Of a stretch of DNA of 64,000 nucleotides, positions 1-64,000 are shown one piece after another; within the stretch, counting starts at the first letter, position 1, and each line of letters starts with the position of its first letter. The notes beneath the pieces were generated by a model. The model ran no database searches, was not told the DNA's origin, and was given only the letters and a program-made list of their open reading frames with translations. Made by a program: the position numbers and the translations under genes. This DNA is from Patescibacteria group bacterium (GTDB lineage: Bacteria; Patescibacteriota; Patescibacteriia; Patescibacteriales; WJLG01), in assembly GCA_028716485.1 (NCBI GenBank), contig JAQUPS010000003.1:715-64714 (forward strand). The letters are read 5' to 3'.

Positions 1-471
1 GATTATCACATCTTTTATTTGCGTATTTTTAGCAATATACTTACAAGCATCATTTAATTCTTTCTGCGAAATTTTCTGATACGCTTTTTTTATTCTTTTT
101 CTAGTACAGAAGCGACAAGAACTGAAACATATATCGGTCACAAGAAGCAATACCCTGTCAGGATACATGTGAATTAATTTTTTCATTGGCTTCCTACTAT
201 CTTCTTTTAAGGGGTCATTTGTTCCTTTAAAATTTACGAGCTCGTTCTTATCAGGAACAAACTGTTTATATATAGCTTTTGACTTTAAGCATTGTTTAAA
301 AGTATAGGGTGAAATTTTTAAAGGAAACAATTTGGCAATCTTATTAATCTCTTGATAAAATTTTTCTGACTTTTTAATATTCACGTGCGCAAAAGCTTTC
401 CTTAACTGTTCAGTCGAGGATATTCCGCTTTCAAGCTGATGTTTCCAATTATTTTTGTTAATTTTACCCAT
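1..471 (-). CDS. Lysine 2,3-aminomutase (KamA/EpmB) family radical-SAM protein, N-terminal 157 codons; continues beyond window start
   Basis: Not in the supplied ORF track. My translation from ATG (471..469): MGKINKNNWKHQLESGISSTEQLRKAF...DPLKEDSRKPMKKLIHMYPDRVLLLVTDICFSSCRFCTRKR...QIKDVII. It is stop-free to nt 1 and carries the CxxxCxxC radical-SAM motif and the YPDRVLLLVT block typical of KamA-type enzymes. Confidence 0.7.
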   Translation of the reverse strand, partial: MGKINKNNWKHQLESGISSTEQLRKAFAHVNIKKSEKFYQEINKIAKLFPLKISPYTFKQCLKSKAIYKQFVPDKNELVNFKGTNDPLKEDSRKPMKKLIHMYPDRVLLLVTDICFSSCRFCTRKRIKKAYQKISQKELNDACKYIAKNTQIKDVII

Positions 472-551
472 TTGATTAATAATATTTCAATTAATACATC
501 ATGTTAACATACAATACTTTATCGATTAAGTCAATGGGTGCTTACCGTTTT

Positions 552-583
552 TAACAGGAATCGGATTCGAACCGACATTCCCC
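552..583 (-). other. tRNA 3'-half-like fragment (T-arm plus 3' acceptor strand) without a 5' half
   Basis: Reverse strand reads GGGGAAT-GTCGG-TTCGAAT-CCGAT-TCCTGTT-A. This is a canonical T-loop with a 5-bp stem and a 7-nt acceptor strand, but there is no complementary AACAGGA, D-arm or anticodon arm upstream. Confidence 0.4.
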
Positions 584-610
584 TTTGTTTTCAGTGTTTT
601 TGACTAAAAC

Positions 611-646
611 AAAAGAACTCAGCACAACTGAGTTCTTTTGTTTTTT
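611..646. terminator. Bidirectional rho-independent terminator-like hairpin
   Basis: Perfect 12-bp stem AAAAGAACTCAG/CTGAGTTCTTTT with a 5-nt loop, followed by GTTTTTT on + and GTTTTAG on -. It lies downstream of tRNA-Gln on the minus strand. Confidence 0.55.
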
Positions 647-684
647 GGCCAAGTTTACGGTCTTTAGCACAAAACCTGTGTTTG

Positions 685-755
685 CTCGGGGACTTGGATT
701 CGAACCAAGATAAACAGGTCCAGAACCTGTTGTCCTACCATTGGACGATCCCCGA
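685..755 (-). tRNA. tRNA-Gln (anticodon CUG)
   Basis: Hand-folded cloverleaf: acceptor TCGGGGA/TCCCCGA, D-stem GTCC/GGAC, anticodon stem ACAGG/CCTGT with loop TTCTGGA, 4-nt variable loop, T-arm CTTGG-TTCGAAT-CCAAG, discriminator G. U1-A72 is as in bacterial tRNA-Gln. CCA is not encoded. Confidence 0.85.
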
Positions 756-763
756 CTGCGACC

Positions 764-815
764 GCCGACTTGTCCTCCGCAGCTTTAGTGGAGGGGGAAG
801 CCTTGGCGAAGGCGG
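764..815. repeat. GC-rich 52-nt repeat, intergenic copy (family A)
   Basis: GCCGACTTGTCCTCCGCAGCTTTAGTGGAGGGGGAAGCCTTGGCGAAGGCGG matches 3432..3483 (inside a CDS) at 45 of 52 positions by my alignment. Confidence 0.7.
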
Positions 816-854
816 AATGGCGATTTTTGATTTATCCTGAATACCTGTCTGACA

Positions 855-877
855 ATAAAAGCACCGTTTAGGCGCTG
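855..877 (-). terminator. Weak terminator-like hairpin downstream of dnaX
   Basis: Minus strand reads AGCGCC-TAAAC-GGTGCT followed by TTTATTG. The stem is only 6 bp with one G-U pair. Confidence 0.35.
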
Positions 878-931
878 AAAAAATGATAAATTATTTTTAA
901 TCTTTTGTCAAAAAAATTTATCATTTATCAT

Positions 932-2566
932 TTAGCCGATGATTTTCCCGCCGAAAGTTTTTAGGAAATTATTCATCATATCGTTATTTTCGGCAGGCGC
1001 GGAATCATCGGCCGAAGTTGGCGGAATTATCCCCGGGTTGCTGGTTTCAGTTCCGCCATTGGTGCTGCCGTTTTCTTCAACTTCAATTTTTTCGTCAATC
1101 ACTGCTTCGATTATTATTTGCGCGCCGTAAACTTCAAGCAAAACATTTTGCACGATTTCTTTCATCTTAGCTTCATTGATCCGGTCTTTATGGAATTTGT
1201 ATTTGAAAGCCAGGCAAAGGCGGTTGCCGGATAATTCCCGCGGCAAGCATTGGTGCAGGATAAACGACAAGGAATGATTGTATTTTTTTATCTTGGCTAA
1301 AACCTCGCTCCAGCGGGACATGATTTGTTCCTGATCCGGCAAAGACGCCGAAGCAAATTGAGCCGGTTCGGCAGAACCTGATTTTTTTTCAGCCGCCAAA
1401 CCCGAACTGGCCGGCTGGCTTTTCGGCGCTCCGCCCGAAACTGAACCGACCGGCGCTTTGGCTGACGCTGATTTTTCCAAACATAGTTCGGCGATCGCCA
1501 ATTCCACCGGCAATTGGATGATAAAACTATTTTTCATCTCAAATTTAGCCGTGATAAATTTCTCTAAAATTAAAATAAGGTAGCCGGTTTCCAGATTTTT
1601 TTTTAGGTCATTAATCTTTATTTCAAAACTCTCACCCACGTCCAGCCCGAGGCGCTCGCCAAGATTAGGATTTATTTTCGACAACAAGATTTTTCTTAAA
1701 ATTTCAATGAAATCGCCGGCGAATTTTTCCACATCAACTCCGTCGTCGATCAATTTATTCACCAAGGCGATGGCGCCGGAAGCGTCTTTCTTGGCTAAAA
1801 ATTCCGTCAGCCTGACAATTTCGGCAATATCGCTGCGCGGTATAACCAAATCCGCTTCGGCGCGGGTGATCTCTTTGCCGGCAATCGCCACCAACTGCCC
1901 CAAGAGGCTTTCCGCGTCGCGCAGATGCCCTTCGGCCTGGCGGGCGATGGCTTCCAAAATTTCCCGCTCCACTTTAATCCCCTCTTCTTTGATGATATAA
2001 GATAATTTTTTGACCGTGTCCTCAATGCTGATGCGGCGGAAATCAAACCGTTCGCAGCGCGAAATAATCGTCGCCGGAACTTTGTGGATTTCCGTGGTGC
2101 AGAGAATAAAAATTATATGCGCCGGCGGCTCTTCGATTAATTTCAGCAAAGCATTAAAAGCCGAAATCGAAAGCATATGCACTTCATCGATGATGAAAAC
2201 TTTATATTTATATTTAGCCGGCGTGACGCGCGCCGAAGCGATGATGTTTTCGCGCACATTGTCCACGCCGGTATGCGATGCGGCATCGATTTCTACGATA
2301 TCCATACTGCGGCCGGCCATAGTTTCCAGACAAGAAGAACATTTATCGCACGGCTCAAACTCTCCGTCTTTGCGGTTCAGGCAATTCACGGCCTTGGCCA
2401 TCAGGCGGGCGAAGGTCGTTTTGCCGACGGCGCGCGGGCCGCAAAAAAGATAGGCATGGGCGATCTTGCCCGTGCCGATCTCGTTTTGCAGAGTGATTTT
2501 AATATGATTCTGCCCCACCGCTTCCTTGAAAGTCTGCGGCCGATATTTTCTATATAATGTCGCCAT
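932..2566 (-). CDS. dnaX: DNA polymerase III subunit gamma/tau
   Basis: 544 aa. N-terminus MATLYRKYRPQTFKEAVGQ, Walker A GPRAVGKTT, Zn module CLNRKDGEFEPCDKCSSC, DEVHML box and sensor IISRCERF. Confidence 0.95.
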   Translation of the reverse strand: MATLYRKYRPQTFKEAVGQNHIKITLQNEIGTGKIAHAYLFCGPRAVGKTTFARLMAKAVNCLNRKDGEFEPCDKCSSCLETMAGRSMDIVEIDAASHTGVDNVRENIIASARVTPAKYKYKVFIIDEVHMLSISAFNALLKLIEEPPAHIIFILCTTEIHKVPATIISRCERFDFRRISIEDTVKKLSYIIKEEGIKVEREILEAIARQAEGHLRDAESLLGQLVAIAGKEITRAEADLVIPRSDIAEIVRLTEFLAKKDASGAIALVNKLIDDGVDVEKFAGDFIEILRKILLSKINPNLGERLGLDVGESFEIKINDLKKNLETGYLILILEKFITAKFEMKNSFIIQLPVELAIAELCLEKSASAKAPVGSVSGGAPKSQPASSGLAAEKKSGSAEPAQFASASLPDQEQIMSRWSEVLAKIKKYNHSLSFILHQCLPRELSGNRLCLAFKYKFHKDRINEAKMKEIVQNVLLEVYGAQIIIEAVIDEKIEVEENGSTNGGTETSNPGIIPPTSADDSAPAENNDMMNNFLKTFGGKIIG

Positions 2567-2572
2567 ATTTTA

Positions 2573-2774
2573 TTTTGTCATCCTGAGCTGACGCCGCAGG
2601 CGGCGAGCGAAGGATCTATTTTGAAGAGCCTGGTCAATTTTAAGTATTTATTTTTTAAATTATCGTTAATTTATTCAAAACATTCGTTCTAATTCGTGAT
2701 GATTTGAAAAAAACCGCATCGGAAAATAGATCCTTCGTCATCCCGCGAGGCGGGATTCCTCAGGATGACAAAAA
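2573..2774. repeat. MITE-like double-hairpin element E1 (termini TTTTGTCATCCTGAG..CGAAGGATCT / AGATCCTTCG..CTCAGGATGACAAAAA)
   Basis: Terminal inverted repeats, each itself an imperfect GC-rich hairpin, flank an AT-rich core. The core segment CATTCGTTCTAATTCGTGATGATTTGAAAAAAACCGCATCGGAAAA is shared with E2 (reverse orientation) and partly with E3. Confidence 0.75.
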
Positions 2775-2809
2775 TTTTTTATTCTTTCTTCTTTCTTATT
2801 TCTTAATTC

Positions 2810-3763
2810 TTATTTGGATTTTATGACGTTCTCCACCGCTCCCCAGGCGCTGTCGCCCGCGACCGGAATCAATAAGACGACCTTGTCGCCGGGAATGCCT
2901 TTGTAATAAGTGATGCTCGCGGTAATGACGCGGAATTTTTTATGCTCGGCCTTCACTTGATAATTGCCATTAGAATCTTTTTCCAATTTGCCGATGACGC
3001 GTTTTCGCTCAATCGGCTTGGTTTGCTTATAGACAAAGGTGCCGCGGTCAGTGATGGTTAATTTCAGCATATCACCTTCCACCAGTTTTGATTTGGAAGC
3101 ATAATTGGCAGGCACGCTATATTCCTTGCCGTCCGGGCCGATCATATTTTCGCCGTTGAACACGCCCTCGACGATATGACCATAATCATCTTCTTCTTCG
3201 GCATCAAACCCGTCGCTGATTTCGGCAATACTGATGCGCTCTTCGTCATTCTCGCTTAAAAAACTCCCGAACAAAGAAGACAGCTTGGCGGAACACTTCT
3301 GGATATTTTCCAAAAGCTGCTCGGCCATTATTATCTTGGCTTTGGAAATCAAAACACTGTCTTCGCCGATATTTTCCTCCTCGTCATCATCATCTAAATC
3401 TTCCTCTTCGATTAATTCTTCATCCTCGTCCGCCGACTTGTCCTCCGTAGCTTCAGCAAAGGGGGAAGCCTTAGCGTAGGCGGGCTCGTCCGCCGCCGAT
3501 TCTTCTTCATCTTCGATAACTGCGGAAACGGCAGTCGGCGCGCAAACATCAGCCTCATCATCCGCGTCTAAATCAAAATCCTCAGCTTCATCCTCGGCTG
3601 GCTTAATGTCAGCATCTTCCCTTAAATCATCCTCATTTTCATCAGCGGCATGAAACCCCAAAGCGGAAAGATTATCCTCGCCCGCCGAAGCTTTAGCGAA
3701 GGCGGGCTCGCCCGCGCTTCCCTCTTCAGGTTCAAAACCGGCGTTAAAATTCAAATTTGGCAT
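2810..3763 (-). CDS. Hypothetical protein: extremely acidic low-complexity N-terminal region plus conserved-looking C-terminal beta-rich domain
   Basis: The ATG at 3763 (MPNLNF...) is preferred over the track's TTG at 3787. The D/E-rich region contains repeat-derived AGEPAFAKASAGE and ADEPAYAKASPFAEATEDKSADE. The C-terminus reads IVEGVFNGENMIGPDGKEYSVPANYASKSKLVEGDMLKLTI... Function unknown. Confidence 0.6.
   Translation of the reverse strand: MPNLNFNAGFEPEEGSAGEPAFAKASAGEDNLSALGFHAADENEDDLREDADIKPAEDEAEDFDLDADDEADVCAPTAVSAVIEDEEESAADEPAYAKASPFAEATEDKSADEDEELIEEEDLDDDDEEENIGEDSVLISKAKIIMAEQLLENIQKCSAKLSSLFGSFLSENDEERISIAEISDGFDAEEEDDYGHIVEGVFNGENMIGPDGKEYSVPANYASKSKLVEGDMLKLTITDRGTFVYKQTKPIERKRVIGKLEKDSNGNYQVKAEHKKFRVITASITYYKGIPGDKVVLLIPVAGDSAWGAVENVIKSK
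3432..3483. repeat. GC-rich 52-nt repeat, in-frame genic copy (family A)
   Basis: GCCGACTTGTCCTCCGTAGCTTCAGCAAAGGGGGAAGCCTTAGCGTAGGCGG is a near copy of 764..815. On the minus strand it is translated as PAYAKASPFAEATEDKSA. Confidence 0.7.
3677..3712. repeat. Shorter family-A module inside the same CDS
   Basis: CTCGCCCGCCGAAGCTTTAGCGAAGGCGGGCTCGCC shares the CCGAAGCTTTAGCGAAGG core with 14364..14394. It is translated as GEPAFAKASAGE. Confidence 0.5.
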
Positions 3764-3780
3764 ATTTTTGTTTTTATTTT

Positions 3781-3808
3781 CACCCAAAGGGTGATCACCC
3801 CTTGGGTG
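3781..3808. promoter_or_regulatory. 28-nt near-perfect palindrome upstream of the acidic-protein gene (possible operator)
   Basis: CACCCAAAGGGTGATCACCCCTTGGGTG is symmetric at 26 of 28 positions around TGATCA. It lies 18-45 nt upstream of the ATG at 3763. Confidence 0.35.
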
Positions 3809-3843
3809 AAATTTTTATATTTATTTCTACCTTTATACTATAT

Positions 3844-3869
3844 TAAAAAAGCCCTTTGTTCAAGGGCTT
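3844..3869 (-). terminator. Rho-independent terminator-like hairpin
   Basis: Minus strand reads AAGCCCT-TGAACAA-AGGGCTT followed by TTTTTT. Confidence 0.5.
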
Positions 3870-3886
3870 GCTTATAATTCCCGACC

Positions 3887-4074
3887 TTTTGTCATCCTGA
3901 GGAGCGAGCCGCCTCGGCAAGCGACGAAGGATCTGTTTTCCGATGCGGTTTTTCCAAATCATCAAGAATCAGAACGAACATTTTGAATTTAACGGCTCGA
4001 TAAAAATTTTCCTCGCAGAATTGGCTCGGCATACTAAATAGATCCTTCGCGCGGCGCTCAGGATGACAAAAAAA
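3887..4074. repeat. MITE-like double-hairpin element E2 (inverted relative to E1)
   Basis: It has the same termini as E1. Its reverse complement aligns with the right two-thirds of E1 (...TTCGTTCTGATTCTTGATGATTTGGAAAAACCGCATCGGAAAACAGATCCTTCG...). Confidence 0.75.
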
Positions 4075-4083
4075 TAAATGACT

Positions 4084-4121
4084 AAAAAAAGAGCCGGGAA
4101 CGATTTGTTCGTTCTCGGCTC
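4084..4121 (-). terminator. Rho-independent terminator of the beta-propeller gene
   Basis: 13-bp stem GAGCCGAGAACGA/TCGTTCCCGGCTC (one mismatch) followed by TTTTTTT on the minus strand, 23 nt after the stop at 4144. Confidence 0.7.
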
Positions 4122-4143
4122 ATCTTGTTTCGGCAATCGCTTT

Positions 4144-6219
4144 TTAGCGAAGCCGGTTAGTGTTAAGGTTCATGTTTTTCGCCATTGTTCCGTTCGACAG
4201 ACGGACGATACTTAGTCCGCAAGCCACCCGGTTGGCGTTGGCGATTCTCCGGCCCATTATGTCGTAGGAAATAACATTCTGGGCGGAAAATTTTTGCAAA
4301 GGCGTTTTCATTGCCGGTTTAAGCGCTGGCTTGACCGAAGTTAAATTACTCCGATGCCAGACAGTCAAACCGCCGGCCGTCCCAAACCAAACCGCATTTG
4401 TAGCCGAATCTACGTAAACACAATGCGCGTAATCATCGGCGATAGTGTGGCCGACTGAAGTCCGCAACGGTACAGCTTGCCAAAGATTGATTGGATCTTT
4501 ATAGTAAACTCCGCTATCAGTACAAACCCAAACGGTAGTATGCAGATCAACATAAATACTGTTAATCTTTCGGTCAGCGTAAGGCCAAGACGAAGTAGTG
4601 AATGATGAATTGACGTTAATATATTTAACGTCGGATTTACCATCTTGATACCCGGCATCAGCCACCCAAACCGCGCCATCAACCATAATATCGCCTGCCA
4701 CCTGCCTGGTCGCTGAATACTGGAGTTTCTTATACGTCCAATTCCCGTGAAAATCATATGAATACAGAGAGCTGTCCGTACCAATCCATAGCCGCTTGCC
4801 GGTTGAACTGACGGAAAGAATCTTCTCTTTCGCCAATTGCGACGGAAAGTCCATTTTGTTCGCCCAAGAACCACTCCCAGCATACGACGCAATCAAAACA
4901 GGAACTGCGCAAACTAGCCAAACATTCTTTCCGCTGTCGCCTACCAGCCAATATGGATGATTAAGCGGCCCATCGATAATACCAATACCAAACGCCGAAT
5001 CGCCTTTCTCAATATGATCGTTCTTGCCCAACCACAACGCCCCGTTCTTATCCACGAAAGAAGTGTTAACCGCGCCGTAGATATTTTCAGCACTACTATT
5101 GAGAGATGGGGCATCTGAACCAACATCATAACGATATCCGTCGCTGGCACCGCCGACTAATATCCGACCGGTGTTAGCAGTATTAATAAGTGTTATGTTG
5201 TTGTCGTGGGGATAATGAATTCCCGTAACCGACATCTGGCTAAAATTTGCTCCGTCATAAACCCACATTTTATTATTGGTTCCTACATAGAGCTTTTCGC
5301 CATCTGTCGCCAGACAATTTATCAACCCACCAAACGCTTCTAACTCGGAAGGTGTTAACGATTCGTTTTCGGAAGAAGGCATTGATTGCTTCCAGCCGGA
5401 AAAAGGATTTATACTACAATACCAAAGGTCACCATCTCTCTGCCCGACATAATATCGGCCTTTGAAATAAGCAACCGCGCCAGCATTGTTCTGCGGCATA
5501 GCAGGATCATAGGCAATAACCGTAAAAGAAGATGCGGTGCCAGAAAGGAAAACGTAAATTCCCGTTTCTCCTGAGGCCACCACCGTATCGCCCCAAACTG
5601 AAATATTCAGCGGCGAACCGGCAATCAATTGATCGCCAACTTTCCAGAATGTCTCATGACCGGCAGTGTCTAAATAGAAAATTCCCTGCGACCAAGTTCC
5701 CCAGATTGTGCCATCGTTACCGGCAGCAATCCGATAGACATCGTGCGTTAAGGGAATTTTTTCCCACATTCCGCCGCCATTCAAATACAAACCGTCGGTC
5801 AAGGCCGCGTAAACGCCTTTTTGCGTAATTGCTAAGTCGTAACCGATGCTTGAACGGTCCGGAGTTTTTTTGACCATCCTATCTTGCCAACTCTTATATT
5901 CAGTCGGCAACCAAGACAGCCAATTATAACCCATGGCAAAAATGTATCCGTCCGGCCTGACCGCAATTGAATAAACATCGTTAGCCGGTAAATTATTGCT
6001 AACGGTGGTTTGAATCTGCCACGGCAAACTTTCGCCGGGAAGATTCGTGCCATCTTTGCTAAAGACCTCTATCCCGCCGTTCGTAGCGGTATAGATCTTG
6101 TTGCCGACGATGGAGATGTCATTGACGACATTGTCGTAAATGGCGCTCCGCCATTCGGCGGCAAAAACGGAAACAACGGAAAACAAAACGACAGACAAAA
6201 TACCGATAAGCTTTTTCAT
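4144..6219 (-). CDS. Secreted beta-propeller protein with Reg_prop-like repeats and a T9SS-type-looking C-terminal tail
   Basis: Signal peptide MKKLIGILSVVLFSVVSVFA. Recurrent 'W.GT..G...' blades (VWFGTAGGLTVW, LWIGTDSSLYSY, VWVCTDSGVYYK, LYVGTNNKMWVY). Strong SD AAAGGAGG before the ATG. C-terminal tail: VISYDIMGRRIANANRVACGLSIVRLSNGTMAKNMNL. Confidence 0.7.
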   Translation of the reverse strand: MKKLIGILSVVLFSVVSVFAAEWRSAIYDNVVNDISIVGNKIYTATNGGIEVFSKDGTNLPGESLPWQIQTTVSNNLPANDVYSIAVRPDGYIFAMGYNWLSWLPTEYKSWQDRMVKKTPDRSSIGYDLAITQKGVYAALTDGLYLNGGGMWEKIPLTHDVYRIAAGNDGTIWGTWSQGIFYLDTAGHETFWKVGDQLIAGSPLNISVWGDTVVASGETGIYVFLSGTASSFTVIAYDPAMPQNNAGAVAYFKGRYYVGQRDGDLWYCSINPFSGWKQSMPSSENESLTPSELEAFGGLINCLATDGEKLYVGTNNKMWVYDGANFSQMSVTGIHYPHDNNITLINTANTGRILVGGASDGYRYDVGSDAPSLNSSAENIYGAVNTSFVDKNGALWLGKNDHIEKGDSAFGIGIIDGPLNHPYWLVGDSGKNVWLVCAVPVLIASYAGSGSWANKMDFPSQLAKEKILSVSSTGKRLWIGTDSSLYSYDFHGNWTYKKLQYSATRQVAGDIMVDGAVWVADAGYQDGKSDVKYINVNSSFTTSSWPYADRKINSIYVDLHTTVWVCTDSGVYYKDPINLWQAVPLRTSVGHTIADDYAHCVYVDSATNAVWFGTAGGLTVWHRSNLTSVKPALKPAMKTPLQKFSAQNVISYDIMGRRIANANRVACGLSIVRLSNGTMAKNMNLNTNRLR

Positions 6220-6290
6220 GGCTTATCCTCCTTTTAGTTAGGGTTTAATTGAATTGTCAAACAACTTTCTGGATTCATAATTGTGCTAAA

Positions 6291-6319
6291 ATATTAGCAT
6301 AGCTTATTATTTTTGTCAA
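6291..6319 (-). promoter_or_regulatory. Sigma70-type promoter for the beta-propeller gene
   Basis: Minus strand: TTGACA (6319..6314), 17-nt spacer, TAATAT (6296..6291), about 70 nt upstream of the ATG at 6219. Confidence 0.55.
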
Positions 6320-6409
6320 TCTTTGCCAATAAAAAATCGCCAAAATTGGCTAATTTTTAATAAACTTAATTAGTAAATCCAATTACTTTTTTTAAATTGA
6401 TATTAGACC

Positions 6410-9244
6410 CTATTCCGCCGATATGCGATGAAAATATTCTTCGGTAAAACTCGGGTCAATATTATTTTTGTAAAAATTAATCACATAATCAACCTTGCTT
6501 TTCAAGATCGGATATTGGCTGACGGTATTCCAAAAATCTTTAAGCGCATTGGTCTTGTCAATCTTAAACATATTCTGGGCTATCGTAGAAAAATCTTCAT
6601 CTTCATTGGCTCGGCAATAATAAGTCAAAAATCCGGCCTTCCATAATTCAACGGAAGTGTAATCACTATCATTAGCAACAACTTCCGACCTAATGCTGTT
6701 ATCATAAGAAAGTCCGCCGGTATTTAAACGATCTAAATCCTCTTGATAAAAATTTACGGTGTAATGAAGGCTCTTGATAATATTGTGGGCGATTTCGTGA
6801 TGTATACCCTGTTCAAAACGATCTGAATCTGAATTATAAGCCACAAAAATTTTCACGTTCCAGGGATCGGCCATGCCGCCGACATTTACGCCCTTTTCGT
6901 ATACATTATTTAAGATATAAATTTTGTATATAAACTTTTTTAAGACTTCGAGCGGATATTTATCCAGAGCCTTCTTCACAATCGCCAAGCTCGCATCAAC
7001 CCTATCTTCAGACAAATTCGTTCCGCTAACATCCCGAGTCGGCTGATCGGCAACTCCGGCCGGATTCAAATGGGCACTATTATTGTTATCTTTCGACCAG
7101 GTAATCTCAACACCGCGATATTTTATACATTTATCGGGGATGGCGCACGTCGTACTTTCCGATACCGGCGCGACCGGCGTTACTGGCTTATTGACCGGAC
7201 TGCCGGAAGTAACCGGCGCTGATAATTTGTCGCCAACTCCAATTTTATTAATATTACTATCGGTTATTCCTAATCCAAGATTTTTCAGAACATTCAAGGC
7301 ATTTGCGGGATTGCCAAGAAAATATCTTCTATTATTGCTCGGGTTTACATACCAAGCCTCCCCTTTTGATTGAACTTGCAGTAAAATTTTTCCTCTTTGT
7401 TTGACGGCAAAGGCCGTATTTAATTTTAATTTTCCCGCGCCGTTGGGATTATAGCCGTTTTGCAATTCGGTTTTGTCGGAATACCCATCTTTATCGGAAT
7501 CTTGCGCGACATTCATTGCCCCCAAACTATCCACGGCTACCGGAATTTTATTGATGTCAGTATTGGTAATGCCAACTCCCCGGCTAATAATGACGTTCTT
7601 AATATTGGACAAGTTTAAAGAATATTTTTTATAAGTTTTCGGGTCGACATACCAAGCGGCTCCGCCGGATTGCACTTGCAATAAAATTTTTCCGCTCAAT
7701 CTTTTTGATAAATTTAAATCAATATTATTCGAAAGTGTATTCTGTTTGGGAGTAATAATAACTACTTTATCACCCTGGCTATTCTGGCTTGTACTAGACA
7801 GAGGGTTAACTGCCTCGGGGGTTGTATTAAACGATGGCTTGGCCGCCTCAGAAATTGATTGATTCGTTCGCGGATTAACGGTAATTGTTTTTGTACTGGG
7901 AGAAAGATCCGTTCCTCCGATATAGGCTTGGATTACGTATTTTTTGGCAGGATTAAATTGAAATGCGAAATCCCAAGTTTTGGTTTCATTTAGCTTGAGC
8001 GGACTTCCGGCGATAGATGAGCCGATGGGAATATTAAAATGCTTATCTTGTTTAGAAACAAGATTGCCGCTAGTACTGTTTTCATAAATCAAAATTCCGT
8101 ATGTATAATCATAAATATCATAAACACCGGTATTTTTAACTATCTCGCTCACGCCAGCCGACGAAGTTGTGATATCAGTAATAGCCATCGAGTTAGTGCC
8201 AGATACGTTGGCCGTAGTGAATTCGCCGATATCGGATTTAGTCTCCTGGGTAAAATTGTAAGTGGAATCTATATAATATTGGTAAGTTGTAGCCTGTTTC
8301 AAATTTGGAATTGTCGTTGAATGATCAACCGCAAAGCCAGGCTCACCCGCTTGAGCCCAATTCGTTGATCCCTTTTCCGCATACTTAACAATGCTGTCCG
8401 TATTCTTGCTTGTTTTCCAACTGATGATAGCGCTATTTGATCTGATTGTCTCTGCGGGGATAGTAATGCCACTTATTACATTAGGTAATGAGTCATCAAG
8501 AATCGTAAGCTTCTTCTCGAAAGTATTATCAGTCTCATTTGATTCGGCAATAACATTATCACTATCAATAGTGACAACTAAGTCATAAGTACCAGGGTCC
8601 AGGACAAAACTTATTCTTTGCCTGTAGGGTTGAGTCACATCAAAATACTTGGTAAGGCCGCTAATTTTATCATATACCTTTATCTTGTATGGCGAAGGAA
8701 AATAATTACAAATGTCCGAAAAAACTTGATCGCCGGAATAATTAATATCAACTTTATCTTGTTTTTCATTGTCATAATTTAGCGAAACATCATCAATTTT
8801 TAAATTAGTCAAGGGGCAATTCGATGACGGATACACGAAGTGAGCAAGCCCGGTAATATTGAAATTATTGCTTTCAGTCCCACTGCTGCCAGCACCATAT
8901 GCTTCAAGATAAATCGTATAGCTGCCAGTGACTAAATCCGATGGGGTTTTCCAGCTATACGAACCGGTGGGACTATTAATATCCTCCGTATTACTAGTGA
9001 TAAAGATGGAATTGCCGTGTTTATAGCTAAGTCTGACCCCGCTGACATTAGACTGATTCCATTTAATCGTCACTGTGTCGCCAGCGTTAAAGGTTTCCCC
9101 TCCGGCCGGAAATGTTATAGAAGCGCTGGGTATGGCGTTTATGTCAAAAGCTGAAACATTTACCGGACAAAAAATCGCCAATAAAAATATAAAACTGAAA
9201 AAAAGCATCAACCCACGCTTATTGACAAAATCCTGTTTTTGCAT
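6410..9244 (-). CDS. Large secreted multidomain surface protein with C-terminal HExxH (putative Zn-metallopeptidase-like) domain
   Basis: 944 aa with an N-terminal signal/TM. It has an Ig-like module (ITFPAGGETFNAGDTVTIKWN), CARDB-like NETDNTFEK and an FN3-like segment. It has two copies of the GKILLQVQS.G.AWYV...GLGITxxxINKI module (about 7240..7400 and 7540..7700). A Ca-binding-like DSDKDGYSDKTELQNGYNP segment and a C-terminal IHHEIAHNI motif follow. Confidence 0.75.
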   Translation of the reverse strand: MQKQDFVNKRGLMLFFSFIFLLAIFCPVNVSAFDINAIPSASITFPAGGETFNAGDTVTIKWNQSNVSGVRLSYKHGNSIFITSNTEDINSPTGSYSWKTPSDLVTGSYTIYLEAYGAGSSGTESNNFNITGLAHFVYPSSNCPLTNLKIDDVSLNYDNEKQDKVDINYSGDQVFSDICNYFPSPYKIKVYDKISGLTKYFDVTQPYRQRISFVLDPGTYDLVVTIDSDNVIAESNETDNTFEKKLTILDDSLPNVISGITIPAETIRSNSAIISWKTSKNTDSIVKYAEKGSTNWAQAGEPGFAVDHSTTIPNLKQATTYQYYIDSTYNFTQETKSDIGEFTTANVSGTNSMAITDITTSSAGVSEIVKNTGVYDIYDYTYGILIYENSTSGNLVSKQDKHFNIPIGSSIAGSPLKLNETKTWDFAFQFNPAKKYVIQAYIGGTDLSPSTKTITVNPRTNQSISEAAKPSFNTTPEAVNPLSSTSQNSQGDKVVIITPKQNTLSNNIDLNLSKRLSGKILLQVQSGGAAWYVDPKTYKKYSLNLSNIKNVIISRGVGITNTDINKIPVAVDSLGAMNVAQDSDKDGYSDKTELQNGYNPNGAGKLKLNTAFAVKQRGKILLQVQSKGEAWYVNPSNNRRYFLGNPANALNVLKNLGLGITDSNINKIGVGDKLSAPVTSGSPVNKPVTPVAPVSESTTCAIPDKCIKYRGVEITWSKDNNNSAHLNPAGVADQPTRDVSGTNLSEDRVDASLAIVKKALDKYPLEVLKKFIYKIYILNNVYEKGVNVGGMADPWNVKIFVAYNSDSDRFEQGIHHEIAHNIIKSLHYTVNFYQEDLDRLNTGGLSYDNSIRSEVVANDSDYTSVELWKAGFLTYYCRANEDEDFSTIAQNMFKIDKTNALKDFWNTVSQYPILKSKVDYVINFYKNNIDPSFTEEYFHRISAE

Positions 9245-9267
9245 AAAAGTTATATTTAAAAAATTAA

Positions 9268-11793
9268 TTAAAATAATGTCAGCCGCTTGTTGATTTCCGC
9301 TTCAATCAAGGCGCGGTCGCGGCCGTATTTCAGGCGACTCAGAGTTTTTATTTTATCGACAATCTCCGGACGTTCTAGGCCGGCCGGCGGCCAGATTGTT
9401 TTCATCGAGAATGGGCGCGAGGCGGTATTGTCGATTAATAATTTTACGTAGGCGGTGTAAGCTTCGATATTTATCAAATCATATTCGTTGAAAACCGGGG
9501 AATATTCTTTGGCCAGAACTTCAGCGTCTTCCGAGCCGATTTTGAAAGTGAACCAAGAGCCGACATTGCCGAACACGGCCGAGCGGATCGCCTCGCCTTC
9601 CTTGCCCAGCTGGCCGAGATATTGATGAGCGATGATCAGATTCAAACCGTATTTGCGGGCTTCGGATAAAATAGTGTTGATAGAGTCAGTGGTGAAATTC
9701 TGGAATTCGTCGATGTATAAATAAAAATCTTTGCGCGCGGTGTCCGGCATATCGGCGCGGGAAAGCGCAGCCATTAAAATTTTGCCGACAATTATCAAAC
9801 CGAGCAGATAAGCGTTCATATCGCCGATTTTTCCTTTGGACAAATCAACCAAAAGGATTTTCTGTTTGTCCATCACGTCGCGCAGATTGAACGAGCTTTT
9901 TTGCTGGCCGATGATCGGGCGCATCGTGTCGTTGGAAACGAATTGAGTCAGCTTGGAAGTGATATAAGGCACGATGTTGGCCAGCGCCGCTTCGCCGCCG
10001 GCTTTTTCCGCCTGCTTCTGCCAAAAATCCACCACCGTAATATCCGAACAATTTTTTAATTTTATCTGGCGGAAATCCGGATCGGACAAAACCCGCGGCA
10101 CCTCCATTAAGGTCGAACCGGATTCCGTGTGCGCCATAATCAAAAGCAAAGCGTTGCGCATATACTGCTCGAACATCGGGCCGCCGGTGGTTTTTAGATC
10201 ATATAATTTATCAAAAATCTTGATCAGTTCGTTGATGACGAAAGTTTTCTGCTCCGGATAACGCTCGTCGAATTCGATTAAGTTCAAACCCATCGGCCGC
10301 TCGATATCGGCCGGTGAAAACAAGATCACGTCTTCGGCGCGTTCCGGCGGAATCCTTTTCATGATATCCTCGATCAGATCACCGTGCGGATCCATCACAC
10401 AGACGCCTTCGCCGTTTAAAATATCCTGGATCGCCAAGCTGGCGATGAATTTTGACTTGCCCGTGCCGGACTTGCCGATGACATAGCAATGGCGGCGGCG
10501 GTCGGCGCGCTTAATGCGGATTTCTTTATCAACGCCGCGATAAACATTTTTCCCCAAAACAATTCCTTCGCTGGGAATATTAGATGGCGCCGGCGCCTGC
10601 CGCGCGGTGAGCCAGGCGATATTCGGCGTTTCCAGATTTTTCAGCGGAAAATGATAAATGCTGTCCAACTCTTCGGTGTTCAAGAGAAAACCAATTCCTT
10701 CGTCAAAACGGCGATAGATAAAATCGTGGATGACGCCGCTATTGAACTGATAATTTTTTTGCTGGAAAATATTACCGTATTCGTAATAATTATATTCGGC
10801 AAAGGCGTTGGCCATATTCAGAAGATAGGCTTTGCCGTTGTGTTCGTTTTTCGTACTGACCACGATGCGGATATTAACATCCAATCCGGCTTTGGAATTC
10901 TTGTCTTCCATATTTTTAAGCATCTCCTCCTCCATCGCTGATAATTTTTTCGGTTCTTTGGCTTCTTTTTCCCGCTCGCTTTTCGGCTTAGCCTCTTTGG
11001 CCACGCTGCCTAAAAATGCCATGGTTTTATTGAACGCCCCGTTGCCGACAGCTTCGCCGACTTTCTTGCCGCGATTTACTTCCCGAACCACGGAAGAAAT
11101 TTTCCGATGCCAGGAAGATTTCGCGCTGCGGACTAACACCTGCAAAGCCATTGATTCGTCTTTTTCCAATTTGCTCATCACGTTGACGAGCGAATTCATC
11201 GGATCGATTTCCATTTTATTGTAAGTGCGGATGGGAAAAACGAAACTTTTTTTCGTCTTGATTACGCTCGCGAAAACTTTAGCGCCCGGGTTGAAAATAT
11301 TATAGTCAGGAACCTCCTCAACCAGCGCGTCCGGAAAATTGGCATGGATCTGCTGTTCGATATAGCGCGCCATTTCCGCCGGCGTGACTACGTAAAAATA
11401 AATTTTCTTGTCAGTGGCGACGATTTCAAAAGAAAAATGATCGGCTCGGCCGAACAGCCAAGCCTTCAAGCCTCTTTGCGCCCGCGAGCCTCCGATACTG
11501 TTGAAAATCGCCTCGCCAACCGCGATCTGTTCGCGCAAATCCTGCACGGTCGGTTCTTTGTTTTCCTCGCCCGGCTTTTCCTTGGGCAGGCGAACCATAA
11601 AAACCGTCTGGGTAAGATATTGATTGCGCGCGAAATAGCCGCGCAAAATCCGCAGTGCGATCAAAACAATAATCAAAAAAACAACCGCGATCGCGGCATA
11701 AAAAACGATCAAAGACCAGTCGATCGCGGAATTTATCGACGACGCGGGAAAAATATTAGTATAATCGATGCCGTAATTCATATTTTTTGTCAT
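9268..11793 (-). CDS. VirD4/TraD/TraG-like (type IV coupling protein family) P-loop ATPase with N-terminal TM anchor
   Basis: Walker A VIGKSGTGKS, Walker B FYLYIDEFQNF, IIAHQYLGQL...VFGNVG block, one N-terminal TM. The first ATG (11793) lies inside the terminus of repeat E3, so the alternative start at 11781 (MNYGIDY) is at least as likely. Confidence 0.7.
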   Translation of the reverse strand: MTKNMNYGIDYTNIFPASSINSAIDWSLIVFYAAIAVVFLIIVLIALRILRGYFARNQYLTQTVFMVRLPKEKPGEENKEPTVQDLREQIAVGEAIFNSIGGSRAQRGLKAWLFGRADHFSFEIVATDKKIYFYVVTPAEMARYIEQQIHANFPDALVEEVPDYNIFNPGAKVFASVIKTKKSFVFPIRTYNKMEIDPMNSLVNVMSKLEKDESMALQVLVRSAKSSWHRKISSVVREVNRGKKVGEAVGNGAFNKTMAFLGSVAKEAKPKSEREKEAKEPKKLSAMEEEMLKNMEDKNSKAGLDVNIRIVVSTKNEHNGKAYLLNMANAFAEYNYYEYGNIFQQKNYQFNSGVIHDFIYRRFDEGIGFLLNTEELDSIYHFPLKNLETPNIAWLTARQAPAPSNIPSEGIVLGKNVYRGVDKEIRIKRADRRRHCYVIGKSGTGKSKFIASLAIQDILNGEGVCVMDPHGDLIEDIMKRIPPERAEDVILFSPADIERPMGLNLIEFDERYPEQKTFVINELIKIFDKLYDLKTTGGPMFEQYMRNALLLIMAHTESGSTLMEVPRVLSDPDFRQIKLKNCSDITVVDFWQKQAEKAGGEAALANIVPYITSKLTQFVSNDTMRPIIGQQKSSFNLRDVMDKQKILLVDLSKGKIGDMNAYLLGLIIVGKILMAALSRADMPDTARKDFYLYIDEFQNFTTDSINTILSEARKYGLNLIIAHQYLGQLGKEGEAIRSAVFGNVGSWFTFKIGSEDAEVLAKEYSPVFNEYDLINIEAYTAYVKLLIDNTASRPFSMKTIWPPAGLERPEIVDKIKTLSRLKYGRDRALIEAEINKRLTLF

Positions 11794-11972
11794 CCTGAGC
11801 CGTCCGCTCCGAGCGGATGGCGAAGGATCTATATTGGTAGCATAGCATTATCTTTTGAAAATATTTCCAAAACATTGTCGGTAAATTTTAAATATTCGTT
11901 CTAATCCGTGAGTAATGCATTAAAATGGTTTACAATCACAGATCCTTCGCCAGGGGCTCAGGATGACAAATA
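11785..11972. repeat. MITE-like double-hairpin element E3
   Basis: TTTTTTGTCATCCTGAGCCGTCCGCTCCGAGCGGATGGCGAAGGATCT ... AGATCCTTCGCCAGGGGCTCAGGATGACAAA. The core contains ATTCGTTCTAATCCGTGA, as in E1. The element fills the whole spacer between 11977 (stop) and the start of the next gene. Confidence 0.75.
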
Positions 11973-11976
11973 GTTA

Positions 11977-12447
11977 TTAATTTTTCTTTTTTAATTTAAT
12001 AATTTCGTCCGCTTTAATTTTGGCTTCCTGCTCCAAAAAAAATTTATTGACTCCGGGGAGCCGCGCCAGCCATTTTCTGATCAAATCGACGATCTTGCCG
12101 ATATTTATTTTGGTTTTCTCCAAGAGTTTGTTGATTTTTTTGGCAGTCTCTTCCCCTTCCCGGCGGAATTCCGCCTGCTTTTCAAGCGGCAAACCCAAAT
12201 AAATTTCTTCCAAATCGCGCGCCAAAAAATTCTCGATCTGCTTTTCCCGCTCTTCGTATTCCGAAATCACGCTTTTAATCGGCCGCGCCGGCGTGATGAC
12301 CGCGGCGCCCGGCCTCTCGATCGCTTTTTCCGCCGGCTTCTCTGTTTTTTCAACGCCAAATTCCGGCCGCTCATTCAGAGCGCCGGCCTCGGTTTCGATT
12401 TTCTTCGGCGCTTCAATATTCGCGCCAATCTTTAATTCGCCGGGCAT
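11977..12447 (-). CDS. Hypothetical coiled-coil/charged protein
   Basis: 156-aa ORF, K/E-rich, with no recognisable motif. It lies on the same strand immediately upstream of the VirD4-like gene. Confidence 0.5.
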   Translation of the reverse strand: MPGELKIGANIEAPKKIETEAGALNERPEFGVEKTEKPAEKAIERPGAAVITPARPIKSVISEYEEREKQIENFLARDLEEIYLGLPLEKQAEFRREGEETAKKINKLLEKTKINIGKIVDLIRKWLARLPGVNKFFLEQEAKIKADEIIKLKKKN

Positions 12448-12570
12448 AAATGAAGCCTGTTAATCTTGATTAATTATAGCACGAAAAACAGTAAGTTTAA
12501 ATTGTCATCTGCGAAAAATGCGATTCCGCCCGTAAACAATATGGCAATTTGGCAATTTAACCATCTGAAA

Positions 12571-12599
12571 TTTCAAACTGAATAAATTTGTGCTACAAT
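12571..12599 (+). promoter_or_regulatory. Putative extended -10 promoter of corA
   Basis: TGcTACAAT (12591..12599) with a weak -35 TTTCAA 17 nt upstream, followed by SD AAGGAG (12614..12619) and the ATG at 12623. Confidence 0.4.
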
Positions 12600-12622
12600 A
12601 TAATCATAACGACAAGGAGAAC

Positions 12623-13591
12623 ATGCCAGACTACAAAAAAATATCCAACAACATCCAGCAGCTGACGATTGCCGGAGCCGGAGGCGAAAAGATCAAATGG
12701 CTGAACATCGCCAATCCTGGCAAGGACGAGCTGTCTTTTTTGCGCAAGATCAAGATTTATGATTTTGATTTCAAGCAGCTACGCGCCTCCTCGGCGAAAA
12801 TCACCGCCCAGCGTCCGATTTTCGAACAGCGGGAAAAATATTTTTTCCTGATTTTGCAATTTCCGGTTTTGCGCAACGGCGAAATCATCCCGGCCGAAAT
12901 CGATTTTTTCATCAGCCACGGATTGTTGGTAACCCTGCACGCCAACAACCAGCCGGCGCTCAACGATTTTTTCAATACGGCCAAAAAAGACGATTCGGTT
13001 TTGATGGCCAAAAAGATGCCCTCGGCGGCCATCTTGCTCTGCGAACTGTTTTCCAAGCTTATTTATCACTGTTATGATTTGATGGATAAAAATAGCGAGA
13101 GAATAAACGAGATCGAAAAAATAATTTTCGCCAACCAGCAGAAAAAAGCGGCATCGGCCATTCTGGAATTGCGGCGCAACATCATCGGCATCCGGCGCAT
13201 CATGCAAAGCCACAAAAATATTTTAAAAAAAATAACCCACACCAAAAGCAAGGTGATCTCTTCCGCGAAATTAAATCATTACTACTACGAATTAATCGAT
13301 CATACCAAAAGAATCTGGGAACTTTCCGAAAATCAGAAAGAAGCGGTCGAGGCGCTCAACGACACCAACGAATCCCTGCTCAACGACAAGATAAGCAATA
13401 TCATGAAAACGCTGACCATCTTTTCGGTGATCGTTTTTCCCCTGACGCTGTTCGCCGCCATCTTCGGGATGAACACTACCGACGGCATGCCATTTCTCGA
13501 TAACCCTAACGGTTTCTGGATCGTCTTGAGCTTTATGGGCGTCGGCTGCCTGGGGATGATCTTCTTCTTCGTCAGGAAAAAATGGCTCTGA
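12623..13591 (+). CDS. corA: CorA-family magnesium/cobalt transporter
   Basis: C-terminal two TMs with the GMN motif (AAIFGMNTTDGMPF). ATG at 12623 (MPDYKK) is preceded by AAGGAG; the track start at 12590 is a non-ATG extension. Confidence 0.85.
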   Translation: MPDYKKISNNIQQLTIAGAGGEKIKWLNIANPGKDELSFLRKIKIYDFDFKQLRASSAKITAQRPIFEQREKYFFLILQFPVLRNGEIIPAEIDFFISHGLLVTLHANNQPALNDFFNTAKKDDSVLMAKKMPSAAILLCELFSKLIYHCYDLMDKNSERINEIEKIIFANQQKKAASAILELRRNIIGIRRIMQSHKNILKKITHTKSKVISSAKLNHYYYELIDHTKRIWELSENQKEAVEALNDTNESLLNDKISNIMKTLTIFSVIVFPLTLFAAIFGMNTTDGMPFLDNPNGFWIVLSFMGVGCLGMIFFFVRKKWL

Positions 13592-13641
13592 ATCAATTAA
13601 AAATTACAAATTAAGAATTAAGAATCATTTTTAAAATAAAA

Positions 13642-13676
13642 AGGAGGCGCTTTATTCAATGCGCCTCTTTCGTTTT
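13642..13676. terminator. Bidirectional terminator between convergent genes
   Basis: GAGGCGC-TTTATTCAAT-GCGCCTC is flanked by an A-run upstream and TTTCGTTTT downstream. Confidence 0.6.
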
Positions 13677-14088
13677 AGGCTATCAGCCCGGGATATTTCT
13701 CGAAAAATTCCGCCTCTCTTTTCCTCATTTTTTTTATCTCCCTAAGCTGCGAGAGGAACAAATGGATCCAAAAGAGAAAACTACCGGCATAATCTTTTTT
13801 TCCAAACAAGACTTCATATTTTTCCAGCAGTTCATCCTCCACCGCCGGGGCGATGATCAAGAGAATATCCTTGGCGATTAGCGACGACCAAGAAAGATCT
13901 CCGGTATTTTTTCCGTCCTCGAACTCTCGCTCGATAATCTGGAAAAGTTTTCCCCGGTCAAACGACATAAGAAAGTTCGGGGGAAATTTTCCGATTATCT
14001 CCCTGATAGTGCTGCCCTCCCTAATCAGGGCCAATAAATCCGGCCACCAGGCCATGTTTTCGGGATCAATTCCCGGAACAACTCTCAT
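13675..14088 (-). CDS. Hypothetical protein
   Basis: 137-aa ORF with no recognisable motif. Its codon usage resembles its neighbours. Confidence 0.45.
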   Translation of the reverse strand: MRVVPGIDPENMAWWPDLLALIREGSTIREIIGKFPPNFLMSFDRGKLFQIIEREFEDGKNTGDLSWSSLIAKDILLIIAPAVEDELLEKYEVLFGKKDYAGSFLFWIHLFLSQLREIKKMRKREAEFFEKYPGLIA

Positions 14089-14114
14089 AAATCCTCCTTT
14101 GAAAAGGTACGAAA

Positions 14115-15155
14115 TTATTTTAACAATTTCTTTATATCCGCCAAGGTTTCAACTTTAACCAATTCTTTCCGCATTTCCGCCGCGTCAGGCATTCCCTTTA
14201 CATACCAGCACAAATGTTTGCGCATTTCAAGTATCCCCCGCTTGCCCTTCAATTTTTCCATCAATTTGGCGTGCTCGTAAGCAATTTTAAAAACAATCCC
14301 CTCCTCGGGAGGGGTGGCTCGCGCCGCGCGAGACGGGGAGGGTATATTATTAATTCCTTTTTTACTTGTCCTCCGAAGCTTTAGCGAAGGAGGATTTTTT
14401 ATTTCCTCAAAGATTTGCGGGTGCCCGCAAGACCCTTGCGCGATGCCGACGCCGTCCGCGTTGGTTTTTTTAAGCATGATTTCCGCGTCTTCCGGAGTAT
14501 TTATTCCGCCATTGGCAATAATAACTCCGGAAAAAATTTTCTTCAGCCGATTAATCGCTCCGTAATCAATCTCGCCGGCAAAGCCTTGCGCCAAAGTCCG
14601 ACCGTGAACCATAATCGCCGCGATATCCAGTCCTTTCATCTTTTCCACAAAGTCAAAAATACTAATTCCCCTCTTGGGAGGGGTGGATCCGCCCCTGGCG
14701 GAGACGGGGTGGGTCGATATGCGCGCTTTAACCGAGACCGGCAACTTGGTATTTTTTAAAACCGCTTCCAAAACCCGCCGCGATTGCTCCAAATCCTTGA
14801 ACAAAGCTGTGCCGGCGCCCGACTTTACTATTTTAGCCACCGGACAGCCGAAATTAATATCAATCCCGTCCGGCTTGATTTTCTGCTCGACTATCTTTAC
14901 GGCTTTGGCGAAATGTTCCGGATTATTACCGAAAAGCTGGACGACAAATTTCGCCCCGCCATTTTTTTTGTAAGAGTCCAAAAGTCCGCTAGTCCGCTCG
15001 CTGTCAAAAAACAAACCGGCGGCCGAAACCATCTCGCTGTAAACAACATCCGCGCCGAACTTGCCGCACAAATACCGAAAAGCCGCGTCGGTTATTCCCG
15101 CCATCGGCGCTAAACAAAAAATAGGCTTTTTCAATTTTTGCCAAAAATTACCCAT
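14115..15155 (-). CDS. dus: tRNA-dihydrouridine synthase (Dus family) carrying two repeat-derived insertions
   Basis: LAPMAGITDAAFR, INFGCP, HGRT and the GNGGI-like IANGGI blocks of the Dus TIM barrel. The patches STHPVSARGGSTPPKRG and PPSLKLRRTSKKGINNIPSPSRAARATPPEEG coincide with DNA repeats. Confidence 0.85.
   Translation of the reverse strand: MGNFWQKLKKPIFCLAPMAGITDAAFRYLCGKFGADVVYSEMVSAAGLFFDSERTSGLLDSYKKNGGAKFVVQLFGNNPEHFAKAVKIVEQKIKPDGIDINFGCPVAKIVKSGAGTALFKDLEQSRRVLEAVLKNTKLPVSVKARISTHPVSARGGSTPPKRGISIFDFVEKMKGLDIAAIMVHGRTLAQGFAGEIDYGAINRLKKIFSGVIIANGGINTPEDAEIMLKKTNADGVGIAQGSCGHPQIFEEIKNPPSLKLRRTSKKGINNIPSPSRAARATPPEEGIVFKIAYEHAKLMEKLKGKRGILEMRKHLCWYVKGMPDAAEMRKELVKVETLADIKKLLK
14297..14394. 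repeat. GC-rich hairpin repeats (family B module plus family A module) in-frame inside dus
   Basis: TCCCCTCCTCGGGAGGGGTGGCTCGCGCCGCGCGAGACGGGGAGGGT, then ACTTGTCCTCCGAAGCTTTAGCGAAGGAGGA. Both modules recur elsewhere in the window. Confidence 0.7.
14666..14717. repeat. GC-rich hairpin repeat (family B) in-frame inside dus
   Basis: TTCCCCTCTTGGGAGGGGTGGATCCGCCCCTGGCGGAGACGGGGTGGGTCGA, with hairpins CCCCTC-TTGG-GAGGGG and CCGCC-CCT-GGCGG. Near-identical modules occur at 33374..33462. Confidence 0.7.
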
Positions 15156-15161
15156 ACTTCA

Positions 15162-15312
15162 TTTGTCATCCCGAGCAGAGGCCGCCGCGGCCGCAGTCGA
15201 GGGATCCCTTTTATCTACGATAACGCCATTATGCAAAATAAAAGCGATTCCTCCCTGCCTACCGGCAGGCAGGCGCTTCGCGCGAGGCGCGCTTCGGTCG
15301 GAATGACAAGTT
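15162..15312. repeat. Variant MITE-like hairpin element E4
   Basis: The left end is TTTGTCATCCCGAGC...GTCGAGGGATC and the right end is ...GCTTCGGTCGGAATGACAAG. It begins 7 nt upstream of the dus start codon. Confidence 0.6.
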
Positions 15313-15451
15313 TGTGTGACAAGTTTGTGTTGACTTATATCATAGATAAATATAACATTATTGTAAATGATGGGGCGGCTGATCGAACCTTAACAAAAAA
15401 CCAACCAAACGCCGGCAGTGCGCCGGAATTCTTCAGTGCGAAGGAGAAAAT

Positions 15452-15874
15452 ATGGAAACGGAAACTGAAACAATCAGACGGATAAAAGCCTATTATCTGC
15501 ATGAGTTGCCTTATTTTACCAAAGTAAAATTGGGCACGAAAAGGATTGATAATGTAAAATTTGATGAATCCAAATTCGTTATCAGGTATGACCTGAATCA
15601 CCATCACCTTTCACACTCGAAATACCTTACATTAGGCGATATGTGCGGGTTTAACCAAAAATTCCGGCAGGAATTATATCATATCGGCAACCTCCCCGAT
15701 TTCTCTAACGATAAATTCGTAATAATCGCTTTTATCGAAATGAGCTGTCGAAACCATCAGGGAATTTTTTGCGCGATTGCCAGGGACGTCGATGCTCTCG
15801 GAACTTTTAATGATATTTCTTGCTCTGGCACGACTTTATGGCTTTATTGGCCGGAGGAATTGGAAAAAGTGTAA
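15452..15874 (+). CDS. Hypothetical protein
   Basis: 140-aa ORF with an ATG start and no recognisable motif. Confidence 0.45.
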   Translation: METETETIRRIKAYYLHELPYFTKVKLGTKRIDNVKFDESKFVIRYDLNHHHLSHSKYLTLGDMCGFNQKFRQELYHIGNLPDFSNDKFVIIAFIEMSCRNHQGIFCAIARDVDALGTFNDISCSGTTLWLYWPEELEKV

Positions 15875-15912
15875 AATAAAAAACAGCTGGCCGCCCCATC
15901 TGTTTTTTTATT

Positions 15913-15935
15913 TTTTGTCATCCTGGATGACAAAA
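15913..15935. repeat. Minimal palindrome made only of the element termini (TTTTGTCATCC-T-GGATGACAAAA); probable bidirectional terminator
   Basis: Perfect 11-bp arms with a 1-nt spacer, flanked by T-runs and A-runs, lying between convergent genes (15874 and 15939). Confidence 0.6.
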
Positions 15936-15938
15936 ATA

Positions 15939-16838
15939 TTAGACTTTTTTCTTATCCTTGGAAATTTCCATCGCGCTGGTGAGCTGCTGCATCAAGTCCG
16001 AAGTCTTGTTGACGTTTGTGTCGAGAAAGATGACTTTGCTATTATCAGCCGTGCCGATAGTTTTCAAAGTGTCCAGATATTGGGTTAAAGTTAACAAGGC
16101 TAAAATTTCCGAAGACGATTGGTTGGTCGAGCCGCGGACAATATCGATCGATTCTTTCAAGCCCTTGGCAATCGCCTCGCGTTCCATGGCAATGCCTTCA
16201 CCCTGCAAACGTTTGCGTTCTCTTTCTCCTTCCGCTTCCTTGACGGCCTGAATTTTTGTTGCCTCGCCTTTGTTCATGGCTGCTTTTTTCAGCTGCTCGC
16301 TCGCCACCACTTCGGACATCGCCTGCGTGATGGTCGCCGGAAAACTGACGCCGGTAATCTGAAAACTGTAAATAATCATCCCCCATTCGGAAAATTGCTT
16401 TTCCATATCGCCGCGGATATGCGCCGCCAATTCCTCTTTCTTTTCCAAAATCCCCTCATGCGTTTCTTTGGCGATATAAGTGCGCAAAGAATTCTCGACC
16501 ACCGCGCCGATCGATTGCGCGCGATTTGTCAAAGAATAAACGTATTTTTTCACGCCGTCCAAGGCGCTGTCCACGGAAAAAATCAAGTTAGTGGAAACAT
16601 CGATGATGACTTTATCATTGGACGGATAAAGCCCCTTGATGGCAAAATTCTGCTGTCTTAAAGAAACGTTTTCTGCTACGCGTTCCAATAACGGAATTTT
16701 ATAATTCAATCCCGCGACCATCGTCCGGCGGAATTTTCCCAAGAATTCGATCACCAAAACCGTATTCTGTCCGACGATCCTGATGCCGAAAAGAAAAATC
16801 AGCGCGATAAATCCCAAAATAATCCAAAAAATTTCCAT
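15939..16838 (-). CDS. SPFH/band-7 (stomatin/prohibitin-like) membrane protein
   Basis: N-terminal TM, then IVGQNTVLVIEFLGKFRRTMVAGLNYKIPLLERV, typical of the SPFH domain, with a coiled-coil tail. Confidence 0.85.
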   Translation of the reverse strand: MEIFWIILGFIALIFLFGIRIVGQNTVLVIEFLGKFRRTMVAGLNYKIPLLERVAENVSLRQQNFAIKGLYPSNDKVIIDVSTNLIFSVDSALDGVKKYVYSLTNRAQSIGAVVENSLRTYIAKETHEGILEKKEELAAHIRGDMEKQFSEWGMIIYSFQITGVSFPATITQAMSEVVASEQLKKAAMNKGEATKIQAVKEAEGERERKRLQGEGIAMEREAIAKGLKESIDIVRGSTNQSSSEILALLTLTQYLDTLKTIGTADNSKVIFLDTNVNKTSDLMQQLTSAMEISKDKKKV

Positions 16839-16952
16839 AAAATTATTGCTAAATTAATTAATTATGATTTGATATTAGCATAATTTCGGTAAAATTAAAA
16901 GAGCCGGCAATCTTGCCAACAAAAAATCTCCCACATTAGCGATTTATATATT

Positions 16953-17142
16953 CTTGTCATCCTGAGCCCCTGGCGAAGGATCTATTAGCTGAGAGATAAA
17001 TTTAAAATATTATAAAATATCAGAAAGATTGTTTGGTGAAAAAGCTATCAATAAAAAATTTGGTCACTTAAATCCCGATTTCCTGCAAAATAGATCCTTC
17101 GTCGTTCGCCGAGGCGGCTCGCTCCTCAGGATGACAAAAAAA
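16953..17142. repeat. MITE-like double-hairpin element E5
   Basis: The left end CTTGTCATCCTGAGCCCCTGGCGAAGGATCT equals the reverse complement of the right end of E3. The right end AGATCCTTCGTCGTTCGCCGAGGCGGCTCGCTCCTCAGGATGACAAAAA nearly equals the E2 hairpin. Confidence 0.75.
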
Positions 17143-17168
17143 GACGGCAATTCTTATATTTTCACTTC

Positions 17169-18581
17169 TTACTTCTTGCTTACTTTCATCCCCTCTTTCG
17201 TATCTTCGACAGAAAAACCTTTGGCTTCGATTTCGGCGCGCAAGCGGTCGGACTCGGGCCAATTTTTTTCCGCGCGGGCTTTTTTTCTTTGCTCAATCAA
17301 GGAAATAACTTCGACAGGGATTTCTTCTTTATTATTTAAAGTTCTTTCAAAATCCAAACCAAGCACTCGGTCAAAATCTAATAATGTTGCAAGTTTATCT
17401 TCCGACGATATATTTAATTTTATTACTTCCTGCAAAACCGATAAGGCACCGGGAGTATTAAAATCATCGTTGACGAATGTGGAAAATTTATCTTTATATT
17501 CGACGTTCACCGCGCCCTTTTTATCACCCAGCTCTTTTATCTTGTGATAGATACCGCTTAAACCGTTCTGCGCGGCTTGCAGGGCTTCCCAAGTGAAATT
17601 TTGCGGCGAACGGTAATTGGCCGACAGAAAATAATAGCGCAAAGCGAGCGGATTAAATTTTTTCTCTTTGAGTTCGGCCAATGTCAGGCTGGTGCCGGAA
17701 GACTTGGCCATTTTTTCTTCGTTAGCCAAAAGATGTTCGTTGTGCAGCCAATAATTCACATATTTCACACCGTTGGCCGCTTCCGATTGGGCAATCTCGT
17801 TGGTGTGATGAACCGGAATATGCTCGATACCACCCATGTGAACATCAAGAGTATTACCTAAATATTTTTTGCTCATCGCCGAACATTCGATATGCCAGCC
17901 GGGAAAACCTTCGCCTGATTTTACCAGCAAAGATTTAAATGGCGATTTCCAAAATTGTAAAGCATTAACATGAATGCCGGCGCGGAAAAACCAGAGCGCG
18001 AAATCGCGGGCATTTTTTTTGGCCGGGTCGCTGACATCGCCGCTCCCCTCCCCGATGATATTTTTTTCCAGATTCTGCCGGGAAAGTTCGGTGTAATTGG
18101 AAAATTTAGAAACGTCAAAATAAATCGCCAGCGGCGTAGCGTAGGCAAAACCTTTTTGCAAAAGCTTTTCTACCATTGTTTGCATTTCTTTGATATGCCG
18201 GGTGGCGCGCGGTTTTTTCCACGGCTCTTTGATGTTCAAATCGGCCGCGTCTTGCTCGTAAATATTGATATATTTTTGAGCGATTTCTTCCGGGGACAAG
18301 CCTTCGCGCTTAGCGCCTTTTTCCATCTTATCTTCGCCAGCGTCTTCATCGGAAGTCAAATGTCCGACATCGGTATAATTTTTTACATATTTGACTTTAT
18401 AGCCGTCATACTCGAAAACGCGGCGGATGATATCGCCCAGCACGGCCGCGCGCAGATTGCCCAGATGCTGAACCCAATAAACCGTCGGCCCGCATTGGTA
18501 AAAAGAAACAATGCCCTTCTTTAAAGGCTTAAATTCTTCTTTTTTTCGCGTCAGAGTATTGTATAAAAATATCTTGTTCAT
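17169..18581 (-). CDS. cysS: Cysteinyl-tRNA synthetase
   Basis: 470 aa with a class I fold. CGPTVYWVQHLGNLR (HIGH-region variant), KMAKSSG (KMSKS), WHIECSAM. Confidence 0.95.
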   Translation of the reverse strand: MNKIFLYNTLTRKKEEFKPLKKGIVSFYQCGPTVYWVQHLGNLRAAVLGDIIRRVFEYDGYKVKYVKNYTDVGHLTSDEDAGEDKMEKGAKREGLSPEEIAQKYINIYEQDAADLNIKEPWKKPRATRHIKEMQTMVEKLLQKGFAYATPLAIYFDVSKFSNYTELSRQNLEKNIIGEGSGDVSDPAKKNARDFALWFFRAGIHVNALQFWKSPFKSLLVKSGEGFPGWHIECSAMSKKYLGNTLDVHMGGIEHIPVHHTNEIAQSEAANGVKYVNYWLHNEHLLANEEKMAKSSGTSLTLAELKEKKFNPLALRYYFLSANYRSPQNFTWEALQAAQNGLSGIYHKIKELGDKKGAVNVEYKDKFSTFVNDDFNTPGALSVLQEVIKLNISSEDKLATLLDFDRVLGLDFERTLNNKEEIPVEVISLIEQRKKARAEKNWPESDRLRAEIEAKGFSVEDTKEGMKVSKK

Positions 18582-18621
18582 ATAAGCTTATTTTAAAGAA
18601 AATCCAAGGAAAAAGCAAATG

Positions 18622-18697
18622 ATTGCCGCATTGCTACATTGTTAAATTGTTAGACAATGATTTTAAAGATAGTTTAACAATGTAACAATTCGGCAAT
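18622..18697. repeat. Long AT-rich inverted repeat (25-nt arms) between 18772-ORF and cysS
   Basis: ATTGCCGCATTGCTACATTGTTAAA ... TTTAACAATGTAACAATTCGGCAAT (2 mismatches). On the minus strand it is followed by TTTGCTTTTT, so it looks like a terminator. Confidence 0.55.
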
Positions 18698-18771
18698 AAA
18701 AAACAGCCTCCTCGCGGGAAACTGCGCCGGAACCAAATTTTTTCCAAATCTCAAATCTCTAATTTCCAATC

Positions 18772-19353
18772 TCACCGTAATCCGTCAACGTCATCAATTC
18801 TGACTTTGTGCCGGCGGCCGGAATTGTCGCGGTAGCGGACGTAATATTCGATGGCATTGGGATTTTTCTTGATCTGCTCCAAGAATTTTTCGTTGAAGGC
18901 GACGAAATAATCCAAATCGATTTTTTCAAAGCCGCCGCCGGGGATGATCACGGTGCGCCGCGCCGCGCCGATGCGCTCGGAAGTCGGCCGCACTTCCAAT
19001 TCAAAATTGCTATGCTGGAATTTTATCAGCAGCTTGGGCTGATCAATTGCGCCCGAACCATAAGAGACATTGACGAAATCGGCGAACATTCTGAAAACAA
19101 AAGTTATTTCTTTGAGCGAGCCGTAAGGCCGGCGGATCAATTCTTTCAGCGCGGAAATTTTAAACCCATCGCGCTTGCCTTCGGCCGAGACGCGCAAATG
19201 GATTTTGGCGACGCGGATATCGGCAGTGACTTGCCGGCGCATAATCTTCACCGTCACAAAAGTCATATACGCGTAGATCGCGGTGATCACCACCAAAATC
19301 AAATTAGCGTATTGATTTAAAATTTCTAAAATTTCATTCATAACGATTAGCAT
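18772..19353 (-). CDS. Hypothetical membrane-anchored protein
   Basis: 193-aa ORF with one N-terminal TM (LILVVITAIYAYMTFVTV) and no recognisable motif. Confidence 0.45.
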   Translation of the reverse strand: MLIVMNEILEILNQYANLILVVITAIYAYMTFVTVKIMRRQVTADIRVAKIHLRVSAEGKRDGFKISALKELIRRPYGSLKEITFVFRMFADFVNVSYGSGAIDQPKLLIKFQHSNFELEVRPTSERIGAARRTVIIPGGGFEKIDLDYFVAFNEKFLEQIKKNPNAIEYYVRYRDNSGRRHKVRIDDVDGLR

Positions 19354-19439
19354 AAAATGACAATTATATTATACCACAAACCGACCAAGATGAATATCGT
19401 TACGTTTGCTTACAAGGACGGCTCGTCGCTTGAATTATA

Positions 19440-19471
19440 AAAAAACCGCTATTTGTATTAGCGGTTTTTGA
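19440..19471. terminator. Bidirectional terminator hairpin
   Basis: AAAAAACCGCT-ATTTGTATT-AGCGGTTTTT, just downstream of the stop at 19477 (minus strand). Confidence 0.6.
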
Positions 19472-19476
19472 AACAA

Positions 19477-19776
19477 TCAATCGATTGGCTCAATGTAGTC
19501 TTTGGTGACCCTTATTCTTTTATTGCCGTTATTTGCCAAAAAGGAAACTTTATAAGGCATGTCGATTTCCAAGCTTTTGGCTTTTTTTATTGCCTTGGAA
19601 AATGACCGGGATGAATCGTCGAAAGGATTGATGCAGATATCAACTTCTTCGCCGGAATCCTTTTTAATTCTTAACAATTTCCCCAGACTATCAGAGCTGA
19701 CGACAGTCCCTTTGAAATCGGGAAAATCCTTTGTGATTAAACCTATCCTTGGTTCTGTGTTTTTTTCAGAGACCAT
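19477..19776 (-). CDS. Hypothetical protein
   Basis: 99-aa ORF with no recognisable motif. Confidence 0.4.
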   Translation of the reverse strand: MVSEKNTEPRIGLITKDFPDFKGTVVSSDSLGKLLRIKKDSGEEVDICINPFDDSSRSFSKAIKKAKSLEIDMPYKVSFLANNGNKRIRVTKDYIEPID

Positions 19777-19835
19777 CGTTCACCTCCTTCTGGTAAAAAA
19801 AGTTCAAACAATATTTATAATTTTATTTTTATCTT

Positions 19836-21713
19836 TTATTTCCTGATTGTCAAGGGTTTTTTGATAATTTGCGGTGTGGTGGTCGCGGGCGCGGAATAAA
19901 TTTCCAATTTATATAAAGTAAAAACATCGTCAGTTTGTTTGATTTTTTTTAAAACCAGGCCGGCGTTTTTTAATTTGCCGGCGTTCAGATAATCAAAATC
20001 TTTCTCGGGAAAAGTAAAATTAAAATAATAAACCGGGATTAATTTGGCTAATTTTTGATAACGAATGTTCATTGAGTCGTCGATGAGCGTGTTGACGATA
20101 ACTTTCCGTTCCGGAAAAAAGATCTTGTCATGATAGCGGGTAATGATGACTGCCGACGGTTCGGTCAGCTTCAGCACCTGGTCATATTCCGATTTCAAAA
20201 CTTGATTGTTAGTTTCGGTGTAAATCAACCCTTCCTTTGAGCCGCCGAGTAAAAAATTGGCGGAAAAGAAAAAAATGATGATAATAATAATGGCTTGCGC
20301 CGCGCCGATGGAAAAATGCCGGGACGGCCAGCGGGGTATAAAAAAATTCCAAAATTTATTTTGCCCGACATTGACCATGACCTCGCTGCCTTCTTTCTCG
20401 CGGGCGAAAATCGCCCAGGATAAACGGGAGATGAAAAATGCGGCAAAGGGCATCGCGAAAAGATAAACCGGCAGCCAATAACGAGTGTAAGAATTGCCGA
20501 TGGTGATTTCGTTGATGTTCGGATTATCGTTAAAAACCCAGCTGCCGTAATATAAGATCAAGATCGCGCTGGCGGCAAAATAAGCAAAAACGTACGCCCA
20601 ATATTTTTTCTTCCATTTCCAAACACGGGAAACAAAAAGGATAAAACCGAGAAAGGCCGGCCAAAAAAGCAGCGGAAACATTTTCAGGAAATAACTCTTA
20701 AAATTTATTTCGGATTGATTATAATTCAAGCCGAAATAAAAAATAGTGTCTTTGATTTTATTGAGCGGTTCGGGGAGAAAAGAAAATTGCCGGCTGACGA
20801 CGGTTTTGGTCAAAGCAACGCTGGCGGTCGCGACGGTCGTGATCGATTTATTGATTTCCGTATAACCGCCGTTGAGATATCCGCCGTAAAGAACTTCGTT
20901 CCAGCTCATAATCGGCGCAAACGGCAGAGCAATGAAAAAAATAAAGATAATTAATTTTAAAAATCCGATTTTTTTCAAATTAAACAGCCAGAGGATGGTC
21001 AGCGCCGGTATCAGCCAAATGGCTTCGGAAGTGCGGGTGATCAACGCGCCGCCGATAAATAATCCGCCCATGGCTGCCAAAAATAAATTTAACCAATCCA
21101 TCTGCCAAAACCGCCAGGAAAAAAATTTATTCTTCTTGGACGCCCGGGATGCGGCTAAAATAATAAAATACATTCCGATAATTAAGAGTGAAACAAATAA
21201 TACGTTATGAAACATGCTGCGTACGGTATAAAAATACCAAACCGGAAAACTTAGCAGAAGAAAGGCGCTTAAAAAAGCGATTTTAGGAGTGAATATTTTC
21301 TTAATCAAGAGATAATAGAAAAAAATCGCCAGCGCCGCGAAAAATGGCGTCAGGAACGGTAAGACGCTCACTGAAGATATTTTGGCGATTGTACCATAAA
21401 TTAAAATAATACCTAAAAAACTGACTGGCTTAAGCGAGCCATTGTCGCTGCGGAAACTGCGCGGCTGCATAATCTCATCGACGAACGGATTATATTTTTC
21501 ATAAATTGTCAGCTGGCCGGTTTGGGCGTAAAGTTTGGCAAAAATATAATTGGCTGTTTCGTCCGGCGAACCCCATTTAATGAAATTATCCCGCTGGACA
21601 AAACCGACAAAACCGCAGCTGGCCGCGAAAAAACCGGCCGCCAATAAAGCAACGCAAATCTCACGCCAATAATTCTTTAAAAATGCCTTTATCCTATTCA
21701 TATCTTTGCCCAT
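19836..21713 (-). CDS. Polytopic membrane protein, GT-C-type glycosyltransferase-like (ArnT/PMT family-like)
   Basis: 625 aa with at least 10 predicted TMs by eye. An acidic DE motif in the first extracytoplasmic loop (WGSPDETANYIF) resembles GT-C enzymes. The C-terminal domain is soluble. Confidence 0.6.
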   Translation of the reverse strand: MGKDMNRIKAFLKNYWREICVALLAAGFFAASCGFVGFVQRDNFIKWGSPDETANYIFAKLYAQTGQLTIYEKYNPFVDEIMQPRSFRSDNGSLKPVSFLGIILIYGTIAKISSVSVLPFLTPFFAALAIFFYYLLIKKIFTPKIAFLSAFLLLSFPVWYFYTVRSMFHNVLFVSLLIIGMYFIILAASRASKKNKFFSWRFWQMDWLNLFLAAMGGLFIGGALITRTSEAIWLIPALTILWLFNLKKIGFLKLIIFIFFIALPFAPIMSWNEVLYGGYLNGGYTEINKSITTVATASVALTKTVVSRQFSFLPEPLNKIKDTIFYFGLNYNQSEINFKSYFLKMFPLLFWPAFLGFILFVSRVWKWKKKYWAYVFAYFAASAILILYYGSWVFNDNPNINEITIGNSYTRYWLPVYLFAMPFAAFFISRLSWAIFAREKEGSEVMVNVGQNKFWNFFIPRWPSRHFSIGAAQAIIIIIIFFFSANFLLGGSKEGLIYTETNNQVLKSEYDQVLKLTEPSAVIITRYHDKIFFPERKVIVNTLIDDSMNIRYQKLAKLIPVYYFNFTFPEKDFDYLNAGKLKNAGLVLKKIKQTDDVFTLYKLEIYSAPATTTPQIIKKPLTIRK

Positions 21714-21813
21714 AACTTAACAAAAAATGCGGATTTTAGCAAGAAAAGCCTACAATCTGAAAAAGACCGATCATCTCGCTTAATCAAATTTATTCTGCTA
21801 AAATGTAATTATT

Positions 21814-23913
21814 ATGAAAATCAGCCTAAAAATACAATTATTTTATTTGGCATTAGCCGCTATTTGCCTTGTTTCCATCAGCGGCGCGGCGATTTATTAT
21901 TTCTACGCCTTGAATTGGCTGGGAATTTCTTTGACTTTGCTTTTGACCGGCGCCGGACTTTGGCTATTTGGCAGAATAATTTTTGAGCGAAAATCTGATT
22001 CGCTTGGTACTAACGACATTGCCAAAAATTTTATTGTCAATAAAACCAAAATTGACTGGAAAAACTTAGCTTTAACTTTCGCCTGGCTACTCCCCTATTT
22101 TTTCTTTTTTCTTTTTTCTTTTTTCTTTTTATTCAAGGCTCGTACCGATGCGGCCTTAACCTCGCCCTGGCAAGTTGTTTCCGCTAAATTTTTTATAGTT
22201 TATATTTTGGCTACGGCTTATTTATTTTGGCTGGCCTTAAAAAATTTCAAATACTCGCTTTGGCTGATTATCGCTCATTATTTTTTATCTTTTTCTGTTT
22301 TGTGGATTGTTTTTCAGATCGGCTACGGCTATGATCCGTTCATCCATCAGGCAACGGCCGGCTTAATCGATAAGCAGGGATTTGTTCTGCCCAAGACGCC
22401 ATATTACTTGGGACAATATTCTTTAATTCTAATCGCCCATAAATTATTTTTCATCCCGATCGTCTGGCTGGATAAGCTGCTCGTTCCGCTTTTAGCCGCC
22501 TTAACCATACCTCTCACTGTTAAATTATTTCTTAAAAAATTTACTTCTAATTTAGTATTTAGCATTCATCATTTAGCATTGCTGCTTTTACTTATTTTGC
22601 CTTTTTCTATTCTTACGCTTACAGTGCCGCAGAATCTGGCTTATTTATTTTTATTGCTCGCGATATTTTTCGCGCTTTTCGCCAGCTCGCGCGCGGAAAT
22701 CATTTTAAGTTTTCTACTGGCGCTCGCAGCAATGGCGGTTCATCCGGTGGCCGGCATTCCGGCTCTGCTTTTTGCCATCGCGATATTGATTTATCGCCAG
22801 CCGGGCAACCGTTTTTGTTTTGCGCCGAAAAATAATGGCGAAAGCGGTGAAATATGCCTGGATAAACCGCGCGAGGGAATTCTGCGCATTAAAACCATAA
22901 AGATTGTCGAAGAAAAAACTTTCAAATTTTCCGGCAAATCAGTCACGGATTTATTTTTAAGCAAAAAAAATATTTATGTATTGATTTATCTGCTCGCCGC
23001 CGGAGTTCTGCCAATTCTCTTTTATCTGACCGGCAAAAATTCTTCGACTGTCGCGGGCGATGCGGTCGCGGCAAGCGTCTCTCTACCGGAAATTATTTTT
23101 CCCCGGCGGGAAAATATTTTATTAAATTTTATTTATTTCTTTATCAGTAATAAATGGCTTATTTTGATTATTTTGGCCGTGGCGGCCGCTTATTTGATTT
23201 ACCGCTGGCGAAAAATATTTCCAAAATTTATCCTTTCGGGCGGAATAGCAGCCAGTTTATTGGCGGCCTATTTTATCACCCGGCAGCTTAATTTCAGCTT
23301 TCTGATAAACTATGAGCGCAACGACTACGCGCAAAGAATTTTATTCGACGCTTTTATTTTTATTATTCCGATTTTGGCGATCGCGGCGGCCAAATTTATC
23401 GACTTAATTCTATCCGCCAGGCCTTTTGTTAAATATTCTTGGCTAACGCTGGCAATAATTTTAATCGCGGTTTCGCTTTATGGCTCTTATCCGCGGCTGG
23501 ATAATTATTATAATTCTCACAGCTTTTCAGTCGGCGCCGATGACCTGGCCGCGGTAAATTGGATTGCCCAAGATGCCGGCAATACGCCCTATGCCGTCTT
23601 GGCCGACCAGCAAGTTTCGGTCGGCGCGCTCTGGACTTTCGGCTTCAGCCATTATTACAAAAACGATATCTATTTTTATCCTATCCCGACCGGCGGACCG
23701 CTTTATCAAATTTATCTAAATATGGTTTACCAAAAGCCTGACCGCGCCACCGCTCTCTCGGCTACTGATTTAACCGGCGTCGATACCGTTTATTTCGTTA
23801 TCAATAAATACTGGACCGGCTTTGACAAAGTCGTCGAACAGGCTAAAATAGATTCCGGTTCTTTTGCCAATATCAATAACGGACAAATATACATTTTCAA
23901 GTACCTTAAATAG
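21814..23913 (+). CDS. Large polytopic membrane protein (possible GT-C-like glycosyltransferase), function unknown
   Basis: 699 aa with many TMs, a GYGYDPFIHQATAGL loop and a C-terminal soluble domain. It is divergent from the previous membrane protein. Confidence 0.6.
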   Translation: MKISLKIQLFYLALAAICLVSISGAAIYYFYALNWLGISLTLLLTGAGLWLFGRIIFERKSDSLGTNDIAKNFIVNKTKIDWKNLALTFAWLLPYFFFFLFSFFFLFKARTDAALTSPWQVVSAKFFIVYILATAYLFWLALKNFKYSLWLIIAHYFLSFSVLWIVFQIGYGYDPFIHQATAGLIDKQGFVLPKTPYYLGQYSLILIAHKLFFIPIVWLDKLLVPLLAALTIPLTVKLFLKKFTSNLVFSIHHLALLLLLILPFSILTLTVPQNLAYLFLLLAIFFALFASSRAEIILSFLLALAAMAVHPVAGIPALLFAIAILIYRQPGNRFCFAPKNNGESGEICLDKPREGILRIKTIKIVEEKTFKFSGKSVTDLFLSKKNIYVLIYLLAAGVLPILFYLTGKNSSTVAGDAVAASVSLPEIIFPRRENILLNFIYFFISNKWLILIILAVAAAYLIYRWRKIFPKFILSGGIAASLLAAYFITRQLNFSFLINYERNDYAQRILFDAFIFIIPILAIAAAKFIDLILSARPFVKYSWLTLAIILIAVSLYGSYPRLDNYYNSHSFSVGADDLAAVNWIAQDAGNTPYAVLADQQVSVGALWTFGFSHYYKNDIYFYPIPTGGPLYQIYLNMVYQKPDRATALSATDLTGVDTVYFVINKYWTGFDKVVEQAKIDSGSFANINNGQIYIFKYLK
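22098..22130 (+). repeat. Tandem heptanucleotide tract (TTTTTTC)x4 plus TTTTT inside the membrane-protein CDS
   Basis: Read directly: TTTTTTC TTTTTTC TTTTTTC TTTTTTC TTTTT, encoding FFFFLFSFFFLF. Confidence 0.8.
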
Positions 23914-23922
23914 GAGGATGCC

Positions 23923-24084
23923 GTGGAACAAAAAAAGTTAGAGAAAAAAATTGCCGCGGAGAAAAAATCCGGGCAAGAAAAACAAAAAAGGCCAGTCAAA
24001 GATTTTCCCCCCGACAAAGACTTTCCTCTTTTTGATCATTGGGGCATTGCCAACCGCATTATCGAAAATTTTCTCAGCATCTAA
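23923..24084 (+). CDS. Small ORF (53 aa), lysine-rich N-terminus, function unknown
   Basis: Not in the track (<60 aa). GTG is preceded by a perfect AGGAGG with 5-nt spacing (the SD overlaps the TAG stop of the upstream gene). A strong terminator follows at 24100..24137. Sequence: MEQKKLEKKIAAEKKSGQEKQKRPVKDFPPDKDFPLFDHWGIANRIIENFLSI. Confidence 0.45.
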   Translation: MEQKKLEKKIAAEKKSGQEKQKRPVKDFPPDKDFPLFDHWGIANRIIENFLSI

Positions 24085-24099
24085 AGCCGAGGCAAACAA

Positions 24100-24137
24100 A
24101 ATACCGTTCGGGATTAACTTCCGAACGGCTTTTTTAT
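24100..24137 (+). terminator. Rho-independent terminator
   Basis: CCGTTCGG-GATTAACTT-CCGAACGG followed by CTTTTTTATT. Confidence 0.65.
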
Positions 24138-24221
24138 TCATAATAGCAAGCGTTGTTGAGTTTAAGGATAGGCGCAAATGGCAAAAAATATACGAAATAC
24201 GAAAATACCAAATACGAAATA

Positions 24222-24755
24222 CTAGATTCGTTTCAGCCATTTGAGAATCGCCCAGGCGATCGCGCCACCGGCTAAAGCCGTGGCGAATTGCGGCCAGGAA
24301 ACGATTTGAATTACGGCCGAGGCCAAATCTTTTTTCAGAATCAGGCTGATCATCAGATTGGCGTTGAACCAGATAAACAAATATTTCAGCGCCGCTCCGA
24401 CGGCCACGCCGATCCAATAGCCGTTGAGCTGTTTTTGGGCGGCGCGATAAAAATAATCGATGCTTAAAATAAAAATAACATTGCCGATCATGATAAACGG
24501 CACGACCGGCGCCAAAACCGCGGGCAAAAGTCCGCCAGCCAAAGCCATTACGCTCGGCACCAAGCTCATCAGTAAAGCGGCGCGGATGCCGGCAATGAAT
24601 AAAATCAAAATCAGCAGCGCGTTAATGATCGGGCCGGTGATCCATTGGATATGGATGAGAAACGGCAAAAAAGTGGCGACTGCCGCCAACGATAAAAATT
24701 GGGCGATAGCGGCAACATCAACTTTCACCGCGGCTTGTTCTTGAATATAATTCAT
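24222..24755 (-). CDS. Integral membrane protein (about 6 TM), last gene of the hydrogenase-associated string; function unknown
   Basis: Hydrophobic throughout. ATG at 24755 (MNYIQEQ) is preferred to the TTG at 24767. Any resemblance to ECF S-components is only my impression. Confidence 0.6.
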   Translation of the reverse strand: MNYIQEQAAVKVDVAAIAQFLSLAAVATFLPFLIHIQWITGPIINALLILILFIAGIRAALLMSLVPSVMALAGGLLPAVLAPVVPFIMIGNVIFILSIDYFYRAAQKQLNGYWIGVAVGAALKYLFIWFNANLMISLILKKDLASAVIQIVSWPQFATALAGGAIAWAILKWLKRI

Positions 24756-24765
24756 AATAAACAAC

Positions 24766-24838
24766 AAATCTCAATTTTAAATTATAAAATAAATTATAAA
24801 TAAAAAATTTGAATTTGATATTTTAAAATTTAAAATTA
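24766..24838. repeat. AT-rich 'AAATCTCAATTTTAAA' word inverted repeat (family C), copy 1
   Basis: AAATCTCAATTTTAAATTATAAAATAAATT...TTTGATATTTTAAAATTTAAAATTAAT. The same words occur at 26997.., 28085.. and 40358... Confidence 0.55.
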
Positions 24839-25093
24839 ATCGCTTATCACCAAACTTTTGGCTTTTACCGATTTGATCTTGTTGAATTTACCGACCAAGC
24901 TCTTAATATCAGTTAGGCTTCCTTCAACGACCAAAACTATTATTCCCGTGCATTGCGCGAAGCAGGCGGGAACCAAATTCACTCCCAAGCGGGCGTGAAT
25001 CAGGCGGCTTTCATCGGTCATTACTTTTTGCATAGCGGCCGCGTTGACATGCCGGTCATCGCTCAAAATCGTGATCGTGGCGAGATGTTTCAT
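24836..25093 (-). CDS. TM1266-family putative iron-only hydrogenase system regulator (ACT/NikR-C-like small protein)
   Basis: 85 aa from the ATG at 25093: MKHLATITILSDDRHVNAAAMQKVMTDESRLIHARLGVNL...GIIVLVVEGSLTDIKSLVGKFNKIKSVKAK. The size, the pattern and its position directly downstream of hydA fit this family. Confidence 0.55.
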   Translation of the reverse strand: MKHLATITILSDDRHVNAAAMQKVMTDESRLIHARLGVNLVPACFAQCTGIIVLVVEGSLTDIKSLVGKFNKIKSVKAKSLVISD

Positions 25094-25203
25094 ATAATTA
25101 TGATGCAAATCTACGAATTGATGCGAATGTTGTGAATACCGCGAATAATATTTATTCGCATTATTTGCGGCATTCGCGACCCATTCGCGTCATTCGCATT
25201 AAT

Positions 25204-26985
25204 TTAATAATTTCTCTTGTGATACTTGGTAAACAAAACTTTCTTTTCTAATTTGTTTTTTTTGATCCAATCGATCACTTCCAAGACGCCCTTATTTTCA
25301 TAAGAGCGGCGAAAGCCTTTTTTGGCAAAATCTATCTGATACAATGTTTGCTGCCGCTGGGCGCGGATCTCGTCGGTGGTCGGGATGGGCTGGCCGCCGC
25401 CGCCGATACAGCCGCCGCGGCAAGCCATCACTTCAATATAATCGAATTTATTCAGATCGGCGATAATCGGATCGATATTGCCAATGCCGTTGACTACCGC
25501 GATCCTCACTTTACTGCCGGCAATGTCCACTACGGCCGTTTTTATGCCGGCCAATCCCCTCGCCTCGTTATAATCTATCTTAGCGCGGCACAATTTTGCC
25601 TTTGGCCCGCAAGCCAAAAAATCCGCAGTGCGCAAGGCCGATTCCATCACGCCGCCCGAGCCGCCGAATAAAGCGGCCGCGCCGGAAAACCTGCCCAGCG
25701 GATCGTCGGTTTCCCGCGGTTTTAATCTGGCCAAATCAATATTATTTTTCTTCAACAAAAAAGATAATTCTCTGGTAGTTAAAACTTGATCAATCACCTG
25801 CCGCCCGTCGACTTTCATTTCCGGCCGGACTGCTTCATATTTTTTGGCCGTACAGGGCATAATCGAAACCAGTTTGATATTTTTCGGGTCGATCTTCATT
25901 TTCTTGGCCCAAAAAGTTTTTACCGCGCCGGCCAGATGGATATGCGGCGAGCGGGTCGTGGCCAGATGCGGAATAAGCTCCGGATGCAGCAGCTCGACGT
26001 AATTCACCCAGCCAGGACAGCAGGAAGTGAACATCGGTCGAGTAGCCTTCTTATCTTTAATCCGTTCTAATAATTCCTCGGCTTCGATTATCGTCGTTAA
26101 ATCAGCGCCAAAATTTATATCAAAAACATAATCAAAGCCCAATTGGCGCAAAGCGGCGGTGATTTTTCCCGAAGTGTCTTTGCCATACGGCATCTTAAAA
26201 TCCTCGCCGATCGTCACCCTGACCGACGGCGCAAACTGTGCCACCAAAATTTCCTTATCTTTATAAGCGGCGGCTTCGCCTCGCCGAAGCCCCTGGCGAA
26301 GGCGGGGGTGGGTTGCGCGGTTTACTTTTTTTCTTGCCAACAACTTTTCCACCGCCGCGATTTCAGATTGCTCCTGCGCCGCCGACACCGGACAATGCAG
26401 GGCGCACTGGCCGCACAAAATGCATTTGAATCCTTCATTCTGCCGCGGCACAATTTCCTGCCGGCTCCCCTTGCCGGCGAATTTCAAATAATGGATATTC
26501 TGCTGCATGGCGCAGGCCTCGACGCAATTCTTGCAGTCAATGCACTGCGAACCGTCAATCTCCACGGCATTGCGGAATTTATAGATCTTGCGCGCGCCTT
26601 TGCGGTCGCGGAATCTTGTTAATTTTACGCCATATTTTTTCACCGCGCCAAGCAAAGGACATTGGAAGCGCCAGATGCAATTCGGACATTTTTCAATATG
26701 CTCGGCAAAAATCAATTCTAAATTCATATTGCGCGCCTTTTTCACCCGTTCGGTTTCAGTCCGCACTTCCATGCAATCACAGACGGTCGTCGCGCACGAC
26801 GGCACTAATCTTTTATAGCCCTTAACTTCCACGGAACAGACGCGGCAATTTCCTTTCACCGGAAAATCCGGATGGAAACACAAAGCCGGAATATCAATCC
26901 CGTTCTTCTTGGCAACTTCCAAGACGGTCTGGCCCGGATCGGTCAGATAATCTTTACCGTTGATCTTTATCTTCAGCTTCTTCAT
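25204..26985 (-). CDS. hydA: [FeFe]-hydrogenase catalytic subunit (M3-type HydA) with a repeat-derived linker insertion
   Basis: N-terminal 2Fe-2S ferredoxin-like domain, H..C..C.....C cluster, two CxxCxxCxxxCP ferredoxin motifs. H-cluster motifs FTSCCPGW, MPCTAKKYE and EVMACRGGCIGGGGQP. Confidence 0.92.
   Translation of the reverse strand: MKKLKIKINGKDYLTDPGQTVLEVAKKNGIDIPALCFHPDFPVKGNCRVCSVEVKGYKRLVPSCATTVCDCMEVRTETERVKKARNMNLELIFAEHIEKCPNCIWRFQCPLLGAVKKYGVKLTRFRDRKGARKIYKFRNAVEIDGSQCIDCKNCVEACAMQQNIHYLKFAGKGSRQEIVPRQNEGFKCILCGQCALHCPVSAAQEQSEIAAVEKLLARKKVNRATHPRLRQGLRRGEAAAYKDKEILVAQFAPSVRVTIGEDFKMPYGKDTSGKITAALRQLGFDYVFDINFGADLTTIIEAEELLERIKDKKATRPMFTSCCPGWVNYVELLHPELIPHLATTRSPHIHLAGAVKTFWAKKMKIDPKNIKLVSIMPCTAKKYEAVRPEMKVDGRQVIDQVLTTRELSFLLKKNNIDLARLKPRETDDPLGRFSGAAALFGGSGGVMESALRTADFLACGPKAKLCRAKIDYNEARGLAGIKTAVVDIAGSKVRIAVVNGIGNIDPIIADLNKFDYIEVMACRGGCIGGGGQPIPTTDEIRAQRQQTLYQIDFAKKGFRRSYENKGVLEVIDWIKKNKLEKKVLFTKYHKRNY
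26267..26320. repeat. GC-rich repeat chimera (A/B-type modules) in-frame inside hydA
   Basis: GCGGCGGCTTCGCCTCGCCGAAGCCCCTGGCGAAGGCGGGGGTGGGTTGCGCGG shares GAAGCCCCTGGCGAAGG with the E3/E5 hairpins and GGGGTGGGTT with family B. It is translated as NRATHPRLRQGLRRGEAAA. Confidence 0.55.
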
Positions 26986-26996
26986 AAAATACTTTT

Positions 26997-27045
26997 AGAA
27001 TCTCAAATCTAAATTTTAAATTTTAAAATTGAGATTTTTGATTTT
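26997..27045. repeat. Family C AT-rich inverted repeat, copy 2
   Basis: AATCTCAA-ATCTAAATTTTAAATTTTAAAA-TTGAGATT. The right arm encodes the last residues (KIKNLNFKI*) of the NuoF-like gene. Confidence 0.55.
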
Positions 27046-28074
27046 TTCCTTATCCGCATCCTTTATATTTAATTCTGCGTTCAATAATACATTTTTAATG
27101 TATGATTTGATCGCCGTCGGCACGGAAAGGCCGAGGCCACAGAAAGATGTTTCCGATAAATCATCGAGTAGGTCAAAAAATAATTTCCAGTCGGGATTTT
27201 TGACATTGATTGTTTCATAGAGCCGGTAAGTTCCTTCGCGGCAAGGCACGCATTGGCCACAAGATTCGATGAGGAAAAAACCGATCCAATGGCGGAACAA
27301 TTCCCGCGCCGTCCACTCGCTTGTCCGATAAAGCGTCAAAGACATCGCGCCGGTCGGCGTTGCGCTTAACTGATGCTGATTCAAAATTTCTCCCGCCGAA
27401 CCGCCGCCGACTTGCACGAAAAAATCGAACTTCGGCCAATTTTTAGTAATCGCGATGATTTCTTTGATCGTCCGGTCAGCGCGATGCTTGTAAACTCCGG
27501 GATTTTTACAATCGCCGTTGACGCTGTAAAATCTGACTGTTTCGTAAGTCCCCTCGGCAATCTTGGCGACGTGATAAAAAGTTTCGACATTATTGATTAT
27601 CGTCGGTTCGCCCCAAAGACCTTTTTGCGTGGGAAACGGCGGTCTTAGTCTGGGCTCTGATTTATTTCCCTCGATAGTATTTAAAATCGCCGATTCTTCG
27701 CCGCAGATATAGCCGCCTTCCTCTGGTTTTACATACAAAGAAATCGGCGCGTTTCTTTTTTGGATTTCGTTCGCTAAAAATCGGCCGAACTTCTTGGCAT
27801 ATTCCGGATTGATAAAAATATATCCTTCAACCTCCACTCCATGCTCTTTAAGAAAATCAATAGCAACAATTATTCCGTCCACGACTTTGGCCGGCCAATT
27901 TTTCAAGATATAGCCGTCCTTAAAAACCATCGGCTCGCCCTCGCTGGCGTTGCAGATGACATATTTTCTCGGCCCAAAAGCATCCTTGACCGCCTGCCAT
28001 TTGTCAGCCGTCGGGTAAGCGGCCCCGCCGCAACCCTTCAAATCAGCCGCTCTAATTTTACTAAGGATATCCAT
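27016..28074 (-). CDS. NuoF-like (51-kDa subunit/HydB-like) FMN- and 4Fe-4S-binding NADH dehydrogenase module, short form
   Basis: GCGGAAYPTADKW, NASEGEPMVFKD and the N3-cluster motif ESCGQCVPCREG...SFCGLG. ATG at 28074 (MDILSK). It lacks the extra ferredoxin/thioredoxin-like domains of long HydB proteins. Confidence 0.85.
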   Translation of the reverse strand: MDILSKIRAADLKGCGGAAYPTADKWQAVKDAFGPRKYVICNASEGEPMVFKDGYILKNWPAKVVDGIIVAIDFLKEHGVEVEGYIFINPEYAKKFGRFLANEIQKRNAPISLYVKPEEGGYICGEESAILNTIEGNKSEPRLRPPFPTQKGLWGEPTIINNVETFYHVAKIAEGTYETVRFYSVNGDCKNPGVYKHRADRTIKEIIAITKNWPKFDFFVQVGGGSAGEILNQHQLSATPTGAMSLTLYRTSEWTARELFRHWIGFFLIESCGQCVPCREGTYRLYETINVKNPDWKLFFDLLDDLSETSFCGLGLSVPTAIKSYIKNVLLNAELNIKDADKEKIKNLNFKI

Positions 28075-28084
28075 AAATAATTTC

Positions 28085-28166
28085 AAATTTTAAAATCTCA
28101 ATTTTAAAATAACTCTAAAAAATAAATTTTAAATTTCTGATTTTTAATTTATTTTAAAATTTAAAA
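28085..28166. repeat. Family C AT-rich inverted repeat, copy 3
   Basis: AAATTTTAAAATCTCAATTTTAAAAT ... ATTTTAAAATTTAAAATTGTGATTT, between gap and the NuoF-like gene. Confidence 0.55.
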
Positions 28167-28180
28167 TTGTGATTTACCGA

Positions 28181-29197
28181 TCAAACTAAATTGTTCTTCC
28201 TGATATACTCGGCAATGTCGGCTAACCGATTCGAGTAGCCCCACTCATTGTCATACCAGGAAACGACCTTAACCATATCCCCTTCCACAACTTTAGTTAA
28301 GGATAAATCGACGATGGAAGAATACGGATTGCCGATGAAGTCGGTCGAAACGAGCGGCTCATCGGTGTAAGTCAAAATTCCTTTTAATCTGTCGGTTTCT
28401 GACGCGGCGATAATCGCTTTGTTGATAGTTTCGGCATCGACTTTTTTCTTCAAAAGATAAACCGTGTCGCAGATGGAAACAACGATCGTCGGCACGCGCA
28501 ATGATAAGCCGTCGAATTTTCCTTTCAGCGCCGGAATGGTGAGGGCGGCGGCGAGTGCCGCGCCGGTCGTGGTCGGAATGATATTGGCGGCGGCGGCGCG
28601 GGCGCGGCGCAGATCCTTGTGCGGGCCGTCCACCAGAACCTGGTCGGCGGTATAGGAATGAGTCGTGGTCATCATCGCTTTCTCGATGCCGAATTCTTTT
28701 TCGATTACGGCGGTCATCGGCGCCAGGCAATTCGTGGTGCAGGAAGCCATAGAAAAAACCTTATCTTCCGCTTTCAATTCTTCTTCATTGACGCCCAAGA
28801 CGATCGTCTTCATCTCGCCTTCGCCCTTGCAGGGCGCGGTCAGGACGACTTTTTTGGCGCCGGCCGATAGATGCATACTGGCCTTCTCGATGCTGGTAAA
28901 AAGTCCGGTCGACTCGATGACCAGATCGACATTCAAATCTTTCCAGGGCAAAGCCGAAGGATCTTTGATGGCGAAAACCGGATATTCCACGCCATCGACC
29001 ACCACGGCTTTATCCGTATGGCTGACGCTTTTGGCATAATTGCCGTAAGCGCTATCATATTTCAAAAGATGCGCCAAAGTTTTGGTGTCGACTAAATCGT
29101 TAATCGCGACGATCTTATTTTCCGGATGATTTTTGTCCAAAATGGCCTTGAAAGCCGAGCGGCCGATGCGGCCAAAGCCGTTGATTGCGATATTCAT
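28181..29197 (-). CDS. gap: Glyceraldehyde-3-phosphate dehydrogenase
   Basis: INGFGRIGR NAD-binding motif and the catalytic SCTTNCLAP; 338 aa. Confidence 0.95.
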   Translation of the reverse strand: MNIAINGFGRIGRSAFKAILDKNHPENKIVAINDLVDTKTLAHLLKYDSAYGNYAKSVSHTDKAVVVDGVEYPVFAIKDPSALPWKDLNVDLVIESTGLFTSIEKASMHLSAGAKKVVLTAPCKGEGEMKTIVLGVNEEELKAEDKVFSMASCTTNCLAPMTAVIEKEFGIEKAMMTTTHSYTADQVLVDGPHKDLRRARAAAANIIPTTTGAALAAALTIPALKGKFDGLSLRVPTIVVSICDTVYLLKKKVDAETINKAIIAASETDRLKGILTYTDEPLVSTDFIGNPYSSIVDLSLTKVVEGDMVKVVSWYDNEWGYSNRLADIAEYIRKNNLV

Positions 29198-29267
29198 AGA
29201 TTAGTTAGTTAATTGGTTAATTAGTTGATTGGTTAAATTATAGCATGAAATAAAACATTGGCTAAAC

Positions 29268-29298
29268 AGATCCCTCGCGCGGCGCTCGGGATGACAAA
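29268..29298. repeat. Solo half (single hairpin arm) of the MITE-like element
   Basis: AGATCCCTCGCGCGGCGCTCGGGATGACAAA has no partner arm nearby. The next 20 nt (AAGGAGGATTTTTTATTTC) are identical to 14386..14405. Confidence 0.55.
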
Positions 29299-29334
29299 CA
29301 AAAGGAGGATTTTTTATTTCTTACTTCTTACTCA

Positions 29335-29838
29335 TTATTTCCTTAACAGCTTTCTCGCCTTTTCATTGGTCACCGGCGCGCCTTTCGGAATTTTTTTATC
29401 GATCAGCTCAAGCAATTCGAACGGCTTGGCGTGCAGAAAATTTCCGGCAATGTTCATTTTAATTCGCTTAGCCATCGCCTTAGGCAATGATTCGGCCAGC
29501 ATCGTGTGGATAAATGCCGGCGCGAAAAGATAAATCGGCAAACCTTTTTTGCCAGCTTCGGCTTCCGCTATTTTTTCTTCGAATTTCTTGGCGAATTTAT
29601 TGAACAGATATTCTTTATTTACTTCATGGTCGGGATTGCCCATCCGGCTCAGCTTGCCGCCTTTTTTGCCGCCGAAAAATCCTTCATTATCCTCATACTT
29701 CGGGACCAGCTCCTCGATTTCGGCCACTTCATTAATAACGCCATCGCCCGCCACAAAAAATTTGGCGCGCCGGTCGCCAGCCACCGCCAATAAAACCTTT
29801 TCGTTCTTGAATTGATTCAATCCGTCTTTGATTTGCAT
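29335..29838 (-). CDS. Host-attachment-protein-like (baeRF/Host_attach-like) hypothetical protein
   Basis: 167 aa. VLLAVAGDRRAKFFVAGDG near the N-terminus and ...LFAPAFIHTMLAESLPKAMAKRI...HAKPFELLELI resemble the architecture of that family as I recall it. This call is tentative. Confidence 0.45.
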   Translation of the reverse strand: MQIKDGLNQFKNEKVLLAVAGDRRAKFFVAGDGVINEVAEIEELVPKYEDNEGFFGGKKGGKLSRMGNPDHEVNKEYLFNKFAKKFEEKIAEAEAGKKGLPIYLFAPAFIHTMLAESLPKAMAKRIKMNIAGNFLHAKPFELLELIDKKIPKGAPVTNEKARKLLRK

Positions 29839-29896
29839 AAGATAATTTTAATAGTTAATCTCCCTCTCTTATTTTAACATTTAACCGGCAAATTTA

Positions 29897-29932
29897 AAAC
29901 CCTTTAACCGCGCAGCTAAAGGGTTTATTGTT
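29897..29932. terminator. Terminator-like hairpin
   Basis: AACCCTTTA-ACCGCGCAGC-TAAAGGGTT, with TTATTGTTT on + and TTTAAATTT on -. Confidence 0.4.
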
Positions 29933-29962
29933 TAGGCTCCGAAAGCCCTGGCTAATGGCGCA

Positions 29963-30124
29963 GGAGCCTGTCTGATAAGTTCATTTCTGCTGCGGCTGGC
30001 AAATTTCGGCATAATTTTTTCTAAATTTTCTCGCCTATATGGCCATATAAGCTCAAAAATTTATAAAAAATTCTGCTCGAAATTTTCCAGCCTCGCTACG
30101 AAAGCGACTTATCAGTCAGGCTCC
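29963..30124. repeat. 162-nt imperfect inverted repeat (long hairpin/cruciform) centred on palindrome TATATGGCCATATA
   Basis: The arms GGAGCCTGTCTGATAAGT...GCTGGCAAATTTCGG...ATTTTTT and their complement align end to end with four small mismatch patches. The centre is at 30042/30043. Confidence 0.7.
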
Positions 30125-30202
30125 GAGATAGACGGCGATGAAGCCGGCAATTACGCACAGGCCGAAGACCAGCCAGATTACGGCCGCGTGTTCTTCATTC
30201 AT
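30116..30202 (-). CDS. Possible small hydrophobic peptide (28 aa)
   Basis: MNEEHAAVIWLVFGLCVIAGFIAVYLGA has one TM and its stop codon lies inside the right arm of the long inverted repeat. There is no convincing SD. Speculative. Confidence 0.25.
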   Translation of the reverse strand: MNEEHAAVIWLVFGLCVIAGFIAVYLGA

Positions 30203-30413
30203 TTCTCGTTCATCAATCGCTTTTCTTTTTCAAGAAAGAGCTTTTGTTTTAAAAACAAAATCCCTTCCGCAAAGGGATTTTTCTATAAGACTGATTCTAT
30301 TTTATCACAACATCTGAAATCGTCAAATAAAAAACAGTGGACAAAAACCATTAAACGCGCTATAACCTAACCAGTTCTTTATTTCTAATTTGAAAGCCGA
30401 AAAAGGAGTTATT

Positions 30414-30812
30414 GTGAAAAAAATCATCCTCATTGTCGATGACGATAATTATTGGCGGTCAGCGATTATTTCATTGATCAAAAGAGAACCGGATCTTGCC
30501 GGCTTCAAACTGCTGGATGTCGCAAGCGCGTCATTTGCCGCCGAAAAAATAAAAGAAGCCGGCGCGGCAAATATTGCCCTGATAATTACCGATGGCCGGC
30601 TGATGGGAGACGAAACCGCTTTCGAAGTTTATGATGAGTGCGTTTTGGCCGGCTATTTGGGAAAATTTATCCTTTTTTCCTGCGATCCGGACGCTATCGG
30701 CAAACTCGCTCTGGCCAAAAATCATTCTCCGGCAGACATGTTCTTTGATCAAATTTGTAAAAGCAAGGGGTTCGAACTTCTCCGGGTCATCCTTGAAGCT
30801 TTAACCGAATAA
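30414..30812 (+). CDS. Stand-alone response-regulator receiver (REC) domain protein
   Basis: GTG at 30414 is preceded by AGGAG with 5-nt spacing. KKIILIVDDDNYW and LIITDGRLMG (putative phospho-acceptor Asp) are present. There is no output domain. Confidence 0.7.
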   Translation: MKKIILIVDDDNYWRSAIISLIKREPDLAGFKLLDVASASFAAEKIKEAGAANIALIITDGRLMGDETAFEVYDECVLAGYLGKFILFSCDPDAIGKLALAKNHSPADMFFDQICKSKGFELLRVILEALTE

Positions 30813-30816
30813 CTAA

Positions 30817-30849
30817 CAGCCCGCGCTCATCAAGAGGCGGGCTTTTTTA
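30817..30849 (+). terminator. Rho-independent terminator
   Basis: AGCCCGC-GCTCATCAAGAG-GCGGGCT followed by TTTTTT. Confidence 0.65.
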
Positions 30850-31128
30850 TATGAAATGATTATGGATAATCTTCGCGGCTTGCCCGGAGGGGTGGGCGCA
30901 CCGCGAAGCCAGGCTACCCAACAGGCTTGCATATATGAATACGCGAGCCCGGTTAAAGCGCCTTTTTATTTAACGAGAAAATTTCAATTTAGTGACAGCT
31001 TTGATTAGTAGCGCAAATTTTTCACGGTCTTTCCCTGTTTTTTGCGATGTTTTTTCAAAGCGATTTTTTTCTTCTTATACATAAATTTTATATCAAGCTG
31101 ATGACATTGTAGTACAGAATCGGAAATT

Positions 31129-31155
31129 TAAAAAGGCGGCATACTAAATGCCGCC
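31129..31155 (-). terminator. Rho-independent terminator of the phosphoesterase gene
   Basis: Minus strand reads GGCGGCAT-TTAGT-ATGCCGCC followed by TTTTT. Confidence 0.7.
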
Positions 31156-31167
31156 CAATATGTTTTT

Positions 31168-31929
31168 CTACGTTCCGCTCATTAAGCGCTTTGCCGCGTG
31201 TTCCGACAATTCTTCAGCGGTGCGAATCGCCAAAGCCGCGCTTTCAATGTCATAGCCGACCCGCCGCAACCAATATCTTTTCCGGCTGCCGTTGATGTCC
31301 AAAATTCCGTAGGCCGCGTATCGATTGCCATCGCGCGGCTGGCCGACACTGCCGACATTTATGACATACTTGTCATCAGCGCTTAATTCGCGCGGGTGGT
31401 TGGGAGCGCAATACATTTGCTTTTTCTTGCCGCCGAAAAAAAACGGCTTATGCGTATGGCCGAGAAAGCAAATTTTAGTCGGCGACCGGGATAACTCTTC
31501 CTGAGCCTCGCAAAATTCATTCACATACTTCCAGGGATGATCACCGGAAACCGCGCCATGCGCCAAAGTTATGCCCAACTCAGGGATAGTAAGCAATTCC
31601 GGCCAATCCGCGAATTGCTTGATTTTAGTTTCGCCGATCTGATTATAAGTATGCTTAATCCCCAACCAGGCGCTTTCATTCACCGTCGACTTGAGACTTT
31701 CATCCTTATCGACGATCATTCGCGCTAATTTTTCGTGGTTTCCTTGCAATTTTACGGTAATTTTCTGGTTAACCAATATCAGCCCCAAACAATCCCAGGG
31801 ATCGGCGCCATAACCGATAATATCACCCAGACAAAAAATCTGATCAACCTCGTGCTTTTTAATATCCTCGAGTACGGCCTCTAAGGCTTGCAAATTGCTG
31901 TGGATATCAGACATTATCGCAATCTTCAT
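31168..31929 (-). CDS. Metallophosphoesterase (calcineurin-like, PrpE/YfcE-type)
   Basis: MKIAIMSDIHSN, GDIIGYG, GNHE and GHTH motifs in the canonical order. A strong SD (AGGAGG) precedes the ATG. Confidence 0.8.
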   Translation of the reverse strand: MKIAIMSDIHSNLQALEAVLEDIKKHEVDQIFCLGDIIGYGADPWDCLGLILVNQKITVKLQGNHEKLARMIVDKDESLKSTVNESAWLGIKHTYNQIGETKIKQFADWPELLTIPELGITLAHGAVSGDHPWKYVNEFCEAQEELSRSPTKICFLGHTHKPFFFGGKKKQMYCAPNHPRELSADDKYVINVGSVGQPRDGNRYAAYGILDINGSRKRYWLRRVGYDIESAALAIRTAEELSEHAAKRLMSGT

Positions 31930-32004
31930 GATTTGCCTCCTAATGTAACAAATAATTATTAAAGATCAAGTAACAGATTATTAAAGCAAATTAAACAGAA
32001 TATG

Positions 32005-33948
32005 TCAAATCGAATGGATTTCCATCTGGCAATTGCCGCAATCAAAATTTAAGAGATATTTCTTGCCTTGATTGACTAAAAATAACGGCTCGGCAAAATT
32101 AGCTTTCCGCGCCGGCTTCCCTTTCGGGCAGGCGTTCAGCCAATATTTCAGACAATGTTTGCAGGTCATTAATTTTTTGCCGCGGTAATCTTTTTGCAAT
32201 TCAAAAGCCGGTTCGACGACCTTGGCGCCGTGCCGGGCGTAAAATGATTTGGCCAATTTATTGGCGACATTGAATGAATAGTCCAAATTTTTATGAAAAT
32301 ACGGCTGAGCGGGATTTTGATGCTCGATTTTAATCCGCGGATAATTTTTCAATCTTTTTTTAAGCAGCGCGGCGGCCGATTTGCGGCGCCATTCGTTTAA
32401 AACCGAAAGCGGAATGAAATACGGCTTATCCCAATCAAAAATTATTTCACGCGCGGAAAATATCGTTTCGCCCAGTTTGCTCAATTGTTCCTGCCAATTT
32501 TTTATAGCGAGTTCCGGCTTTTCGGCCGGCTTCTTTTCCGTTTTGAATTCCAAGGCAGCGGAATTATTATCTTCATCAATCGCTTCAATCTTAAAACCGT
32601 TCTTGGTTTCCTTAATGATATAATCAAGCGCGATGCGGCGACTGACTCCCCTTTCCACCGCTTTTTCAAAAGCCGGATTTTCATTGCGGTAGATTTCCGT
32701 GCCGACCGTGAGCGGCAGAACTTTATTCGGATAAATTTTTCCGTCTTTCACCATATTTATATTCGTGCCGACCAGTTCGCCTTCGCGGTCAAACCAGCAG
32801 ATGCCGTCGCCGTTCTGCAAATCGTGCTTTTTTTCCAAGCTGAAATGCGAACAAGCGGCGCTCTCGACTTTGCCGATTAATTCTCCCAAGGATTTTTGCG
32901 TGCGCGGCGAGATAATTTCACCCTTGCGGCCGCGCAGAAAATATTCGCTATAACCGCGGTTAAAAGTTTTATTCTGGTCGGGCGCAAAATTTATTTCGGT
33001 TTTTCCCGAGGAAGCGCGGGCATATTTTCCGCCGCTCGCTTCGATAATTTTATCAAGCTCCTGGCGATATTCGGCTGTGACATTGGCGACATAAGCGCAA
33101 TCTTTCAGCCGGCCTTCGATTTTAAAAGAAGTGACTCCCGCCTCAACCAATTCGTTCAGCGCGCCGGATAAATTCAAATCTTTCAGGGATAATAAATATT
33201 TATCTTTGGCTAAAATTTTCCCTTCGCTGTCGATCAAATCAAACTGCTGGCGGCAGACCTGCGCGCATTTTCCCCGATTGGCGCTGCTGCCGCATTGAGC
33301 TTGGGAAAAATAACAGCGGCCGGAGGCGGAAACGCAGAGCGCTCCGTGGACAAAAACTTCCAAATCCATTTTATTCCCCTCTTGGGAGGGGTGGCCGCTT
33401 CCCCTCTTGGGAGGGGTGCCGAGCCCGGCGAGGCGGGGTGGGTTGGCGAGACGGGGTGGGTTTTCGCGCGAAATTGGCCGAGCTGTTTGTTCACAAATAT
33501 TTTTTATCTCCTTGATATTTAGCTCGCGAGCCAAAATGACCCGGGATAATCCGGCGGCGGCCAAAAATTTCACCTGCTCGACGCTGGAATTATCGCATTG
33601 CGTCGAGGCGAACAAAGGAATGGGCGGCAAATCCATTTCCAAAATTCCCATATCCTGGATTATCAAAGCGTCGGCGCCGATTTCATAAGCCCGGTCGATA
33701 AACTTTTTCACTTCGTCGATTTCATTATCAAAAAATATCGTATTCAAGGCGACATAAATCCGCCCATAATATTGATGCGCGAACTCAATCAGCAATTCGA
33801 TATCTTCCCAGGAATTGCCGGCCGCCGAGCGCGCGCCAAAATCCGGCCCGCCGATATAAACCGCGTCCGCGCCCGCCAGAATCGCCAGCTTGCCGGTTGC
33901 CAAATTTTTAGCCGGAGCCAAAAGCTCAAGCTTGATAGTTTTTTCCAT
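32005..33948 (-). CDS. Peptidase U32 family protein (collagenase-like / RlhA-TrhP-type) carrying a repeat-derived insertion
   Basis: LELLAPA..., IYVALN and EVFVHGALCVSASGRCYFS are U32 signature blocks, with a C-terminal Cys-rich tail. The segment RENPPRLANPPRLAGLGTPPKRGSGHPSQEGN coincides with the family-B repeats. Confidence 0.85.
   Translation of the reverse strand: MEKTIKLELLAPAKNLATGKLAILAGADAVYIGGPDFGARSAAGNSWEDIELLIEFAHQYYGRIYVALNTIFFDNEIDEVKKFIDRAYEIGADALIIQDMGILEMDLPPIPLFASTQCDNSSVEQVKFLAAAGLSRVILARELNIKEIKNICEQTARPISRENPPRLANPPRLAGLGTPPKRGSGHPSQEGNKMDLEVFVHGALCVSASGRCYFSQAQCGSSANRGKCAQVCRQQFDLIDSEGKILAKDKYLLSLKDLNLSGALNELVEAGVTSFKIEGRLKDCAYVANVTAEYRQELDKIIEASGGKYARASSGKTEINFAPDQNKTFNRGYSEYFLRGRKGEIISPRTQKSLGELIGKVESAACSHFSLEKKHDLQNGDGICWFDREGELVGTNINMVKDGKIYPNKVLPLTVGTEIYRNENPAFEKAVERGVSRRIALDYIIKETKNGFKIEAIDEDNNSAALEFKTEKKPAEKPELAIKNWQEQLSKLGETIFSAREIIFDWDKPYFIPLSVLNEWRRKSAAALLKKRLKNYPRIKIEHQNPAQPYFHKNLDYSFNVANKLAKSFYARHGAKVVEPAFELQKDYRGKKLMTCKHCLKYWLNACPKGKPARKANFAEPLFLVNQGKKYLLNFDCGNCQMEIHSI
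33374..33462. repeat. Tandemly duplicated family-B GC-rich hairpin modules in-frame inside the U32 gene
   Basis: 2x TTCCCCTCTTGGGAGGGGTG followed by 2x GCGAG(G/A)CGGGGTGGGTT. Confidence 0.75.
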
Positions 33949-33949
33949 A

Positions 33950-35404
33950 TTATTTTAGCTGTCCTAAATCCAAATAATCGTCGAATTTTATTTTCGCGAC
34001 AAAATCGGGCATATGAGAAACCATAATCACCGCGCCTTCAAAATTATTTATCGCCTCGGCGATCAAAGGAATGTGGCGGAAATTAATATGATTGGTCGGT
34101 TCATCCAGAATCAGCAAGCCGGGCTGCAGCAAAACCAAGCGGGCGAAAGACAAAAGGCCTTTCTGCCCTTCGGACAGATCGGAAACTTTGTGACCCATCA
34201 GATCGCCGGTGATCAAAAAGCTGGCAGCCACGGAACGCATCAGCTGTTCGTCGTTTTCCAAATCCATCGCGCTTTTCAGGGATTCAAAAACCGTCTGATT
34301 GAAATCAAGATTGGAAAAATCCTGGCTATAATAACCGACGCGGACGTCAGCCATGATTTTCGCGCCTTTATGTTCTGGGGAAACCAGCGCACGCAATAAA
34401 GTGCTTTTGCCCACGCCGTTGGGGCCGGAAACCAAAAGATGCGTCCGCTTGTATAAAATTTTGTTAACTTTTTTGGTTTCTGGCTGATGGTTATGAATGA
34501 CTTTTACCGAGCCGATTTCGACGATATTGCCGGAAATATTCTGCGCCGGGATGGTGAACGGCCGGATAGTTTTGTCTTCGCGCCTGACATCGACTTTTTC
34601 TTCTTCCATCTCTTCGGTTTCCTCGCGCATTTTTTTAGCCAGCTTGCGCATCTTGCCGCCCTTATTGGCGAAAAAATTAACTTTTTCCTTGCGGTCGCGG
34701 ATAATTTTTTCTAATTGGGCATTCTTTCTTTCTTCTCTTTCAATCCGCGCGGAAATTTCTTCCACCACGTCGTAATAGTTGCCGACGTACATTTCGACTT
34801 TCTTGGTAAAAGCGTTCAAATAAATAACGCCCTCGGTAAACAAATTCAAAAAATCCGCGTCATGAGAAATTACGATGACGGTTTTGTCATACATGATTAA
34901 AAATTGGATCAAGTGATCAATGCCGGCTTGATCAAGATTGTTGGTCGGCTCGTCTAACAATAAAATATCCGGCTTCTGGATTAAGGCAAAAGCCAAAAGC
35001 AGGCGGGCTTGCTGGCCGCCGGAAAGATCGCCGATCTTGCGGTCGGTCGGCACATCGGAATTAACCGCTTCCATCGCCTTGGCGATCTGGCTTTTGATAT
35101 TCACCGGCACGATTTCAAAGGCGCTGCCGAAATATTCTTCCACGGTCAAATCCCAAAATTCTCTAGCCATTGTCTGGCTGGCCGTGCCGATGGTCGCGTT
35201 ATTGGTAATGGAAACCTTGCCTGATTTCGGCTTTATTTCGCCTTTGATCAGGGCAAAAATCGTGCTTTTCCCCGCGCCATTCTGGCCCATCAAGGTTATT
35301 TTCGAACCTTGGCGGACGCTGAAATCCGCCTCGTCCAAAAGCGGTTTGTTTTCTTTATATTCAAAACTTACTTCTTTGAAACTTAAAATTACCTGTTCGG
35401 CCAT
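33950..35404 (-). CDS. ABC-F family ATPase (two ABC cassettes, no TM domain)
   Basis: Two Walker A motifs (GQNGAGKST, GPNGVGKST) and two signatures (LSGGQQARL, LSEGQKGLL) with a charged linker. The stop codon lies 1 nt from the U32 ATG. Confidence 0.9.
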   Translation of the reverse strand: MAEQVILSFKEVSFEYKENKPLLDEADFSVRQGSKITLMGQNGAGKSTIFALIKGEIKPKSGKVSITNNATIGTASQTMAREFWDLTVEEYFGSAFEIVPVNIKSQIAKAMEAVNSDVPTDRKIGDLSGGQQARLLLAFALIQKPDILLLDEPTNNLDQAGIDHLIQFLIMYDKTVIVISHDADFLNLFTEGVIYLNAFTKKVEMYVGNYYDVVEEISARIEREERKNAQLEKIIRDRKEKVNFFANKGGKMRKLAKKMREETEEMEEEKVDVRREDKTIRPFTIPAQNISGNIVEIGSVKVIHNHQPETKKVNKILYKRTHLLVSGPNGVGKSTLLRALVSPEHKGAKIMADVRVGYYSQDFSNLDFNQTVFESLKSAMDLENDEQLMRSVAASFLITGDLMGHKVSDLSEGQKGLLSFARLVLLQPGLLILDEPTNHINFRHIPLIAEAINNFEGAVIMVSHMPDFVAKIKFDDYLDLGQLK

Positions 35405-35495
35405 TAGATTTTATGATTATTTAAAAAATGTCCGCCCCGGATTTTGAGGACGGACTTAGTAAAATTTACTTTATCACGGAAAAACGATAATGTCA

Positions 35496-35527
35496 AATAA
35501 AAAGGCGTTTAGATTGGCTAAACGCCC
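35496..35527 (-). terminator. Rho-independent terminator
   Basis: Minus strand reads GGCGTTTA-GCCAATC-TAAACGCC followed by TTTTTATTT. Confidence 0.55.
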
Positions 35528-35536
35528 GTATTCTTC

Positions 35537-35905
35537 TTATTCATCAACCTTAGCGGTGCGGTATTCTTTCTGAATGCTGAACGCGCTGAACAGATCAGCG
35601 ATTTTACTGGATTGCAAAAGCTCATCAAGAGGAAATATCCAAACATTCGTCGGAAAATTAAAAGAAATCTTTGACTCAGGATCCGGTATATAGATAAACC
35701 AGCAAGCGCTATGGTCAACGCTGCTGACGAAAGTCTTGCCAACCTCGTCAACAATAAATAAGTCAGCCACCCAAATATTATCGACAACATCGATAAGCCG
35801 CGATACTTTGCCGATTGACTTCCTCAATAATTCATTCCTTTCCGCCGTTCCGCATGTAATATACACTTTAATCCGTGCCGGTTCTTTAAGCAAATTATCA
35901 TCCAT
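35537..35905 (-). CDS. Hypothetical protein
   Basis: 122-aa ORF with no recognisable motif. Confidence 0.4.
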   Translation of the reverse strand: MDDNLLKEPARIKVYITCGTAERNELLRKSIGKVSRLIDVVDNIWVADLFIVDEVGKTFVSSVDHSACWFIYIPDPESKISFNFPTNVWIFPLDELLQSSKIADLFSAFSIQKEYRTAKVDE

Positions 35906-35982
35906 AATATCCCCTTTCTGTTAAGGAACGTTTATTGACCTTATATTAAAGCACAGCTAACGATTTTTGTAAATAGTCTGGA

Positions 35983-36702
35983 TTAATTCATCTCTAAGTT
36001 ATGCAGAAATTCCCGCAATTCCGGGCCGATGATTTGGCGGTATTTTCCAGCGATCAGTCCGTTGAGCGCGATATTCATAATCCGCAGGCGGCGCAGATCC
36101 ACGACTTTCTGCCCCAGAGCTTCGCACATCCGGCGGATCTGGTGCTTTTTGCCCTCGGTCAAGATTATCAAAAAAGTCTTGGCGCGGATTTTTTTGACGC
36201 GGCATTTTTTGGTCACATAGCCGTCATCAAGCTCGACGCCTTGCGTCATCTTTTTTAAGAATTCCGGAGTGAGCGGCCGGTCAACATCGACTTCGTATTC
36301 CTTTTCGTGAAAAAAATTCGGGTTTAATAATTTATCGGTGATGCGGCCGTCGTTGGTCAAGATAATCAAACCCGAGGACATCTTGTCCAAACGCCCGATC
36401 GGAAAAACTTGTTGATGGAAGCGCAAAATATCGGCAATACTCCGCTCCCCTGCTTGCGGACTGTGGGTGATGATGCCGCGCGGTTTGTTGAAAGCCAGAT
36501 AGACTAAATTTTTATTGCCCAAATCAACCTCGACTTTATCGCCGGCGATAATCATCTGCCCGGGTTCGGCTAATCTGCCGTTGACCATGATCTTTCCCGC
36601 GCGCAAAAGACGGTCAGCTTCTTTGCGGCTGGAAATTTTCTTCAAAGCCAGATATTTATTGACGATCACCGGATATTCGATTTTTTCACTGTCATTTGTC
36701 AT
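35983..36702 (-). CDS. Pseudouridine synthase, RsuA/RluB family (S4 domain + catalytic domain)
   Basis: S4-like KYLALKKISSRKEADRLLRAGKIMVNG and the catalytic GRLDKMSSGLIILTNDG. ATG at 36702 is chosen over the TTG at 36720. Confidence 0.85.
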   Translation of the reverse strand: MTNDSEKIEYPVIVNKYLALKKISSRKEADRLLRAGKIMVNGRLAEPGQMIIAGDKVEVDLGNKNLVYLAFNKPRGIITHSPQAGERSIADILRFHQQVFPIGRLDKMSSGLIILTNDGRITDKLLNPNFFHEKEYEVDVDRPLTPEFLKKMTQGVELDDGYVTKKCRVKKIRAKTFLIILTEGKKHQIRRMCEALGQKVVDLRRLRIMNIALNGLIAGKYRQIIGPELREFLHNLEMN

Positions 36703-36742
36703 AATGATTAATACTAACAAGATTATGCCGACTAATCAAATA

Positions 36743-36811
36743 CAGGCTAAAGGTTTATGGCGTAAGACTCAAGGTCTGAACTAAATCCTTGAGCCATAAG
36801 CCTAAAGCCTG
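36743..36811. repeat. Inverted repeat built on words GGCTTATGGC/CAAGG (family F), copy 1
   Basis: CAGGCTAAAGGTTTATGGCGTAAGACTCAAGG ... CCTTGAGCCATAAGCCTAAAGCCTG. A related copy lies at 52481..52532. Confidence 0.5.
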
Positions 36812-36890
36812 AATAGCGATACGGGCTCTTATCAAAATTAACTAAAAGTTATAGAATAGATAGCAGCGGCAATTTTTTAAATATTAATTT

Positions 36891-37634
36891 ATGAGCTACC
36901 TAATTTTAATCCGCCACGGCCAGTCCAGATGGAATCTGACCAATAAATTCACCGGCTGGGTCGATGTGCCTTTGAGCCGCTTGGGGGTAAAAGAAGCGAT
37001 TTTGAACGCCAAAGAATTGCGGCAACTGAAAATCGATGTGGCCTATACCTCGGAACTTTCGCGGGCGCAGGAAACTTTGCTGATTATTTTATCCGGCCAA
37101 AACCGCACCGGAATCTTTCTGCATCGCGGCAAAAAAGACGGCGACCACGACCGTTATGCCACCAAATTGGATAAAAACGAAATTCCGATTTATTCTTCGC
37201 CGATTTTGAATGAACGCTATTACGGACGCCTGCAAGGAATGGACAAAGCGCAAGTGAGGGAAAAATACGGCGAAAAAAAAGTTATGGAATGGCGCCGCAG
37301 CTACAAAGGACGGCCGCCCGGCGGCGAAAGTTTGCAAGATGTTTATGGAAAAGTAATTCCTTACTTTCACCGCGAAATCCAACCCTGGTTAGAGAAGAAT
37401 AAAAATGTAATTATTTCCAGCCACGGCAATACTTTGCGCGCTATCATCAAGCATCTGGAAAATATTTCCGACCATGATATTTCTCATTTGGAAATATCCA
37501 ACAGTCAGCCGATCGTTTACCGTTTTAGCGGCGGAAAAATCCAAAGAGCCAAGGGCGAATTATCTTTTGAGCGCAAAGTTTATTGGCGCGCGCCGAAACG
37601 AGCGCGCCTCAAACAAGGCCGGTTAAAATTTTAA
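36891..37634 (+). CDS. gpmA: 2,3-bisphosphoglycerate-dependent phosphoglycerate mutase
   Basis: LILIRHGQSRWNLTNKFTGWVDVPLS (RHG catalytic motif), ERYYG, SSHGNTLRA. Confidence 0.92.
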   Translation: MSYLILIRHGQSRWNLTNKFTGWVDVPLSRLGVKEAILNAKELRQLKIDVAYTSELSRAQETLLIILSGQNRTGIFLHRGKKDGDHDRYATKLDKNEIPIYSSPILNERYYGRLQGMDKAQVREKYGEKKVMEWRRSYKGRPPGGESLQDVYGKVIPYFHREIQPWLEKNKNVIISSHGNTLRAIIKHLENISDHDISHLEISNSQPIVYRFSGGKIQRAKGELSFERKVYWRAPKRARLKQGRLKF

Positions 37635-37650
37635 AAAATTAAGCAAAGCA

Positions 37651-37679
37651 AAAATCAGCCGGAAAGGGCTGATTTTTAT
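37651..37679. terminator. Bidirectional terminator
   Basis: AAAATCAGCC-GGAAAG-GGCTGATTTTT, between convergent gpmA and the msrB remnant. Confidence 0.6.
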
Positions 37680-37685
37680 AATCCG

Positions 37686-37871
37686 TTATTTTTTCGGCCG
37701 ATTTCCCAAACAGACCGAATTAATGCAGTAATGCTGGCCGGTCGGCTGATCGGGCGCGTCATTGAAGACGTGGCCCAGATGCATGCCGCATCGGGCGCAA
37801 ACAACCTCTGTCCGTTTCATTCCGCCGCTTTGGGTCTGCCGCCAAATGTTCTTTGAGAATAAATTTTTCAA
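37686..37871 (-). pseudogene. msrB: Truncated methionine-R-sulfoxide reductase (MsrB) remnant, C-terminal part only
   Basis: [37 protein letters not shown] matches the MsrB C-terminal half (second CxxC, HLGHVF, catalytic-Cys YCINS). The roughly 80 N-terminal residues are missing, and only 56 nt separate it from the upstream gene. Confidence 0.65.
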
Positions 37872-37927
37872 TGCTCGCAGTTTGTTTTGAAAAAAATTCT
37901 AAAAAGACATCGATGTTAATCAAAAAG

Positions 37928-39163
37928 CTAACTTGTTGCACCTTCACCCGCGGCGTAGCCGGTGCTCCAGCAAACTTGCAGATTAAAGCCGCCAGTCGGG
38001 CCGTGCAAGTCTAAAATTTCCCCGGCCAAAAATAAATTACTGATGATTTTAGAACACATCGTCCGCGGATCGACTTCATTCAAGGCGACCCCGCCGGCCG
38101 TGATTATCGCCTGATCATAACCGCCCAAACCGGTAATTTCCAAGGAAAATTCTTTCAGCAGATGAAGCAATTTTTTCCGCTCATCTTTATAAATCGAATT
38201 TACTTTTTTATTTTGATCGATTCCGGAAAGCTTGATGATCACCGGAATCATTTTTTGCGGCAGCAGATCATCCAGGCTATTCTTGAATATTTTCTTATTC
38301 ATCGCCAAAAAATCTTTTTGCAGGCGCAAATCAAGTTCAGGATAATCAATCGCCGGCTTGAAATCAACGGATAATTTGAGCTTGCCCGGCAGACGCTCGC
38401 CGACGGTCCGGCTCAAATCGATGACGATCGGCCCGGACATTCCGTCGGCGGTAAAGATCGCCTCGCCAAAACGCGAGTCGATTCTTTTGTTATTTTCATA
38501 CAAGCTTATTTCAACATTTCTCAAGCTCAAGCCTTCCAATTCTTTGACGATTTTTTCTTTGACGATTATCGATACGAGCGCCGGAGATAATTTATTGATA
38601 GTATGGCCCATTCTGGCAAGCCATTCATAGCCGTCGCCGGTCGAACCGGTAGCCGGATAGGATTTCCCGCCCGTGGCAACAATAAATTTGTCAGCGATAA
38701 TTTCCCGCCCGCCGAACAAAACAATTTTTTCTATTTTATTATTTTTAACAATTATTTCTTTAACGGCCGAATTTAATTTTATTTCCACTTTTACTTTATT
38801 AAGACGTTCAATCAGCGCGTCCAAAACATCGCGCGACGCGTCACTGACAGGAAAAACCCGATTGCCGCGCTCGACTTTGGTGGGCACGCCGGCTGAAGCG
38901 AAAAAATCAATCACCTCGCTCGTCCCGAATTTTTTCAAGGCCGGATATAAAAATTTGCCGTTCCTGCCGAAAGCCTCGATCATTTCGCGCTCCGAATCGG
39001 TTTGATTGGTGATATTGCAGCGCCCCTTGCCCGTAATCAGCAATTTCGCGCCCAGCCGCTTGTTTTTTTCCAACAAAACAACGCGCGCGCCCGATTCGCC
39101 CGCCCTAATGGCCGCCATCATTCCCGCCGGCCCGCCACCGATTATCGCTACGCCATATTTCAT
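37928..39163 (-). CDS. HI0933/YhiN-family FAD-dependent oxidoreductase (BaiN-like)
   Basis: VAIIGGGPAGMMAAIRAGESGARVVLLEKNKRLGAKLLITGKGRCNITN, the family-typical N-terminus; 411 aa. Confidence 0.85.
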   Translation of the reverse strand: MKYGVAIIGGGPAGMMAAIRAGESGARVVLLEKNKRLGAKLLITGKGRCNITNQTDSEREMIEAFGRNGKFLYPALKKFGTSEVIDFFASAGVPTKVERGNRVFPVSDASRDVLDALIERLNKVKVEIKLNSAVKEIIVKNNKIEKIVLFGGREIIADKFIVATGGKSYPATGSTGDGYEWLARMGHTINKLSPALVSIIVKEKIVKELEGLSLRNVEISLYENNKRIDSRFGEAIFTADGMSGPIVIDLSRTVGERLPGKLKLSVDFKPAIDYPELDLRLQKDFLAMNKKIFKNSLDDLLPQKMIPVIIKLSGIDQNKKVNSIYKDERKKLLHLLKEFSLEITGLGGYDQAIITAGGVALNEVDPRTMCSKIISNLFLAGEILDLHGPTGGFNLQVCWSTGYAAGEGATS

Positions 39164-39334
39164 AATTAAATTATATCACGCATCCGCTTCCTAAATAAAC
39201 TATATCAACCGCAAGAAAAACCGCCATCAATTTTTTCAAAAGGCATCTTCGCCGCAGGCGACTTAGGCCTTTATCATCGCTCGCTCGGAAATAATCACCG
39301 CGAGGCGCGGGATTATTTCGCTCGCTTCGCTTGA

Positions 39335-39370
39335 TAATAAAAACTGCGGCCTTGTTCAAAGAACCGCAGT
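39335..39370 (-). terminator. Rho-independent terminator
   Basis: Minus strand reads CTGCGG-TTCTTTGAACAAGG-CCGCAG followed by TTTTTATT. Confidence 0.5.
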
Positions 39371-39395
39371 GAATTTAATTCCCCATTTCCCGATA

Positions 39396-39755
39396 TCAAT
39401 GAGCTTGGAAAATTTTCTCATCGACTTCCTCGGCAGTGTCGGCGTAACTGATATCTATCATATTCATCCTGGCTCCGGCGCGAGAAAAAATCATTTTAAC
39501 GTCTTTAAGAAAATCTTCCCCATAGGCCGGCCGAAAAAAATAGACATAACCGTCCTTTTCTTCTTTTTTCCCGAGCAGAAGAAACAACGCTTCGTCAAGC
39601 TGAGCATATCCGCTCCTTTTTCTGATAACAGTTGTTACTTGCTGGGTGCTTCCGCCCGTGGTGTCGCAATAAAAGACAAAATCAAAACCCTTTTCCAAAG
39701 GACGGCAAACAAACTCTAAATAATTGGCGGTAATTATCAAATGAGCAGCTTTCAT
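39396..39755 (-). CDS. Hypothetical protein
   Basis: 119-aa ORF with no recognisable motif. Confidence 0.4.
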   Translation of the reverse strand: MKAAHLIITANYLEFVCRPLEKGFDFVFYCDTTGGSTQQVTTVIRKRSGYAQLDEALFLLLGKKEEKDGYVYFFRPAYGEDFLKDVKMIFSRAGARMNMIDISYADTAEEVDEKIFQAH

Positions 39756-39808
39756 TCTATCCTCCTGTTTTGGTGTTTATCCTTATATAGCATTAAATCA
39801 ATATTCCG

Positions 39809-40342
39809 TCAATCTTTCCGATAAATATAAATATCGCCCTCCTGCTTTACCGGTTGCCAAGCCGGGAAATAAAAATGATTGCAGACGACTATCGCGCCCG
39901 GATTAAGCTCGGCCAATAATTTCTTTTCCAGTCTTTCCATAATATAAAAAACACCGAACAAGACGACCACGTCATATTTAGAAAAATCTTCCTGCCAAAA
40001 ATTAGCGCGCTTAATAAAGGCCTTGCCGCGCAGTCCCGCTAATTTGATTTTCAGCCGCGAAAACCAAACCAAGAACGGATTGATTTCCAAGCCATAAGCG
40101 ATAAATCCGTTTTGCGCCAAAGCGATGACGATCCGCCCGTCGCCCGAACCCAAATCCGCCGCCGTTAAACCTTTCCGTCCGGCAACCGCCGCCAGAATAA
40201 AAGGCAGCATCTTATTTATTTTATAGCGCGAAGAAACGGCAAAGGGCGCGCCGGTGAACATCGGCGCGCCGAAAGTTACGATGAAAATTATCAGCGCCAG
40301 GGCGAGCAGGGATGAAAAGATAAGGTAGAGGAAAAAAAGCAT
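39809..40342 (-). CDS. Membrane-anchored class I SAM-dependent methyltransferase
   Basis: N-terminal TM, then motif I ADLGSGDGRIVIALAQNG. Confidence 0.7.
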   Translation of the reverse strand: MLFFLYLIFSSLLALALIIFIVTFGAPMFTGAPFAVSSRYKINKMLPFILAAVAGRKGLTAADLGSGDGRIVIALAQNGFIAYGLEINPFLVWFSRLKIKLAGLRGKAFIKRANFWQEDFSKYDVVVLFGVFYIMERLEKKLLAELNPGAIVVCNHFYFPAWQPVKQEGDIYIYRKD

Positions 40343-40357
40343 ATATTTCCAATCTAA

Positions 40358-40450
40358 ATCAAAAAAATGATTTTAAAATAAATCTCAAATCGCAATTTTA
40401 AAATTTAGATTTATGATTTATTTTAAAATTTAAAATTGAGATTTAAATCG
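40358..40450. repeat. Family C AT-rich inverted repeat, copy 4
   Basis: AAATAAATCTCAAATCGCAATTTTAAAATTTAGATTT...ATTTTAAAATTTAAAATTGAGATTTAAATC. Confidence 0.55.
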
Positions 40451-40454
40451 GTGA

Positions 40455-40484
40455 TTGACATCAACCGCCGCCCTGCGGTAATAT
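40455..40484 (+). promoter_or_regulatory. Sigma70-type promoter candidate
   Basis: TTGACA (40455..40460), 18-nt spacer, TAATAT (40479..40484), about 48 nt upstream of the ATG at 40532. Confidence 0.5.
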
Positions 40485-40531
40485 TTTATCAATAACGTTC
40501 TTTCCCAAAACCTTAATCGAAAAGGGGTTTT

Positions 40532-40888
40532 ATGCCGCGTTATAACGTTTTTCTTGCCAAACCCGCCGTTCCCGTCCATCTAACCAGCATCAGGCTCGAT
40601 TGCCAGCTGGAAAAAGACGACTTAATCTCCGGCCGATTATTACTGATCCGATCCGGCGACAATTATACGTTCTATTACAAAGTCGTCGATCTTCGCGGCG
40701 ATTCCGATGTCTTCATCGCTAAAACAAGGATGACGGTAGGCAAGAATTACCGGCGCAAGAAAAAAATCGCCGCCACCAATCCATTCTGTTCCTGCTGGGT
40801 ATTGCGACCCATGAAGAAATTCAATGACGAAACGAAAACTCGTCCGGCCATGCGGCGCCAGCCCTGCCATTATCCGGCCGCCCGCTGA
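40532..40888 (+). CDS. Hypothetical protein
   Basis: 118-aa ORF bracketed by a candidate promoter and a terminator. No recognisable motif. Confidence 0.4.
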   Translation: MPRYNVFLAKPAVPVHLTSIRLDCQLEKDDLISGRLLLIRSGDNYTFYYKVVDLRGDSDVFIAKTRMTVGKNYRRKKKIAATNPFCSCWVLRPMKKFNDETKTRPAMRRQPCHYPAAR

Positions 40889-40904
40889 ACATCATTACAG
40901 GCCC

Positions 40905-40938
40905 AAGCCTCGCTCTAAACCAGCGAGGCGCTTTTTTA
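40905..40938 (+). terminator. Rho-independent terminator
   Basis: GCCTCGCT-CTAAACC-AGCGAGGC followed by GCTTTTTT. Confidence 0.65.
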
Positions 40939-41019
40939 AAAGAAATTCAATTGAGGATAATTCCGCTCTTCAGTGAAAAGTTATAAAGTTAAAAGAAATT
41001 CACTATGCGACTTTCAACT

Positions 41020-43434
41020 TTATAACTTTTTTACTGTATATTTTTTTATCTCCAATAAGCCGATGAAGGCTGTCGCCGAGGCCGCGATAATAATCAGCAG
41101 CGGCGGATTGAGCGGTTCAAGATCAAGCAGACGGTCGAATATCGGCGTATAGACAGCTACCAGAAGAAAGGCGATGGCGGCAATCCCCCAAAGATTGATA
41201 ATCTTATTGCTGAAAACTCCCAGCGAAGCGAGCGTTTCATTTCTAGCCCGCGATACGAAAGCCAGGGCGATATGGCCGATAATCCAGGCGGAAAAAGCCA
41301 TGGTCTGCGCTTCCAAAACCGGAAAATGATTTTGCAGAGCGTAAAAATAAACGCCGATGACCGCGACGAAAAGAAAAACTCCTTTGACGAAAAGATCGAA
41401 AATTTCATCATTGCTGAACATATTTTTCTTCGGGTCGCGCGGCGGCCGGGTATAAATATTTTTTTCCGCCGGTTCGGAAACGAATCCGGACGAGGCGGCC
41501 AAATCCATAAATAATTCCAAAATAATAATTTGGATCGGCGCGAAGGGCAGCGGAATTCCCAGCACGGCCGGCAGCAGAAAAATCATAATCAAGGCGGCCT
41601 TCACTGATAAATAATACTTAATCCCTTTCTGCAGATTATCAAAGAATTTCCGGCCTTCAAAAATCCCCTGCGCGATGGTGACGTAATTATCATCGGCCAA
41701 AACTACTTCGGCCGCTTCCTTGGCCACATCAGTTCCCCTGATGCCCATGGCAATGCCGATGTCCGCGCCTTTCAGCGCCAGCGCGTCATTGATGCCGTCG
41801 CCGGTGACGGCCACCACTTCGCCGTTTTTCTGCAGCGCTTGCACCAGACGATATTTATGCTCTGGCGTGGCGCGAGCGAAGACGGAAACTGTTTTGACGG
41901 CGTTCTGCAATTTTTCATCTGACAAATCGTCCAATTCCTGTCCGGTCAAAACTTGATTGCCGTCAGAGCTTATGCCAACCTCCGCGGCGACAAAGGCGGC
42001 GGTCAGCGGATGATCGCCGGTCACCATGATCGTGCGGATGCCGGCGCGAGCGGCCTGAGCGATGGTTTTTTTAACTCCGGCTCGCGGCGGATCTTCAAAG
42101 CCTATTAAACCGATAAATTCCAGATTTTTTTCCCATTCCGGCCAATCAGCCTTATCAGCTGTTGCTAATTTTTTAACGGCAATGGCGATCACCCGCCGCC
42201 CTTTGCCTGTTTCGCGCCATAATTCATCGATAACCGCTTGCTCAACCTTGGCGCATGATGAAAAAATTTCTTCCGGCGCGCCAGTCATCAACAATTCAAA
42301 ACCGGCGGCTGTTTGGCGGACAATACTCCGCGTCTTGCGGCCATCGCCGAAACTGCGCTGTAATTTGATAGTTCCGGCAACGCTGACTTTTTCTTCTTTA
42401 GCGCGATTGATTATTTCCAAATCCAAAGCTGATAAGGCATAAGCCGGCAAAGCGGCATAAGCCTGCTTGATTATTTCGCCGGAACGGTCAGTCGGATAAA
42501 GCGAGACGATTTTCATCTTGCTTTCGGTAATCGTTCCGGTTTTATCGGTAACGATTACCGTGGCATTGCCCAAAGTTTCCGCCGCTTTTAATTTTTTCAC
42601 CAAAAAATTATGGCGCGACAGAGTGTAAGACCCAAGACCCAGAACCATCGTGATGACAATCGGCAATTCTTCGGGAATGACGGCGAAGGCCAAAGACAAA
42701 CCGACCAGAATCATCATTTTCAAATCCTGTCCGCGGGCCACGCCGATGACCGGAATCAAGATTGAAAAAAAGATGGCCACATATACTAATTTCCCCGCCA
42801 ATGACCGCATTGCCAGCTGCAAAGGCGTGCGCGGGGCTTTCACTTGCGTGGCCAGGCTGGCAATCTTGCCGATCTTGGTATTTTTTCCCGTGTTAAAAAC
42901 CTGCGCCAGACCTTCGCCGGACATAACAGTCGTGCCGGCATAAATTTCCTCGCCATTTTTTTTCTCAACCGAGAAAGATTCGCCGGTCAGAGCCGATTCA
43001 TCGATTTCCAAATCCGGCGTTTCCAAAATTTTCGCATCAGCCGCGATTTTCGTTCCGGTAACTAAAATCAGCAAATCGCCGGGAACGACAAACTCCGAAT
43101 CGATTTCGATAATAATGCCATCGCGCCGGACCTTGGTTTTGGGCGCGGCGATTTTCCCCAAAGCGGAAATAGCTTTTTTCGCCCGGAACTCATTATAAAC
43201 TTCCACGAAAACCAAGGCGAAGATTACCGTAAAAATCGTAATCGCGTCGCCCAATTTTCCCCAGACGCTGTAAACGATGCCGACGACCAGCAATAATAAA
43301 ATCATTGGTTCGGTCACTTCGTGCCGCGCAATGCCGAAAAAACTGATTTTTTCCGGCTGGTAAATTTGATTTGGTCCGGCTTCGGCCAATATTTTTTTCG
43401 CCTCGCTTGAGCTTAGCCCCGAATTACTGTTCAT
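41020..43434 (-). CDS. P2-type cation-transporting P-type ATPase (Ca2+/Mg2+-ATPase-like)
   Basis: DKTGTIT phosphorylation site, TGES, MVTGDHPLTA, TGDGINDA, and the TM4 motif IPEELP (PEGLP-like). Confidence 0.9.
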   Translation of the reverse strand: MNSNSGLSSSEAKKILAEAGPNQIYQPEKISFFGIARHEVTEPMILLLLVVGIVYSVWGKLGDAITIFTVIFALVFVEVYNEFRAKKAISALGKIAAPKTKVRRDGIIIEIDSEFVVPGDLLILVTGTKIAADAKILETPDLEIDESALTGESFSVEKKNGEEIYAGTTVMSGEGLAQVFNTGKNTKIGKIASLATQVKAPRTPLQLAMRSLAGKLVYVAIFFSILIPVIGVARGQDLKMMILVGLSLAFAVIPEELPIVITMVLGLGSYTLSRHNFLVKKLKAAETLGNATVIVTDKTGTITESKMKIVSLYPTDRSGEIIKQAYAALPAYALSALDLEIINRAKEEKVSVAGTIKLQRSFGDGRKTRSIVRQTAAGFELLMTGAPEEIFSSCAKVEQAVIDELWRETGKGRRVIAIAVKKLATADKADWPEWEKNLEFIGLIGFEDPPRAGVKKTIAQAARAGIRTIMVTGDHPLTAAFVAAEVGISSDGNQVLTGQELDDLSDEKLQNAVKTVSVFARATPEHKYRLVQALQKNGEVVAVTGDGINDALALKGADIGIAMGIRGTDVAKEAAEVVLADDNYVTIAQGIFEGRKFFDNLQKGIKYYLSVKAALIMIFLLPAVLGIPLPFAPIQIIILELFMDLAASSGFVSEPAEKNIYTRPPRDPKKNMFSNDEIFDLFVKGVFLFVAVIGVYFYALQNHFPVLEAQTMAFSAWIIGHIALAFVSRARNETLASLGVFSNKIINLWGIAAIAFLLVAVYTPIFDRLLDLEPLNPPLLIIIAASATAFIGLLEIKKYTVKKL

Positions 43435-43490
43435 ATATTTATTTTATTTAATAATCTTTTTAAAAAATTTACTTCTAAGAATTACAATAA

Positions 43491-43562
43491 AAATATCCAA
43501 TATCAAATAACCAATATTTAAATATTTTTTGGATATTTATTATTGGTTATTGGATATTTAAT
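43491..43562. repeat. AT-rich 'ATATCCAATATCAAATAACCAATA' word inverted repeat (family D), copy 1
   Basis: AAAATATCCAATATCAAATAACCAATATTTAAA...TTATTATTGGTTATTGGATATTTAAT. The right arm encodes the last residues (LNIQ*) of the deacetylase gene. Confidence 0.6.
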
Positions 43563-44473
43563 CGGCCGGTCGAGGTGGCTATCTTCAAACCTCGATTGCG
43601 CGCCTCCAGATCTTTCAAAAAGCCGATCACGTTCATTCCCGGCCAGACGCTGGCGCGATCAATCGCGAACATATCTTCCGAATCTTGCAGCGGATGGTGA
43701 TTGTAAGTAAAACCAAAGCTATAGCCGACCCTTTGGGCGATTCTCTCCACCGCCGCATTATAATCGCCATAGGGATAGCAAATCAGGGTGATATCTTCGC
43801 GCAATAATTTTTCCAAATAAGCCTTGCTGTCGCTTAGTTCCGCCGATTGCCGCTCCGGTGAAAGCTTGGCCAGCATCGGATGCGTGACCGAGTGCGAACC
43901 GATTTCCACCAAACCGCTTTGATCGATTTCCTTAATCTGCTCCGGTGTCAAATAAGCCGATCCCTTAACGCCAGTTATGATAAAAATCGTCGCTTTGGCC
44001 TGATATTTTTCCAGCAAGGGCAAAGCATGGGTATAAAAATCCCGATAGCCGTCATCAAAAGTCAAGACCACCCAATTATCCGGCGGCCGCGCGCCGCGCT
44101 TAAGATAGGCAGCCATTTCTCCGGCAAAAACCGTCTGATATTTATTCGCCCGCAAACTTTTCAAAATCTTTTCGAATTCCGCCGAACCGACATGCAGGCC
44201 GATGGCGACGCTGCTTGTTTCCGAAGTCGTCGCGATATAATGAAAAGTTAAAATCGGCGCGAAATAAAACAACGGTTTCCGCTCGATTGCCGCCGCCTGA
44301 ACTTTTTGCGCCTTGGTTGTTTCCGCAACGGTTAACCGATCTATCGTTTGCCTCGGCAAGATCGTCTCGGCCGGCGCGGACGGAGCCACAGCTGATTTGA
44401 TCAGAATAAAAAAAATTGCGGCGCCCGCCAGCGGAATACCCGCCGCGATAATCAGAATTTTTTTATTAGTCAT
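43547..44473 (-). CDS. Polysaccharide deacetylase (NodB homology domain), membrane-anchored
   Basis: N-terminal TM. VVLTFDDGYRDFY (TFDDG motif) and GSHSVTHP. Confidence 0.8.
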   Translation of the reverse strand: MTNKKILIIAAGIPLAGAAIFFILIKSAVAPSAPAETILPRQTIDRLTVAETTKAQKVQAAAIERKPLFYFAPILTFHYIATTSETSSVAIGLHVGSAEFEKILKSLRANKYQTVFAGEMAAYLKRGARPPDNWVVLTFDDGYRDFYTHALPLLEKYQAKATIFIITGVKGSAYLTPEQIKEIDQSGLVEIGSHSVTHPMLAKLSPERQSAELSDSKAYLEKLLREDITLICYPYGDYNAAVERIAQRVGYSFGFTYNHHPLQDSEDMFAIDRASVWPGMNVIGFLKDLEARNRGLKIATSTGRLNIQ

Positions 44474-44676
44474 GAAAATATATCTTTTCTTTAATTTTAC
44501 CGCTTTTTTATTATTTTATAAAGGCGTCAAAAAGCGCTTAAATAAGCAAAAAATTAATAATAATTTTTCAACCCGCGCAAAATCTGCTAATATTTAATTG
44601 TGTTCCTTTTTCAACCGCCTTTAATAAAGGTCGAAAGGAGGGTGATAATTTAAAAAATTAAAAAAACTATCCTACT

Positions 44677-44895
44677 ATGATGACGAAGTTAAATTTCTGG
44701 GATTGGTTAGCTTTTATTTTGGTGATTATCGGGGCCTTGAATTGGGGCCTGGTCGGTTTTTTGAATTGGGATTTAGTCGCGGCGATCTTCGGCGCGATGT
44801 CTACGATATCGCGCATCGTTTACGCCTTAGTCGGTTTGGCCGGCATCTATATGCTATTCGCCATGCCGATGTATATGAGGAAAGAAAAACAATAA
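44677..44895 (+). CDS. DUF378-family small membrane protein
   Basis: 72 aa. The LVIIGALNWGLVGF signature is as I recall for DUF378. Confidence 0.75.
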   Translation: MMTKLNFWDWLAFILVIIGALNWGLVGFLNWDLVAAIFGAMSTISRIVYALVGLAGIYMLFAMPMYMRKEKQ

Positions 44896-44905
44896 TCATT
44901 TCTTT

Positions 44906-44937
44906 AAAAAAGGCCGGAATTTTTCCGGCCTTTTTTA
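44906..44937. terminator. Bidirectional terminator
   Basis: AAAAAAGGCCGG-AATTTTT-CCGGCCTTTTTT, between convergent genes. Confidence 0.7.
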
Positions 44938-44960
44938 TATTTTTATTTGAGAGATTTTGA

Positions 44961-47222
44961 TTATCTGGTCGCGCCGGAATAAGCGATGGCGCGGACGATG
45001 TTCCAGGCCAAGGCGCTGACCGGGGAGTGTCCGTAATAATACCGGAAAGTTTGGATGGCGACTTTTTCGCTGGCCAAATTACGCAAGGACGGTATTAAAC
45101 CATAAGCCATAACCGTTACCGCGTTTTGATCAAAGCCATTGGTAACCGCCGAATTGCGACCATAAACTTTTTTAAACTGAGCTTTGGCAATATTTTCCGC
45201 AGCTTGATTTAATTCGCCCGGCCAGCGGCCATTGGCGATTTTTATCACGTCAGACCATTCCGCTTCGGAGTTGGGCAGCTTGCCGAAAGCCTGGAAATAA
45301 GAGTTAACGACTCCCGCCCGTTCGCCCGCGCCTAAACGCAGGGTAGTCGGCGTTCCATAAACTATAAAATCATTGATGGCTGTTTTTTCGGCAGCGGTAA
45401 TTTTGCTGTCTTGGCCCAAAACCGCCTTATATTTTATTAAGCTGGCCGCTTCAGCGGTGGGATTAGCCGCAACACTCAAATATGCTTGCAAGCTTCCGGC
45501 GTTATTAGCGCTGACAATTCCGGCTTCATTCGCGATATTATCCAAGACATTGCCGGTCGGGACAGTCGGAGTTGTAACGATTGGCGTGCTTGGAATAATC
45601 GGATTAGCGGCGCCGCAAACCTTTGTTCTGGCCGCCTGTTGCGCCGCGGTTAGCGAGCAATAATTCGGAGATTGGCTAAGGATATCACGAGACTGATAGC
45701 CGGCCGCGCACGTTTTCCAGTCGCCATATACAACGCTGGAGCAATACGAAACGCCACCAACGCTGCCGCTGCCCGAAGAAGTGATATTGGCGGTAGTCGT
45801 GGCAGTACTGTTAACGCTGTAATTTCCGGCATCGGTGCCGGCTAAACTTAAGCCGGTGGCGGTAACTTTTTTACTGTTAGCCACATTAGGATCGCTAAAG
45901 GTCGCTGTTCCGCCGGAATAGCTTACAACATCCGAACCAAGAACTCCGCTCAAAGAACGGCTGGCAATAGTCGCCGCCGTAGTGCCGTCATAGGTTTTGT
46001 TGCTGGCCGTAATGCTACCGACCAGAGTTACGGCAGTGATGGCGCCGGTGGAAATTGTGGCAAAAGTAATGGTGTAGTTGCCGGTCATATTAGCGGAAAG
46101 AGCGTCGGCAATCGTTCCGGCCGGGGTCAAAACATGGCTGGTGCCGACAGTTTTATCGTCATAAGTTTCCGTAAAAGTTCCGGTGTCGCCCGAAATCAAG
46201 CTGCCCGAGGTAACTGTCGGAACGCCGGCGGCAGTCGTTAAAGTATCATAGGCTTTAGTATTGGCCGCGGCGGTAACCGTAATTGATACTGGCGTAATAG
46301 TGGCCGTAGTGCTTGGCTGAGTAAGAGAATAGTTAGTGTTGGTGGCGGTACTGAAAGTAATTCCGGTAATACTCACTGTTTTGGCGGCACCGACGTTTTT
46401 ATTGGCAAAAGCGCCGATCATGCTGGTGGTGGCGAAGGTAATCGTATCGCCGGAAACTGCGCCGACGAGCGCGGTATTATGACCGCCCAAAGCGGCCGTT
46501 GAGGTGCCATTATAGGCTCGGTTAGCAACGGTAATACCGGTAATGGTTAATGGTTTCGCGGTAATATTGGCCGTAGGGATTGGCTGAGTAAGCGAGTAGT
46601 TGCTGGAGGTGGCCGTACCGTTGCCAAGAGTAAAAGGAGTGACGGTTACCGCTATACCGGTGTCAACGCCTCTGGTAGCAAAAGTTCCGGTGCTGGTAGT
46701 GGCCAAGGTTACACCGTCTCCATTTATAATGCCCACGAGAACCGCGCTTTTGGCATTGATTGTCGCCGTAAGCGTCTTGTCGTAGACTTTATTGCTGGCG
46801 GTAACTCCGCTGACAGTGAGCGGCGCCGCGCTGATCGTTAAAGATGTTGAGCTGGCGGTACCATGATAATGCCCATCGGCGGTGGAAGAAGCCGTAAAAC
46901 CCGTGGCGTAAGTACCGGCATCAATCGGGTATATATTTACATTATGCCAGGTGGCAAAACCGCTGCTATCGGTGGTGGTCGCTGCCGCAAGCGTCATACC
47001 GGCAAGTTTGAAGGTCACTGTTCTACCGACAATAGGAGTACTGCTGGCGCGCAGCATTGCTCTAACAGTCACTGTCCCGCCATAAGTTCCGGATACGGCG
47101 GTTAGGGTGAAAGAAGTGGTGCTGGCCGAAGCTAAGGCCTGATGAGGAAGCGCGATGCCGATGACCATGGCAATGGCCAAAAAGAAAAGCGCGGAAAAAA
47201 CTTTTTTAAAAATTGGTGCCAT
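44961..47222 (-). CDS. Secreted adhesin-like protein with four YDG/MBG-type repeats and a conserved C-terminal module
   Basis: Signal peptide. Repeats are anchored by NKVYDKT, NRAYNGT, TKAYDTL and NKTYDGT, each ending in ..NY(S/T)(L/I/V).. The C-terminal roughly 150 aa (GAGERAGVVNSY...NGRWP...WNIVRAIAYSGATR) are shared with 60401..61789. Confidence 0.7.
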   Translation of the reverse strand: MAPIFKKVFSALFFLAIAMVIGIALPHQALASASTTSFTLTAVSGTYGGTVTVRAMLRASSTPIVGRTVTFKLAGMTLAAATTTDSSGFATWHNVNIYPIDAGTYATGFTASSTADGHYHGTASSTSLTISAAPLTVSGVTASNKVYDKTLTATINAKSAVLVGIINGDGVTLATTSTGTFATRGVDTGIAVTVTPFTLGNGTATSSNYSLTQPIPTANITAKPLTITGITVANRAYNGTSTAALGGHNTALVGAVSGDTITFATTSMIGAFANKNVGAAKTVSITGITFSTATNTNYSLTQPSTTATITPVSITVTAAANTKAYDTLTTAAGVPTVTSGSLISGDTGTFTETYDDKTVGTSHVLTPAGTIADALSANMTGNYTITFATISTGAITAVTLVGSITASNKTYDGTTAATIASRSLSGVLGSDVVSYSGGTATFSDPNVANSKKVTATGLSLAGTDAGNYSVNSTATTTANITSSGSGSVGGVSYCSSVVYGDWKTCAAGYQSRDILSQSPNYCSLTAAQQAARTKVCGAANPIIPSTPIVTTPTVPTGNVLDNIANEAGIVSANNAGSLQAYLSVAANPTAEAASLIKYKAVLGQDSKITAAEKTAINDFIVYGTPTTLRLGAGERAGVVNSYFQAFGKLPNSEAEWSDVIKIANGRWPGELNQAAENIAKAQFKKVYGRNSAVTNGFDQNAVTVMAYGLIPSLRNLASEKVAIQTFRYYYGHSPVSALAWNIVRAIAYSGATR

Positions 47223-47535
47223 AAATTTTTTAGTTTTTAAATTTTATTTAAATTTTTTAATGATTTTACCGCTTCTAACGACCGCTTCACAAATCTAAAA
47301 TAATCAGTCTGTCAGATAGTTTATCCACAGACGTCTTTATTAATTAATTATAACATTTTTAAAACAAGTCGACAACTAAACCCGCGGCATGAAAACCGGC
47401 TTTTAAGTCCTTAAAAATCCTTATTTTATCGCGATTTTAAGCGAAAAATTTGATAATTTACGCTTTTCGCCCCTATTTTTCTTTTGCAAGGATAAAACCG
47501 AAACACCGAGCAACTCCCTCTTTTCCACAGCCTGC

Positions 47536-48489
47536 TTAATCAAAAAAATTATTTTTTCTGATTACATACAGCGGGCGATAAGCGACTTGGCCATGGATAT
47601 CGGCAATATACAGAGCTATCAAGCCCAGCGACATTAAAATTATGCCGACCAAAAAAATAATTAAAATGGCCAGTTGCGCCGGCCCGCTAAAGCTGGAAGC
47701 GTAATTTAAATGAAAAATATACTTACCGACCAGAATATAAAGTCCGAGAACGCCAGAGAAAAAAACAATCAGCATTCCCAAATATCCGGCCAACTTCAAA
47801 GGCAGCAGACTTAACGAAACAAAACTGGAAACCGCCAGCCGGAAAAGCTTCCAAAAACCATATTTAGCTTTCCCGTCCCGGCGAGGATTGGCGTTGAAAT
47901 AAATATAATCACGCTTGAATCCCAGCCAATCAATGAGGGCCCGGGTCATCCGGTTATTTTCGGTAAAACGGTTGAATTCATCAATCACCGCTCGGTCAAT
48001 CAGGCGGAAATCCGTGGCCTGCGGAATAATTTTAACTTCAGCGATGCGATTGATGATGTTATAGAAAAGCCCGGAGCCGATTTTTTTTACCAATCCCTCG
48101 CCTTGGTTGGTTTTGCGCACACCGACAACCACTTCGGCGCCGCTCTGCCATTTGGCGATAAATTCAGGGATTAATTCGACCGGATGCTGCAAATCCGCGT
48201 CAATCATTATCGCCGCATCGCCGCGCGCGTTATTCAATCCGGCGGTCGTGGCGATTTCCTTGCCAAAGTTGCGGGAAAATTCCAGATATTTTATCCTGTC
48301 ATCGGCGCGAGCCAATTGTTCGATAAGCGCCGCGCTTTGGTCGGCCGAGCCGTCATTGACAAAAATCATTTCGTAATCGAAACCGGCCGAATTAGCCAAA
48401 ATTACGGTTAAAGCCTGATAAAAATTATTAATATTTTTTTCCTCGTTATAGATCGGGACGATCAAGGAAATAGTCCTTTTTCCATTCAT
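47536..48489 (-). CDS. Family 2 glycosyltransferase, polyprenol-phosphate sugar synthase type (DPM1/GtrB-like) with C-terminal TMs
   Basis: ISLIVPIYNEEKNI, VNDGSAD, DADLQHP, and two C-terminal TMs. Confidence 0.85.
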   Translation of the reverse strand: MNGKRTISLIVPIYNEEKNINNFYQALTVILANSAGFDYEMIFVNDGSADQSAALIEQLARADDRIKYLEFSRNFGKEIATTAGLNNARGDAAIMIDADLQHPVELIPEFIAKWQSGAEVVVGVRKTNQGEGLVKKIGSGLFYNIINRIAEVKIIPQATDFRLIDRAVIDEFNRFTENNRMTRALIDWLGFKRDYIYFNANPRRDGKAKYGFWKLFRLAVSSFVSLSLLPLKLAGYLGMLIVFFSGVLGLYILVGKYIFHLNYASSFSGPAQLAILIIFLVGIILMSLGLIALYIADIHGQVAYRPLYVIRKNNFFD

Positions 48490-48608
48490 AAATCTTAGAA
48501 AACGTTAACCTGTGTTTGCTATTTAGTATACTATCTACAAGCCATTTGCGCAAAAGATAACGAAAAAAATAGCCGATTTTCAACCAAATATTCCTGCGTT
48601 TATGCGGC

Positions 48609-48793
48609 TTATTTCGTATCGGCCGCGAAATTTTCTTCCAGCTTCTTGATTTTCGGGGCGATGACGGCTTGCGAATAACCCTCGTCCGGATGGAGAGCGA
48701 AATAATCGCGATGATAATATCTTCGGCCGGATAAAAATTAGAGAACGGCTCGATGGCGGTGACGATCGGCTTCTTGCAAATTTTGTTCTGGCA
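48609..48793 (-). pseudogene. msrA: Methionine-S-sulfoxide reductase (MsrA) remnant: C-terminal ~55 codons only, with a frameshift
   Basis: One frame reads [19 protein letters not shown]. The continuation [35 protein letters not shown] lies in another frame (junction GAAGAT-AT-TATCAT). The pattern PIVT.I.P...FY.AE.YH..Y is MsrA-like. No N-terminal catalytic part is present. Confidence 0.65.
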
Positions 48794-48858
48794 TAAATTT
48801 AAATTGACTAAAATCTGGCAAAAAGGTATCTTGAAAATGGATTAAATTATTTATCTCT

Positions 48859-49566
48859 ATGAAATTTTCCGTAGTTGTTCCGGCTTATAACGAGGCAAAA
48901 AGCATCGCGGCGGCTGTTCAGGCTCTGCTGGCGCAAACCGCGCCCAGAAATGAATTTGAAATCATCGTCGTTGATAATAATTCGATCGACAACACTTTTG
49001 AAATCGCCCGGCAATCCGGCGCCGATTTAGTGATTAAAGAAACAAAGCAGGGCACGAATATGGCTCGCCAAGCCGGCTTGGCCAAAGCAAAAGGGGAAAT
49101 CGTCGCTTTCCTGGACGCTGATTCTGTTCCGCCGCCGGATTGGCTGGAAAAAATCGAGGCTGATCTTGGCGATGGAAAAATCATGGCTGTTTCCGGACCC
49201 CTGGATTACGGCTTTGTCGGCATTAAAAAATTTTTAGACTTGCTCTACGAAAAATATTTTCTGCCCAAGGCCGGAATATTTTTAAAGCTCTTGTTCGGAA
49301 AAAAATCCGGCGTAATCATCGGCGGCAATTTTGCCGCCCGCCGCGTTGCTCTGGATGCCATCGGCGGTTTGCCCGCGCTTGATTTTTGGGGAGATGACGC
49401 CGCCATCGCCATGCTGATTGCCCGCCGCGTCGGGCCGGTTTTATTCGACTCGGGATTGATCATCAGAAGTTCGCCGCGCCGGTTCGAACGAAGCGGATTT
49501 TTCAAATTGGCCGTCCGCTATCTTATCTCTTATTTAAAAATATATTTCAACAAAAAATATTCCTGA
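48859..49566 (+). CDS. Family 2 glycosyltransferase
   Basis: FSVVVPAYNEAKSI, VVDNNSID, LDADS. Confidence 0.8.
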   Translation: MKFSVVVPAYNEAKSIAAAVQALLAQTAPRNEFEIIVVDNNSIDNTFEIARQSGADLVIKETKQGTNMARQAGLAKAKGEIVAFLDADSVPPPDWLEKIEADLGDGKIMAVSGPLDYGFVGIKKFLDLLYEKYFLPKAGIFLKLLFGKKSGVIIGGNFAARRVALDAIGGLPALDFWGDDAAIAMLIARRVGPVLFDSGLIIRSSPRRFERSGFFKLAVRYLISYLKIYFNKKYS

Positions 49567-49575
49567 TTCCGGCTT

Positions 49576-50388
49576 TTAATCTTTGGTTAAAACCAGTTCG
49601 ACCGGATCATGATCGGATAAAGTCGGCTCCAGGATGATCGGCCGATGATCCTTCACGGCAAAACCCCAGCGTTCCAATCCCCTGGTAAAAATATAATCCA
49701 GCCGGTGGGAAAACGGCACGCGATTCGGCCACATATCGACGAACGGATTTTCCCGCCGGTAAGTCGGGGCGGAAAACAGCGATTCTTCGCCGGCCGGGAT
49801 ATTAAAATTATTATTAGCGAGCATGGCGGCAAAAAGTTCATGGCCCAAAATATCATGCTGATTAAAGTCGCCGGCCAAGATCACGGGTAAATCATTCGCC
49901 TCCAAACGGCTCATTATCTTCCGTAGCTGTTTGAGGCGGAATTTTTTTCCCCAAAAAATCCAAGAATGCAGATGCGTATCGATCATGCGCAATTTTCCCC
50001 AGGGCGTTTCCAGCACGGCTTCCAAGAAACCTTTGTGGCCGCACATCTCGGTAAACGAATAATTCAGGCGCGGAAAAGGGAAAAAATTTTCCTCGCTGAC
50101 GGGAAATTTGGAAAAAATCATCAAGCCGCCGCAAAAATTGGAAAAATTTTTCAACCAATGCTTCTGTGATTTTTTCTCGCCGAACGCGCAAAAATAATCC
50201 GGCCCCATCATCTTTTGCAGTAAATTTTGATTCTCGGCATCCCAAGTTTCCTGCAGACAGACGATATCCGCATTTTGCTTTTTCAAAAATTCGGCGACTT
50301 TGGCAATGCGCGCCTGCCGCTCTTTATTGAACCAAAGCGGCAAATCCCAGATATTATAGGTGATAATCTTCAAATCTTGTTTTTCCAT
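49576..50388 (-). CDS. Endonuclease/exonuclease/phosphatase (EEP) family protein (sphingomyelinase-like)
   Basis: IITYNIW, DIVCLQE, GDFN and SDHDPV, the EEP catalytic blocks in order. Confidence 0.75.
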   Translation of the reverse strand: MEKQDLKIITYNIWDLPLWFNKERQARIAKVAEFLKKQNADIVCLQETWDAENQNLLQKMMGPDYFCAFGEKKSQKHWLKNFSNFCGGLMIFSKFPVSEENFFPFPRLNYSFTEMCGHKGFLEAVLETPWGKLRMIDTHLHSWIFWGKKFRLKQLRKIMSRLEANDLPVILAGDFNQHDILGHELFAAMLANNNFNIPAGEESLFSAPTYRRENPFVDMWPNRVPFSHRLDYIFTRGLERWGFAVKDHRPIILEPTLSDHDPVELVLTKD

Positions 50389-50430
50389 AAGCTTATTCTA
50401 TAACTTTACGCGAAAAAAGCCAACTTTATA

Positions 50431-50535
50431 AAAATATCTAATATCAAATAGCCAATATTAAAAATTGGTTCCAACTCCGTTTTAAAATATTTATATATTG
50501 TTTTGATATTTGATATTTATTATTGGATATTTAAA
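50431..50535. repeat. Family D AT-rich inverted repeat, copy 2
   Basis: AAAATATCTAATATCAAATAGCCAATATTAAAAA...TTTGATATTTGATATTTATTATTGGATATTTAAAT. Confidence 0.6.
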
Positions 50536-50557
50536 TCAATTATGTTATAATATCCCC

Positions 50558-51526
50558 ATGCCGATTATTGAAATCAAAAATCTAACCAAAAAATACCGCG
50601 ATATCACCGCCGTCGACCAGCTCAATCTTCAAATCGAGGAAGGGGAAATTTTCGGCTTGCTCGGTCCGAACGGCGCGGGCAAGACCACGACGCTGATGAT
50701 GCTCACCACTTTGATCAAACCCAGCTCGGGCACGGCCAAAGTCAACGGTTTTGATATTGTTAAAAATCCTGACAAAGTCAGGTCTTCAATCGGCATGGTT
50801 TTTCAGGATCCTTCGAGCGACGATACGCTCACCGGCTATGAAAATCTCAAACTGCACGGCATGCTTTATAATATTCCGCCGGTCGAGCGCGAAAAAAGAA
50901 TCAAAGAAGTTTTAGAATTGGTGGAATTGACCGGCCGCAAAAATGAACTGGTCAAAAATTATTCAGGCGGCATGCGCCGGCGGCTGGAACTTGGCCGCGG
51001 CTTGATGCATTACCCCAAAGTATTATTCCTCGACGAACCGACGCTCGGGCTTGACCCGCAAACCCGCGACCATCTTTGGCGCTATATCGAAGATTTGGCG
51101 CGCCGGATGCATATCAGCGTCATCATTACCACGCATTATATGGAAGAGGCTGATATGCTCTGCGACCGGGTGGCAATCATTGATTCGGGCAAAATTGTCG
51201 CGCTGGACGCGCCGTCCAAACTGAAAGAAATCATCGGCGGCGATGTCGTGACCATAAAAATCAAAGAGCCAAAAATCGATTTAATCAAGCAGTTGCCCTA
51301 TATTTCCAAGGTTGATGTTAAAGACGGAATTGTTTCTCTGACGGTCGCCAACGCCAGCGAACATCTGGCGGAAATTTTGCAGACCATCGGCCAAGTCGAT
51401 TCGGTCGAAGTGCGCCAGCCGACTTTAAGCGACGTCTTCCTGCATTATACCGGCCGGGAAATCCGCGAAGATTCGGCCGAAGGCGGCTGGGCCGACAGAG
51501 TCATAAATTTCAGATCAAAGCATTGA
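50558..51526 (+). CDS. ABC transporter ATP-binding protein (ABC-2/DrrA-like exporter type)
   Basis: ATG at 50558 (MPIIEIKNLTKKY). GPNGAGKTT, YSGGMRRRLE, LFLDEPT. Confidence 0.9.
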   Translation: MPIIEIKNLTKKYRDITAVDQLNLQIEEGEIFGLLGPNGAGKTTTLMMLTTLIKPSSGTAKVNGFDIVKNPDKVRSSIGMVFQDPSSDDTLTGYENLKLHGMLYNIPPVEREKRIKEVLELVELTGRKNELVKNYSGGMRRRLELGRGLMHYPKVLFLDEPTLGLDPQTRDHLWRYIEDLARRMHISVIITTHYMEEADMLCDRVAIIDSGKIVALDAPSKLKEIIGGDVVTIKIKEPKIDLIKQLPYISKVDVKDGIVSLTVANASEHLAEILQTIGQVDSVEVRQPTLSDVFLHYTGREIREDSAEGGWADRVINFRSKH

Positions 51527-51527
51527 T

Positions 51528-51626
51528 AAAATATCCAATATCAAATAACCAATATTTAAAAATTAACCGGTATTAAAATATTTTAATATTTTTTGGTTAT
51601 TGTTTATTTGCTATTGGATATTAAAT
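51528..51626. repeat. Family D AT-rich inverted repeat, copy 3
   Basis: AAATATCCAATATCAAATAACCAATATTTAAAAA...TTGGTTATTGTTTATTTGCTATTGGATATTAAAT, between the ABC ATPase and permease genes. Confidence 0.6.
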
Positions 51627-51629
51627 ATT

Positions 51630-52403
51630 ATGAACAGTGAAATTAGGGGCATCCTGGCCATCTGGTACCGGGAACTTAAAGTTTTCCAGCGGGAAAAATC
51701 AAGATTGGTCGGCGCGATAGTCACGCCGGTACTTTGGCTTTTGATTTTCGGCGGCGGGCTTGGTTCGGCCATTTCGATCACCGGCTTGAATTATCAGGCG
51801 TTTATTTTTCCGGGCATCCTCGCCCAATCGGTTTTATTTTCCTCGATTTTTTTCGGCATCTATATCGTCTGGGATAAAAAAATCGATTTTCTCAAAGAAG
51901 TGCTGGTCTCCCCGGTTTCGCGCACCTCGATTTTTCTGGGCAAAGTCATCGGCGGTGCCACCGACTCGATGATCCAATGCGCGATCTTGCTGGTTATCGG
52001 CTGGATTTTCGGCGCTTTTAATATTATTCCCGGCTTGCACCTCACCATCTTTTCCTTCATCTTTTCCCTAGTCGCCATTGCCTTTATGACCACGTCGCTG
52101 GTCAGTATCGGCTTGATTATCGGCTCGCAGATGGAAAGCTTTGAAGGTTTTCAATTGGTTTCCAGTTTCCTGCTTTTTCCGCTTTTCTTCCTTTCCGGCG
52201 CGCTTTTTCCGATTAATCGCCTGCCGGCATGGATCGCGCCGTTCACTTTCATCAATCCCATCACCTACGGCGTCGATGCCCTGCGCCACATAATTTTGGG
52301 AGTTTCCCAGTACGGCCTGCTCGCTGATTTCAGCGTCATTATCGGTTTGGCCGTCGCCACCATCATCGCCGGCACTTTCGCTTTTGAAAAGATGAAATTG
52401 TAA
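51630..52403 (+). CDS. ABC-2 type transporter permease
   Basis: ATG at 51630 (MNSEIRG). Six hydrophobic segments, and it is adjacent to the ABC ATPase. Confidence 0.8.
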   Translation: MNSEIRGILAIWYRELKVFQREKSRLVGAIVTPVLWLLIFGGGLGSAISITGLNYQAFIFPGILAQSVLFSSIFFGIYIVWDKKIDFLKEVLVSPVSRTSIFLGKVIGGATDSMIQCAILLVIGWIFGAFNIIPGLHLTIFSFIFSLVAIAFMTTSLVSIGLIIGSQMESFEGFQLVSSFLLFPLFFLSGALFPINRLPAWIAPFTFINPITYGVDALRHIILGVSQYGLLADFSVIIGLAVATIIAGTFAFEKMKL

Positions 52404-52427
52404 TAATTTTCCGGCGTAAAAAATATA

Positions 52428-52458
52428 AAACCTGTTCATTGTTGAACAAGTTTTTTTA
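52428..52458 (+). terminator. Rho-independent terminator
   Basis: CCTGTTCA-TTGT-TGAACAAG followed by TTTTTTT. Confidence 0.55.
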
Positions 52459-52480
52459 TTATTATAACAAGGATTAGACG

Positions 52481-52532
52481 CCGGGCTTATGCCTCAAGGA
52501 TTTTGAAAAATTCCTTGCGCCATAAGCCCAGG
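52481..52532. repeat. Family F inverted repeat, copy 2
   Basis: CCGGGCTTATGCCTCAAGGATTTTGAAAAATTCCTTGCGCCATAAGCCCAGG. Confidence 0.5.
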
Positions 52533-52609
52533 GCCATGAACCAAGAATTATTAATTCAATTGATTTTAAAAACTAATTGTCTTATGATAATAAATATAAA
52601 ATAAAACAT

Positions 52610-53107
52610 ATGCGCGTACCAATCAGAAAACCGGATAAATATTTAAAAGGAAGGCCGGATCCGAAGATGACCGAGGCGAAATATCGGGTGTTATCGGCGG
52701 ATTTGGAAAGGATGAAAAGAGTTCGTCCGCCTTTAGCCGCGGAAGTGAAACGCTTGGCGCTGATGGGAGATTTTTCCGAAAACGCCGCTTATCAGATCGC
52801 CAAAGGCCGGCTGCGCGGACTGAACCAGGCGATGCTGGACGTGGCAGACCAGCTGGCGCGCGCGGAAATTATTGAACCGAATAAAAATAAAACCGTGGCC
52901 GGTCTGGGCAGTTTTGTGACCATAAAAAGCGCTGGCGGCAAAAAAACTTTTCAAATTCTCGGCTCAACCGAAACCAATCCATCGGCCGGAATCATTTCCA
53001 GTTCTTCACCGCTCGGCACGGCGCTGCTCGGCCGCCGAACCGGCGAAACGATTGCCGTGAAACTGACAAACAAAACGGTTGAGTATAAAATAATCTCAAT
53101 CGAGTAA
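52610..53107 (+). CDS. greA: Transcription elongation factor GreA
   Basis: ATG at 52610. Coiled-coil N-terminal domain with GDFSENAAY. C-terminal domain ends ...SPLGTALLGRRTGETIAV. Confidence 0.85.
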   Translation: MRVPIRKPDKYLKGRPDPKMTEAKYRVLSADLERMKRVRPPLAAEVKRLALMGDFSENAAYQIAKGRLRGLNQAMLDVADQLARAEIIEPNKNKTVAGLGSFVTIKSAGGKKTFQILGSTETNPSAGIISSSSPLGTALLGRRTGETIAVKLTNKTVEYKIISIE

Positions 53108-53375
53108 ATATATTTTTTAAACAAACTTCCGCGCCACACTAAATCTATCAATGCAACAAAAAAATAATTAATTTTCCTTATAGCGAGCATTGAAAAATTT
53201 CCGTTAAATCATGCAGCGTAGAAGCCGTGCAAAATCGTGTTGTCCGAAGCCCGCCCCGGGCGGGCGAGTATAACGATTTTGCTAGGCTTCTTAGCGGAGT
53301 GATAGGAAATTTTTCCTGCGAGCAATTTTTTGTGCTACTTTTTTTAAAAAAAGTAGCAAAGATAATGTCGGGAAT

Positions 53376-53416
53376 AGACCCTCCCCGTCTCACAGAGCTC
53401 GACACCCATCCCAAGG
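53376..53416. repeat. Family-B GC-rich module, intergenic copy in reverse orientation
   Basis: The reverse complement CCTTGGGATGGGTGTCGAGCTCTGTGAGACGGGGAGGGTCT parallels CTTGGGAGGGGTGG...GAGACGGGG(T/A)GGGT in dus and the U32 gene. Confidence 0.55.
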
Positions 53417-53432
53417 AGTGGATTTTTTAAAA

Positions 53433-55334
53433 TTATCCGGCTAATTTGACGCCGGATTTTTTAATGGTAAAAGAAGGCTTGTTTAATTTAAGATGAAGCG
53501 TGAAAAGGCGCAGGGAATTCAATAAAGGAAAAAAATCGGTAATAAAATTATAGGCTGAAGCGCCGACCGGACCAATAACGCCCATAAAAACCAAAGAAAA
53601 ACCGATCAAGTTCATTGTGCCCCAAATCCAAAAATCTTGCCGGGAGATCTGAACTGTATATTTTCCCAACTCGATCATTTCGGGCAATTCCGACAAATCG
53701 TCTTTCATCAAGGCGATATCGGCCGCTTCAATCGCCGAATCCGAACCGATGGCGCCCATCGCCACGCCGATATCGGCCAAGGAAATCGCCGCCGCGTCAT
53801 TGACGCCGTCGCCGACCATAATCGTTTTATATTTCCGGCTCAGCGATTTTTTGATAAAATCCAATTTGTCTTGCGGCAGAAGATTGGCATGATAATCCTT
53901 GATGCCGATCTGCTTGGCGATCCTGGCCGCGACCTTGCCGTTATCGCCAGTGAGCATAACTATTTTATTAATGCCCAGTTCAAAAAACTGTTTAATAATA
54001 TTTTCCGTGCCCGGACGGATCACATCGGCTAAAGCCAAAAATCCCACCGGCTTTCCGTTATAGCCCACAGCCACCAGCGTATAGCCCCTGGCTTCTTCGC
54101 GGGCGATAATTTTCTTTTGTTCCCCGTCAAAGCTGACATTTTCTTTTTCCAAAAATGAAATTTTGCCGCAGACGATTTTTTTTGATTGGCCGCCGATCAC
54201 GATTCCCTGACTGGTCGTTTCCTTAAAAATATCCGGCTCGGTTATTTTAATGCCGCGGAATCTGACATACTCGACGATCGATTTGGCGATCGGATGGCTG
54301 GAAACGCTTTCCGCCATTCCGGCATAAGACAATAATTCTTTCTCGGTAAAGCCGGAAAATACCAGGAAATCCTGGGCTTTGAGCCGGCCGGAGGTAATCG
54401 TGCCGGTTTTATCTAATAATACCTGTTTAGCGCGGGTCAAGCCTTCCAAAAATTCTCCGCCCTTGATAATGACGCCGCGGCGCGCCGCATAGCCGACGGC
54501 GGCCAAAAAAGCCATGGGCACGGCCACCGCAATATCGTCAGCGCAAGCGACCAGCAATAATGACAAGACCAAATTGAAGTTGCGCGTAAAAAGCAAAATG
54601 ATGATCGCGCCGCCGACTGTCAAAACAATATACCAGGTAGCGAAAATTTCCGCTGTCGTGCGGATTTTTGATTTATTTTTTTGCGACTCTTCCACCATCT
54701 TGACGATTTTTTCCAAAGTCGTATCGCGGCCGACTTTATCCGCCCGCACCGTCAGGGAACCGGCGACATTGAGCGTGGAACTGTAAACCGGATCGCCGGA
54801 TTTTTTGGCCACCGGCACGGACTCGCCGGTCAAAGATGATTGGTCGACTTCGGCTTCGCCTTGCGTGACAGTCCCATCGACGGAAATCCTTTCGCCCGAT
54901 TCGATAATCACCAAATCACCCACTCTGATTTTTTCCGTGGCGATTTTTATTATTTTGCCGTTGCGCTTGACCCGGGCTTTTTCCGGCCGCAATTTTAACA
55001 GGCTGGCAATCGCCGAGCGCGCTTTGTTCGCCGTGTAATCGCCGAAAATTCTGGCCGATGTCAGCATCAAGTTGATAAAAACCACCGAAGTCCATTCTCC
55101 GGCGATAATCGCCGCGATCAAAGCGATGCTGGCCAGCAAATCCACGGAAACCTGGCGTTTGTTCAACGAACGGATCGCGCTCACCAAAACCGGCAATAAA
55201 CCGAGATAGGAAGCGATGATAAAAATTGTCCGCAAATCGGCTGGCGGCGCGAAATGAAAATAATTAATAACCAGCAAAATCAGCAAAACAACGACAAAAA
55301 TTTTATCAAAATAGGCTTCGAATTTTTTTAGCAT
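53433..55334 (-). CDS. P1B-like (heavy-metal-type) P-type ATPase lacking an N-terminal metal-binding domain and with a non-canonical TM6 motif
   Basis: TGES, DKTGTIT, MLTGDN and GDGVNDA, with P1B-like topology. At the position of CPC/SPC the sequence reads VACADDIAVAVPMAF. ATG at 55334. Confidence 0.85.
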   Translation of the reverse strand: MLKKFEAYFDKIFVVVLLILLVINYFHFAPPADLRTIFIIASYLGLLPVLVSAIRSLNKRQVSVDLLASIALIAAIIAGEWTSVVFINLMLTSARIFGDYTANKARSAIASLLKLRPEKARVKRNGKIIKIATEKIRVGDLVIIESGERISVDGTVTQGEAEVDQSSLTGESVPVAKKSGDPVYSSTLNVAGSLTVRADKVGRDTTLEKIVKMVEESQKNKSKIRTTAEIFATWYIVLTVGGAIIILLFTRNFNLVLSLLLVACADDIAVAVPMAFLAAVGYAARRGVIIKGGEFLEGLTRAKQVLLDKTGTITSGRLKAQDFLVFSGFTEKELLSYAGMAESVSSHPIAKSIVEYVRFRGIKITEPDIFKETTSQGIVIGGQSKKIVCGKISFLEKENVSFDGEQKKIIAREEARGYTLVAVGYNGKPVGFLALADVIRPGTENIIKQFFELGINKIVMLTGDNGKVAARIAKQIGIKDYHANLLPQDKLDFIKKSLSRKYKTIMVGDGVNDAAAISLADIGVAMGAIGSDSAIEAADIALMKDDLSELPEMIELGKYTVQISRQDFWIWGTMNLIGFSLVFMGVIGPVGASAYNFITDFFPLLNSLRLFTLHLKLNKPSFTIKKSGVKLAG

Positions 55335-55352
55335 AAACAAAAAATTATATTG

Positions 55353-55889
55353 CTATCTTATTCCCGAATCAAAATTCACATTGACCGAAGTGAAAACGCC
55401 GGCCTTAACTAAAACTGTTTGGGCGATGCCGCGCGGATAAACATTATTGCCCTGCGGCTCGAGCAAATAATTTCCAGGTGGCAGACCGATTTTAAACTTA
55501 CCGTTTTGGTCAGTGTTAAAACGGGTGATTTCTTTTGTCCCGTCAGCTGATTTTACGATAACCAAAGCCGGATACGGCCGGGGCGCGCAAGCGGGATCGG
55601 GCGGAATCCTTTCTACCGGACAAACCGGACCGATCAGACTGACGCCGGTAATGCCGCTTTTCCCGATCGGCTCGGGCGACGGAACCGGCGGCGTGGTGGT
55701 AGGAGTTACCGAAGGACAGGCGGCGAATTCGCAATTCGGTCCGGTGCGGCCGACCGCGCTGCCGTCCGGGCAAAACTTGGCTTCCATCGTACAGGCAACG
55801 GGCTTGGGCGGCAAAGTCTTGGCTGGCAGATTGATTTGGCAGCCGGAAACAATAAAAATTATTGGCAATAAATATAAGAAGTTTTTCAT
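55353..55889 (-). CDS. Lipoprotein with Cys-rich segment, Pro/Thr linker and carboxypeptidase-regulatory-like (prealbumin-fold-like) C-terminal domain
   Basis: Lipobox IFIVSGC. CTMEAKFCPDGSAVGRTGPNCEFAACP, and NGKFKIGLPPGNYLLEP. Confidence 0.55.
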   Translation of the reverse strand: MKNFLYLLPIIFIVSGCQINLPAKTLPPKPVACTMEAKFCPDGSAVGRTGPNCEFAACPSVTPTTTPPVPSPEPIGKSGITGVSLIGPVCPVERIPPDPACAPRPYPALVIVKSADGTKEITRFNTDQNGKFKIGLPPGNYLLEPQGNNVYPRGIAQTVLVKAGVFTSVNVNFDSGIR

Positions 55890-55893
55890 AGAA

Positions 55894-56469
55894 TTATTTT
55901 TTACGTTCCACTTTTCCCATCAGCACCGCCTCGTCGATAATATGGCCGGTCATTGCGCCGAGCAAATGCTTCACATTTGATTTATCGGGCAAATTTAATT
56001 TTTCGTCCAAGGCATAAAGGCGATAATAATAATGATGCGTGCCGGAAGGCGGACAAGGCGCGACATATTTTGTCGAACCGGAAGAATTGGCGCCGGGCAC
56101 TGCGCCTTTGGGCGGATGCGAAATATCCAAAACCGCCGCGGCCGGATCGATATTCCAAGCCAGCCAGTGCGTGTAAATTCCGGCCGGCGCGTCCGGGTCA
56201 TCTGCTATCAAAGCAAGCGTCACAGTGCTGGCGGGAACGTCGGCAATCTGCAAAACCGGCGCCCTCCCCTCTCCCAGACAGGATAAATCTTGCGGCAAAA
56301 AATCGCCATTATTAAAATCCGGGCTGGTAATTTTCATATATATTTTATTAGAAATAATCGGCAACGAAGAGCTGGCCTGATAATTTTTATAAACGGTAAC
56401 GGGCTTAAAATTGGCCGCGGCGCAGCCGGAGAAGGCCAAAATAGCCAAAAGTATAAAAAACTTTTTCAT
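55894..56469 (-). CDS. YbhB/YbcL-family PEBP (Raf-kinase-inhibitor-like) lipoprotein
   Basis: Lipobox LAFSGC. DDPDAPAGIYTHWLAWNI and GTHHYYYRLYALD. Confidence 0.8.
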   Translation of the reverse strand: MKKFFILLAILAFSGCAAANFKPVTVYKNYQASSSLPIISNKIYMKITSPDFNNGDFLPQDLSCLGEGRAPVLQIADVPASTVTLALIADDPDAPAGIYTHWLAWNIDPAAAVLDISHPPKGAVPGANSSGSTKYVAPCPPSGTHHYYYRLYALDEKLNLPDKSNVKHLLGAMTGHIIDEAVLMGKVERKK

Positions 56470-56580
56470 AATTAAAAATAGGGGAAACCCTTGCTCGTCC
56501 CATAAAAATTATAACATAAAATTCGCTTATTGCCCCAAAAAAATAAGCGCCGCCAGATTGATCAACCATGGCTTAGCGCC

Positions 56581-58590
56581 TTAAAACAGAACAAAAAATT
56601 TAGCGCCGTTATTTTCCTCCGATTCAAACCATATTTCTCCGCCCATCTTTTTGACGAACAATTTAACCATATAAAGTCCCAGGCCGGTGCCGGGGATATT
56701 TTTGCTTTTGGCAAAATCGGTCCGGTAAAATTTGGTAAAAATTTTATCTTGCTCATCGCCCGGTATGCCATAGCCGGTATCGGCCACGGTTAAAACACAG
56801 CCGCTTTGGGGCAATTTCCTGTTACCGACCGTTTCGCCGGCTTGATAATTTTTTAATTCAACGGCTATCTTGCCGTTTTCGGGAGTATATTTTATCGCGT
56901 TGGAAATCAAATTATCAACAATCAATTTATATAAGCCGGCGTCGACATTGATGGCGCAAACGCCGCGAGCGAATAATTTTTCAATCGCGATTTTTTTCTT
57001 CTCAATCTGCGCCCTAAATTGTTCGCCTAAAATTTCCTCGATTATCGGAACGACGCTGACCGGAGCCGATTGAACGGGCGCCAATCCGTATTCGATTTTG
57101 GAAACGTTCAAGAAATCCGTGATCAAATCGGAAACTTGCCGGTTGGAGCGATAAATTTCCTCGATAACCGCCCGCTGTTCCGCGTCAAGCTTGCCGGCAT
57201 ATTTTTCCAAAAACATCTCAAGCTGCCAGCTGATAGCCGTCGTGGGCGTGCGCAATTGATGCGAGGCGAAGGAAACGAATTCGCTTTTCGCCTGGTCGAT
57301 TTCCACCTCGCGCGAAATGTCGCGGAAAGCGTCGATGACGCCGGCGATAGCGCCGTTATGAACCACCGGCGTAACCGTGATCGCCACCGGAATCTTATGA
57401 TCACCGGCCGCGTAATAATAAGGATTGCTGACGGAAGAAGTTATTTTTTTCCCGGTGATCAGAGAAATCTGCACCGGCCGGTCTTTTTTCGCCAATGTTT
57501 TGCCGTCTTTATCGTAAATCGCCCAGAGCTTGAAAATAGATTTGCCAATCGCCTGCTCCGACTTAATGCCGAACATTTTTTCCGCTTCCCAATTAAAAAG
57601 TATCACCACTCCTTGCCGATCAGTGGCGACTATTCCTTCCCCGATACTTTCCAAAAGCGCGTCATCCAAGGACTTGGCTCGGCTGACTGTTTGAAGAATT
57701 TTTTCCCGTTCCGCGTCCAAACGCTCGACGGTTAAAGAGAAGCGAATGTTGATAAATTCAAAAATTACGATATTCGCGGCTAAAACAAGGGCGAAACCCA
57801 ATTGAAAATCAAAATATCCGGCATTGGCCAGACAATTTCCCGCCAAAGCCAGCAATATCGGTAAAATCAAAGTCAGCGGAACCAATCGCCGCGCGATTAA
57901 GCCGCCGCCGCTTCGGCTCAAAAAAAGCGCGGTCAGGCCGATATCGGGCCGTAAAAATAAAATTGCCAGCGCCAAAAGCATAAAATTAATGGCGCCATGC
58001 AGAGCCAGCGGACTGAAAAAAATAGCGAGGGTCCGGAAAGAAGAACCGAGCATATAGGCCAAAACCATGAACAAAGAAAAACTTCCGACAGTCAAGACCA
58101 AATATTGCGTCACACTCCGGCCGCGATACTTAAGATCAAGCAGTAAAACAGCCAGCCCGATTAAAATAAAATTAATGGCCGCGATGGGCGGCATCCGGCT
58201 CGGGGGCGTAAAATTTCCCAATTTATCGGCGAAAAAAATTTGATCAACCGGGATATTGATGCCGAAAATATCCAATAATTTAAGCGCCGCCAAGACAATA
58301 ACTAAAAATCCGAGAAAAAAAGAAAACCGCCGGGCAACGGCGGATAATGTAAAGGATGCGGCGCAAACGGCCAGACCGCAAAGGATAAATTCAATCGCGG
58401 CCAGCGGATTCATCGGAGCAAAACCAATATCTACCGCCTGCAATCGGGTTATGTTAAATTGCCAGCCGATTAAGGCCAAAACGCCCACCAGCGCGACAAC
58501 GATACCAAAAATCAAGGCTGCTATTTTCAACCAAAAAACAAAAATCCGCTGCGAATTAAAATTATCACGAACGACTTTTTTACCCCTCAT
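56581..58590 (-). CDS. Sensor histidine kinase with large polytopic N-terminal domain, PAS domain, HisKA and HATPase_c
   Basis: At least 8 TMs by eye, a PAS-like segment, the H-box FVSFASHQLRTPTTAI, and N/G boxes (NAIKYTP, DTGYGIP, GTGLGL). Confidence 0.85.
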   Translation of the reverse strand: MRGKKVVRDNFNSQRIFVFWLKIAALIFGIVVALVGVLALIGWQFNITRLQAVDIGFAPMNPLAAIEFILCGLAVCAASFTLSAVARRFSFFLGFLVIVLAALKLLDIFGINIPVDQIFFADKLGNFTPPSRMPPIAAINFILIGLAVLLLDLKYRGRSVTQYLVLTVGSFSLFMVLAYMLGSSFRTLAIFFSPLALHGAINFMLLALAILFLRPDIGLTALFLSRSGGGLIARRLVPLTLILPILLALAGNCLANAGYFDFQLGFALVLAANIVIFEFINIRFSLTVERLDAEREKILQTVSRAKSLDDALLESIGEGIVATDRQGVVILFNWEAEKMFGIKSEQAIGKSIFKLWAIYDKDGKTLAKKDRPVQISLITGKKITSSVSNPYYYAAGDHKIPVAITVTPVVHNGAIAGVIDAFRDISREVEIDQAKSEFVSFASHQLRTPTTAISWQLEMFLEKYAGKLDAEQRAVIEEIYRSNRQVSDLITDFLNVSKIEYGLAPVQSAPVSVVPIIEEILGEQFRAQIEKKKIAIEKLFARGVCAINVDAGLYKLIVDNLISNAIKYTPENGKIAVELKNYQAGETVGNRKLPQSGCVLTVADTGYGIPGDEQDKIFTKFYRTDFAKSKNIPGTGLGLYMVKLFVKKMGGEIWFESEENNGAKFFVLF

Positions 58591-58607
58591 AAATTGTCGG
58601 CATTAAA

Positions 58608-59021
58608 TCAATATAATCCGTGCCGATGGAAACACTCGGTATATTCCTTATCAGTGTTGTTAATGTGCCAAACCCACCAGCCGTTCATAAAATCGGATAA
58701 CTCATAAAGCGTTTCCTTGGCCAGCCCGGCTTTATTTTTTACTCTGAATTCCTCGACCCGGCGGCGATAATCATCATGAGCTTCAATATGACTGTCGGCT
58801 TTATCATAATCAAATTCCCGGAAATATATTTCCTCGGTGGAAAAATGCGTGTCGGCATACTCATGCAAATCTTTTAAAATTTGCTCAACGGCGGAATTTT
58901 CAATCTGATTATCCGAAATCATCTTGTAAATCCGGTTGAGGATCTCGATGATTCTTTTATGCTGGTCGTCAATTTCCTTGACGCCTACTGAAAAATTTTC
59001 TTCCCATTTGATAATCGGCAT
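58608..59021 (-). CDS. Bacteriohemerythrin-like protein
   Basis: IKWEENFSVGVKEIDDQHKRI..., with H...E and H....H....D ligand spacing typical of hemerythrin. Confidence 0.8.
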   Translation of the reverse strand: MPIIKWEENFSVGVKEIDDQHKRIIEILNRIYKMISDNQIENSAVEQILKDLHEYADTHFSTEEIYFREFDYDKADSHIEAHDDYRRRVEEFRVKNKAGLAKETLYELSDFMNGWWVWHINNTDKEYTECFHRHGLY

Positions 59022-59061
59022 ATGTTTTTACTGATAAAGATTAATTGGCGCTGATAACCAG

Positions 59062-59448
59062 TTATCCGCTGCTTATTCTTCTTTTTTTCTTCCAATTAGC
59101 GATGAATAAAATTCCAATCAGAAATGCCGGTCCGGCAACCGTCAGAGACCAAGACAGCATATACCACGCGAATTGATTAGCGATCGCGCTAATCAATATC
59201 ATTGCAATGTATAAAATCCCGGCGAGAATAAAAACAACTCCGCCAACTATCTCATGTTTCCAGGAAATCAACGCGACAACCAGCAAAATCAGCGCCGGAA
59301 TATTATGCATTAATAGCGCCAGCATTGTTTGCCAAAAACTTAATTTTGATTCAAACACATCCAGCGACATCAGCAATAAAAATCCGACGAATATCAGCGA
59401 TAATATTCTCGGCGTCCAATAGGCGAATTTACCGATATTCTTTTCCAT
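59062..59448 (-). CDS. Hypothetical integral membrane protein (4 TM)
   Basis: 128-aa hydrophobic ORF, first gene of the hemerythrin-kinase string. Confidence 0.5.
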   Translation of the reverse strand: MEKNIGKFAYWTPRILSLIFVGFLLLMSLDVFESKLSFWQTMLALLMHNIPALILLVVALISWKHEIVGGVVFILAGILYIAMILISAIANQFAWYMLSWSLTVAGPAFLIGILFIANWKKKRRISSG

Positions 59449-59505
59449 ATGCTCTATTTTATCATAAAACCCGCTTCTTGTGAAAAAAAATTGGTTCGAA
59501 TCCCG

Positions 59506-60246
59506 CTACTTCAGAGTCCAGCCGCCATCAATGATAATCGCCTGTCCGGTAATGTAGCTGGATTTATCCGAGGCCAAAAAAACAACTCCTTGGGCGATAT
59601 CATCGGGCGTGCCCATTCGATTCAAAGGGATGGCCGCGATGGTTTGTTTTTTAGCCTCCTCATTCAACCCTTGGCCGGCGCCCGGAGTTTCAATCGCTCC
59701 CGGAGCAATGGCATTAACGGTAATTTGCCGGCTGGCCAGTTCTAAAGCCAGCGCTCGAATCATTCCGTTTATCCCGCCTTTGGAAGCGCAATAATGGACT
59801 AAGCCGGCGAAACCGACAAAAGCGGCAATGGAAGAAATGTTGATAATCCGGCCGCCGGCTTTCATTGCCCTGGCGGCGGCTTGCGAGCCGAGAAAAACGC
59901 TTTTCAAATTAACGGCTAAAACTTTATCCCAATCTTCTTCGGTCATGTCGGCAAAGGGCGTGAAAGGATAGATTCCGGCATTATTGACCATAATATCCAA
60001 GCCGCCGAACTCTTTGACAGTCTCGCTAATCAGATTATCCATCTCCGCCTTTTTTGAAACGTCGCATCTGATCGCCAAGCCCTTAGCGCCTGTTTTTTCA
60101 ATTTCGGCCACCACTTTTTGGCAATCGGCCTGATCGATATCGCTAACCGCGACATGGCAGCCCTCTCGAGCCAGAGCCAAGGCAATCCCCTTGCCAATGC
60201 CTTGGCGGGCGCCGGTGACAATCGCGATTTTATCTTTGAGCATCAT
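59506..60246 (-). CDS. Short-chain dehydrogenase/reductase (FabG/glucose-1-dehydrogenase-like)
   Basis: TGARQGIGKGIA (TGxxxGIG), NNAG, YCASK. Confidence 0.9.
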   Translation of the reverse strand: MMLKDKIAIVTGARQGIGKGIALALAREGCHVAVSDIDQADCQKVVAEIEKTGAKGLAIRCDVSKKAEMDNLISETVKEFGGLDIMVNNAGIYPFTPFADMTEEDWDKVLAVNLKSVFLGSQAAARAMKAGGRIINISSIAAFVGFAGLVHYCASKGGINGMIRALALELASRQITVNAIAPGAIETPGAGQGLNEEAKKQTIAAIPLNRMGTPDDIAQGVVFLASDKSSYITGQAIIIDGGWTLK

Positions 60247-60400
60247 AAATTTATAATTAAAAATTATATCCGCATTATAACATATAAAACGAAAAAATAC
60301 TCCCGGCTTCTCTAAGCAAACCCGGGGAAATCAAGACAACTTTCCAGCCGCATTCATGCTTTTTTAAATTTTGCCTTCCAACCATTCCCTTCGGCAAATT

Positions 60401-61789
60401 TTATCTGATGGCGCCGCTATAAGCAATGGCGCGGACAATATTCCAGTCGAGCGCCAGCGCCGGATTTTTGCCGTAGATATTTTTATAAATTATGATCGCT
60501 TGCTTTTCCGAATTGATATTCCTTCGCGCCGGCCTTAATCCGTAAGCGATAACGGTGACGGCGGCGTTATCCTTCGCGTTGTTCATATCCGGATTTCTTA
60601 AATATATTTTTTTGAATATTCCATTTTTGGCTTGCGCTTCAGCCGCGGCGCTCCTTTGCGCCGGCCAGCGCCCATTGCCGATTTTTATCACGTCTTGCCA
60701 ATCAGCAGCGGTTTGCGGCAGGCGCGAAAAAGCCGCGGCGAACGAACTTACCACGCCGCCTCGCTCGCCCGCGCCGAGAACCTGGGTGGTTTTCGTGCCA
60801 TTTTGGATGAAATAACTTATCCTTGCCTGATTTTCAGCGCTGATTGCCGCCGCGCCGGCGCTGATAATTTTGTCATAAATATTTTTAGCCGCCACGGACA
60901 AGGAAATTGTTTTAGTTTGAGAAAATACCTCGCCAGCCTCCGCCGAAGAAATTTTTTCAATCATATCTTTATCAGCGGCGGGAATAATTTCAGCTTCCGG
61001 TTTGGCCGGAGTTGAAACAGCCGATCCGATGCGCTCCGTCGAGATTATGAAATTATCATAATAACGGCTCTGGACTTTGGGCGAACCGCCGTTCCAATAA
61101 GTATCCAGCATGGCCTCGTTCCATTTATAATCGGTATTGCCGCGCAGATCAACGCCGATTCTTTCGATGACTAATTTATTATCAATCCAGAGGCGATAGA
61201 GGCCGTCTTTTTTGCCCGGAGTATTGAGTTTAACTTCCATTTCAAAATTTACCCAGCGGCCGATATTGGCCGGATCGGCAAAACTGAAACCCGAGCGGGC
61301 GATGGCCAGCCAGCCAGTACTATTCGCCTGCGAGCTGTCAGGCGCTACCACATCAAGCGCGACCTCGCCGTTAGTTTCTATCCAAGTATGAACGGCGAAT
61401 CTGGTCTGCCAGGCATTCGGTCCGCTGCGCGGGCGATAGCGGATGCGCGCCATCTTCGGCGGAAATCCCTGAAAACCCGATTCAAATTTATGCGCCCAGC
61501 TCATAAAAACATGGTCGGGAAATCCGCTGTTATCGACGCGAACCACCCAGCCGGCGTCAACCTGCCCCTGGCTGTATGTCTGCCTAAGCGAATACTTGCC
61601 GCTCAAAGCATCGGCAGAGCTTACCGACATGCCGTTAGTGCTGACGTCCTGGTATTTTTCACTCAAAGTTTTTCCATCATCAAAATTATCGCTCCAAAGA
61701 TAACTCGCGGCGGCATCGGCCGGCCGGCCAAAAATAATAGTCCCTAAGATTAAAAAGGCTAAAATTAAAATTATTTGTTGCTTTTTCAT
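60401..61789 (-). CDS. Secreted protein: lectin/polysaccharide-lyase-like beta-sandwich N-domain plus the shared C-terminal module
   Basis: The start is moved to the ATG at 61789 (MKKQQIILILAFLILGTIIFGRPADA signal peptide); the track's 45-aa extension has no support. The C-terminus GAGERGGVVSSF...NGRWP...WNIVRAIAYSGAIR parallels 44961..45420. The N-domain assignment is tentative. Confidence 0.6.
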   Translation of the reverse strand: MKKQQIILILAFLILGTIIFGRPADAAASYLWSDNFDDGKTLSEKYQDVSTNGMSVSSADALSGKYSLRQTYSQGQVDAGWVVRVDNSGFPDHVFMSWAHKFESGFQGFPPKMARIRYRPRSGPNAWQTRFAVHTWIETNGEVALDVVAPDSSQANSTGWLAIARSGFSFADPANIGRWVNFEMEVKLNTPGKKDGLYRLWIDNKLVIERIGVDLRGNTDYKWNEAMLDTYWNGGSPKVQSRYYDNFIISTERIGSAVSTPAKPEAEIIPAADKDMIEKISSAEAGEVFSQTKTISLSVAAKNIYDKIISAGAAAISAENQARISYFIQNGTKTTQVLGAGERGGVVSSFAAAFSRLPQTAADWQDVIKIGNGRWPAQRSAAAEAQAKNGIFKKIYLRNPDMNNAKDNAAVTVIAYGLRPARRNINSEKQAIIIYKNIYGKNPALALDWNIVRAIAYSGAIR

Positions 61790-61914
61790 AAAGCAATAGT
61801 TTAACGCCTTTATTATACCACAAACAAAAATCGGAAAAATTCTCAACTCGGCGGGGCGTAAACCTATAATAATTCCGCCTCCGCCAAACCGATTGCCGGC
61901 AAGCTGAACGCAGA

Positions 61915-61939
61915 CCAAAAACACCGCGTGAGACGGTGT
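61915..61939 (-). terminator. Rho-independent terminator-like hairpin
   Basis: Minus strand reads ACACCG-TCTCACG-CGGTGT followed by TTTTGG. Confidence 0.5.
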
Positions 61940-61956
61940 TGTTGAACGGAAAAAAT

Positions 61957-62076
61957 TTATTTCTTTTTCTTGGCCGCTTTCTTTTCCAGCATCAAGCGCT
62001 TGATTTCCAGCCGCTTTTTGGTTTTATGAGAATGTGATTTTTTTCTGGTGCCGATTGCGTTTAGTCTTGTCGCCAT
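61957..62076 (-). CDS. Small highly basic ORF (39 aa)
   Basis: MATRLNAIGTRKKSHSHKTKKRLEIKRLMLEKKAAKKKK is not in the track. It is followed by a terminator-like hairpin. There is no clear SD, and I could not match it to a ribosomal protein family. Confidence 0.35.
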   Translation of the reverse strand: MATRLNAIGTRKKSHSHKTKKRLEIKRLMLEKKAAKKKK

Positions 62077-62150
62077 ATGAAAAATTTTAGTGAATAATCA
62101 TCAGCTTAACATCTTGCGCGAATATTATCAAGCCGCGTAAAGTGAAAAAA

Positions 62151-62381
62151 TCAACATCCGGCCTTTCTTTCCAGCCTTTCCAGCTCTTGCCGGATAATTT
62201 TCAAATGTTTTTCAGTTTCCTGATTAAGCTTGCCAAGAACTTCATTCAAGCTCTTGTCTGTTGATTGAAAAAAATCAAAACATTTTTTTTCCAAAATCGA
62301 CTGCTCAATCCGCAAGGCGGTATTTATGGCGTCAAAATTGGAAATATCCCCGCTTTCCGCCTTTTCAATTTCTTCTTTCAC
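62151..62381 (-). CDS. Hypothetical helical protein
   Basis: 76-aa ORF with no firm motif. Confidence 0.4.
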   Translation of the reverse strand: MKEEIEKAESGDISNFDAINTALRIEQSILEKKCFDFFQSTDKSLNEVLGKLNQETEKHLKIIRQELERLERKAGC

Positions 62382-62429
62382 AAAACAGATAATATAAGCA
62401 TTGTAGCGTATCTGATTATTAAAACAATT

Positions 62430-63224
62430 TTATTTAATGCTGAATGTAGCATCGCTCATGTCATAGACATTATTGTGATCGCTGTCTTCTATGGTAACAA
62501 GGTATTTATCAGAAACGGGCAAATCTGTCACGCCCAATACTTCCGCGTATAGGTTTTGCACGGTCCATTCATAGCTGCCGGTGTTCGGAACATTGGAAAC
62601 GATGGCGGCATTAAAATTTTGGCTGTCCGGGTTTCCCGAAATTGCCAGCCTGATATTTACGGATTTTATATCTTTAGCCGCGTTCCACGATATCTGGACT
62701 GCTTGGCCTTTTGACCAGATTTCTCCGCCGTTCGGTGAAATAACTTTTATGCCTTCCTTAACGGGCACAATGCATCCCAGATAGTCTTTTTCAGCATTAT
62801 TTTCCAACACCAGCGCGCCATCCCCTTTGCTCCAAAAGACAAATGATTCGTCGCTGTTGGCGTATCGTGATCCGTCGGCGGAAATGGTTTGGGACAGATC
62901 AAGCGTCCGTCCATCGCTTAAAACAATTTTTACGCTTCCCGTAGGGATAGGCGGTTCACCCGGCTTTACCGGTATTGATTCCCCTTTATAGAAAGAGGCA
63001 TCAATCGTTTTGCCTTTGTTGCAAACGTAAGCGGCTTGAGCGATAAGAGATGAGGGCGAAGATGATGAAGATGGCGAAGGCGTATAAACAGAAGCGGAAG
63101 TAGCAGCGGGCGCCGAAGCAGGCGGAGAGTTATAAGAATTTATTTTAGCTCCTCCGGATAAACTGCAGCCGCTAAAGATTAACATCACCGCCAAAACCAA
63201 AGATAAACTGATAATTTTTTTCAT
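62430..63224 (-). CDS. Lipoprotein with MliC-like (C-type lysozyme inhibitor) domain and C-terminal Ig-like module
   Basis: Lipobox LIFSGC. YVCNKGKTIDASFY...VLSDGRTLDLSQTISADGSRYANSDESFVFWSKGDGALV fits the MliC pattern. The C-terminal IKVISPNGGEIWSKGQAVQISWN...GSYEWTV resembles the N-terminal module of 6410..9244. Confidence 0.65.
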   Translation of the reverse strand: MKKIISLSLVLAVMLIFSGCSLSGGAKINSYNSPPASAPAATSASVYTPSPSSSSSPSSLIAQAAYVCNKGKTIDASFYKGESIPVKPGEPPIPTGSVKIVLSDGRTLDLSQTISADGSRYANSDESFVFWSKGDGALVLENNAEKDYLGCIVPVKEGIKVISPNGGEIWSKGQAVQISWNAAKDIKSVNIRLAISGNPDSQNFNAAIVSNVPNTGSYEWTVQNLYAEVLGVTDLPVSDKYLVTIEDSDHNNVYDMSDATFSIK

Positions 63225-63252
63225 AATTTCGTTTTAATGCCTACTTAAATAT

Positions 63253-63543
63253 TTAATCATTAATAAATAAGCTGTGTAAAGGAATAAAAATAATGACAAG
63301 CAATCCTATGGCGACTGATACATAAACAAGAACGGACCGTTCTTTATTTTTTATTATAGTTATTATACCTAAAATAAAAGCAATGATACTGGCAAGAAAT
63401 GTAATCGGGACAGTCACGTCCCACCAGTGATCATTATAAGAAAGCAGGTCGAGCTCGTTAACTAAAATAATAGAAATAGCAATTACTATCAAGAAAAAAG
63501 CGTTGAGCCATACAGACCATTTGCCTAAAATAGTTTTTGGCAT
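63253..63543 (-). CDS. Hypothetical small membrane protein (3 TM)
   Basis: 96-aa hydrophobic ORF with no motif. Confidence 0.45.
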   Translation of the reverse strand: MPKTILGKWSVWLNAFFLIVIAISIILVNELDLLSYNDHWWDVTVPITFLASIIAFILGIITIIKNKERSVLVYVSVAIGLLVIIFIPLHSLFIND

Positions 63544-63611
63544 AAAATATAATCTTATAAGTTTATATTATACCAAAAAAGCCTATTTGGCTATTTTTAA
63601 GAGCTCCCGGG

Positions 63612-63725
63612 GTCGGCGCTCCGCTATTCGAACTCTTTGGAAGGGGCTTCCGCCCCTTCCAATACCATCCCCCGAAAACAGCGGGAACCTCTCGGTTCCC
63701 CAACCCCTCCCCGTTCGAATCCGAC
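63612..63725. repeat. GC-rich multi-hairpin element (outer stem enclosing two perfect hairpins)
   Basis: Outer pairing is GTCGG..ATTCGAAC / GTTCGAAT-CCGAC. Inner hairpins are TTGGAAGGGGC-TTCC-GCCCCTTCCAA (63637..63662) and GGGAACC-TCTC-GGTTCCC (63683..63700). It contains the family-B-like AACCCCTCCCCGTTCG. Confidence 0.5.
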
Positions 63726-63738
63726 TTCGGAAAATTAT

Positions 63739-63778
63739 CAAACTAAAAAGACTGGTTGATACCAGTCTTTTTAGTTTG
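63739..63778. terminator. Perfect 18-bp hairpin, bidirectional terminator-like
   Basis: CAAACTAAAAAGACTGGT-TGAT-ACCAGTCTTTTTAGTTTG. Confidence 0.55.
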
Positions 63779-63868
63779 ATGCTCGCCAAAAAAAATTTCA
63801 GCGAACTTTTGAAATCGTCTTACCGAATTTAATCCACAAAGCGAGGACTTGCCTGCCTAAAAAGCAGA

Positions 63869-64000
63869 CCGTCCGGCCAAAGGCCGGACGGAAGAAAATT
63901 TAGCGGCCAATCAAGGGGGCAAAGCCCCCTTGAACCCCCAAAAAAGAGGGCGGGCAAAAAGGAAGGGGTTGGGGGGAAGGAATTTTTGCCCGCCCTCTTT
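63869..64000. repeat. Tandem GC-rich hairpins with AAA triloops, running to window end
   Basis: CCGTCCGGCC-AAA-GGCCGGACGG, CAAGGGGGC-AAA-GCCCCCTTG, and AAAGAGGGCGGGCAAAAA...TTTTTGCCCGCCCTCTTT (the last arm ends at nt 64000). Confidence 0.6.

Follow-up and report, generated by a model that had tools for sequence, protein, structure and literature searches.

The intergenic elements of about 190 bp in the 64-kb stretch of Patescibacteria DNA analysed here (hereafter the window) are probably non-autonomous inverted dimers inserted in gene gaps, with each arm being a CGTC/TGTC-tagged palindromic repeat of the kind targeted by Ssn-type nucleases. The claim draws on the observed arm anatomy, insertion status and family distribution, and on the GIY-YIG genes that accompany such hairpins in other loci. 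As described in the initial annotation, the elements form a dispersed family of small non-coding sequences with terminal inverted repeats and hairpin arms, and every copy listed there was recovered in place. The window holds five dimers and one solo unit, with spacers of 40, 107, 110, 111, and 112 nt (Table 1). The elements (151-202 bp) have no coding capacity, and they show a GC 'wave', in which GC-rich arms surround spacers of 25-36% GC. All copies are intergenic, each isolated rather than placed in arrays. The elements had been described as constituting entire intergenic spacers, which applies to E3 and largely to E1, but E2, E4, and E5 occupy 50-60% of theirs. E3 does fill its gap, but the gap is 195 nt long instead of the 183 nt reported, with homology placing the start of the trwB-like gene at the ATG at 11781-11779 (MNYG). 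It had also been argued that any signal at this junction must lie within E3; the signals of the downstream gene either do so or are read through the element.

Table 1 Hairpin elements of the window, with arm strands in parentheses
Copy	Position	Form	Arms	Spacer	Stems	Setting
E1	2573..2774	inverted hairpin dimer	2577-2616 (+), 2729-2769 (-)	112 nt, 25% GC		hyp325 stop (2810) to dnaX start (2566); left terminus 6 nt from dnaX ATG
E2	3887..4074	dimer	3891-3933 (+), 4041-4067 (-)	107 nt		flanked by two canonical hairpin and T-run terminators, 4091-4121 and 3849-3869, minus strand
E3	11785..11972	dimer	11789-11829 (+), 11941-11967 (-)	111 nt		hyp156 stop (11977) to true trwB-like start (11781)
E4	15162..15312	short-spacer dimer	15165-15206 (+), 15246-15307 (-)	~40 nt	left ATCCC/GGGAT; right ATTCC/GGAAT, with two inner hairpins	left terminus 6 nt upstream of dus start (15155)
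E5	16953..17142	dimer	16956-16982 (+), 17093-17135 (-)	110 nt		between cysS stop (17169) and Band7 start (16838)
Solo hairpin	29269..29298 (-)	solo unit	29270-29295 (-)		ATCCC/GGGAT	hyp167 stop (29335) to GAPDH start (29197); forward orientation on minus (coding) strand
Termini-only palindrome	15913-15937	TTTTTGTCATCCTGGATGACAAAAA				between convergent hyp140 and Band7

The pattern GTCATCCYGAG, with one mismatch allowed, occurred 11 times in the window, always inside reported elements, against 0.80 ± 0.82 expected from shuffles (0/100 shuffles reached 11). Ten of these matches are arm termini and one (2737) is internal to the right arm of E1; the eleventh arm, the right arm of E4, has the variant stem GTCATTCCGA and was missed by the pattern. 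Taken only as far as the stem ends, counting from GTC, the arms span 2577-2615 (+) and 2730-2769 (-) in E1, 3891-3932 (+) and 4042-4067 (-) in E2, 11789-11828 (+) and 11942-11967 (-) in E3, 15165-15205 (+) and 15247-15307 (-) in E4, 16956-16981 (+) and 17094-17135 (-) in E5, and 29270-29295 (-) in the solo hairpin. The arms follow a common plan, namely (T)GTC, ATCCT, a tandem G·A, a variable GC hairpin, AGGAT, and C. In the fold of all 11, a 5-bp stem leads through an internal loop (2x2, GA/GA) to a variable inner hairpin with a stem of 3-10 bp and a loop of 3-7 nt. The outer stem covaries among arms (ATCCT/AGGAT, ATCCC/GGGAT, and ATTCC/GGAAT). Measured from GTC to C, the 11 arms are 26-62 nt long, with the right arm of E4 being the longest and the one to go beyond the range of SRM/NTS palindromes (about 20-50 nt). 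TGTC followed by an AT...AT stem was found in 11/11 arms, as were TGTCAT and a C directly 3' of the stem; the inner hairpins fall into eight types, and the tails after the stem read CTA, CTG, CCC, or CGC. At the level of whole elements, the conserved inverted blocks comprise 15 nt (outer) and 12 nt (inner), and an element folded as ssDNA gives a four-way cruciform (z = -8.9 and -8.0). Other contigs supplied 179 independent hairpins, with stems unlike the searched one, in which the unconstrained flanking positions carried T at -2 (82%), G at -1 (90%), C at +1 (85%), and Y at +2 (90%).

The palindrome at 15913-15937 is composed of TTTTTGTCATCC-T-GGATGACAAAAA and, for want of the C that follows the stem, falls short of a complete hairpin unit. 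It is possibly the leftover of a dimer that lost its interior. An 'excision footprint' as a general reading of such termini-only palindromes was dropped because they are nearly unique, with only 2 minimal palindromes of this type in 3.2 Mb of collected loci.

The features shared by all arms correspond to those of substrates of a known enzyme. According to Chenal 2025 (Nat Commun, PMC11893778), Ssn GIY-YIG nucleases bind and cut NTS/SRM hairpins as ssDNA, with the reverse strand, dsDNA, and RNA being non-substrates. In that work, which covers the biochemistry of the Neisseria and Wolbachia enzymes only, the three nucleotides 5' of the palindrome govern cleavage, binding depends most critically on the C right after it, and the loop is extendable and non-essential in its identity. 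The conserved hairpin bases and freely varying inner hairpins of the arms fit these substrate rules. The arms resemble NTS/SRM in their oriented (C/T)GTC tag, AT-first palindrome, C directly after it and tolerance of a variable loop. Further likenesses are the intergenic, clustered copies around genes and the small single-domain GIY-YIG genes flanked by repeats. On the other hand, NTS/SRM have ATTCCCGCG/CGCGGGAAT with a 3-5-nt loop in place of the 5-bp stem, tandem G·A and GC inner hairpin; moreover, the host here belongs to Patescibacteria and the window has no ssn gene. The published SRM search expression, HGTCWYN(0-2)YYVSBRHN(0-5)WNVSBRGN(0-2)RNCYNB, had no match in the window on either of the strands; the arms agree with it at their 5' and 3' ends and diverge from it in the interior of the stem and in loop length.

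A second correspondence is with the CGTC-tagged REPs of Di Nocera, De Gregorio, Rocco 2013 (BMC Genomics, PMC3733652), whose tag is often changed to TGTC, with CCTC as a further form, and whose stem is AT-first. These occur mostly as inverted dimers with 20-100-bp, often conserved spacers, have 8-9-bp stems, 4-5-nt loops, and a 3-nt tail (consensus CCA), and were described from five phyla that do not include Patescibacteria. The window arms share the TGTC tag, A-T/T-A as the first two stem pairs, a short C-first tail, and inverted dimers with them, and both families include intragenic copies. They depart from the stem, loop and tail dimensions given there, with spacers of 107-112 nt (40 nt in E4) and a CTA/CTG tail. 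Patescibacteria are unmentioned in both papers. The window family belongs to a widespread and already described repeat class, with a variant stem, in a phylum absent from these two papers. In the initial annotation, the termini had been taken as inverted repeats of the transposase type; they instead represent the oriented tag plus stem of the CGTC/TGTC-tagged REPs, a class that takes in dRS3/NTS/SRM. The novelty of the family therefore falls by that annotation's own standard, under which a match to a REP/MITE class of known function would refute it.

Likenesses to other repeats are partial. RPE-4/6 of Rickettsia, which are CGTC repeats, may occupy in-frame positions in genes, like a unit found in cysS of a relative (see below), but RPEs are longer single palindromes. 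CREEs of Neisseria are inverted-repeat elements of about 150 bp that separate operon genes and affect expression; their 26-51-bp inverted repeats, their TA duplication, and the promoters and RNase III sites documented for them have no counterpart shown in the window elements.

Arm types are shared between copies, as had been proposed. E2-left matches E5-right (3887-3939 vs 17087-17139, 94%, I4), E3-right matches E5-left (11940-11981 vs 16942-16983, 88%, I8), and E2-right matches the solo arm (4034-4074 vs 29262-29302, 90%, D6), whose inner loop is identical to that of E2-right. The common core suggested for E1, E2, and E3 was likewise recovered, with 54/63 identical positions between E1 and E2, 33/41 between E1 and E3, and 26/33 between E2 and E3, the E2 core being inverted relative to the other two; these homologies exceed 200 shuffles. 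Neither E4 nor E5 has a core related to this one, and the E5 spacer is unlike all others. Judged from these alignments, the spacers of E1, E2, and E3 are homologous and whole units have thus been copied within the genome.

Comparison with 80 related Patescibacteria loci showed the elements to be insertions. The two genes at the E3 junction lie 0-10 nt apart in L122, L124, L125, and L127. E2 is absent from the closest relative (L121), in which both terminators are kept, 12 nt apart, and the E1 junction of that relative has only a solo arm, with 91% identity to the window solo hairpin over 44 nt. In L123, cysS and dus are separated by 8 nt, so 15156-17168 of the window (E5, Band7, palindrome, hyp140, and E4) is an insertion. 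E4 and E5 thus bracket an approximately 2-kb, two-gene insertion, and Band7 and hyp140 are absent from all 80 related loci. A solo unit is present in frame in cysS of L198 (+12 aa) and absent in four relatives. Family members outside the window, in L121, L271, and L198, exclude a restriction of the family to the window, and such hairpins are almost absent from relatives (1.3 Mb). Target-site duplications, which the initial annotation had proposed to look for, were found at no copy: the five units all lack flanking direct repeats, and the E2 'empty site' of L121 shows none. On the strength of this comparison, the copies are discrete insertions, even into operon junctions and coding sequence. 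The elements share with MITEs their terminal inverted repeats, small size, non-coding nature, and insertion polymorphism among relatives (E3, E2, E4/E5, and the L198 cysS unit), but not the target-site duplication.

The same comparison bears on another explanation, namely that the elements are mosaic scars built up where incoming DNA recombined at hairpin repeats, with the spacers as by-products and no transposition involved. It follows the NIMEs of Neisseria (Parkhill 2000; Bentley 2007, PMC1797815), in which GC-rich hairpins surround lower-GC 19-214-bp spacers of many families (dRS3–RS–dRS3) and the dRS3-type repeats bordering variable genes are recombination substrates; NIMEs are stated to be Neisseria-specific (Bentley 2007, PMC1797815). 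The window elements resemble single dRS3–RS–dRS3 units in their GC 'wave' and in their position next to variable or acquired genes. Several copies mark synteny breakpoints: besides the bracketing of Band7 and hyp140, E2 borders Pep944 and RegProp691, and the trwB–hyp325 interval has a different gene in L121. The shuffled arms (those of E5 are the E3-right and E2-left types), the unrelated low-GC spacer families, which recall RS elements, and the missing target-site duplication also favor it. However, NIMEs have dRS3 (ATTCCCN8GGGAAT) flanking RS in arrays, and the units here are isolated, with ATCCT/ATCCC stems; the right arm of E4 alone has a dRS3-like stem (ATTCC...GGAAT). Further, no gene came in with E3 or E1, both of which are clean insertions, the homologous E1, E2, and E3 spacers speak for whole-unit copying, and the L198 cysS unit has no flanking exchange. 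We consider this origin unlikely.

It is less likely still that the elements act at the RNA level, as terminators, mRNA-stabilizing or processing hairpins or small RNAs, with RNA structure explaining their conservation. All copies are intergenic and transcription would cover them; as RNA, the forward arms form stable folds with the tandem G·A, CUAUUUU comes next in this genome, and the stems covary. Many REPs were also suggested to act as RNA elements (Di Nocera 2013, PMC3733652). Against this, the best-conserved bases are the unpaired flanks (TGTC and the post-stem C), which serve as determinants for a nuclease that binds ssDNA and not RNA. In any transcript the two arms of a dimer would lie in opposite orientations, the core of E2 runs the other way from those of E1 and E3, and U-tracts are absent from arms outside this genome. 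A scan for promoter and terminator consensus sequences, itself non-decisive, gave weak outward ATGACA matches resembling -35 boxes at the termini and did not call the arms as terminators. The arms are not needed as terminators because the canonical terminators flanking E2 persist in L121 without it. Searches of Rfam, as had been recommended, matched no structured RNA family to the elements: at the gathering threshold only a tRNA matched in the whole window, and an E-value search (max E = 5) of 2400-17300 gave chance-level matches only, far below gathering scores. The sole sub-threshold match overlapping an element was Ysr197 (2694-2820, over the right arm of E1), scoring 21.7 bits where the gathering score is 167. 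Hammerhead, K-turn, and attC were also considered and rejected, with unfit core nucleotides and spacing and no Rfam match (whole window; 2400-17300).

The assignment to Ssn-type targets gains from the genes found beside such hairpins elsewhere. Single-domain GIY-YIG ORFs of about 95 aa (90-105 aa; PF01541-only) lie amid this exact hairpin type in L318/L310, L287, L300, L222, and L303, and are candidates for cd10448, the Ssn clade. Hairpins were present within ≤200 nt on both sides in 5/8 GIY-YIG loci. In L244 the arrangement is hairpin, GIY-YIG ORF, hairpin, and in L283 the 116-nt spacer of a doublet is a fragment of such a gene. In other lineages, these two loci point to a possible MITE-like origin by internal deletion of an autonomous element with the same ends; the window spacers have no GIY-YIG remnant. 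The dimer architecture is widespread: dimers with a 100-120-nt spacer were found in >120 metagenome contigs, and outward-tag dimers among IMG/VR loci numbered 68 vs 25; none of 120 IMG/VR loci with hairpins had a GIY-YIG gene. A weak GIY-YIG match in the relative L195 was rejected as an Ssn-type gene, being YhbQ-type. NCBIfam has no model for these small GIY-YIG proteins. In the 64-kb window, searches with the GIY-YIG profile against six-frame translations and element spacers gave no Ssn-type gene or remnant (best HMM E = 2.9). Domain and profile scans agreed with the earlier statement that the window has no transposase: the window ORFs scanned carry neither Y1_Tnp nor DDE nor any further kind of transposase domain, and the scans gave no nuclease gene either.

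Movement as REP/BIME or REPIN by a RAYT (IS200/IS605-type Y1), or as a MITE by a DDE transposase at TG...CA termini, is highly improbable: inverted hairpin dimers without target-site duplication do recall the REPINs and BIMEs of E. coli and Pseudomonas, in which a single-copy enzyme reads an ssDNA hairpin and its 5' tag, and the ends TGTCAT...ATGACA are formally TG...CA, but the tag is (T/C)GTC rather than GTAG, neither that tag nor a Y1 HUH transposase was found in the window, no Y1 or other transposase gene was flanked by CGTC repeats in Di Nocera 2013 (PMC3733652), the genes between or beside these hairpins are GIY-YIG, and the missing target-site duplication argues against a DDE MITE.

Under the Ssn-target explanation that we favor, each arm would be one unit of the CGTC/TGTC-tagged superfamily (dRS3/NTS in Neisseria, RPE-4/6 in Rickettsia, and SRM). 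As ssDNA, it would form a hairpin whose base carries the positions read by SsnA (GTC tag, AT-first stem, and C after the stem). SsnA, a small single-domain GIY-YIG protein with activity on NTS (Chenal 2025, PMC11893778), would bind this hairpin and place a nick a few nucleotides to its 5' side, acting solely on ssDNA and solely on the forward strand. The element is an inverted dimer with tagged ends outward and a low-GC spacer, so that each DNA strand carries one forward unit. Such elements would be non-autonomous, with the cognate Ssn gene presumably elsewhere in the genome or lost. They entered minimal intergenic gaps as discrete insertions, either singly (E1 and E3) or bordering acquired genes (E2 and E4/E5), and the copies later diverged with the hairpin retained. 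We infer that an Ssn enzyme acts on the window copies and that, together with host repair or recombination, it may spread them. GIY-YIG nucleases form no covalent intermediate and Ssn enzymes are not known to move DNA, so Ssn-driven spreading is a putative mechanism. The terminal CAGGATGAC may provide a Shine-Dalgarno-like AGGA to the displaced downstream genes dnaX, trwB-like, and dus.

It is possible, though we lean against it, that the dimers are true non-autonomous transposons of a putative class, for which the ~95-aa GIY-YIG Ssn nicks outside each outward hairpin and host repair copies the unit. The placement of E3 in a 0-10-nt junction, the nuclease-remnant spacer of L283, and the in-frame cysS unit of L198 are hallmarks expected of such a transposon. 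If so, these units would invade operon junctions in ultra-small Patescibacteria genomes and mark the borders where genes from transforming DNA enter. Patescibacteria (CPR) are generally thought to depend on DNA uptake.

The repeat class of the arms, whose partner enzyme was identified only in 2025, is now seen in Patescibacteria (CPR). The nucleotide-level insertion of single units and dimers bears on whether Ssn–hairpin systems are mobile elements. A very widespread variant of the stem, GTCATCCTGAG...CGAAGGATC, which carries the tandem G·A and leaves the inner hairpin free, is missed by the published SRM expression; published censuses probably undercount the class. A literature search by the sequence string GTCATCCTGAG and its complements returned chance primer matches only. 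The repeats also matter for annotation. The hairpin arms could yield small spurious ORFs and contig breaks, and one dimer contributes a spurious start codon, the ATG in GGATGAC, which lengthens the trwB-like ORF.

With one mismatch allowed, the window contains 11 matches to GTCATCCYGAG where 0.8 would be expected, and 0 of 100 shuffles produced as many. All of them lie within the elements of the initial annotation, which had proposed a double-hairpin, MITE-like family of approximately 190 bp: ten are arm termini (an arm being one hairpin unit) and one (2737) is in the interior of the right arm of E1. A stem scan picked up the right arm of E4, with the variant stem GTCATTCCGA, as an eleventh arm. 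The family, comprising five inverted pairs (E1 to E5), a solo arm, and a palindrome, is thus real and had been well described.

Coordinates of the hairpin elements and of other repeats; window positions unless a comparison locus is named
Feature	Position	Structure or context	Spacer (nt)
E1	2573-2774	inverted pair	112
E2	3887-4074	inverted pair	107
E3	11785-11972	inverted pair	111
E4	15162-15312	inverted pair	~40
E5	16953-17142	inverted pair	110
Solo arm	29269-29298	single hairpin	
TTTTTGTCATCCTGGATGACAAAAA	15913-15937	palindrome	
Second repeat	14296-14343, 14665-14715	inside dus (14115-15155, minus strand)	
Second repeat	33366-33529	inside U32 peptidase (32005-33948, minus strand)	
Second repeat	L121 2485-2535, 4824-4869; L271 490-540		
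AAATCTCAAATTTTAAAATTTTAAAATTGAGATTT repeats	24745-24837, 26984-27053, 28075-28176, 40345-40445	spacers around hydrogenase/Nuo51/GAPDH genes and upstream of P-type ATPase	
AAAATATCCAATATCAAATAACCAATATTTAAA family	43490-43563, 50431-50534, 51525-51629	adjoining polysaccharide deacetylase and ABC-transporter genes	

Every arm has the same fold: five base pairs of stem (ATCCT/AGGAT) lead to a tandem G·A internal loop (2x2; 5'-UGAG/5'-CGAA), which is followed by a GC-rich inner hairpin. Covariation is seen in the outer stem, which is ATCCT/AGGAT in 8 arms, ATCCC/GGGAT in 2, and ATTCC/GGAAT in 1, and the inner hairpin is variable, with 8 types among the 11 arms. Several copies have arm types in common (matches I4, I8, and D6), which, together with the folding, bears out the earlier view of the arms as interchangeable hairpin types. 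The core said to be shared by E1, E2, and E3 was also recovered, as their spacers (that of E2 inverted) are homologous (54/63 identical for E1-E2, 33/41 for E1-E3, and 26/33 for E2-E3, all exceeding 200 shuffles). Neither the E4 nor the E5 spacer is related to any other, and spacer GC is 25-36%. Target-site duplications, which it had been suggested to look for, were absent, with no direct repeat flanking any copy.

The window has the gene content of a small-genome bacterium, and all six copies lie within its first 30 kb. A search with the TrwB-like protein, retaining one genome per species, yielded 80 related loci, titled mostly as Patescibacteria, Falkowbacteria, or Parcubacteria (for some MAGs the title is evidently wrong); the closest, L121 (assembly DATJQC01), shows 89% protein and 84% nucleotide identity. 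The gene order (CysS–Dus–CorA)–hyp156–TrwB–(hyp325)–DnaX is kept across the 80 loci, and presence or absence at these syntenic loci could be read as had been proposed. From the hyp156 stop to the trwB-like start there are 0-10 nt in four relatives (L122, L124, L125, and L127), and E3 occupies precisely that junction; homology puts the start (MNYG) at the ATG in 11781-11779, which is 5 nt from E3, and the ATG inside GGATGAC probably gives the trwB-like ORF an in-frame extension that is spurious. The cysS-dus gap is 8 nt in L123 and in the window contains E5–Band7–palindrome–hyp140–E4 (15156-17168), with no Band7 or hyp140 homologue nearby in any of the 80 loci. E2, which adjoins a further insertion (Pep944 and RegProp691), is missing from L121, where both canonical terminators flanking E2 in the window are kept only 12 nt apart. 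At the E1 site, L121 has a solo arm only, beside dnaX. Since such hairpins are almost absent from relatives (L121, L194, and L198 are the only ones with any, across 1.3 Mb), the copies are lineage-specific insertions.

The trwB-like–hyp325 interval is itself a variable island (window 4144-9244, L121 2731-3672). It encodes two large secreted-type proteins in the window, of 944 aa (Ig-like and peptidase domains) and 691 aa (Reg_prop repeats), and one unrelated 313-aa protein in L121, with only the 3' end and terminator in common. Directly downstream of dnaX is a tRNA gene (685-755, minus strand; Rfam, 63.7 bits) whose position is kept in L122-L124.

A superfamily of 'CGTC-tagged REPs' was already defined by Di Nocera et al. 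2013 (PMC3733652): TGTC is a frequent form of the tag, the stem starts with A-T, and there is a short tail; the repeats are mostly inverted dimers with 20-100-bp spacers, include dRS3 and RPE-4/6 as well as intragenic copies, and had no known transposase in 2013. The Neisseria repeat NTS (CGTCATTCCCGCGMAVGCGGGAATCYRG), which includes dRS3, is bound by the 94-aa GIY-YIG nuclease SsnA as ssDNA only and on the forward strand only, and is cut a few nt upstream (Chenal et al. 2025, PMC11893778). Cleavage is governed by the three nt preceding the palindrome, the C right after it is the base most critical for binding, and the loop can be extended and its identity is dispensable; furthermore, SsnA-homologous genes across phyla have related flanking 'SRM' hairpins (PMC11893778). 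TGTC, an AT-first stem, and the following C are present in 11/11 window arms, which places them in the CGTC-tagged REP/SRM class and removes the novelty claimed for the family. The same flank conservation holds elsewhere: among 179 hairpins taken from further contigs, all with a stem that differs from the searched one, the unconstrained flank positions are T in 82%, G in 90%, C in 85%, and Y in 90%. The repeat class to which the arms belong is already known, its partner enzyme having been described recently, and the dimers follow an arrangement that is known too. Unlike SRM and CGTC-tagged REPs, the window arms have a bipartite stem (tandem G·A plus a free inner hairpin), and the literal published SRM expression has 0 matches in the window. 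New here are the host phylum (Patescibacteria are mentioned in neither PMC11893778 nor PMC3733652), a stem variant that is widespread yet missed by the published pattern, and clear cases of insertion polymorphism, which bear on whether Ssn–hairpin systems (Ssn, small single-domain GIY-YIG nuclease) are mobile.

Two key loci emerged from a search for genes lying between inverted hairpins. L244 has a 97-aa GIY-YIG ORF between two hairpins (4113-4522), and in L283 the 116-nt spacer of a hairpin doublet (1420-1585) codes for part of an L244-type protein (…LVYYEETPNSRAAVARERQL…); the doublet looks like an internal-deletion derivative. Homologues of the L244 type occur amid hairpins of exactly the window type in L318/L310, L287, L300, L222, and L303. 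The hairpin-associated products are single-domain GIY-YIG proteins (PF01541), and 5/8 GIY-YIG loci have hairpins at ≤200 nt on both sides. Neither an ssn gene nor a remnant of one is present in the 64-kb window. In a related Patescibacteria contig (L195, 80-140, minus strand), a YhbQ-type GIY-YIG gene (MYYTYILQSEKDKKFYTGYT…) is broken by a small hairpin (CACCCCGTTAAATATGAAATAAATTTAACAGGGTG).

The hairpin is not confined to the source genome: a pattern scan of IMG/VR found it in at least 120 contigs, and dimers with 100-120-nt spacers, which vary by lineage, occurred in at least 120 contigs of the metagenome scan. GTCAT ends point outward in 68 versus 25 dimers among the IMG/VR matches listed. 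A sister dimer in the JGI contig L271 has arms 87-98% identical to those of E2 and E5, and a solo hairpin belonging to this class lies in frame within cysS of a Candidatus Uhrbacteria genome (L198, 7662-7686), adding 12 aa (...NGRSFDSAQDDIQT...) that the orthologues in L196, L191, L199, and L197 lack. The suggested Rfam search returned no family for the hairpins or elements. In a large family of soil-metagenome dimers (L201, L209, L223, L225, L228, L266, and others), the common ~100-nt spacer is a long imperfect palindrome (TCCCGGAATA…GGCTCTT…AAGAGCC…TATTCCGGGA) whose paired positions covary between copies.

Clean insertion of E1 and E3, E1/E2/E3 spacer homology, the solo unit in L198 cysS, and the sister dimer in L271 are sequence evidence suggesting that units are copied as pieces, with an Ssn enzyme as the candidate, unproven driver. 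Such enzymes recognise, on ssDNA, the hairpin base and its flanks, and their nick falls 5' of the hairpin (PMC11893778). An inverted dimer would have one forward unit per DNA strand, so that either strand, when single-stranded, would carry a site, and nicks are predicted just outside both element ends. In modelling, the whole of E3 or E1 as ssDNA favours a four-way cruciform, where the outer and inner halves of one arm would pair with those of the other. A single dRS3–RS–dRS3 unit of a Neisseria NIME has an architecture like that of the composite unit, with GC-rich repeats, a lower-GC spacer, and many spacer families beside variable genes; mosaics built by recombination at the repeats, as in the NIME model, are a less probable alternative to Ssn-driven copying. 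Action at the RNA level is disfavoured because the dimers are symmetric, the unpaired flanks are the most conserved bases, E2 is already flanked by canonical terminators, and arms elsewhere lack U-tracts. Against RAYT-type REPs or DDE-type MITEs stand the tag, the missing target-site duplication, and the absence of such genes from the window ORFs scanned.

For dnaX, the trwB-like gene, and dus, the start codon lies 5-10 nt from the end of E1, E3, and E4, respectively, and the terminal CAGGATGAC of these elements provides an AGGA that precedes the ATG by 11-14 nt. This element-borne AGGA may replace the displaced ribosome-binding site of these genes.

The window holds other repeats as well. A second GC-rich palindromic repeat (ATTCCCCTCTTGGGAGGGGTGG, a GC hairpin, and GACGGGGTGGG) forms in-frame inserts in two conserved genes, adding 13 aa (STHPVSARGGSTPPKRG) to Dus relative to L123, L124, and L127 and approximately 35 aa (…PPRLAGLGTPPKRGSGHP…) to the U32 peptidase relative to L122; it is intergenic in related contigs, and its in-frame insertion resembles that of Rickettsia palindromic elements. 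AT-rich repeats (…AAATCTCAAATTTTAAAATTTTAAAATTGAGATTT…) are present in direct and inverted copies, and the copies of another AT-rich palindromic family (AAAATATCCAATATCAAATAACCAATATTTAAA…) may be shared operator-like sites.

Follow-up and report, generated by a model that had tools for sequence, protein, structure and literature searches.

GC-rich hairpin repeats inserted in frame at two sites of a Patescibacteria tRNA-dihydrouridine synthase gene

Introduction

In a metagenome-assembled genome (MAG) of an ultra-small bacterium of the Patescibacteria, two GC-rich patches interrupt the gene for a tRNA-dihydrouridine synthase (Dus). What kind of sequence are they, and how do they come to lie in frame within a housekeeping gene? 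An earlier note, made from the DNA alone, took them for hairpin repeats behaving like the Rickettsia palindromic elements (RPEs). Here we consider the patches, their copies elsewhere in the window (the whole 64,000-nucleotide stretch that was analysed) and their counterparts in relatives and in other phyla.

Results

Three repeat units at two sites of the Dus gene

The Dus gene contains three GC-rich, in-frame repeat units, spread over two sites. Two are copies of a repeat that we call module A, and the third is a copy of a second repeat, module B:

14115..15155, minus strand: tRNA-dihydrouridine synthase (Dus) gene, 346 aa (Pfam PF01207, E=2e-62)
14662..14717, plus strand (the G-rich strand): module A copy at Dus site 1 (covariance model R1, 52.4 bits, E=4e-14)
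14292..14346, plus strand: module A copy at Dus site 2 (covariance model R1, 34.6 bits, E=1.7e-8), read as NIPSPSRAARATPPEEGI
14360..14393, plus strand: module B copy at Dus site 2 (repeat family D6), read as PPSLKLRRTSK

The encoded protein is 100% identical to the NCBI MAG protein MDD5527566.1 ('Patescibacteria group bacterium') and keeps the catalytic and invariant Dus residues (C104, K143, R145, H184 and R186). Its AF2 model has a pLDDT of 88.4 and a TM-score of 0.85 against 1VHN (normalised to the target). The translations given by the earlier note were reproduced exactly, as STHPVSARGGSTPPKRG on the minus strand for the first patch (14666-14717) and PPSLKLRRTSKKGINNIPSPSRAARATPPEEG for the second (14297-14394). 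The site 1 copy, read on the minus strand as (S)THPVSARGGSTPPKRG(I) at about residues 147-164, sits in the model between strand E140-147 and helix H166-172, and the block 151-160 around it has a mean pLDDT of 58. At site 2, residues 258-282 have a pLDDT below 50. Both sites are low-confidence coil flanked by well-predicted elements in an otherwise confident model of the Dus fold, which agrees with the proposed placement of the patches in loops.

Further copies in the window

Copies of both modules were found outside Dus, in other genes and in spacers, as had been claimed. For module A these are two nested copies in the U32 gene (33374-33462) and a degenerate spacer copy in reverse orientation (53377-53427); module B recurs at 764-815, 3432-3483 and 3672-3712. 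With their full extents and one further patch, the features are:

33370..33465, plus strand: two nested module A copies in the U32/RlhA-like gene 32005-33948 (minus strand), matched by the covariance model and read as NPPRLANPPRLAGLGTPPKRGSGHPSQEGN
53377..53427, minus strand: degenerate intergenic module A copy (covariance model, 15.1 bits, E=0.026)
759..815, plus strand: module B doublet in a spacer, next to tRNA-Gln (684-755, minus strand)
3427..3483, plus strand: module B doublet in ORF 2810-3787 (minus strand), read as AYAKASPFAEATEDKSAD
3672..3712, plus strand: module B unit in ORF 2810-3787 (minus strand), read as GEPAFAKASAGED
26266..26321, plus strand: probable composite GC-rich in-frame patch in ORF 25204-26985 (minus strand), from a GC-island scan and translation, judged by eye only

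A covariance model of module A that was built solely from copies at 14 loci in other phyla identified exactly five copies in the window (E=4e-14, 1.7e-8, 2.2e-8 and 0.026), and nothing beyond these five. The core of module A, CCCCTCNNNNGAGGGGTG, had 3 matches against 0.01 expected, and the core pattern of module B had 3 against 0.00. Within the U32 gene the model matched at 33395-33444 (34.2 bits) and 33376-33391, with a tail at 33448-33461. The spacer copy lies between two convergent ORFs, one greA-like and one for a P-type ATPase (names assigned by eye), and folds no better than shuffled sequences (z=+0.2 to +0.7). The module B doublet at 3427..3483 uses a different reading frame from the copy in Dus. 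The patch at 26266..26321 combines a module-B-like unit with a ACCCACCCC tail and is read as ...RATHPRLRQGLRRGEAA.... In-frame GC-rich repeats are present in loops of at least three genes, of which two encode housekeeping enzymes. A crude ORF call puts the coding share of the window at about 86%, and most element copies therefore fall within genes.

Hairpins and reading frames

The hairpins CCCCTC-TTGG-GAGGGG and TCCGCC-CCT-GGCGGA, which the earlier note had pointed out, are present, with z of about -2.1 to -2.6 when folded as DNA, on either strand. That note had also argued from the preservation of the reading frame and the absence of stop codons. The first part of the argument stands, as the net length of the genic copies is a multiple of three. 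The second carries little weight, because the composition of the repeats leaves most frames open: all six are open in the Dus site 2 copy and the intergenic-type consensus copies, and four or five in the remaining module A stretches that were tested. The informative facts are the net length and the presence or absence of the insert among orthologues.

The inserts are a DNA repeat and not a protein motif, being read in several frames and in both orientations. Hairpin 1 gives TPPKRG, TPPEEG or HPSQEG on one strand and SPLSRGV on the other, while module B gives SLKLRRTS in Dus and FAKASAGE or FAEATEDK in ORF 2810-3787.

Strongly structured GC-rich elements in a genome of 41-49% GC, itself a MAG, raise the suspicion that the patches are assembly artefacts, or that they are cut out of the RNA or passed over by the ribosome (compare the GC-rich 'byp' elements in the mitochondria of some yeasts). 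All genic copies, however, keep the frame and lack stops, and removal or bypass needs neither. No intron or ribozyme family was matched, and independent assemblies (JGI, ENA, NCBI and Logan) carry homologous in-frame copies. Two relatives' loci from different sources, L001 and L002, encode an identical Dus protein that includes the site 2 module. We regard removal, skipping or misassembly as very improbable.

Architecture of module A

Module A is about 45-55 bp long on its G-rich strand. It starts with (A)ATT, followed by a pyrimidine arm, CCCCTC(Y), a loop of 2-4 nt, a purine arm, (R)GAGGGG, and TG. Next come a variable GC hairpin (mostly with a GNA triloop), GAC and, as a mirror image of the purine arm, a G/T(A) tail. 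All four genic copies of the window contain CCCCTC(Y)-N2-4-(R)GAGGGG, which folds as DNA, and the arm and mirror block of the window copies read GGGAGGGG...GGGGTGGG or GGGGAGGG. The middle hairpin has a GNA triloop in 77/148 copies, and its loops are mostly of 3 nt (GAA, GGA, GCA or GTA). Together, TG, this hairpin and GAC make up a second loop of 13-35 nt in total. In the U32 gene, the inner copy occupies the middle hairpin of the outer one. As DNA, d(GCGNAGC) forms a mini-hairpin of very high stability (PMC13037366).

Changes in the mirror tail follow those in the purine arm, G being matched with G, and A with T or A. The last base of the loop and the third base of the tail were A-T in 48 copies and G-G in 97, such that the rule was kept in 145 of 148 distinct copies. 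Among 84 strand views with non-canonical pyrimidine arms, 35 had a mirror tail on the 3' side of the hairpin, compared to 6 with the same pattern on the 5' side.

Such covariation is the signature of the known intrastrand-triplex repeats (BoxC/PIT/TMECO), and the module A strand, which can fold into hairpins, probably also forms a triple helix. When single-stranded, the G-rich strand can form two hairpins, and the tail could then fold back onto hairpin 1 via reverse-Hoogsteen G·G:C and T(A)·A:T triples; the folding tool that we used handles Watson-Crick and wobble pairs only. For BoxC/TMECO, a related repeat of E. coli, a fold-back triplex was demonstrated in vitro (Hoyne/Maher 2000, as cited in Holder et al. 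2015, PMC4666352). We rejected a G-quadruplex as a general explanation, since the rule that pairs A with T or A fits triples and not tetrads; the TGTGT subtype has only two G4 tracts. A known RNA family was likewise rejected, as neither the window nor 16 loci with canonical copies gave an Rfam match at or above a family's gathering score. With relaxed thresholds, the sole weak match was Whalefall-1. The GNA triloops and the purine-motif tail point to DNA rather than RNA.

Presence, absence and replacement among orthologues

Dus site 1 is empty in L001, in L172 and in most of 40 aligned orthologues, and most close orthologues have a short 'AGK' loop there. Consistent with the earlier proposal of an insertion, homologous residues are absent at site 1 from distant orthologues and from solved Dus structures, with no counterpart found in 1VHN or E. 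coli DusB. The site holds module A in the window and a variant of module A in L174. In L173 and L175 it holds an unrelated palindrome, GGAACGCAAnATnTTGCGTTCC, twice in the former and once in the latter. A loop of CysS shows the same interchange: it contains module A in L001 and L172, the palindrome GGAACGCAAnATnTTGCGTTCC in L173, and nothing in the window or in L174. At Dus site 2, orthologous module A copies of other subtypes occur in L001, L173, L194 and L195, and module B is absent at that position in L001 and doubled in L194. The U32 protein gave no sequence match to solved structures, and its insertion was therefore placed by orthologue alignment; 13 of 22 orthologues have nothing at this position and 8 have a single unit. 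Of the 14 module A copies in this clade, 10 are genic. The DNA comparison leaves aside the loci of relatives P0002, P0009 and P0011.

The inserts are the derived state, and the same loops appear to have been colonised independently by unrelated hairpin repeats in sister lineages. Variants are also shared across genes. The Dus site 2 copy of L194 and the inner U32 copy of the window share both their middle hairpin, CCGAGCCCGGCGAG, and the GCGGGG variant, and the middle hairpin of the window's site 1 copy is found again in the Dus site 2 copy of L195. Between the window and L173, the middle hairpins at Dus site 2 differ by two compensated pairs. The nesting in U32 and the variants shared across genes are signs of copying between sites.

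Could the patches be adaptive, as basic flexible loops that help RNA-modifying enzymes, for example, to bind RNA? The verified hosts (Dus, the RlhA-like protein and CysS) all act on RNA, Arg, Lys and Pro are abundant in the peptides, and the Dus site 2 insert has been kept in several lineages. In addition, REPs are known in tRNA synthetase and tRNA pseudouridine synthase genes (Di Nocera et al., PMC3733652). A beneficial peptide is nevertheless hard to square with the same DNA giving unrelated peptides in different frames and orientations, with its presence in spacers as well, or with the replacement of one repeat by an unrelated one at the same loop. Many close orthologues do without any insert, and the model predicts disorder. 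We therefore consider adaptive loops improbable.

Distribution across phyla

Module A, as an element of ~50 nt, is present in many phyla, so it is not specific to this lineage, and its flanking bases (~30) hardly vary among more than ten phyla. A CPR-wide element was rejected: in 482 kb searched, made up of L001/L002 and of 476 kb surrounding the Dus genes of more distantly related CPR bacteria, module A was found only in L001/L002, with one fragment in L168. We also rejected the idea that module A lies mostly in genes wherever it occurs. ORFs of at least 150 codons span 47 of its 154 copies in other phyla, compared to 445 of 600 random positions, and most of these 47 are upstream of the real start codon, as judged by eye. 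The orientation of the copies in other phyla showed no bias with respect to GC skew (37:40) or to neighbouring genes (35:36). A function at the level of RNA or of the replication strand was rejected on these grounds, and a replication-strand-linked mechanism involving single-stranded DNA thus gains no support. A near-identical module A core is also present in some predicted viral contigs.

The near-invariant flanking bases, together with the three-way covariation of pyrimidine arm, purine arm and tail, could instead mean that the element functions at the DNA level, as a signal for recombination, repair or replication or as a source of local variability of the kind proposed for the triplex motifs of E. 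coli, and that its structure is selected even in genes. Its coding insertions would then be a side-effect of where the element is useful or tolerated. Such selection would fit the orthologous Dus site 2 copies, which differ in subtype while each obeys the rule (with the compensated pairs between the window and L173), and the good folding of genic copies compared to the decay of the spacer copy. Triplex motifs have, moreover, been tied to genomic instability (Holder et al., PMC4666352). However, the distribution is patchy, with no copies in the 476 kb of more distant CPR relatives, presence varies among close orthologues, and neither orientation nor position is preferred. Swapping of copies among members of the family accounts equally well for the apparent covariation. 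In earlier work summarised in the same paper (PMC4666352), PIT elements had no promoter, terminator or polymerase-blocking role in vivo. We judge a DNA-level function unlikely.

Discussion

The data above make it probable that modules A and B are short non-autonomous DNA repeats of the REP or intrastrand-triplex kind that have been copied to many sites in this genome, genes among them. We infer that both modules are mobile, and that the patches are translated and neutral. New copies might arise by transposition in trans, or by conversion or recombination between copies, possibly on a folded strand. Genic copies would persist only if their net length is a multiple of three, the frame is open and the site is permissive. 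Composition would nearly guarantee the open frame, and a permissive site would be a surface loop or a linker between domains. The patches would then be translated as disordered peptides rich in Pro, Gly, Ser, Thr and Arg, with no function of their own.

Ten small unassigned ORFs of the window had no Pfam match relevant to a transposase or other mobilising gene, and no Y1 transposase was present among them or in the Pfam lists of the neighbouring loci (~64 kb plus the relatives' loci). Comparing filled and empty junctions by eye gave no clear or consistent target-site duplication. A possible TAAAAAA repeat surrounds the module B copy in Dus; it was not seen at other copies.

The genic copies retain their hairpins and the three-way covariation, whereas the one intergenic copy has decayed. 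Structure that is kept in genes and lost in a spacer is not obviously expected of a purely neutral passenger, and the repeated occupation of the same loops could reflect targeting rather than tolerance. A bolder and rather doubtful reading joins these points: module A would spread horizontally, with its single-stranded DNA structured as hairpin, hairpin and triplex, and would be copied by an undiscovered, widely shared machinery recognising folded or triplex DNA. If this were so, the covariation would be actively maintained even within coding sequence, and the near-identical core in more than ten phyla and in some predicted viral contigs would reflect the shared copying machinery. Its targets would be hairpin-prone sites, including permissive loops of housekeeping enzymes in the tiny genomes of CPR bacteria. 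On this view, intrastrand-triplex repeats, far from being static 'instability motifs', would form a class of mobile DNA that repeatedly gives rise to new protein loops.

In-frame intragenic REPs have been published before; what is new here is the element family and the host lineage. The earlier note had called the behaviour undescribed for this kind of genome and, within incomplete coverage of the literature, we too found no paper that joins Patescibacteria or CPR with REPs, MITEs or palindromic elements. The colonisation of essential genes by palindromic repeats, for which Rickettsia is famed, is now seen in the streamlined genomes of Patescibacteria. The repeats make CPR proteins longer and more diverse. 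Translated, they appear again and again as motifs (for example HPSQEGN, TPPKRG and SLKLRRTS) that annotation pipelines and protein-family alignments should flag as repeat-derived. The near-identity of module A across phyla makes it a good system for studying how such repeats move.

Comparison with known systems

The likeness to RPEs originally drawn for the patches holds, because orthologues lack the site 1 insert, unrelated repeats occupy the same loops, and the inserts lie in low-confidence coil. RPEs are likewise palindromic repeats that occur in spacers and in frame in housekeeping genes, at permissive positions, and are translated through. They differ in having no evident sequence relationship to our modules (RPEs being compared by description) and in their hosts, which are Alphaproteobacteria and not Patescibacteria. 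RPE-1 type elements are 100-150 bp long. Fungal mitochondrial genes carry GC clusters, which are small non-autonomous repeats that can add residues to proteins. A typical MITE is much longer than module A, which lacks terminal inverted repeats; in modules A and B alike, the ends do not form an inverted repeat. Coxiella MITEs can lie in frame and add residues to proteins (PMC5896051).

Whalefall-1 (Rfam RF01762), the best Rfam match, resembles module A in having two adjacent hairpins and a purine-rich tail, and is known from metagenomes only. It is a proposed RNA, and module A, at 16.5 bits against a gathering score of 37, is not a member.

Intragenic GTAG and CGTC REPs are 20-40 bp long and occur in ORFs of several phyla (Di Nocera, De Gregorio, Rocco 2013, PMC3733652). 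As dimers or groups they encode 20-30 aa, sometimes twice per gene. The CGTC superfamily includes RPE-4 and RPE-6 and has no known dedicated transposase (Di Nocera et al., PMC3733652). Its members carry an unpaired CGTC (or TGTC or CCTC) at one end and, at the other, a tail resembling CCA. On its C-rich strand, the middle hairpin of module A likewise has a CGTC head and a CCA tail: the copies at both Dus sites and the outer U32 copy follow CCC-CGTC-hairpin-(N)CCA-CCCC, and the inner U32 copy has the tags CGCC...GCA. The stems of CGTC REPs, however, are of 8-9 bp and open with two A/T pairs, with loops of 4-5 nt, compared to GC stems of 3-9 bp and GNA triloops in module A. In addition, the hairpin of module A is embedded between a second conserved hairpin and the mirror tail. 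The REPs of that survey are mostly intergenic, unlike the copies of this clade, where module A is genic in 10/14. Module A is another element family than the GTAG and CGTC REPs, and several unrelated families share its loops.

BoxC/PIT/TMECO elements have the order of parts seen in module A: a pyrimidine stem, a loop, a purine stem, a second loop and a mirror purine stem (class II purine motif). They are conserved and multi-copy, without strand bias or an associated mobile element (PMC4666352). TMECO has 9-nt stems (CCCTCNCCC) and a 3-nt second loop, whereas module A has stems of 6-8 nt and a different sequence; its second loop of 13-35 nt is outside the 1-6-nt loops for which ITxF searches. 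TMECO is always intergenic in E. coli and is reported in Proteobacteria, while module A is present in many phyla and in frame within genes.

The closest published analogues of the repeats described here are the short intragenic REPs (including RPE-4 and RPE-6) and BoxC/PIT, not elements of the RPE-1 type. One composite element thereby joins two literatures, that on intragenic repeats of the REP and RPE type and that on intrastrand-triplex repeats (BoxC/PIT).

GC-rich repeat modules in the window

The minus-strand gene at 14115-15155 encodes a 346-residue tRNA-dihydrouridine synthase (Dus; Pfam PF01207, E = 2e-62) identical to NCBI MDD5527566.1, from a Patescibacteria/CPR metagenome-assembled genome (MAG; 82-kb contig). 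Its two GC-rich patches translate exactly as the earlier note had read them, and consist of units that we call module A (CCCCTC...GGGGTGGGT) and module B (CTTGTCCTCCG.AGCTTTAGCGAAGGAGG). A repeat search and, for module A, a covariance model bore out their recurrence in the U32 gene (an RlhA-like ORF), in reverse in a spacer and, for module B, elsewhere.

Copies of modules A and B, and a related patch
14662-14717, module A, in Dus (site 1)
14292-14346, module A, in Dus (site 2)
33370-33465, module A nested pair, inside the U32 ORF 32005-33948 (minus strand)
53377-53427, module A, degenerate, reverse orientation, in a spacer
14360-14393, module B, in Dus (site 2)
759-815, module B, in a spacer adjoining tRNA-Gln
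3427-3483, module B, inside ORF 2810-3787
3672-3712, module B, inside ORF 2810-3787
26266-26321, GC-rich patch, module-B-like unit with a ACCCACCCC tail, read as RATHPRLRQGLRRGEAA, in ORF 25204-26985 (minus strand)

The cores of modules A and B each occurred three times in the window; shuffled sequence gave expectations of 0.01 and 0.00. The patch at 26266-26321 is, by its sequence, probably a further in-frame repeat insertion. All copies of module B, and four of the five of module A, share one orientation, but with so small a number this is inseparable from gene orientation. The minus strand holds 43 of the 56 called ORFs, coding density was about 0.87 on a crude ORF map, and GC skew was negative in 28 of 32 2-kb bins, with an almost steadily falling cumulative curve.

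Other repeat families in the window
2570-2765, 3875-4085, 11780-11990, 16930-17150 and 15156-15345, TTTTGTCATCCTGAG-GC hairpin-CGAAGGATCT, in spacers
29262-29302, TTTTGTCATCCTGAG-GC hairpin-CGAAGGATCT, single unit
13592-13625, 24745-24837, 26984-27053, 28077-28176 and 40345-40445, AT-rich families (AAATCTCAATTTTAAATTTTAAAAT-like, AATATCCAATATCAAATAACC-like), in spacers
43490-43561, 50431-50534 and 51528-51629, further spacer copies of these AT-rich families

The TTTTGTCATCCTGAG/CGAAGGATCT units form inverted pairs about 100-150 nt apart with an AT-rich spacer between, and resemble REPIN or MITE elements. One pair begins directly at the Dus start codon.

Both patches of Dus lie in loops that vary among relatives

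The window Dus retains the invariant residues C104, K143, R145, H184 and R186 in alignment. An AlphaFold2 model built from a 40-sequence alignment had a mean pLDDT of 88.4 and superposed on Dus structures (TM-score 0.85, normalised to 1VHN). Both patches fell in loops, modelled as low-pLDDT coil of the Dus fold. Site 1 lies between strand 140-147 and helix 166-172 (mean pLDDT 58 for block 151-160); site 2 (residues 258-282, pLDDT <50) lies between helices 248-253 and 284-318, as a linker from the TIM barrel to the C-terminal helical domain, and is variable in nearly all orthologues. The patches have no counterpart in the solved structures of 1VHN or E. coli DusB. In most of the 40 aligned orthologues (50-75% identity) site 1 is a short R-x-x-A-G-K loop; different inserts occur at this position or next to it in P0002, P0004, P0006, P0008, P0025 and P0013.

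Comparing codons across the syntenic loci of close relatives gave the state of each site.

Dus site 1 in the window and close relatives
L001, L172: empty (CATGCCGGNAAR)
Window: module A
L174: module A variant
L173: unrelated palindrome GGAACGCAAnATnTTGCGTTCC, two copies
L175: unrelated palindrome GGAACGCAAnATnTTGCGTTCC, one copy

Site 2 carries module A in the window, L001, L173, L194 and L195. In L172 the module is interrupted by more nested GC-rich inserts, and L175 has an AT-rich unit, IKNYKLKIKN, alone. This unit was also seen at site 2 in many orthologues, so AT-rich repeats too appear to be read in-frame. The U32 gene product, an RlhA-like 23S rRNA hydroxylase homologue by the source names of its relatives, is empty at the insert position in 13 of 22 aligned orthologues, with one module-A-like unit in 8 and two in the window. 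A loop of CysS holds module A in L001 and L172, where the G-rich strand is the sense strand, and palindrome GGAACGCAAnATnTTGCGTTCC in L173; it is empty in the window and L174.

Palindrome GGAACGCAAnATnTTGCGTTCC, not found in the window, thus lies in-frame in Dus and CysS of close relatives (L173 10001-11083 and 5099-6619; L175 10001-10993), at loops occupied elsewhere by module A, and is translated as RNAKSCVPT or RNAISCVP. A separate kind of indel is an insertion of about 60 residues with CxxC...CxxC, resembling a zinc ribbon, in CysS of L001, L172 and L174; it is missing from the window CysS (17169-18581) and L173. L172 (10001-10060) also has a 24-nt in-frame insert, CCCTTCGGCTCCGCTCAGGGCAGG, after Dus codon 10. 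It is similar to the core of the TGTCATCCTGAG...GAAGGATC family and is read as PFGSAQGR, a peptide also present in P0012.

Translation of the modules

Judged by their translations, the modules do not represent a protein motif. In minus-strand genes, hairpin 1 of module A gives TPPKRG, TPPEEG or HPSQEG, and in relatives' CysS it gives SPLSRGV; module B gives SLKLRRTS in Dus versus FAKASAGE and FAEATEDK in ORF 2810-3787. The genic copies are free of stop codons, as had been claimed, but this is of little evidential value: by composition four to six of the six frames of module A are open, and stop-free copies are therefore expected. The patches are presumably translated, and may be neutral.

Module A has a patchy distribution across phyla

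The exact pattern CCCCTC-N4-GAGGGGTG-N8-30-GACGGGG, scanned against one genome per GTDB species, was present in at least 120 loci, where we calculate about 1.6 chance matches (22 specified bases, 23 spacings, 596 Gb, two strands). MAG labels among the matches listed include Bacteroidetes, Planctomycetota, Clostridiales, Pelosinus, Cyanobacteria, Ignavibacteria, Verrucomicrobiota, Deinococcales, Propionibacteriaceae, Cloacimonadota, Zixiibacteriota, Patescibacteria and others. The pattern also occurred exactly in 18 predicted viral contigs of IMG/VR (L176-L193), some with 3-5 copies. The distribution is patchy, and in more distant CPR bacteria module A was essentially missing from the 476 kb of Dus gene neighbourhoods covered.

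The flanks hardly differ between copies, usually with AATT just before the element, and the middle hairpin varies in sequence and length while its pairing is kept. A covariance model from 21 copies in 14 other-phyla loci, including one unrelated Patescibacteria MAG and excluding the window and its relatives, recovered the window copies of module A at 52, 35, 34, 17 and 15 bits and matched nothing else there. No Rfam family reached its gathering score, the nearest being Whalefall-1 (16.5 bits vs 37).

In other phyla, module A lies mostly outside ORFs, often clustered, in alternating orientation or tandem arrays, and shows no orientation bias; of the 14 copies in the window and close relatives, 10 lie in genes. 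Arrays or clusters were seen at L021, L031, L073, L116, L120 (Propionibacteriaceae MAG, termite gut), L007, L033, L041 and L100, either as tandem arrays repeating about every 80 nt or as alternating-orientation clusters in roughly 100-nt steps. These resemble BIME or REP clusters. By eye, module A is in-frame in an apparent T9SS C-terminal sorting domain (L090, about 7619-7668) and an apparent FlhF N-terminal region (L055, about 6304-6349), so genic copies are not confined to CPR.

A mirrored tail and signs of copying

Module A consists of hairpin 1 (pyrimidine arm, loop, purine arm), the middle hairpin and a tail. In its three subtypes, hairpin-1 loops ending ...GG, ...GA and ...GGG go with tails TGGT, TGTGT and TGGGT. 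The tail is always the purine arm backwards, with A becoming T or, in two window copies, staying A. Of 148 distinct copies, 145 obey this mirror rule at the variable position, matching A with T in 48 and G with G in 97. As the search pattern had fixed the module A core, perfect hairpins with other all-pyrimidine arms were also examined in 1.45 Mb. Of 84 strand views, 35 had a mirrored tail 3' of the purine arm at a distance of up to 60 nt; the same pattern 5' of the hairpin, taken as a control, occurred in only 6. Examples are GAAGGGGG...GGGGGTTG, AAGAGGG...GGGTGTT and AAGGAGAGGG-TTA-GGGTGAGGT. As read from the sequence, this order of pyrimidine arm, loop, purine arm, linker and mirrored G/T(A) tail is how an antiparallel purine-motif triplex is laid out, a structure that module A may form. 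PMC4666352 states that RNA cannot form such triplexes.

One complete module A copy in the U32 gene is nested within the middle hairpin of a second copy. This inner U32 copy of the window and the Dus site-2 copy of L194 have the middle hairpin (CCGAGCCCGGCGAG) and the GCGGGG variant in common, and the middle hairpin of window site 1 (CGCCCCTGGCGGA) recurs in L195, at Dus site 2. Between orthologues, site-2 copies differ in subtype, each obeying the mirror rule. Nesting, common hairpins and subtype differences are consistent with circulating family members inserting or converting repeatedly; selection on structure would fit these features too. No consistent target-site duplications were seen at the junctions compared, and no transposase was found among ten small ORFs of the window. 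Should the element turn out to move actively by recognition of folded DNA, the finding would gain interest.

Comparison with known repeats

In-frame intragenic palindromic repeats are established in Rickettsia and, as short REPs, in several phyla, with host genes including those for tRNA synthetases and pseudouridine synthases (PMC3733652). The proposed likeness of the Dus patches to Rickettsia palindromic elements is supported here. On the C-rich strand, CGTC and CCA flank the middle hairpin on either side. The same two tags mark the CGTC REP superfamily, which includes Rickettsia RPE-4 and RPE-6 and has no known transposase (PMC3733652), but stem and loop dimensions do not match. The triloops of the middle hairpin are mostly GNA (GAA 43, GGA 15, GCA 12, GTA 7), and d(GCGNAGC) is described in PMC13037366 and PMC3201870 as a DNA mini-hairpin of exceptional stability.

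Intrastrand-triplex repeats are likewise established (PMC4666352). The layout of module A is known from bacterial BoxC repeats, later found again under the name of PIT elements and investigated as TMECO, which forms a triplex in vitro and in E. coli is always intergenic, without strand bias or link to mobile elements (PMC4666352). The literature searched held no report linking intragenic palindromic or triplex repeats with Patescibacteria/CPR, and we rate as new the composite element family, its host lineage and its unusually high genic share. Module A differs from BoxC/PIT/TMECO in its shorter stems, in having a hairpin instead of 3 nt as its second loop and in occurring in genes.

Follow-up and report, generated by a model that had tools for sequence, protein, structure and literature searches.

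Repeats that lie in frame within genes are on record for other bacteria. Rickettsia RPEs lie in frame within protein-coding genes, where they are translated as an extra peptide (Ogata et al. 2000; PMC10969869), and intragenic REPs encode 20-30 aa in O. terrae and R. conorii, and grouped REPs are known that encode 43-82 aa (Di Nocera et al. 2013, PMC3733652). In-frame fusions are also made by MITEs, including ERIC, Correia/NEMIS, Nezha and others (PMC10969869). Among nucleases, the homing endonuclease of a group I intron belongs to the Vsr/DUF559 clade of PD-(D/E)xK enzymes (PMC3424549, clade 58). Here we describe a small GC-rich repeat in a 64,000-nucleotide stretch of DNA (the window) from a Patescibacteria group bacterium, where it lies in frame within a U32-family gene; its family was also found to flank DUF559 genes in many phyla.

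The host gene (32005..33948, reverse strand) encodes an intact 647-aa U32-family protein with Peptidase_U32 and DUF3656 domains, an RlhA-like architecture (ORF list, Pfam). The Peptidase_U32 match (225.9 bits; cut-off 22.4) was split by the insert into two stretches, and DUF3656, C-terminal as in long RlhA-type proteins, matched over the full length of its profile (73.7 bits). Four cysteines (C205, C212, C228 and C232) were invariant across 35 aligned sequences, the window's protein included, and every invariant column was retained; in characterised U32 members, the conserved Cys following the ..FVHGALC.. strand are the Fe-S ligands. Equivalog identity with TrhP, UbiU or UbiV was not reached in NCBIfam (149, 136 and 37 bits; cut-offs 534, 440 and 275), and the putative assignment to RlhA comes solely from the JGI name of relatives, "23S rRNA 5-hydroxycytidine C2501 synthase". 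The same-species protein was absent from the protein collection, in which the best homologue was 75% identical. A PDB sequence search with the U32 protein returned no matches, and structure comparison revealed that the N-terminal domain of the model resembles TIM barrels, the U32 peptidase 5D88 among them.

We then investigated the segment at 33374-33462 of this gene, in which the initial annotation had noticed two successive doubled sequences. Direct reading confirmed this arrangement and identified the first as a hairpin module and the second as a G-rich tail module. The hairpin module TTCCCCTCTTGGGAGGGGTG occurs at 33374-33393 and again at 33399-33418; since the period is 25 nt, the two copies are translated in different frames (TPPKRG and HPSQEG). 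The tail modules, GCGAGGCGGGGTGGGTT at 33428-44 and GCGAGACGGGGTGGGTT at 33446-62, follow with a period of 18 nt, and TRF reported an 18-nt array at 33427-33462 (2.0 copies, 94% match). The repeat search grouped both U32 hairpin copies with copies at 14296 and 14665 (family D11). Both motifs were strongly enriched in the window, with 3 occurrences of the core CCCCTCTTGGGAGGGG vs 0.02 expected from shuffles, and 5 occurrences of the tail pattern vs 0.17 expected.

Codon-level DNA alignment with one insert-free relative (L005) and three single-unit relatives (L001, L003 and L004), together with translation, placed the complete insert at 33370..33480 (reverse strand). It is in frame because it is 111 nt long, adding 37 codons (RPISRENPPRLANPPRLAGLGTPPKRGSGHPSQEGNK), after which the translation continues as MDLEVFVHGALCVSASGRCYFS. 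A covariance model (CM) of the repeat resolved the modules on the forward strand. The outer copy of hairpin 1, module A1 (33374..33393; stem CCCCTC/GAGGGG at 33376-33391, loop TTGG), gave a partial match of 16.7 bits. It is followed by one complete inner unit (33397..33446; full-length match to model R1, 40.4 bits, E 2e-9), consisting of the A2 hairpin (33401-33416), a degenerate second hairpin (GCCG-AGCC-CGGC) and tail B1 (33428-33444), and then by a second G-rich tail copy, module B2 (33446..33462; partial match at 33449-33464). Within the extra 18 nt of the insert (33463-33480), a 12-nt perfect palindrome, TTTCGCGCGAAA, was read from the sequence at 33462..33473; it was not present in the relatives' inserts in the codon-level alignment. 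Folding energies of the insert region were no better than those of shuffles (z of -0.2 for RNA and -0.8 for DNA), so fold stability alone is no evidence here.

Repeats of this family break assemblies, and many DUF559 contigs are only 0.5-3 kb long, which could suggest that the doubled modules arose from repeat mis-assembly and that the real gene carries one unit. Such an artefact is very improbable, because the 89-nt array is shorter than an ordinary read and the insert keeps the frame, its 111-nt total leaving the 647-aa ORF open. Moreover, the module copies differ by point changes, and two independent assemblies of one relative, L001 (ENA/NCBI) and L002 (Logan), contain an identical insert.

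Alignment with U32 homologues revealed that the stretch from ILARE.. to ..FVHGALC is exactly 17 residues long in 35 of the 46 homologues, vs 54 residues in the window's protein, and 27-39 residues in nine close relatives and the more distant P0041. Because its length differs so among homologues, the segment is a lineage-specific insert and no conserved U32 feature. The nine close relatives carry a single-unit insert at this site, the doubled form being found only in the window, and other close relatives (P0002, P0006, P0009, P0010 and P0012) carry none; the insert of P0041 is an unrelated sequence, SAQGGSASGGG. A metagenome scan for U32 relatives yielded 13 loci, three of them full-length close relatives. 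Across the related contigs, this one site differed in state: L005 has no insert, L001 and L004 each have a single unit, L003 has a single unit into which another 24 nt are inserted, and the window has the doubled modules.

In the AF2 model of the protein (mean pLDDT 85.9), the insert was predicted to be a disordered loop (pLDDT <50, residues 160-191) devoid of secondary structure, located on the TIM-barrel-like domain between the helix at 145-155 and the strand at 195-202 that starts EVFVHGALC. The homologue alignment, the related contigs and this prediction support the proposal, already made in the initial annotation, of repeat-driven growth of a protein loop.

The history of the site is not a simple one. 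In a gene tree constructed with the insert masked, insert-bearing and insert-free proteins were interleaved, and P0004 and P0007 grouped with the insert-free P0012 (bootstrap 100); therefore several losses, several gains or recombination are needed. The insert-bearing alleles have a flank signature in common, for which a simple single-insertion history does not account.

The repeat is a real family. On its G-rich strand, the unit reads AT-CCCCTC-loop-GAGGGG-TGG, then a second hairpin of variable sequence, and then the tail CGGGG(T/A)GGGT (CGGGGWGGGT). The covariance model was seeded with 38 copies from many phyla, including the window's two copies in a Dus gene, which scored 58 and 47.4 bits. 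The second hairpin covaries, with one pair found as CG (26), GC (13), UA (4) and AU (2), and the observed score was reached by 0 of 500 shuffles. Element copies were found in more than 119 stretches from many phyla, with as many as 6 copies in 8 kb in Binatia, where inverted dimers (a unit, 23 nt, and an inverted unit) resemble internally deleted cassettes. Rfam 15 identified only one tRNA in the window at the gathering threshold and nothing meaningful at E<=1 in eight element-rich loci. Literature searches for GGAGGGGTGG as a string returned nothing beyond unrelated human and G-quadruplex papers, and searches for CPR with REP or MITE returned nothing relevant and no published description of such repeats in Patescibacteria. 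Removal in the manner of an intron or intein was dropped as an explanation, since the signatures were absent and the frame was kept at every copy.

We compared this family with the known systems. The likeness to RPEs is one of behaviour only: both are short palindromic mobile repeats found in unrelated housekeeping genes, with the frame kept and at positions compatible with the fold. Unlike RPEs, which are about 100-150 bp long, belong to an alphaproteobacterial genus and have one conserved peptide frame per family, the element is 40-55 nt long, occurs in many phyla, is GC-rich in a 45% GC genome and is read in different frames by site, and its U32 copy is doubled in place; the two differ in size (about 45 nt vs about 100-150 bp) and in composition. 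Like the repeats of the REP/REPIN-RAYT system (PMC3733652; Bertels & Rainey 2011, PMC3116915), the units are short GC-rich stem-loops, dispersed at high copy number, that form inverted dimers (spacer of 23 nt, vs 20-100 bp in REP/REPIN) and in some cases have a nuclease gene between inverted copies. Unlike REPs, the consensus is devoid of a terminal GTAG, with CGTC occurring only in ..GACGGGG.. copies, and the unit comprises two hairpins and a conserved G-run tail. As with MITEs, the copies would be derivatives of a larger element that have no coding content of their own and in some cases have inserted into ORFs, and the Binatia dimers are inverted repeats of the unit. However, the single unit has no bounding inverted repeats and no classical transposase was identified with it, unlike MITEs, and there was no consistent target duplication at the U32, Dus or intergenic junctions.

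Further copies were found in the window. Two full units on the forward strand lie in frame within a Dus gene (14115..15155, reverse strand; Pfam Dus): one at 14664..14717 encodes ..THPVSARGGSTPPKRG.. and one at 14295..14346 encodes ..IPSPSRAARATPPEEG.., and both correspond to gaps in the alignment to the solved Dus structure 1VHN. A divergent relative of the element (26247..26316, forward strand; weak CM match, 12.2 bits) lies in frame within a hydrogenase-like gene (25204..26985, reverse strand), encoding ..ATHPRLRQGLRRGEAAA... At the same site, the L001 orthologue, 86% identical overall, carries a full unit (19824-19873, CM 51.7 bits), a second gene pair that behaves as the U32 genes do. The U32, Dus and hydrogenase-like genes all remain open. 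A degenerate intergenic unit (53375..53425, reverse strand; CM 19.7 bits) is located just past the stop of the ORF at 53433..55340 (reverse strand) and has the GGGTCTATTCCCGACAT extension known upstream of DUF559 genes in other Patescibacteria (L100 and L135); the ORF map contains no DUF559 ORF after this unit.

These copies bear on whether the U32 segment is instead a native low-complexity linker of its lineage, evolving by slippage and unrelated to a mobile element. Pro/Gly-rich linkers are common, and the unrelated insert of P0041 at the same site suggests that the loop is simply permissive. However, the same 45-50-nt unit, with its two-hairpin architecture conserved, recurs in other genes of the window and in the stretches from many phyla, and an intergenic copy from another genome matches the U32 copy almost exactly. 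A native linker is already contradicted by this repeat-family evidence, and we consider it scarcely credible.

We also considered that the insert is kept by selection, its hairpins acting in mRNA (pausing, stability or attenuation) or its Pro-rich loop in binding. Consistent with this, the window, L001, L003 and L004 all have the same 6-bp stem in hairpin 1, although their genes are only about 74% identical at the nucleotide level and the peptide frame differs (TPPTEG, HPSREG and HPSQEG), and the sense strand of the Dus copies scores as terminator-like. However, the U32 copies do not score as terminator-like, the insert is missing from the five insert-free close relatives named above, and the remainder of the insert varies freely in length and sequence; the stem conservation could equally mean young age or gene conversion from other copies. 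Such exaptation is therefore an unlikely explanation.

Taken together, the U32 segment is probably a composite, formed by a small GC-rich mobile repeat of the REP/MITE kind that inserted in frame. A copy of this repeat is present in the U32 gene of a small Patescibacteria clade, in the helix-to-strand loop before the EVFVHGAL strand that leads into the conserved Cys motif. The element appears to be free of stop codons and its C-rich strand would encode a Pro/Gly-rich hydrophilic peptide, and for these reasons the insert would be tolerated as a disordered loop with the gene intact. The loop may lie on the barrel face away from the active site, and the survivors would be only those versions that keep the frame.

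The insert later became about 42-48 nt longer in the window's genome. This outcome is seen directly, and it would have been reached either by two local tandem duplications or by insertion of a second unit into the central hairpin of the resident one. The resulting order of modules, A-A-B-B, was not found elsewhere in a regex census of about 1 Mb of fetched loci, so that neither route has a precedent here; the "A-A" matches elsewhere in the census were head-to-head inverted dimers and no direct tandems.

Two independent local tandem duplications by replication slippage, one of the 25-nt hairpin module and one of the 18-nt tail module, have a little less than an even chance of being the route; this is in line with the expansion in place that the initial annotation suggested. 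A1 and A2 are identical over 20 nt, loop TTGG included, B1 and B2 abut directly and are identical at 17/18 positions, and an 18-nt duplication alone keeps the frame. On the other hand, two events are needed, a 25-nt duplication shifts the frame and so has to be offset by a further change of 1 nt, the A units differ in their last 5 nt (GCCGC vs CCGAG), and no other direct A-A or B-B tandem was found in the same 1 Mb.

Nested re-insertion, the transposition of another whole unit (46-48 nt) into the resident unit's central hairpin, would generate A1(A2-h2-B1)B2 in one step, and we regard it as a serious possibility with the balance somewhat against it. The covariance model finds just such a complete unit between a lone hairpin and a lone tail, and once 46 or 48 nt are taken out, the outer unit that remains is well formed and its second hairpin (GCCGCGGC or GCCGGC) is palindromic. 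A 48-nt insertion is also in frame, only 1 nt separates the inner unit (33397-33446) from the element located after the stop codon of a DUF559 gene in the Patescibacteria locus L135, and the secondary insertion of L003 likewise sits within a unit. Against nested re-insertion, the fetched loci contained no further nested copy, there was no evident target duplication, and the loop and linker are common to the inner and outer units, as expected of copies of each other.

The match to L135 also connects the insert with DUF559 genes. DUF559 was the commonest Pfam family among 136 ORFs adjoining elements, and the flanked gene was assigned to it with an E of 1.6e-30. All four DUF559 genes in roughly 0.9 Mb of fetched loci had an element at the 3' end, in one orientation, and among eight further DUF559 genes fetched by homology alone, six had the tail-plus-hairpin on both sides. 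Upstream of these genes the element presents its G-rich strand, and its C-rich strand begins at or just after the stop codon. Consistent with this position, 30 of 120 DUF559 homologues end in an element-encoded peptide, vs one with the motif elsewhere in the protein. These results show that the element forms inverted flanks of genes for DUF559, a Vsr-like PD-(D/E)xK endonuclease, in many phyla; the window is devoid of a DUF559 gene.

The flanked gene is thus a member of the Vsr/DUF559 clade, in which a selfish, site-specific nuclease role has precedent, although there is no intron context here, unlike that of the group I intron homing endonuclease. We know of no activity for these DUF559 proteins. 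In contrast to REP/RAYT, no Y1/HUH transposase was among the commonest families of the 136 neighbouring ORFs (Y1_Tnp was absent from the 25 most frequent of the 124 Pfam families matched), and the sequence between inverted element pairs yielded no transposase candidate, RAYT or otherwise; DUF559 takes that position instead. Neither a target-site duplication nor a transposition intermediate was seen, and our literature search found nothing linking DUF559 to dispersed repeats.

The DUF559 cassettes, which are putatively mobile, have the same ends as the element, and solo and paired copies would be non-autonomous derivatives of these cassettes. We tentatively propose that an undescribed selfish DUF559 cassette family, spread across many phyla, has this repeat as its structured terminal inverted repeat, with solo and dimer derivatives in Binatia, Verrucomicrobiota, Cyanobacteria and Patescibacteria, in a partnership resembling REP/RAYT with a different nuclease. 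Its pyrimidine arm, purine arm and G-run tail could be read as single-stranded DNA (GNA-type loops, second hairpin) and, by folding back, may form a Py.Pu*Pu triplex as the recognition site of the nuclease. It is speculation that the G-tail acts as an exact mirror of the purine arm in such a triplex; the CCCCTC variants agree with this (W = T or A facing the A:T pair), and there were only three variants besides these. The U32, Dus and hydrogenase inserts would, on this tentative proposal, be by-products that remodel loops in a reduced CPR genome.

As a natural case, the U32 gene is a clean one, in which a mobile repeat adds a loop to a conserved enzyme and the gene stays unbroken. The loop is lengthened from about 17-22 residues to 37, at a point that precedes the first conserved Cys by ten residues, and related contigs keep the intermediate states, so that loop growth by mobile DNA is directly traceable in Patescibacteria. 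Distant phyla share the same two-hairpin element of 40-55 nt almost base for base, and it brackets DUF559 genes. If DUF559 mobilises or targets the element, this would provide a function for a very large family of unknown function, as well as a second partnership between a nuclease and a miniature repeat beside RAYT/REP.

The U32 gene is an intact ORF (32005..33948, minus strand; 647 aa) that matched Peptidase_U32 (225.9 bits) and DUF3656 (73.7 bits) in Pfam, with C205, C212, C228 and C232 all retained. Its relatives carry the JGI name "23S rRNA 5-hydroxycytidine C2501 synthase", the protein itself scored below the NCBIfam equivalog cut-offs for TrhP, UbiU and UbiV, and the source names of its nearest homologues identify the host as a Patescibacteria (CPR) bacterium. 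The array within this gene (33374-33462, plus strand) reads TTCCCCTCTTGGGAGGGGTG GCCGC TTCCCCTCTTGGGAGGGGTG CCGAGCCCG GCGAGGCGGGGTGGGTT G GCGAGACGGGGTGGGTT, i.e., two hairpin copies (module A) followed by two copies of a G-rich tail (module B). Its 16-nt core, CCCCTCTTGGGAGGGG, forms a 6-bp hairpin with a TTGG loop and was observed three times in the window (0.02 expected), and the tail pattern five times (0.17 expected). TRF revealed an 18-nt tandem at 33427-33462, and a repeat-family search of the window placed the two U32 hairpin copies in one group with those at 14296 and 14665. These results confirm in every detail the tandem doubling of modules described in the initial annotation.

We delimited the insert by codon-level DNA alignment with loci from other genomes, one insert-free (L005) and three bearing a unit (L001, L003 and L004). 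It spans 33370-33480 (111 nt, 37 codons; peptide RPISRENPPRLANPPRLAGLGTPPKRGSGHPSQEGNK) and is larger than the repeat itself; the 18 nt at 33463-33480 hold a perfect palindrome, TTTCGCGCGAAA, without counterpart in the relatives. Alignment of the 45 best homologues likewise identified the segment as an insert: 35 sequences have exactly 17 residues from ILARE.. to ..FVHGALC, nine close relatives and the more distant P0041 have 27-39, and the window protein has 54. The AlphaFold2 model (mean pLDDT 85.9, pTM 0.85), whose N-terminal domain resembles TIM barrels including U32 peptidase Mk0906 (PDB 5D88), presents residues 160-191 as a loop with pLDDT below 50 and without secondary structure, joining helix 145-155 to strand 195-202 (the EVFVHGAL strand). 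In (beta/alpha)8 barrels, the catalytic face and the helix-to-strand loops are on opposite sides. The insert loop would thus lie on the far side, which is consistent with an insertion so close to the first invariant Cys, ten residues ahead of it, being tolerated. Other short Ala/Gly/Pro/Ser-rich inserts occur at other loops of U32 relatives (alignment A1), in P0008/P0010 (TRDAARACP), in P0008 (LPADAGRCQG) and, with differing sequences, in P0079, P0032, P0086, P0031 and P0058, which suggests that several repeat families remodel the U32 protein in Patescibacteria.

The repeat is a genuine element of wide distribution. The joined-module pattern CCCCTC N3-6 GAGGGGTGG N4-26 CGGGGWGGGT, scanned against one genome per species, matched at least 119 stretches, in Binatia, Verrucomicrobiota, Kiritimatiellia, Cyanobacteria, Acidobacteria, Nitrospira, Alphaproteobacteria, Ignavibacteria, Bacteroidota, Lentisphaerae, Patescibacteria and others. 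Positions left free by the pattern revealed a common architecture of a preferred AT, hairpin 1 with a 2-5-nt loop, TGG, a second hairpin and a G-run tail. The second hairpin is variable yet self-complementary (GCCGAAGGC, GCCCGTAGGGC, GCGCGTAGCGC, ATCCGCC..GGCGGAGA, CATCGCGAAGCGATG and others); one pair of its helix is CG in 26, GC in 13, UA in 4 and AU in 2 sequences of a 49-sequence alignment, and no shuffle out of 500, nor any slid control, reached the observed covariation score. The loop of this hairpin is often G-N-A with a closing C-G pair, as in DNA mini-hairpins of very high stability. No family in Rfam 15 matched. Copies in other phyla are mostly intergenic, with a few in long ORFs, in either orientation; a T-run follows many intergenic copies in the C-rich orientation, so that hairpin 1 resembles an intrinsic terminator. 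On scoring, the U32 copies were not terminator-like, unlike the two copies in the tRNA-dihydrouridine synthase (Dus) gene, where the hairpin precedes a T-rich run on the sense strand. In Dus copy 2, the stem of the second hairpin (TCCGCC/GGCGGA, 14686-14705) is identical to that of copies in the Kiritimatiellia loci L027, L030 and L090; judged by these stems, a specific variant of the element appears common to different phyla. In L081 (Aminicenantes), two opposite-orientation copies (1383-1422 and 3314-3350) lie in a single open frame of 1558 codons, possibly a further case of intragenic copies outside Patescibacteria.

We then ran a covariance model built from 38 copies, unfiltered, on the window. 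It returned full units at 14664-14717 (58 bits), 14295-14346 (47 bits) and 33397-33446 (40 bits), a degenerate unit on the minus strand at 53375-53425 (19.7 bits), and two isolated modules, a hairpin (33376-33391) and a tail (33449-33464); two of the 38 copies were those of the Dus gene, and both Dus hits therefore arise by construction. Two routes of growth were weighed for the U32 array. A pair of tandem duplications (25 nt and 18 nt) fits the identity of the A copies (20/20) and B copies (17/18), but the 25-nt event breaks the frame and requires a compensating change; we regard this route as quite possible, if a little short of probable. A second unit could instead have inserted into the second hairpin of a resident unit, a route that we hold more tentatively: the model shows a complete inner unit between the lone hairpin and lone tail, the outer unit is well formed once 46 or 48 nt are taken out, with the palindrome GCCGCGGC or GCCGGC as its second hairpin, the 48-nt event keeps the frame, and the inner unit is 1 base off a copy from another genome of the Patescibacteria. 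The ~1 Mb of fetched loci yielded no further A-A-B-B array and no direct A-A or B-B array elsewhere, which leaves either route without precedent there. Under both, the loop was lengthened by the repeat itself.

Comparison of related loci revealed differing states at the U32 site: none in L005, one unit in L001 and L004, one unit with a further 24-nt insertion within its tail in L003, and doubled modules in the window. The unit-bearing genes have a common 3' junction (..GAGGGGAAT plus one codon plus [IVM][DE]LE), and all four have the same 6-bp stem in hairpin 1, though the gene DNA is only ~74% identical; the reading frame through hairpin 1 is not the same among them. With the insert region masked, neighbour-joining placed all insert-bearing proteins within one clade of 14, interleaved with insert-free ones (P0004 and P0007 with insert-free P0012, bootstrap 100). 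Insert-bearing alleles have a common upstream flank of ~12 residues, ..GEIKNIxEQT.., whereas insert-free alleles have ..DQIKKIK.., and nucleotide identity between L004 and L005 drops from ~85% to 44-68% in the 90 nt upstream of the insert. This flank signature and local drop (33481-33520 region) are at odds with the rest-of-gene tree. Local recombination at the flank is possible, and the simplest reading would be a single old insertion, its local patch later lost or swapped by recombination. Independent insertions, made repeatedly into a single permissive loop, are also conceivable; P0041 carries an unrelated insert at the same spot.

Other genes of the window carry the element in-frame. Both full units of the Dus gene (14115..15155, minus strand; Pfam Dus) are in-frame and lie opposite gaps in the alignment with the solved homologue 1VHN. 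In a hydrogenase-like gene (25204..26985, minus strand), positions 26247-26316 are an insert derived from the element but diverged (ATHPRLRQGLRRGEAAA), and the gene's 86% identical orthologue in L001 has a full unit at exactly the same site (19824-19873; DPPRHRGGATPPGEGN); orthologous inserts appear, from this pair, to persist and diverge fast. The mRNA is the C-rich strand in all three genes, hence the Pro-rich inserts (THP.., TPPKRG, HPSQEG), and the reading frame of the units differs from site to site, as the stop-free element permits. Miniature palindromic repeats are abundant in the window. A second small family (..CCTCCGAAGCTTTAGCGAAGGAGG..) occurs at 14360-14393, 3672-3705, 764-797 and 3432-3465, the first being a third in-frame insert in the Dus gene (peptide ..NPPSLKLRRTSKKG..); a third family, AGATCCTTCGCGCGGCGCTCAGGATGACAAAAA, in which a hairpin ATCCT..AGGAT is followed by GACAAAAA, lies at intergenic-looking positions (4034-4074, 11934-11974 and 29262-29302; shorter matches at 2757, 17123 and 15925).

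A Pfam scan of 136 ORFs within 250 nt of elements gave DUF559, a Vsr-like PD-(D/E)xK nuclease family, as the commonest family (4 members, best E 6e-33); Y1 transposase was absent from the families listed. The fetched loci contain just these four DUF559 genes, each of a different lineage (Binatia, Kiritimatiellia, Falkowbacteria and one low-GC bacterium). In all four, the element overlaps the conserved domain's end or starts 0-5 nt from it, and the 3' element presents its C-rich strand in the gene's sense without exception; three have an inverted upstream copy. As these loci had been picked for the element, eight more genes were fetched by protein homology alone: six had tail-plus-hairpin on both sides (G-strand upstream, C-strand at the stop) and two were partial. 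Some are sequence variants, with CCCCC/GGGGG and tail GGGGGTTGT or GGGGATGT, or CCCCCC/GGGGGG and tail GGGGGGGATG. DUF559 genes of many phyla thus lie between inverted copies of the hairpin-plus-G-tail element (L113:1641-2045(-), L125:257-721(-), L100:3249-3752(-), L108:1559-1939(-), L135:4738-5124 and 5674-6057, and L136, L137, L140 and L141 with the gene at 1501.. or 601..). The C-rich copy begins at or just past the stop codon, and an element-encoded peptide forms the C-terminal end in 30 of 120 DUF559 homologues (..PTPxPSxEGN, ..THP..TPPRRG, ..PPPPLPGGE), the motif occurring elsewhere in the protein in only one. The contigs that carry these genes are in many cases only 0.5-3 kb long, as would be expected where repeats disrupt assembly. 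Dimers in Binatia, in which 23 nt separate a G-strand unit from a C-strand unit, resemble cassettes minus the gene. The 64-kb window contains no DUF559 gene; its degenerate copy at 53375-53425 lies 8 nt past the stop of ORF 53433..55340, with no DUF559 ORF following, and looks like a solo left end of a cassette, given its ..GGGTCTATTCCCGACAT extension, found also before DUF559 start codons in other Patescibacteria (L100 and L135). Strong support exists for the association of element and DUF559 gene; mobilisation by DUF559, or folding of the element as single-stranded DNA or triplex, is a conjecture that we consider somewhat less likely than not.

In-frame palindromic repeats within genes are already established. 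Rickettsia RPEs are such repeats (PMC10969869), as are intragenic GTAG/CGTC REPs in Opitutus terrae, R. conorii and others (20-30 residues, clusters 43-82; PMC3733652). The window element behaves like both in lying in-frame within genes, but differs in size, lacks the GTAG tag and a RAYT, has a two-hairpin unit, and is not a member of either group. The arrangement, with inverted miniature repeats on either side of a nuclease gene and numerous copies that lack the gene, parallels RAYT/REPIN (PMC3116915), although the nuclease here is DUF559, whose clade includes a homing endonuclease (PMC3424549). A literature search with most subscription journals outside its range returned no paper tying DUF559 to dispersed repeats, nor any on such repeats in CPR genomes. 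Overall, the evidence supports the repeat-driven loop growth proposed in the initial annotation: the segment is probably an in-frame mobile-repeat insert that grew in place and is tolerated as a disordered loop.
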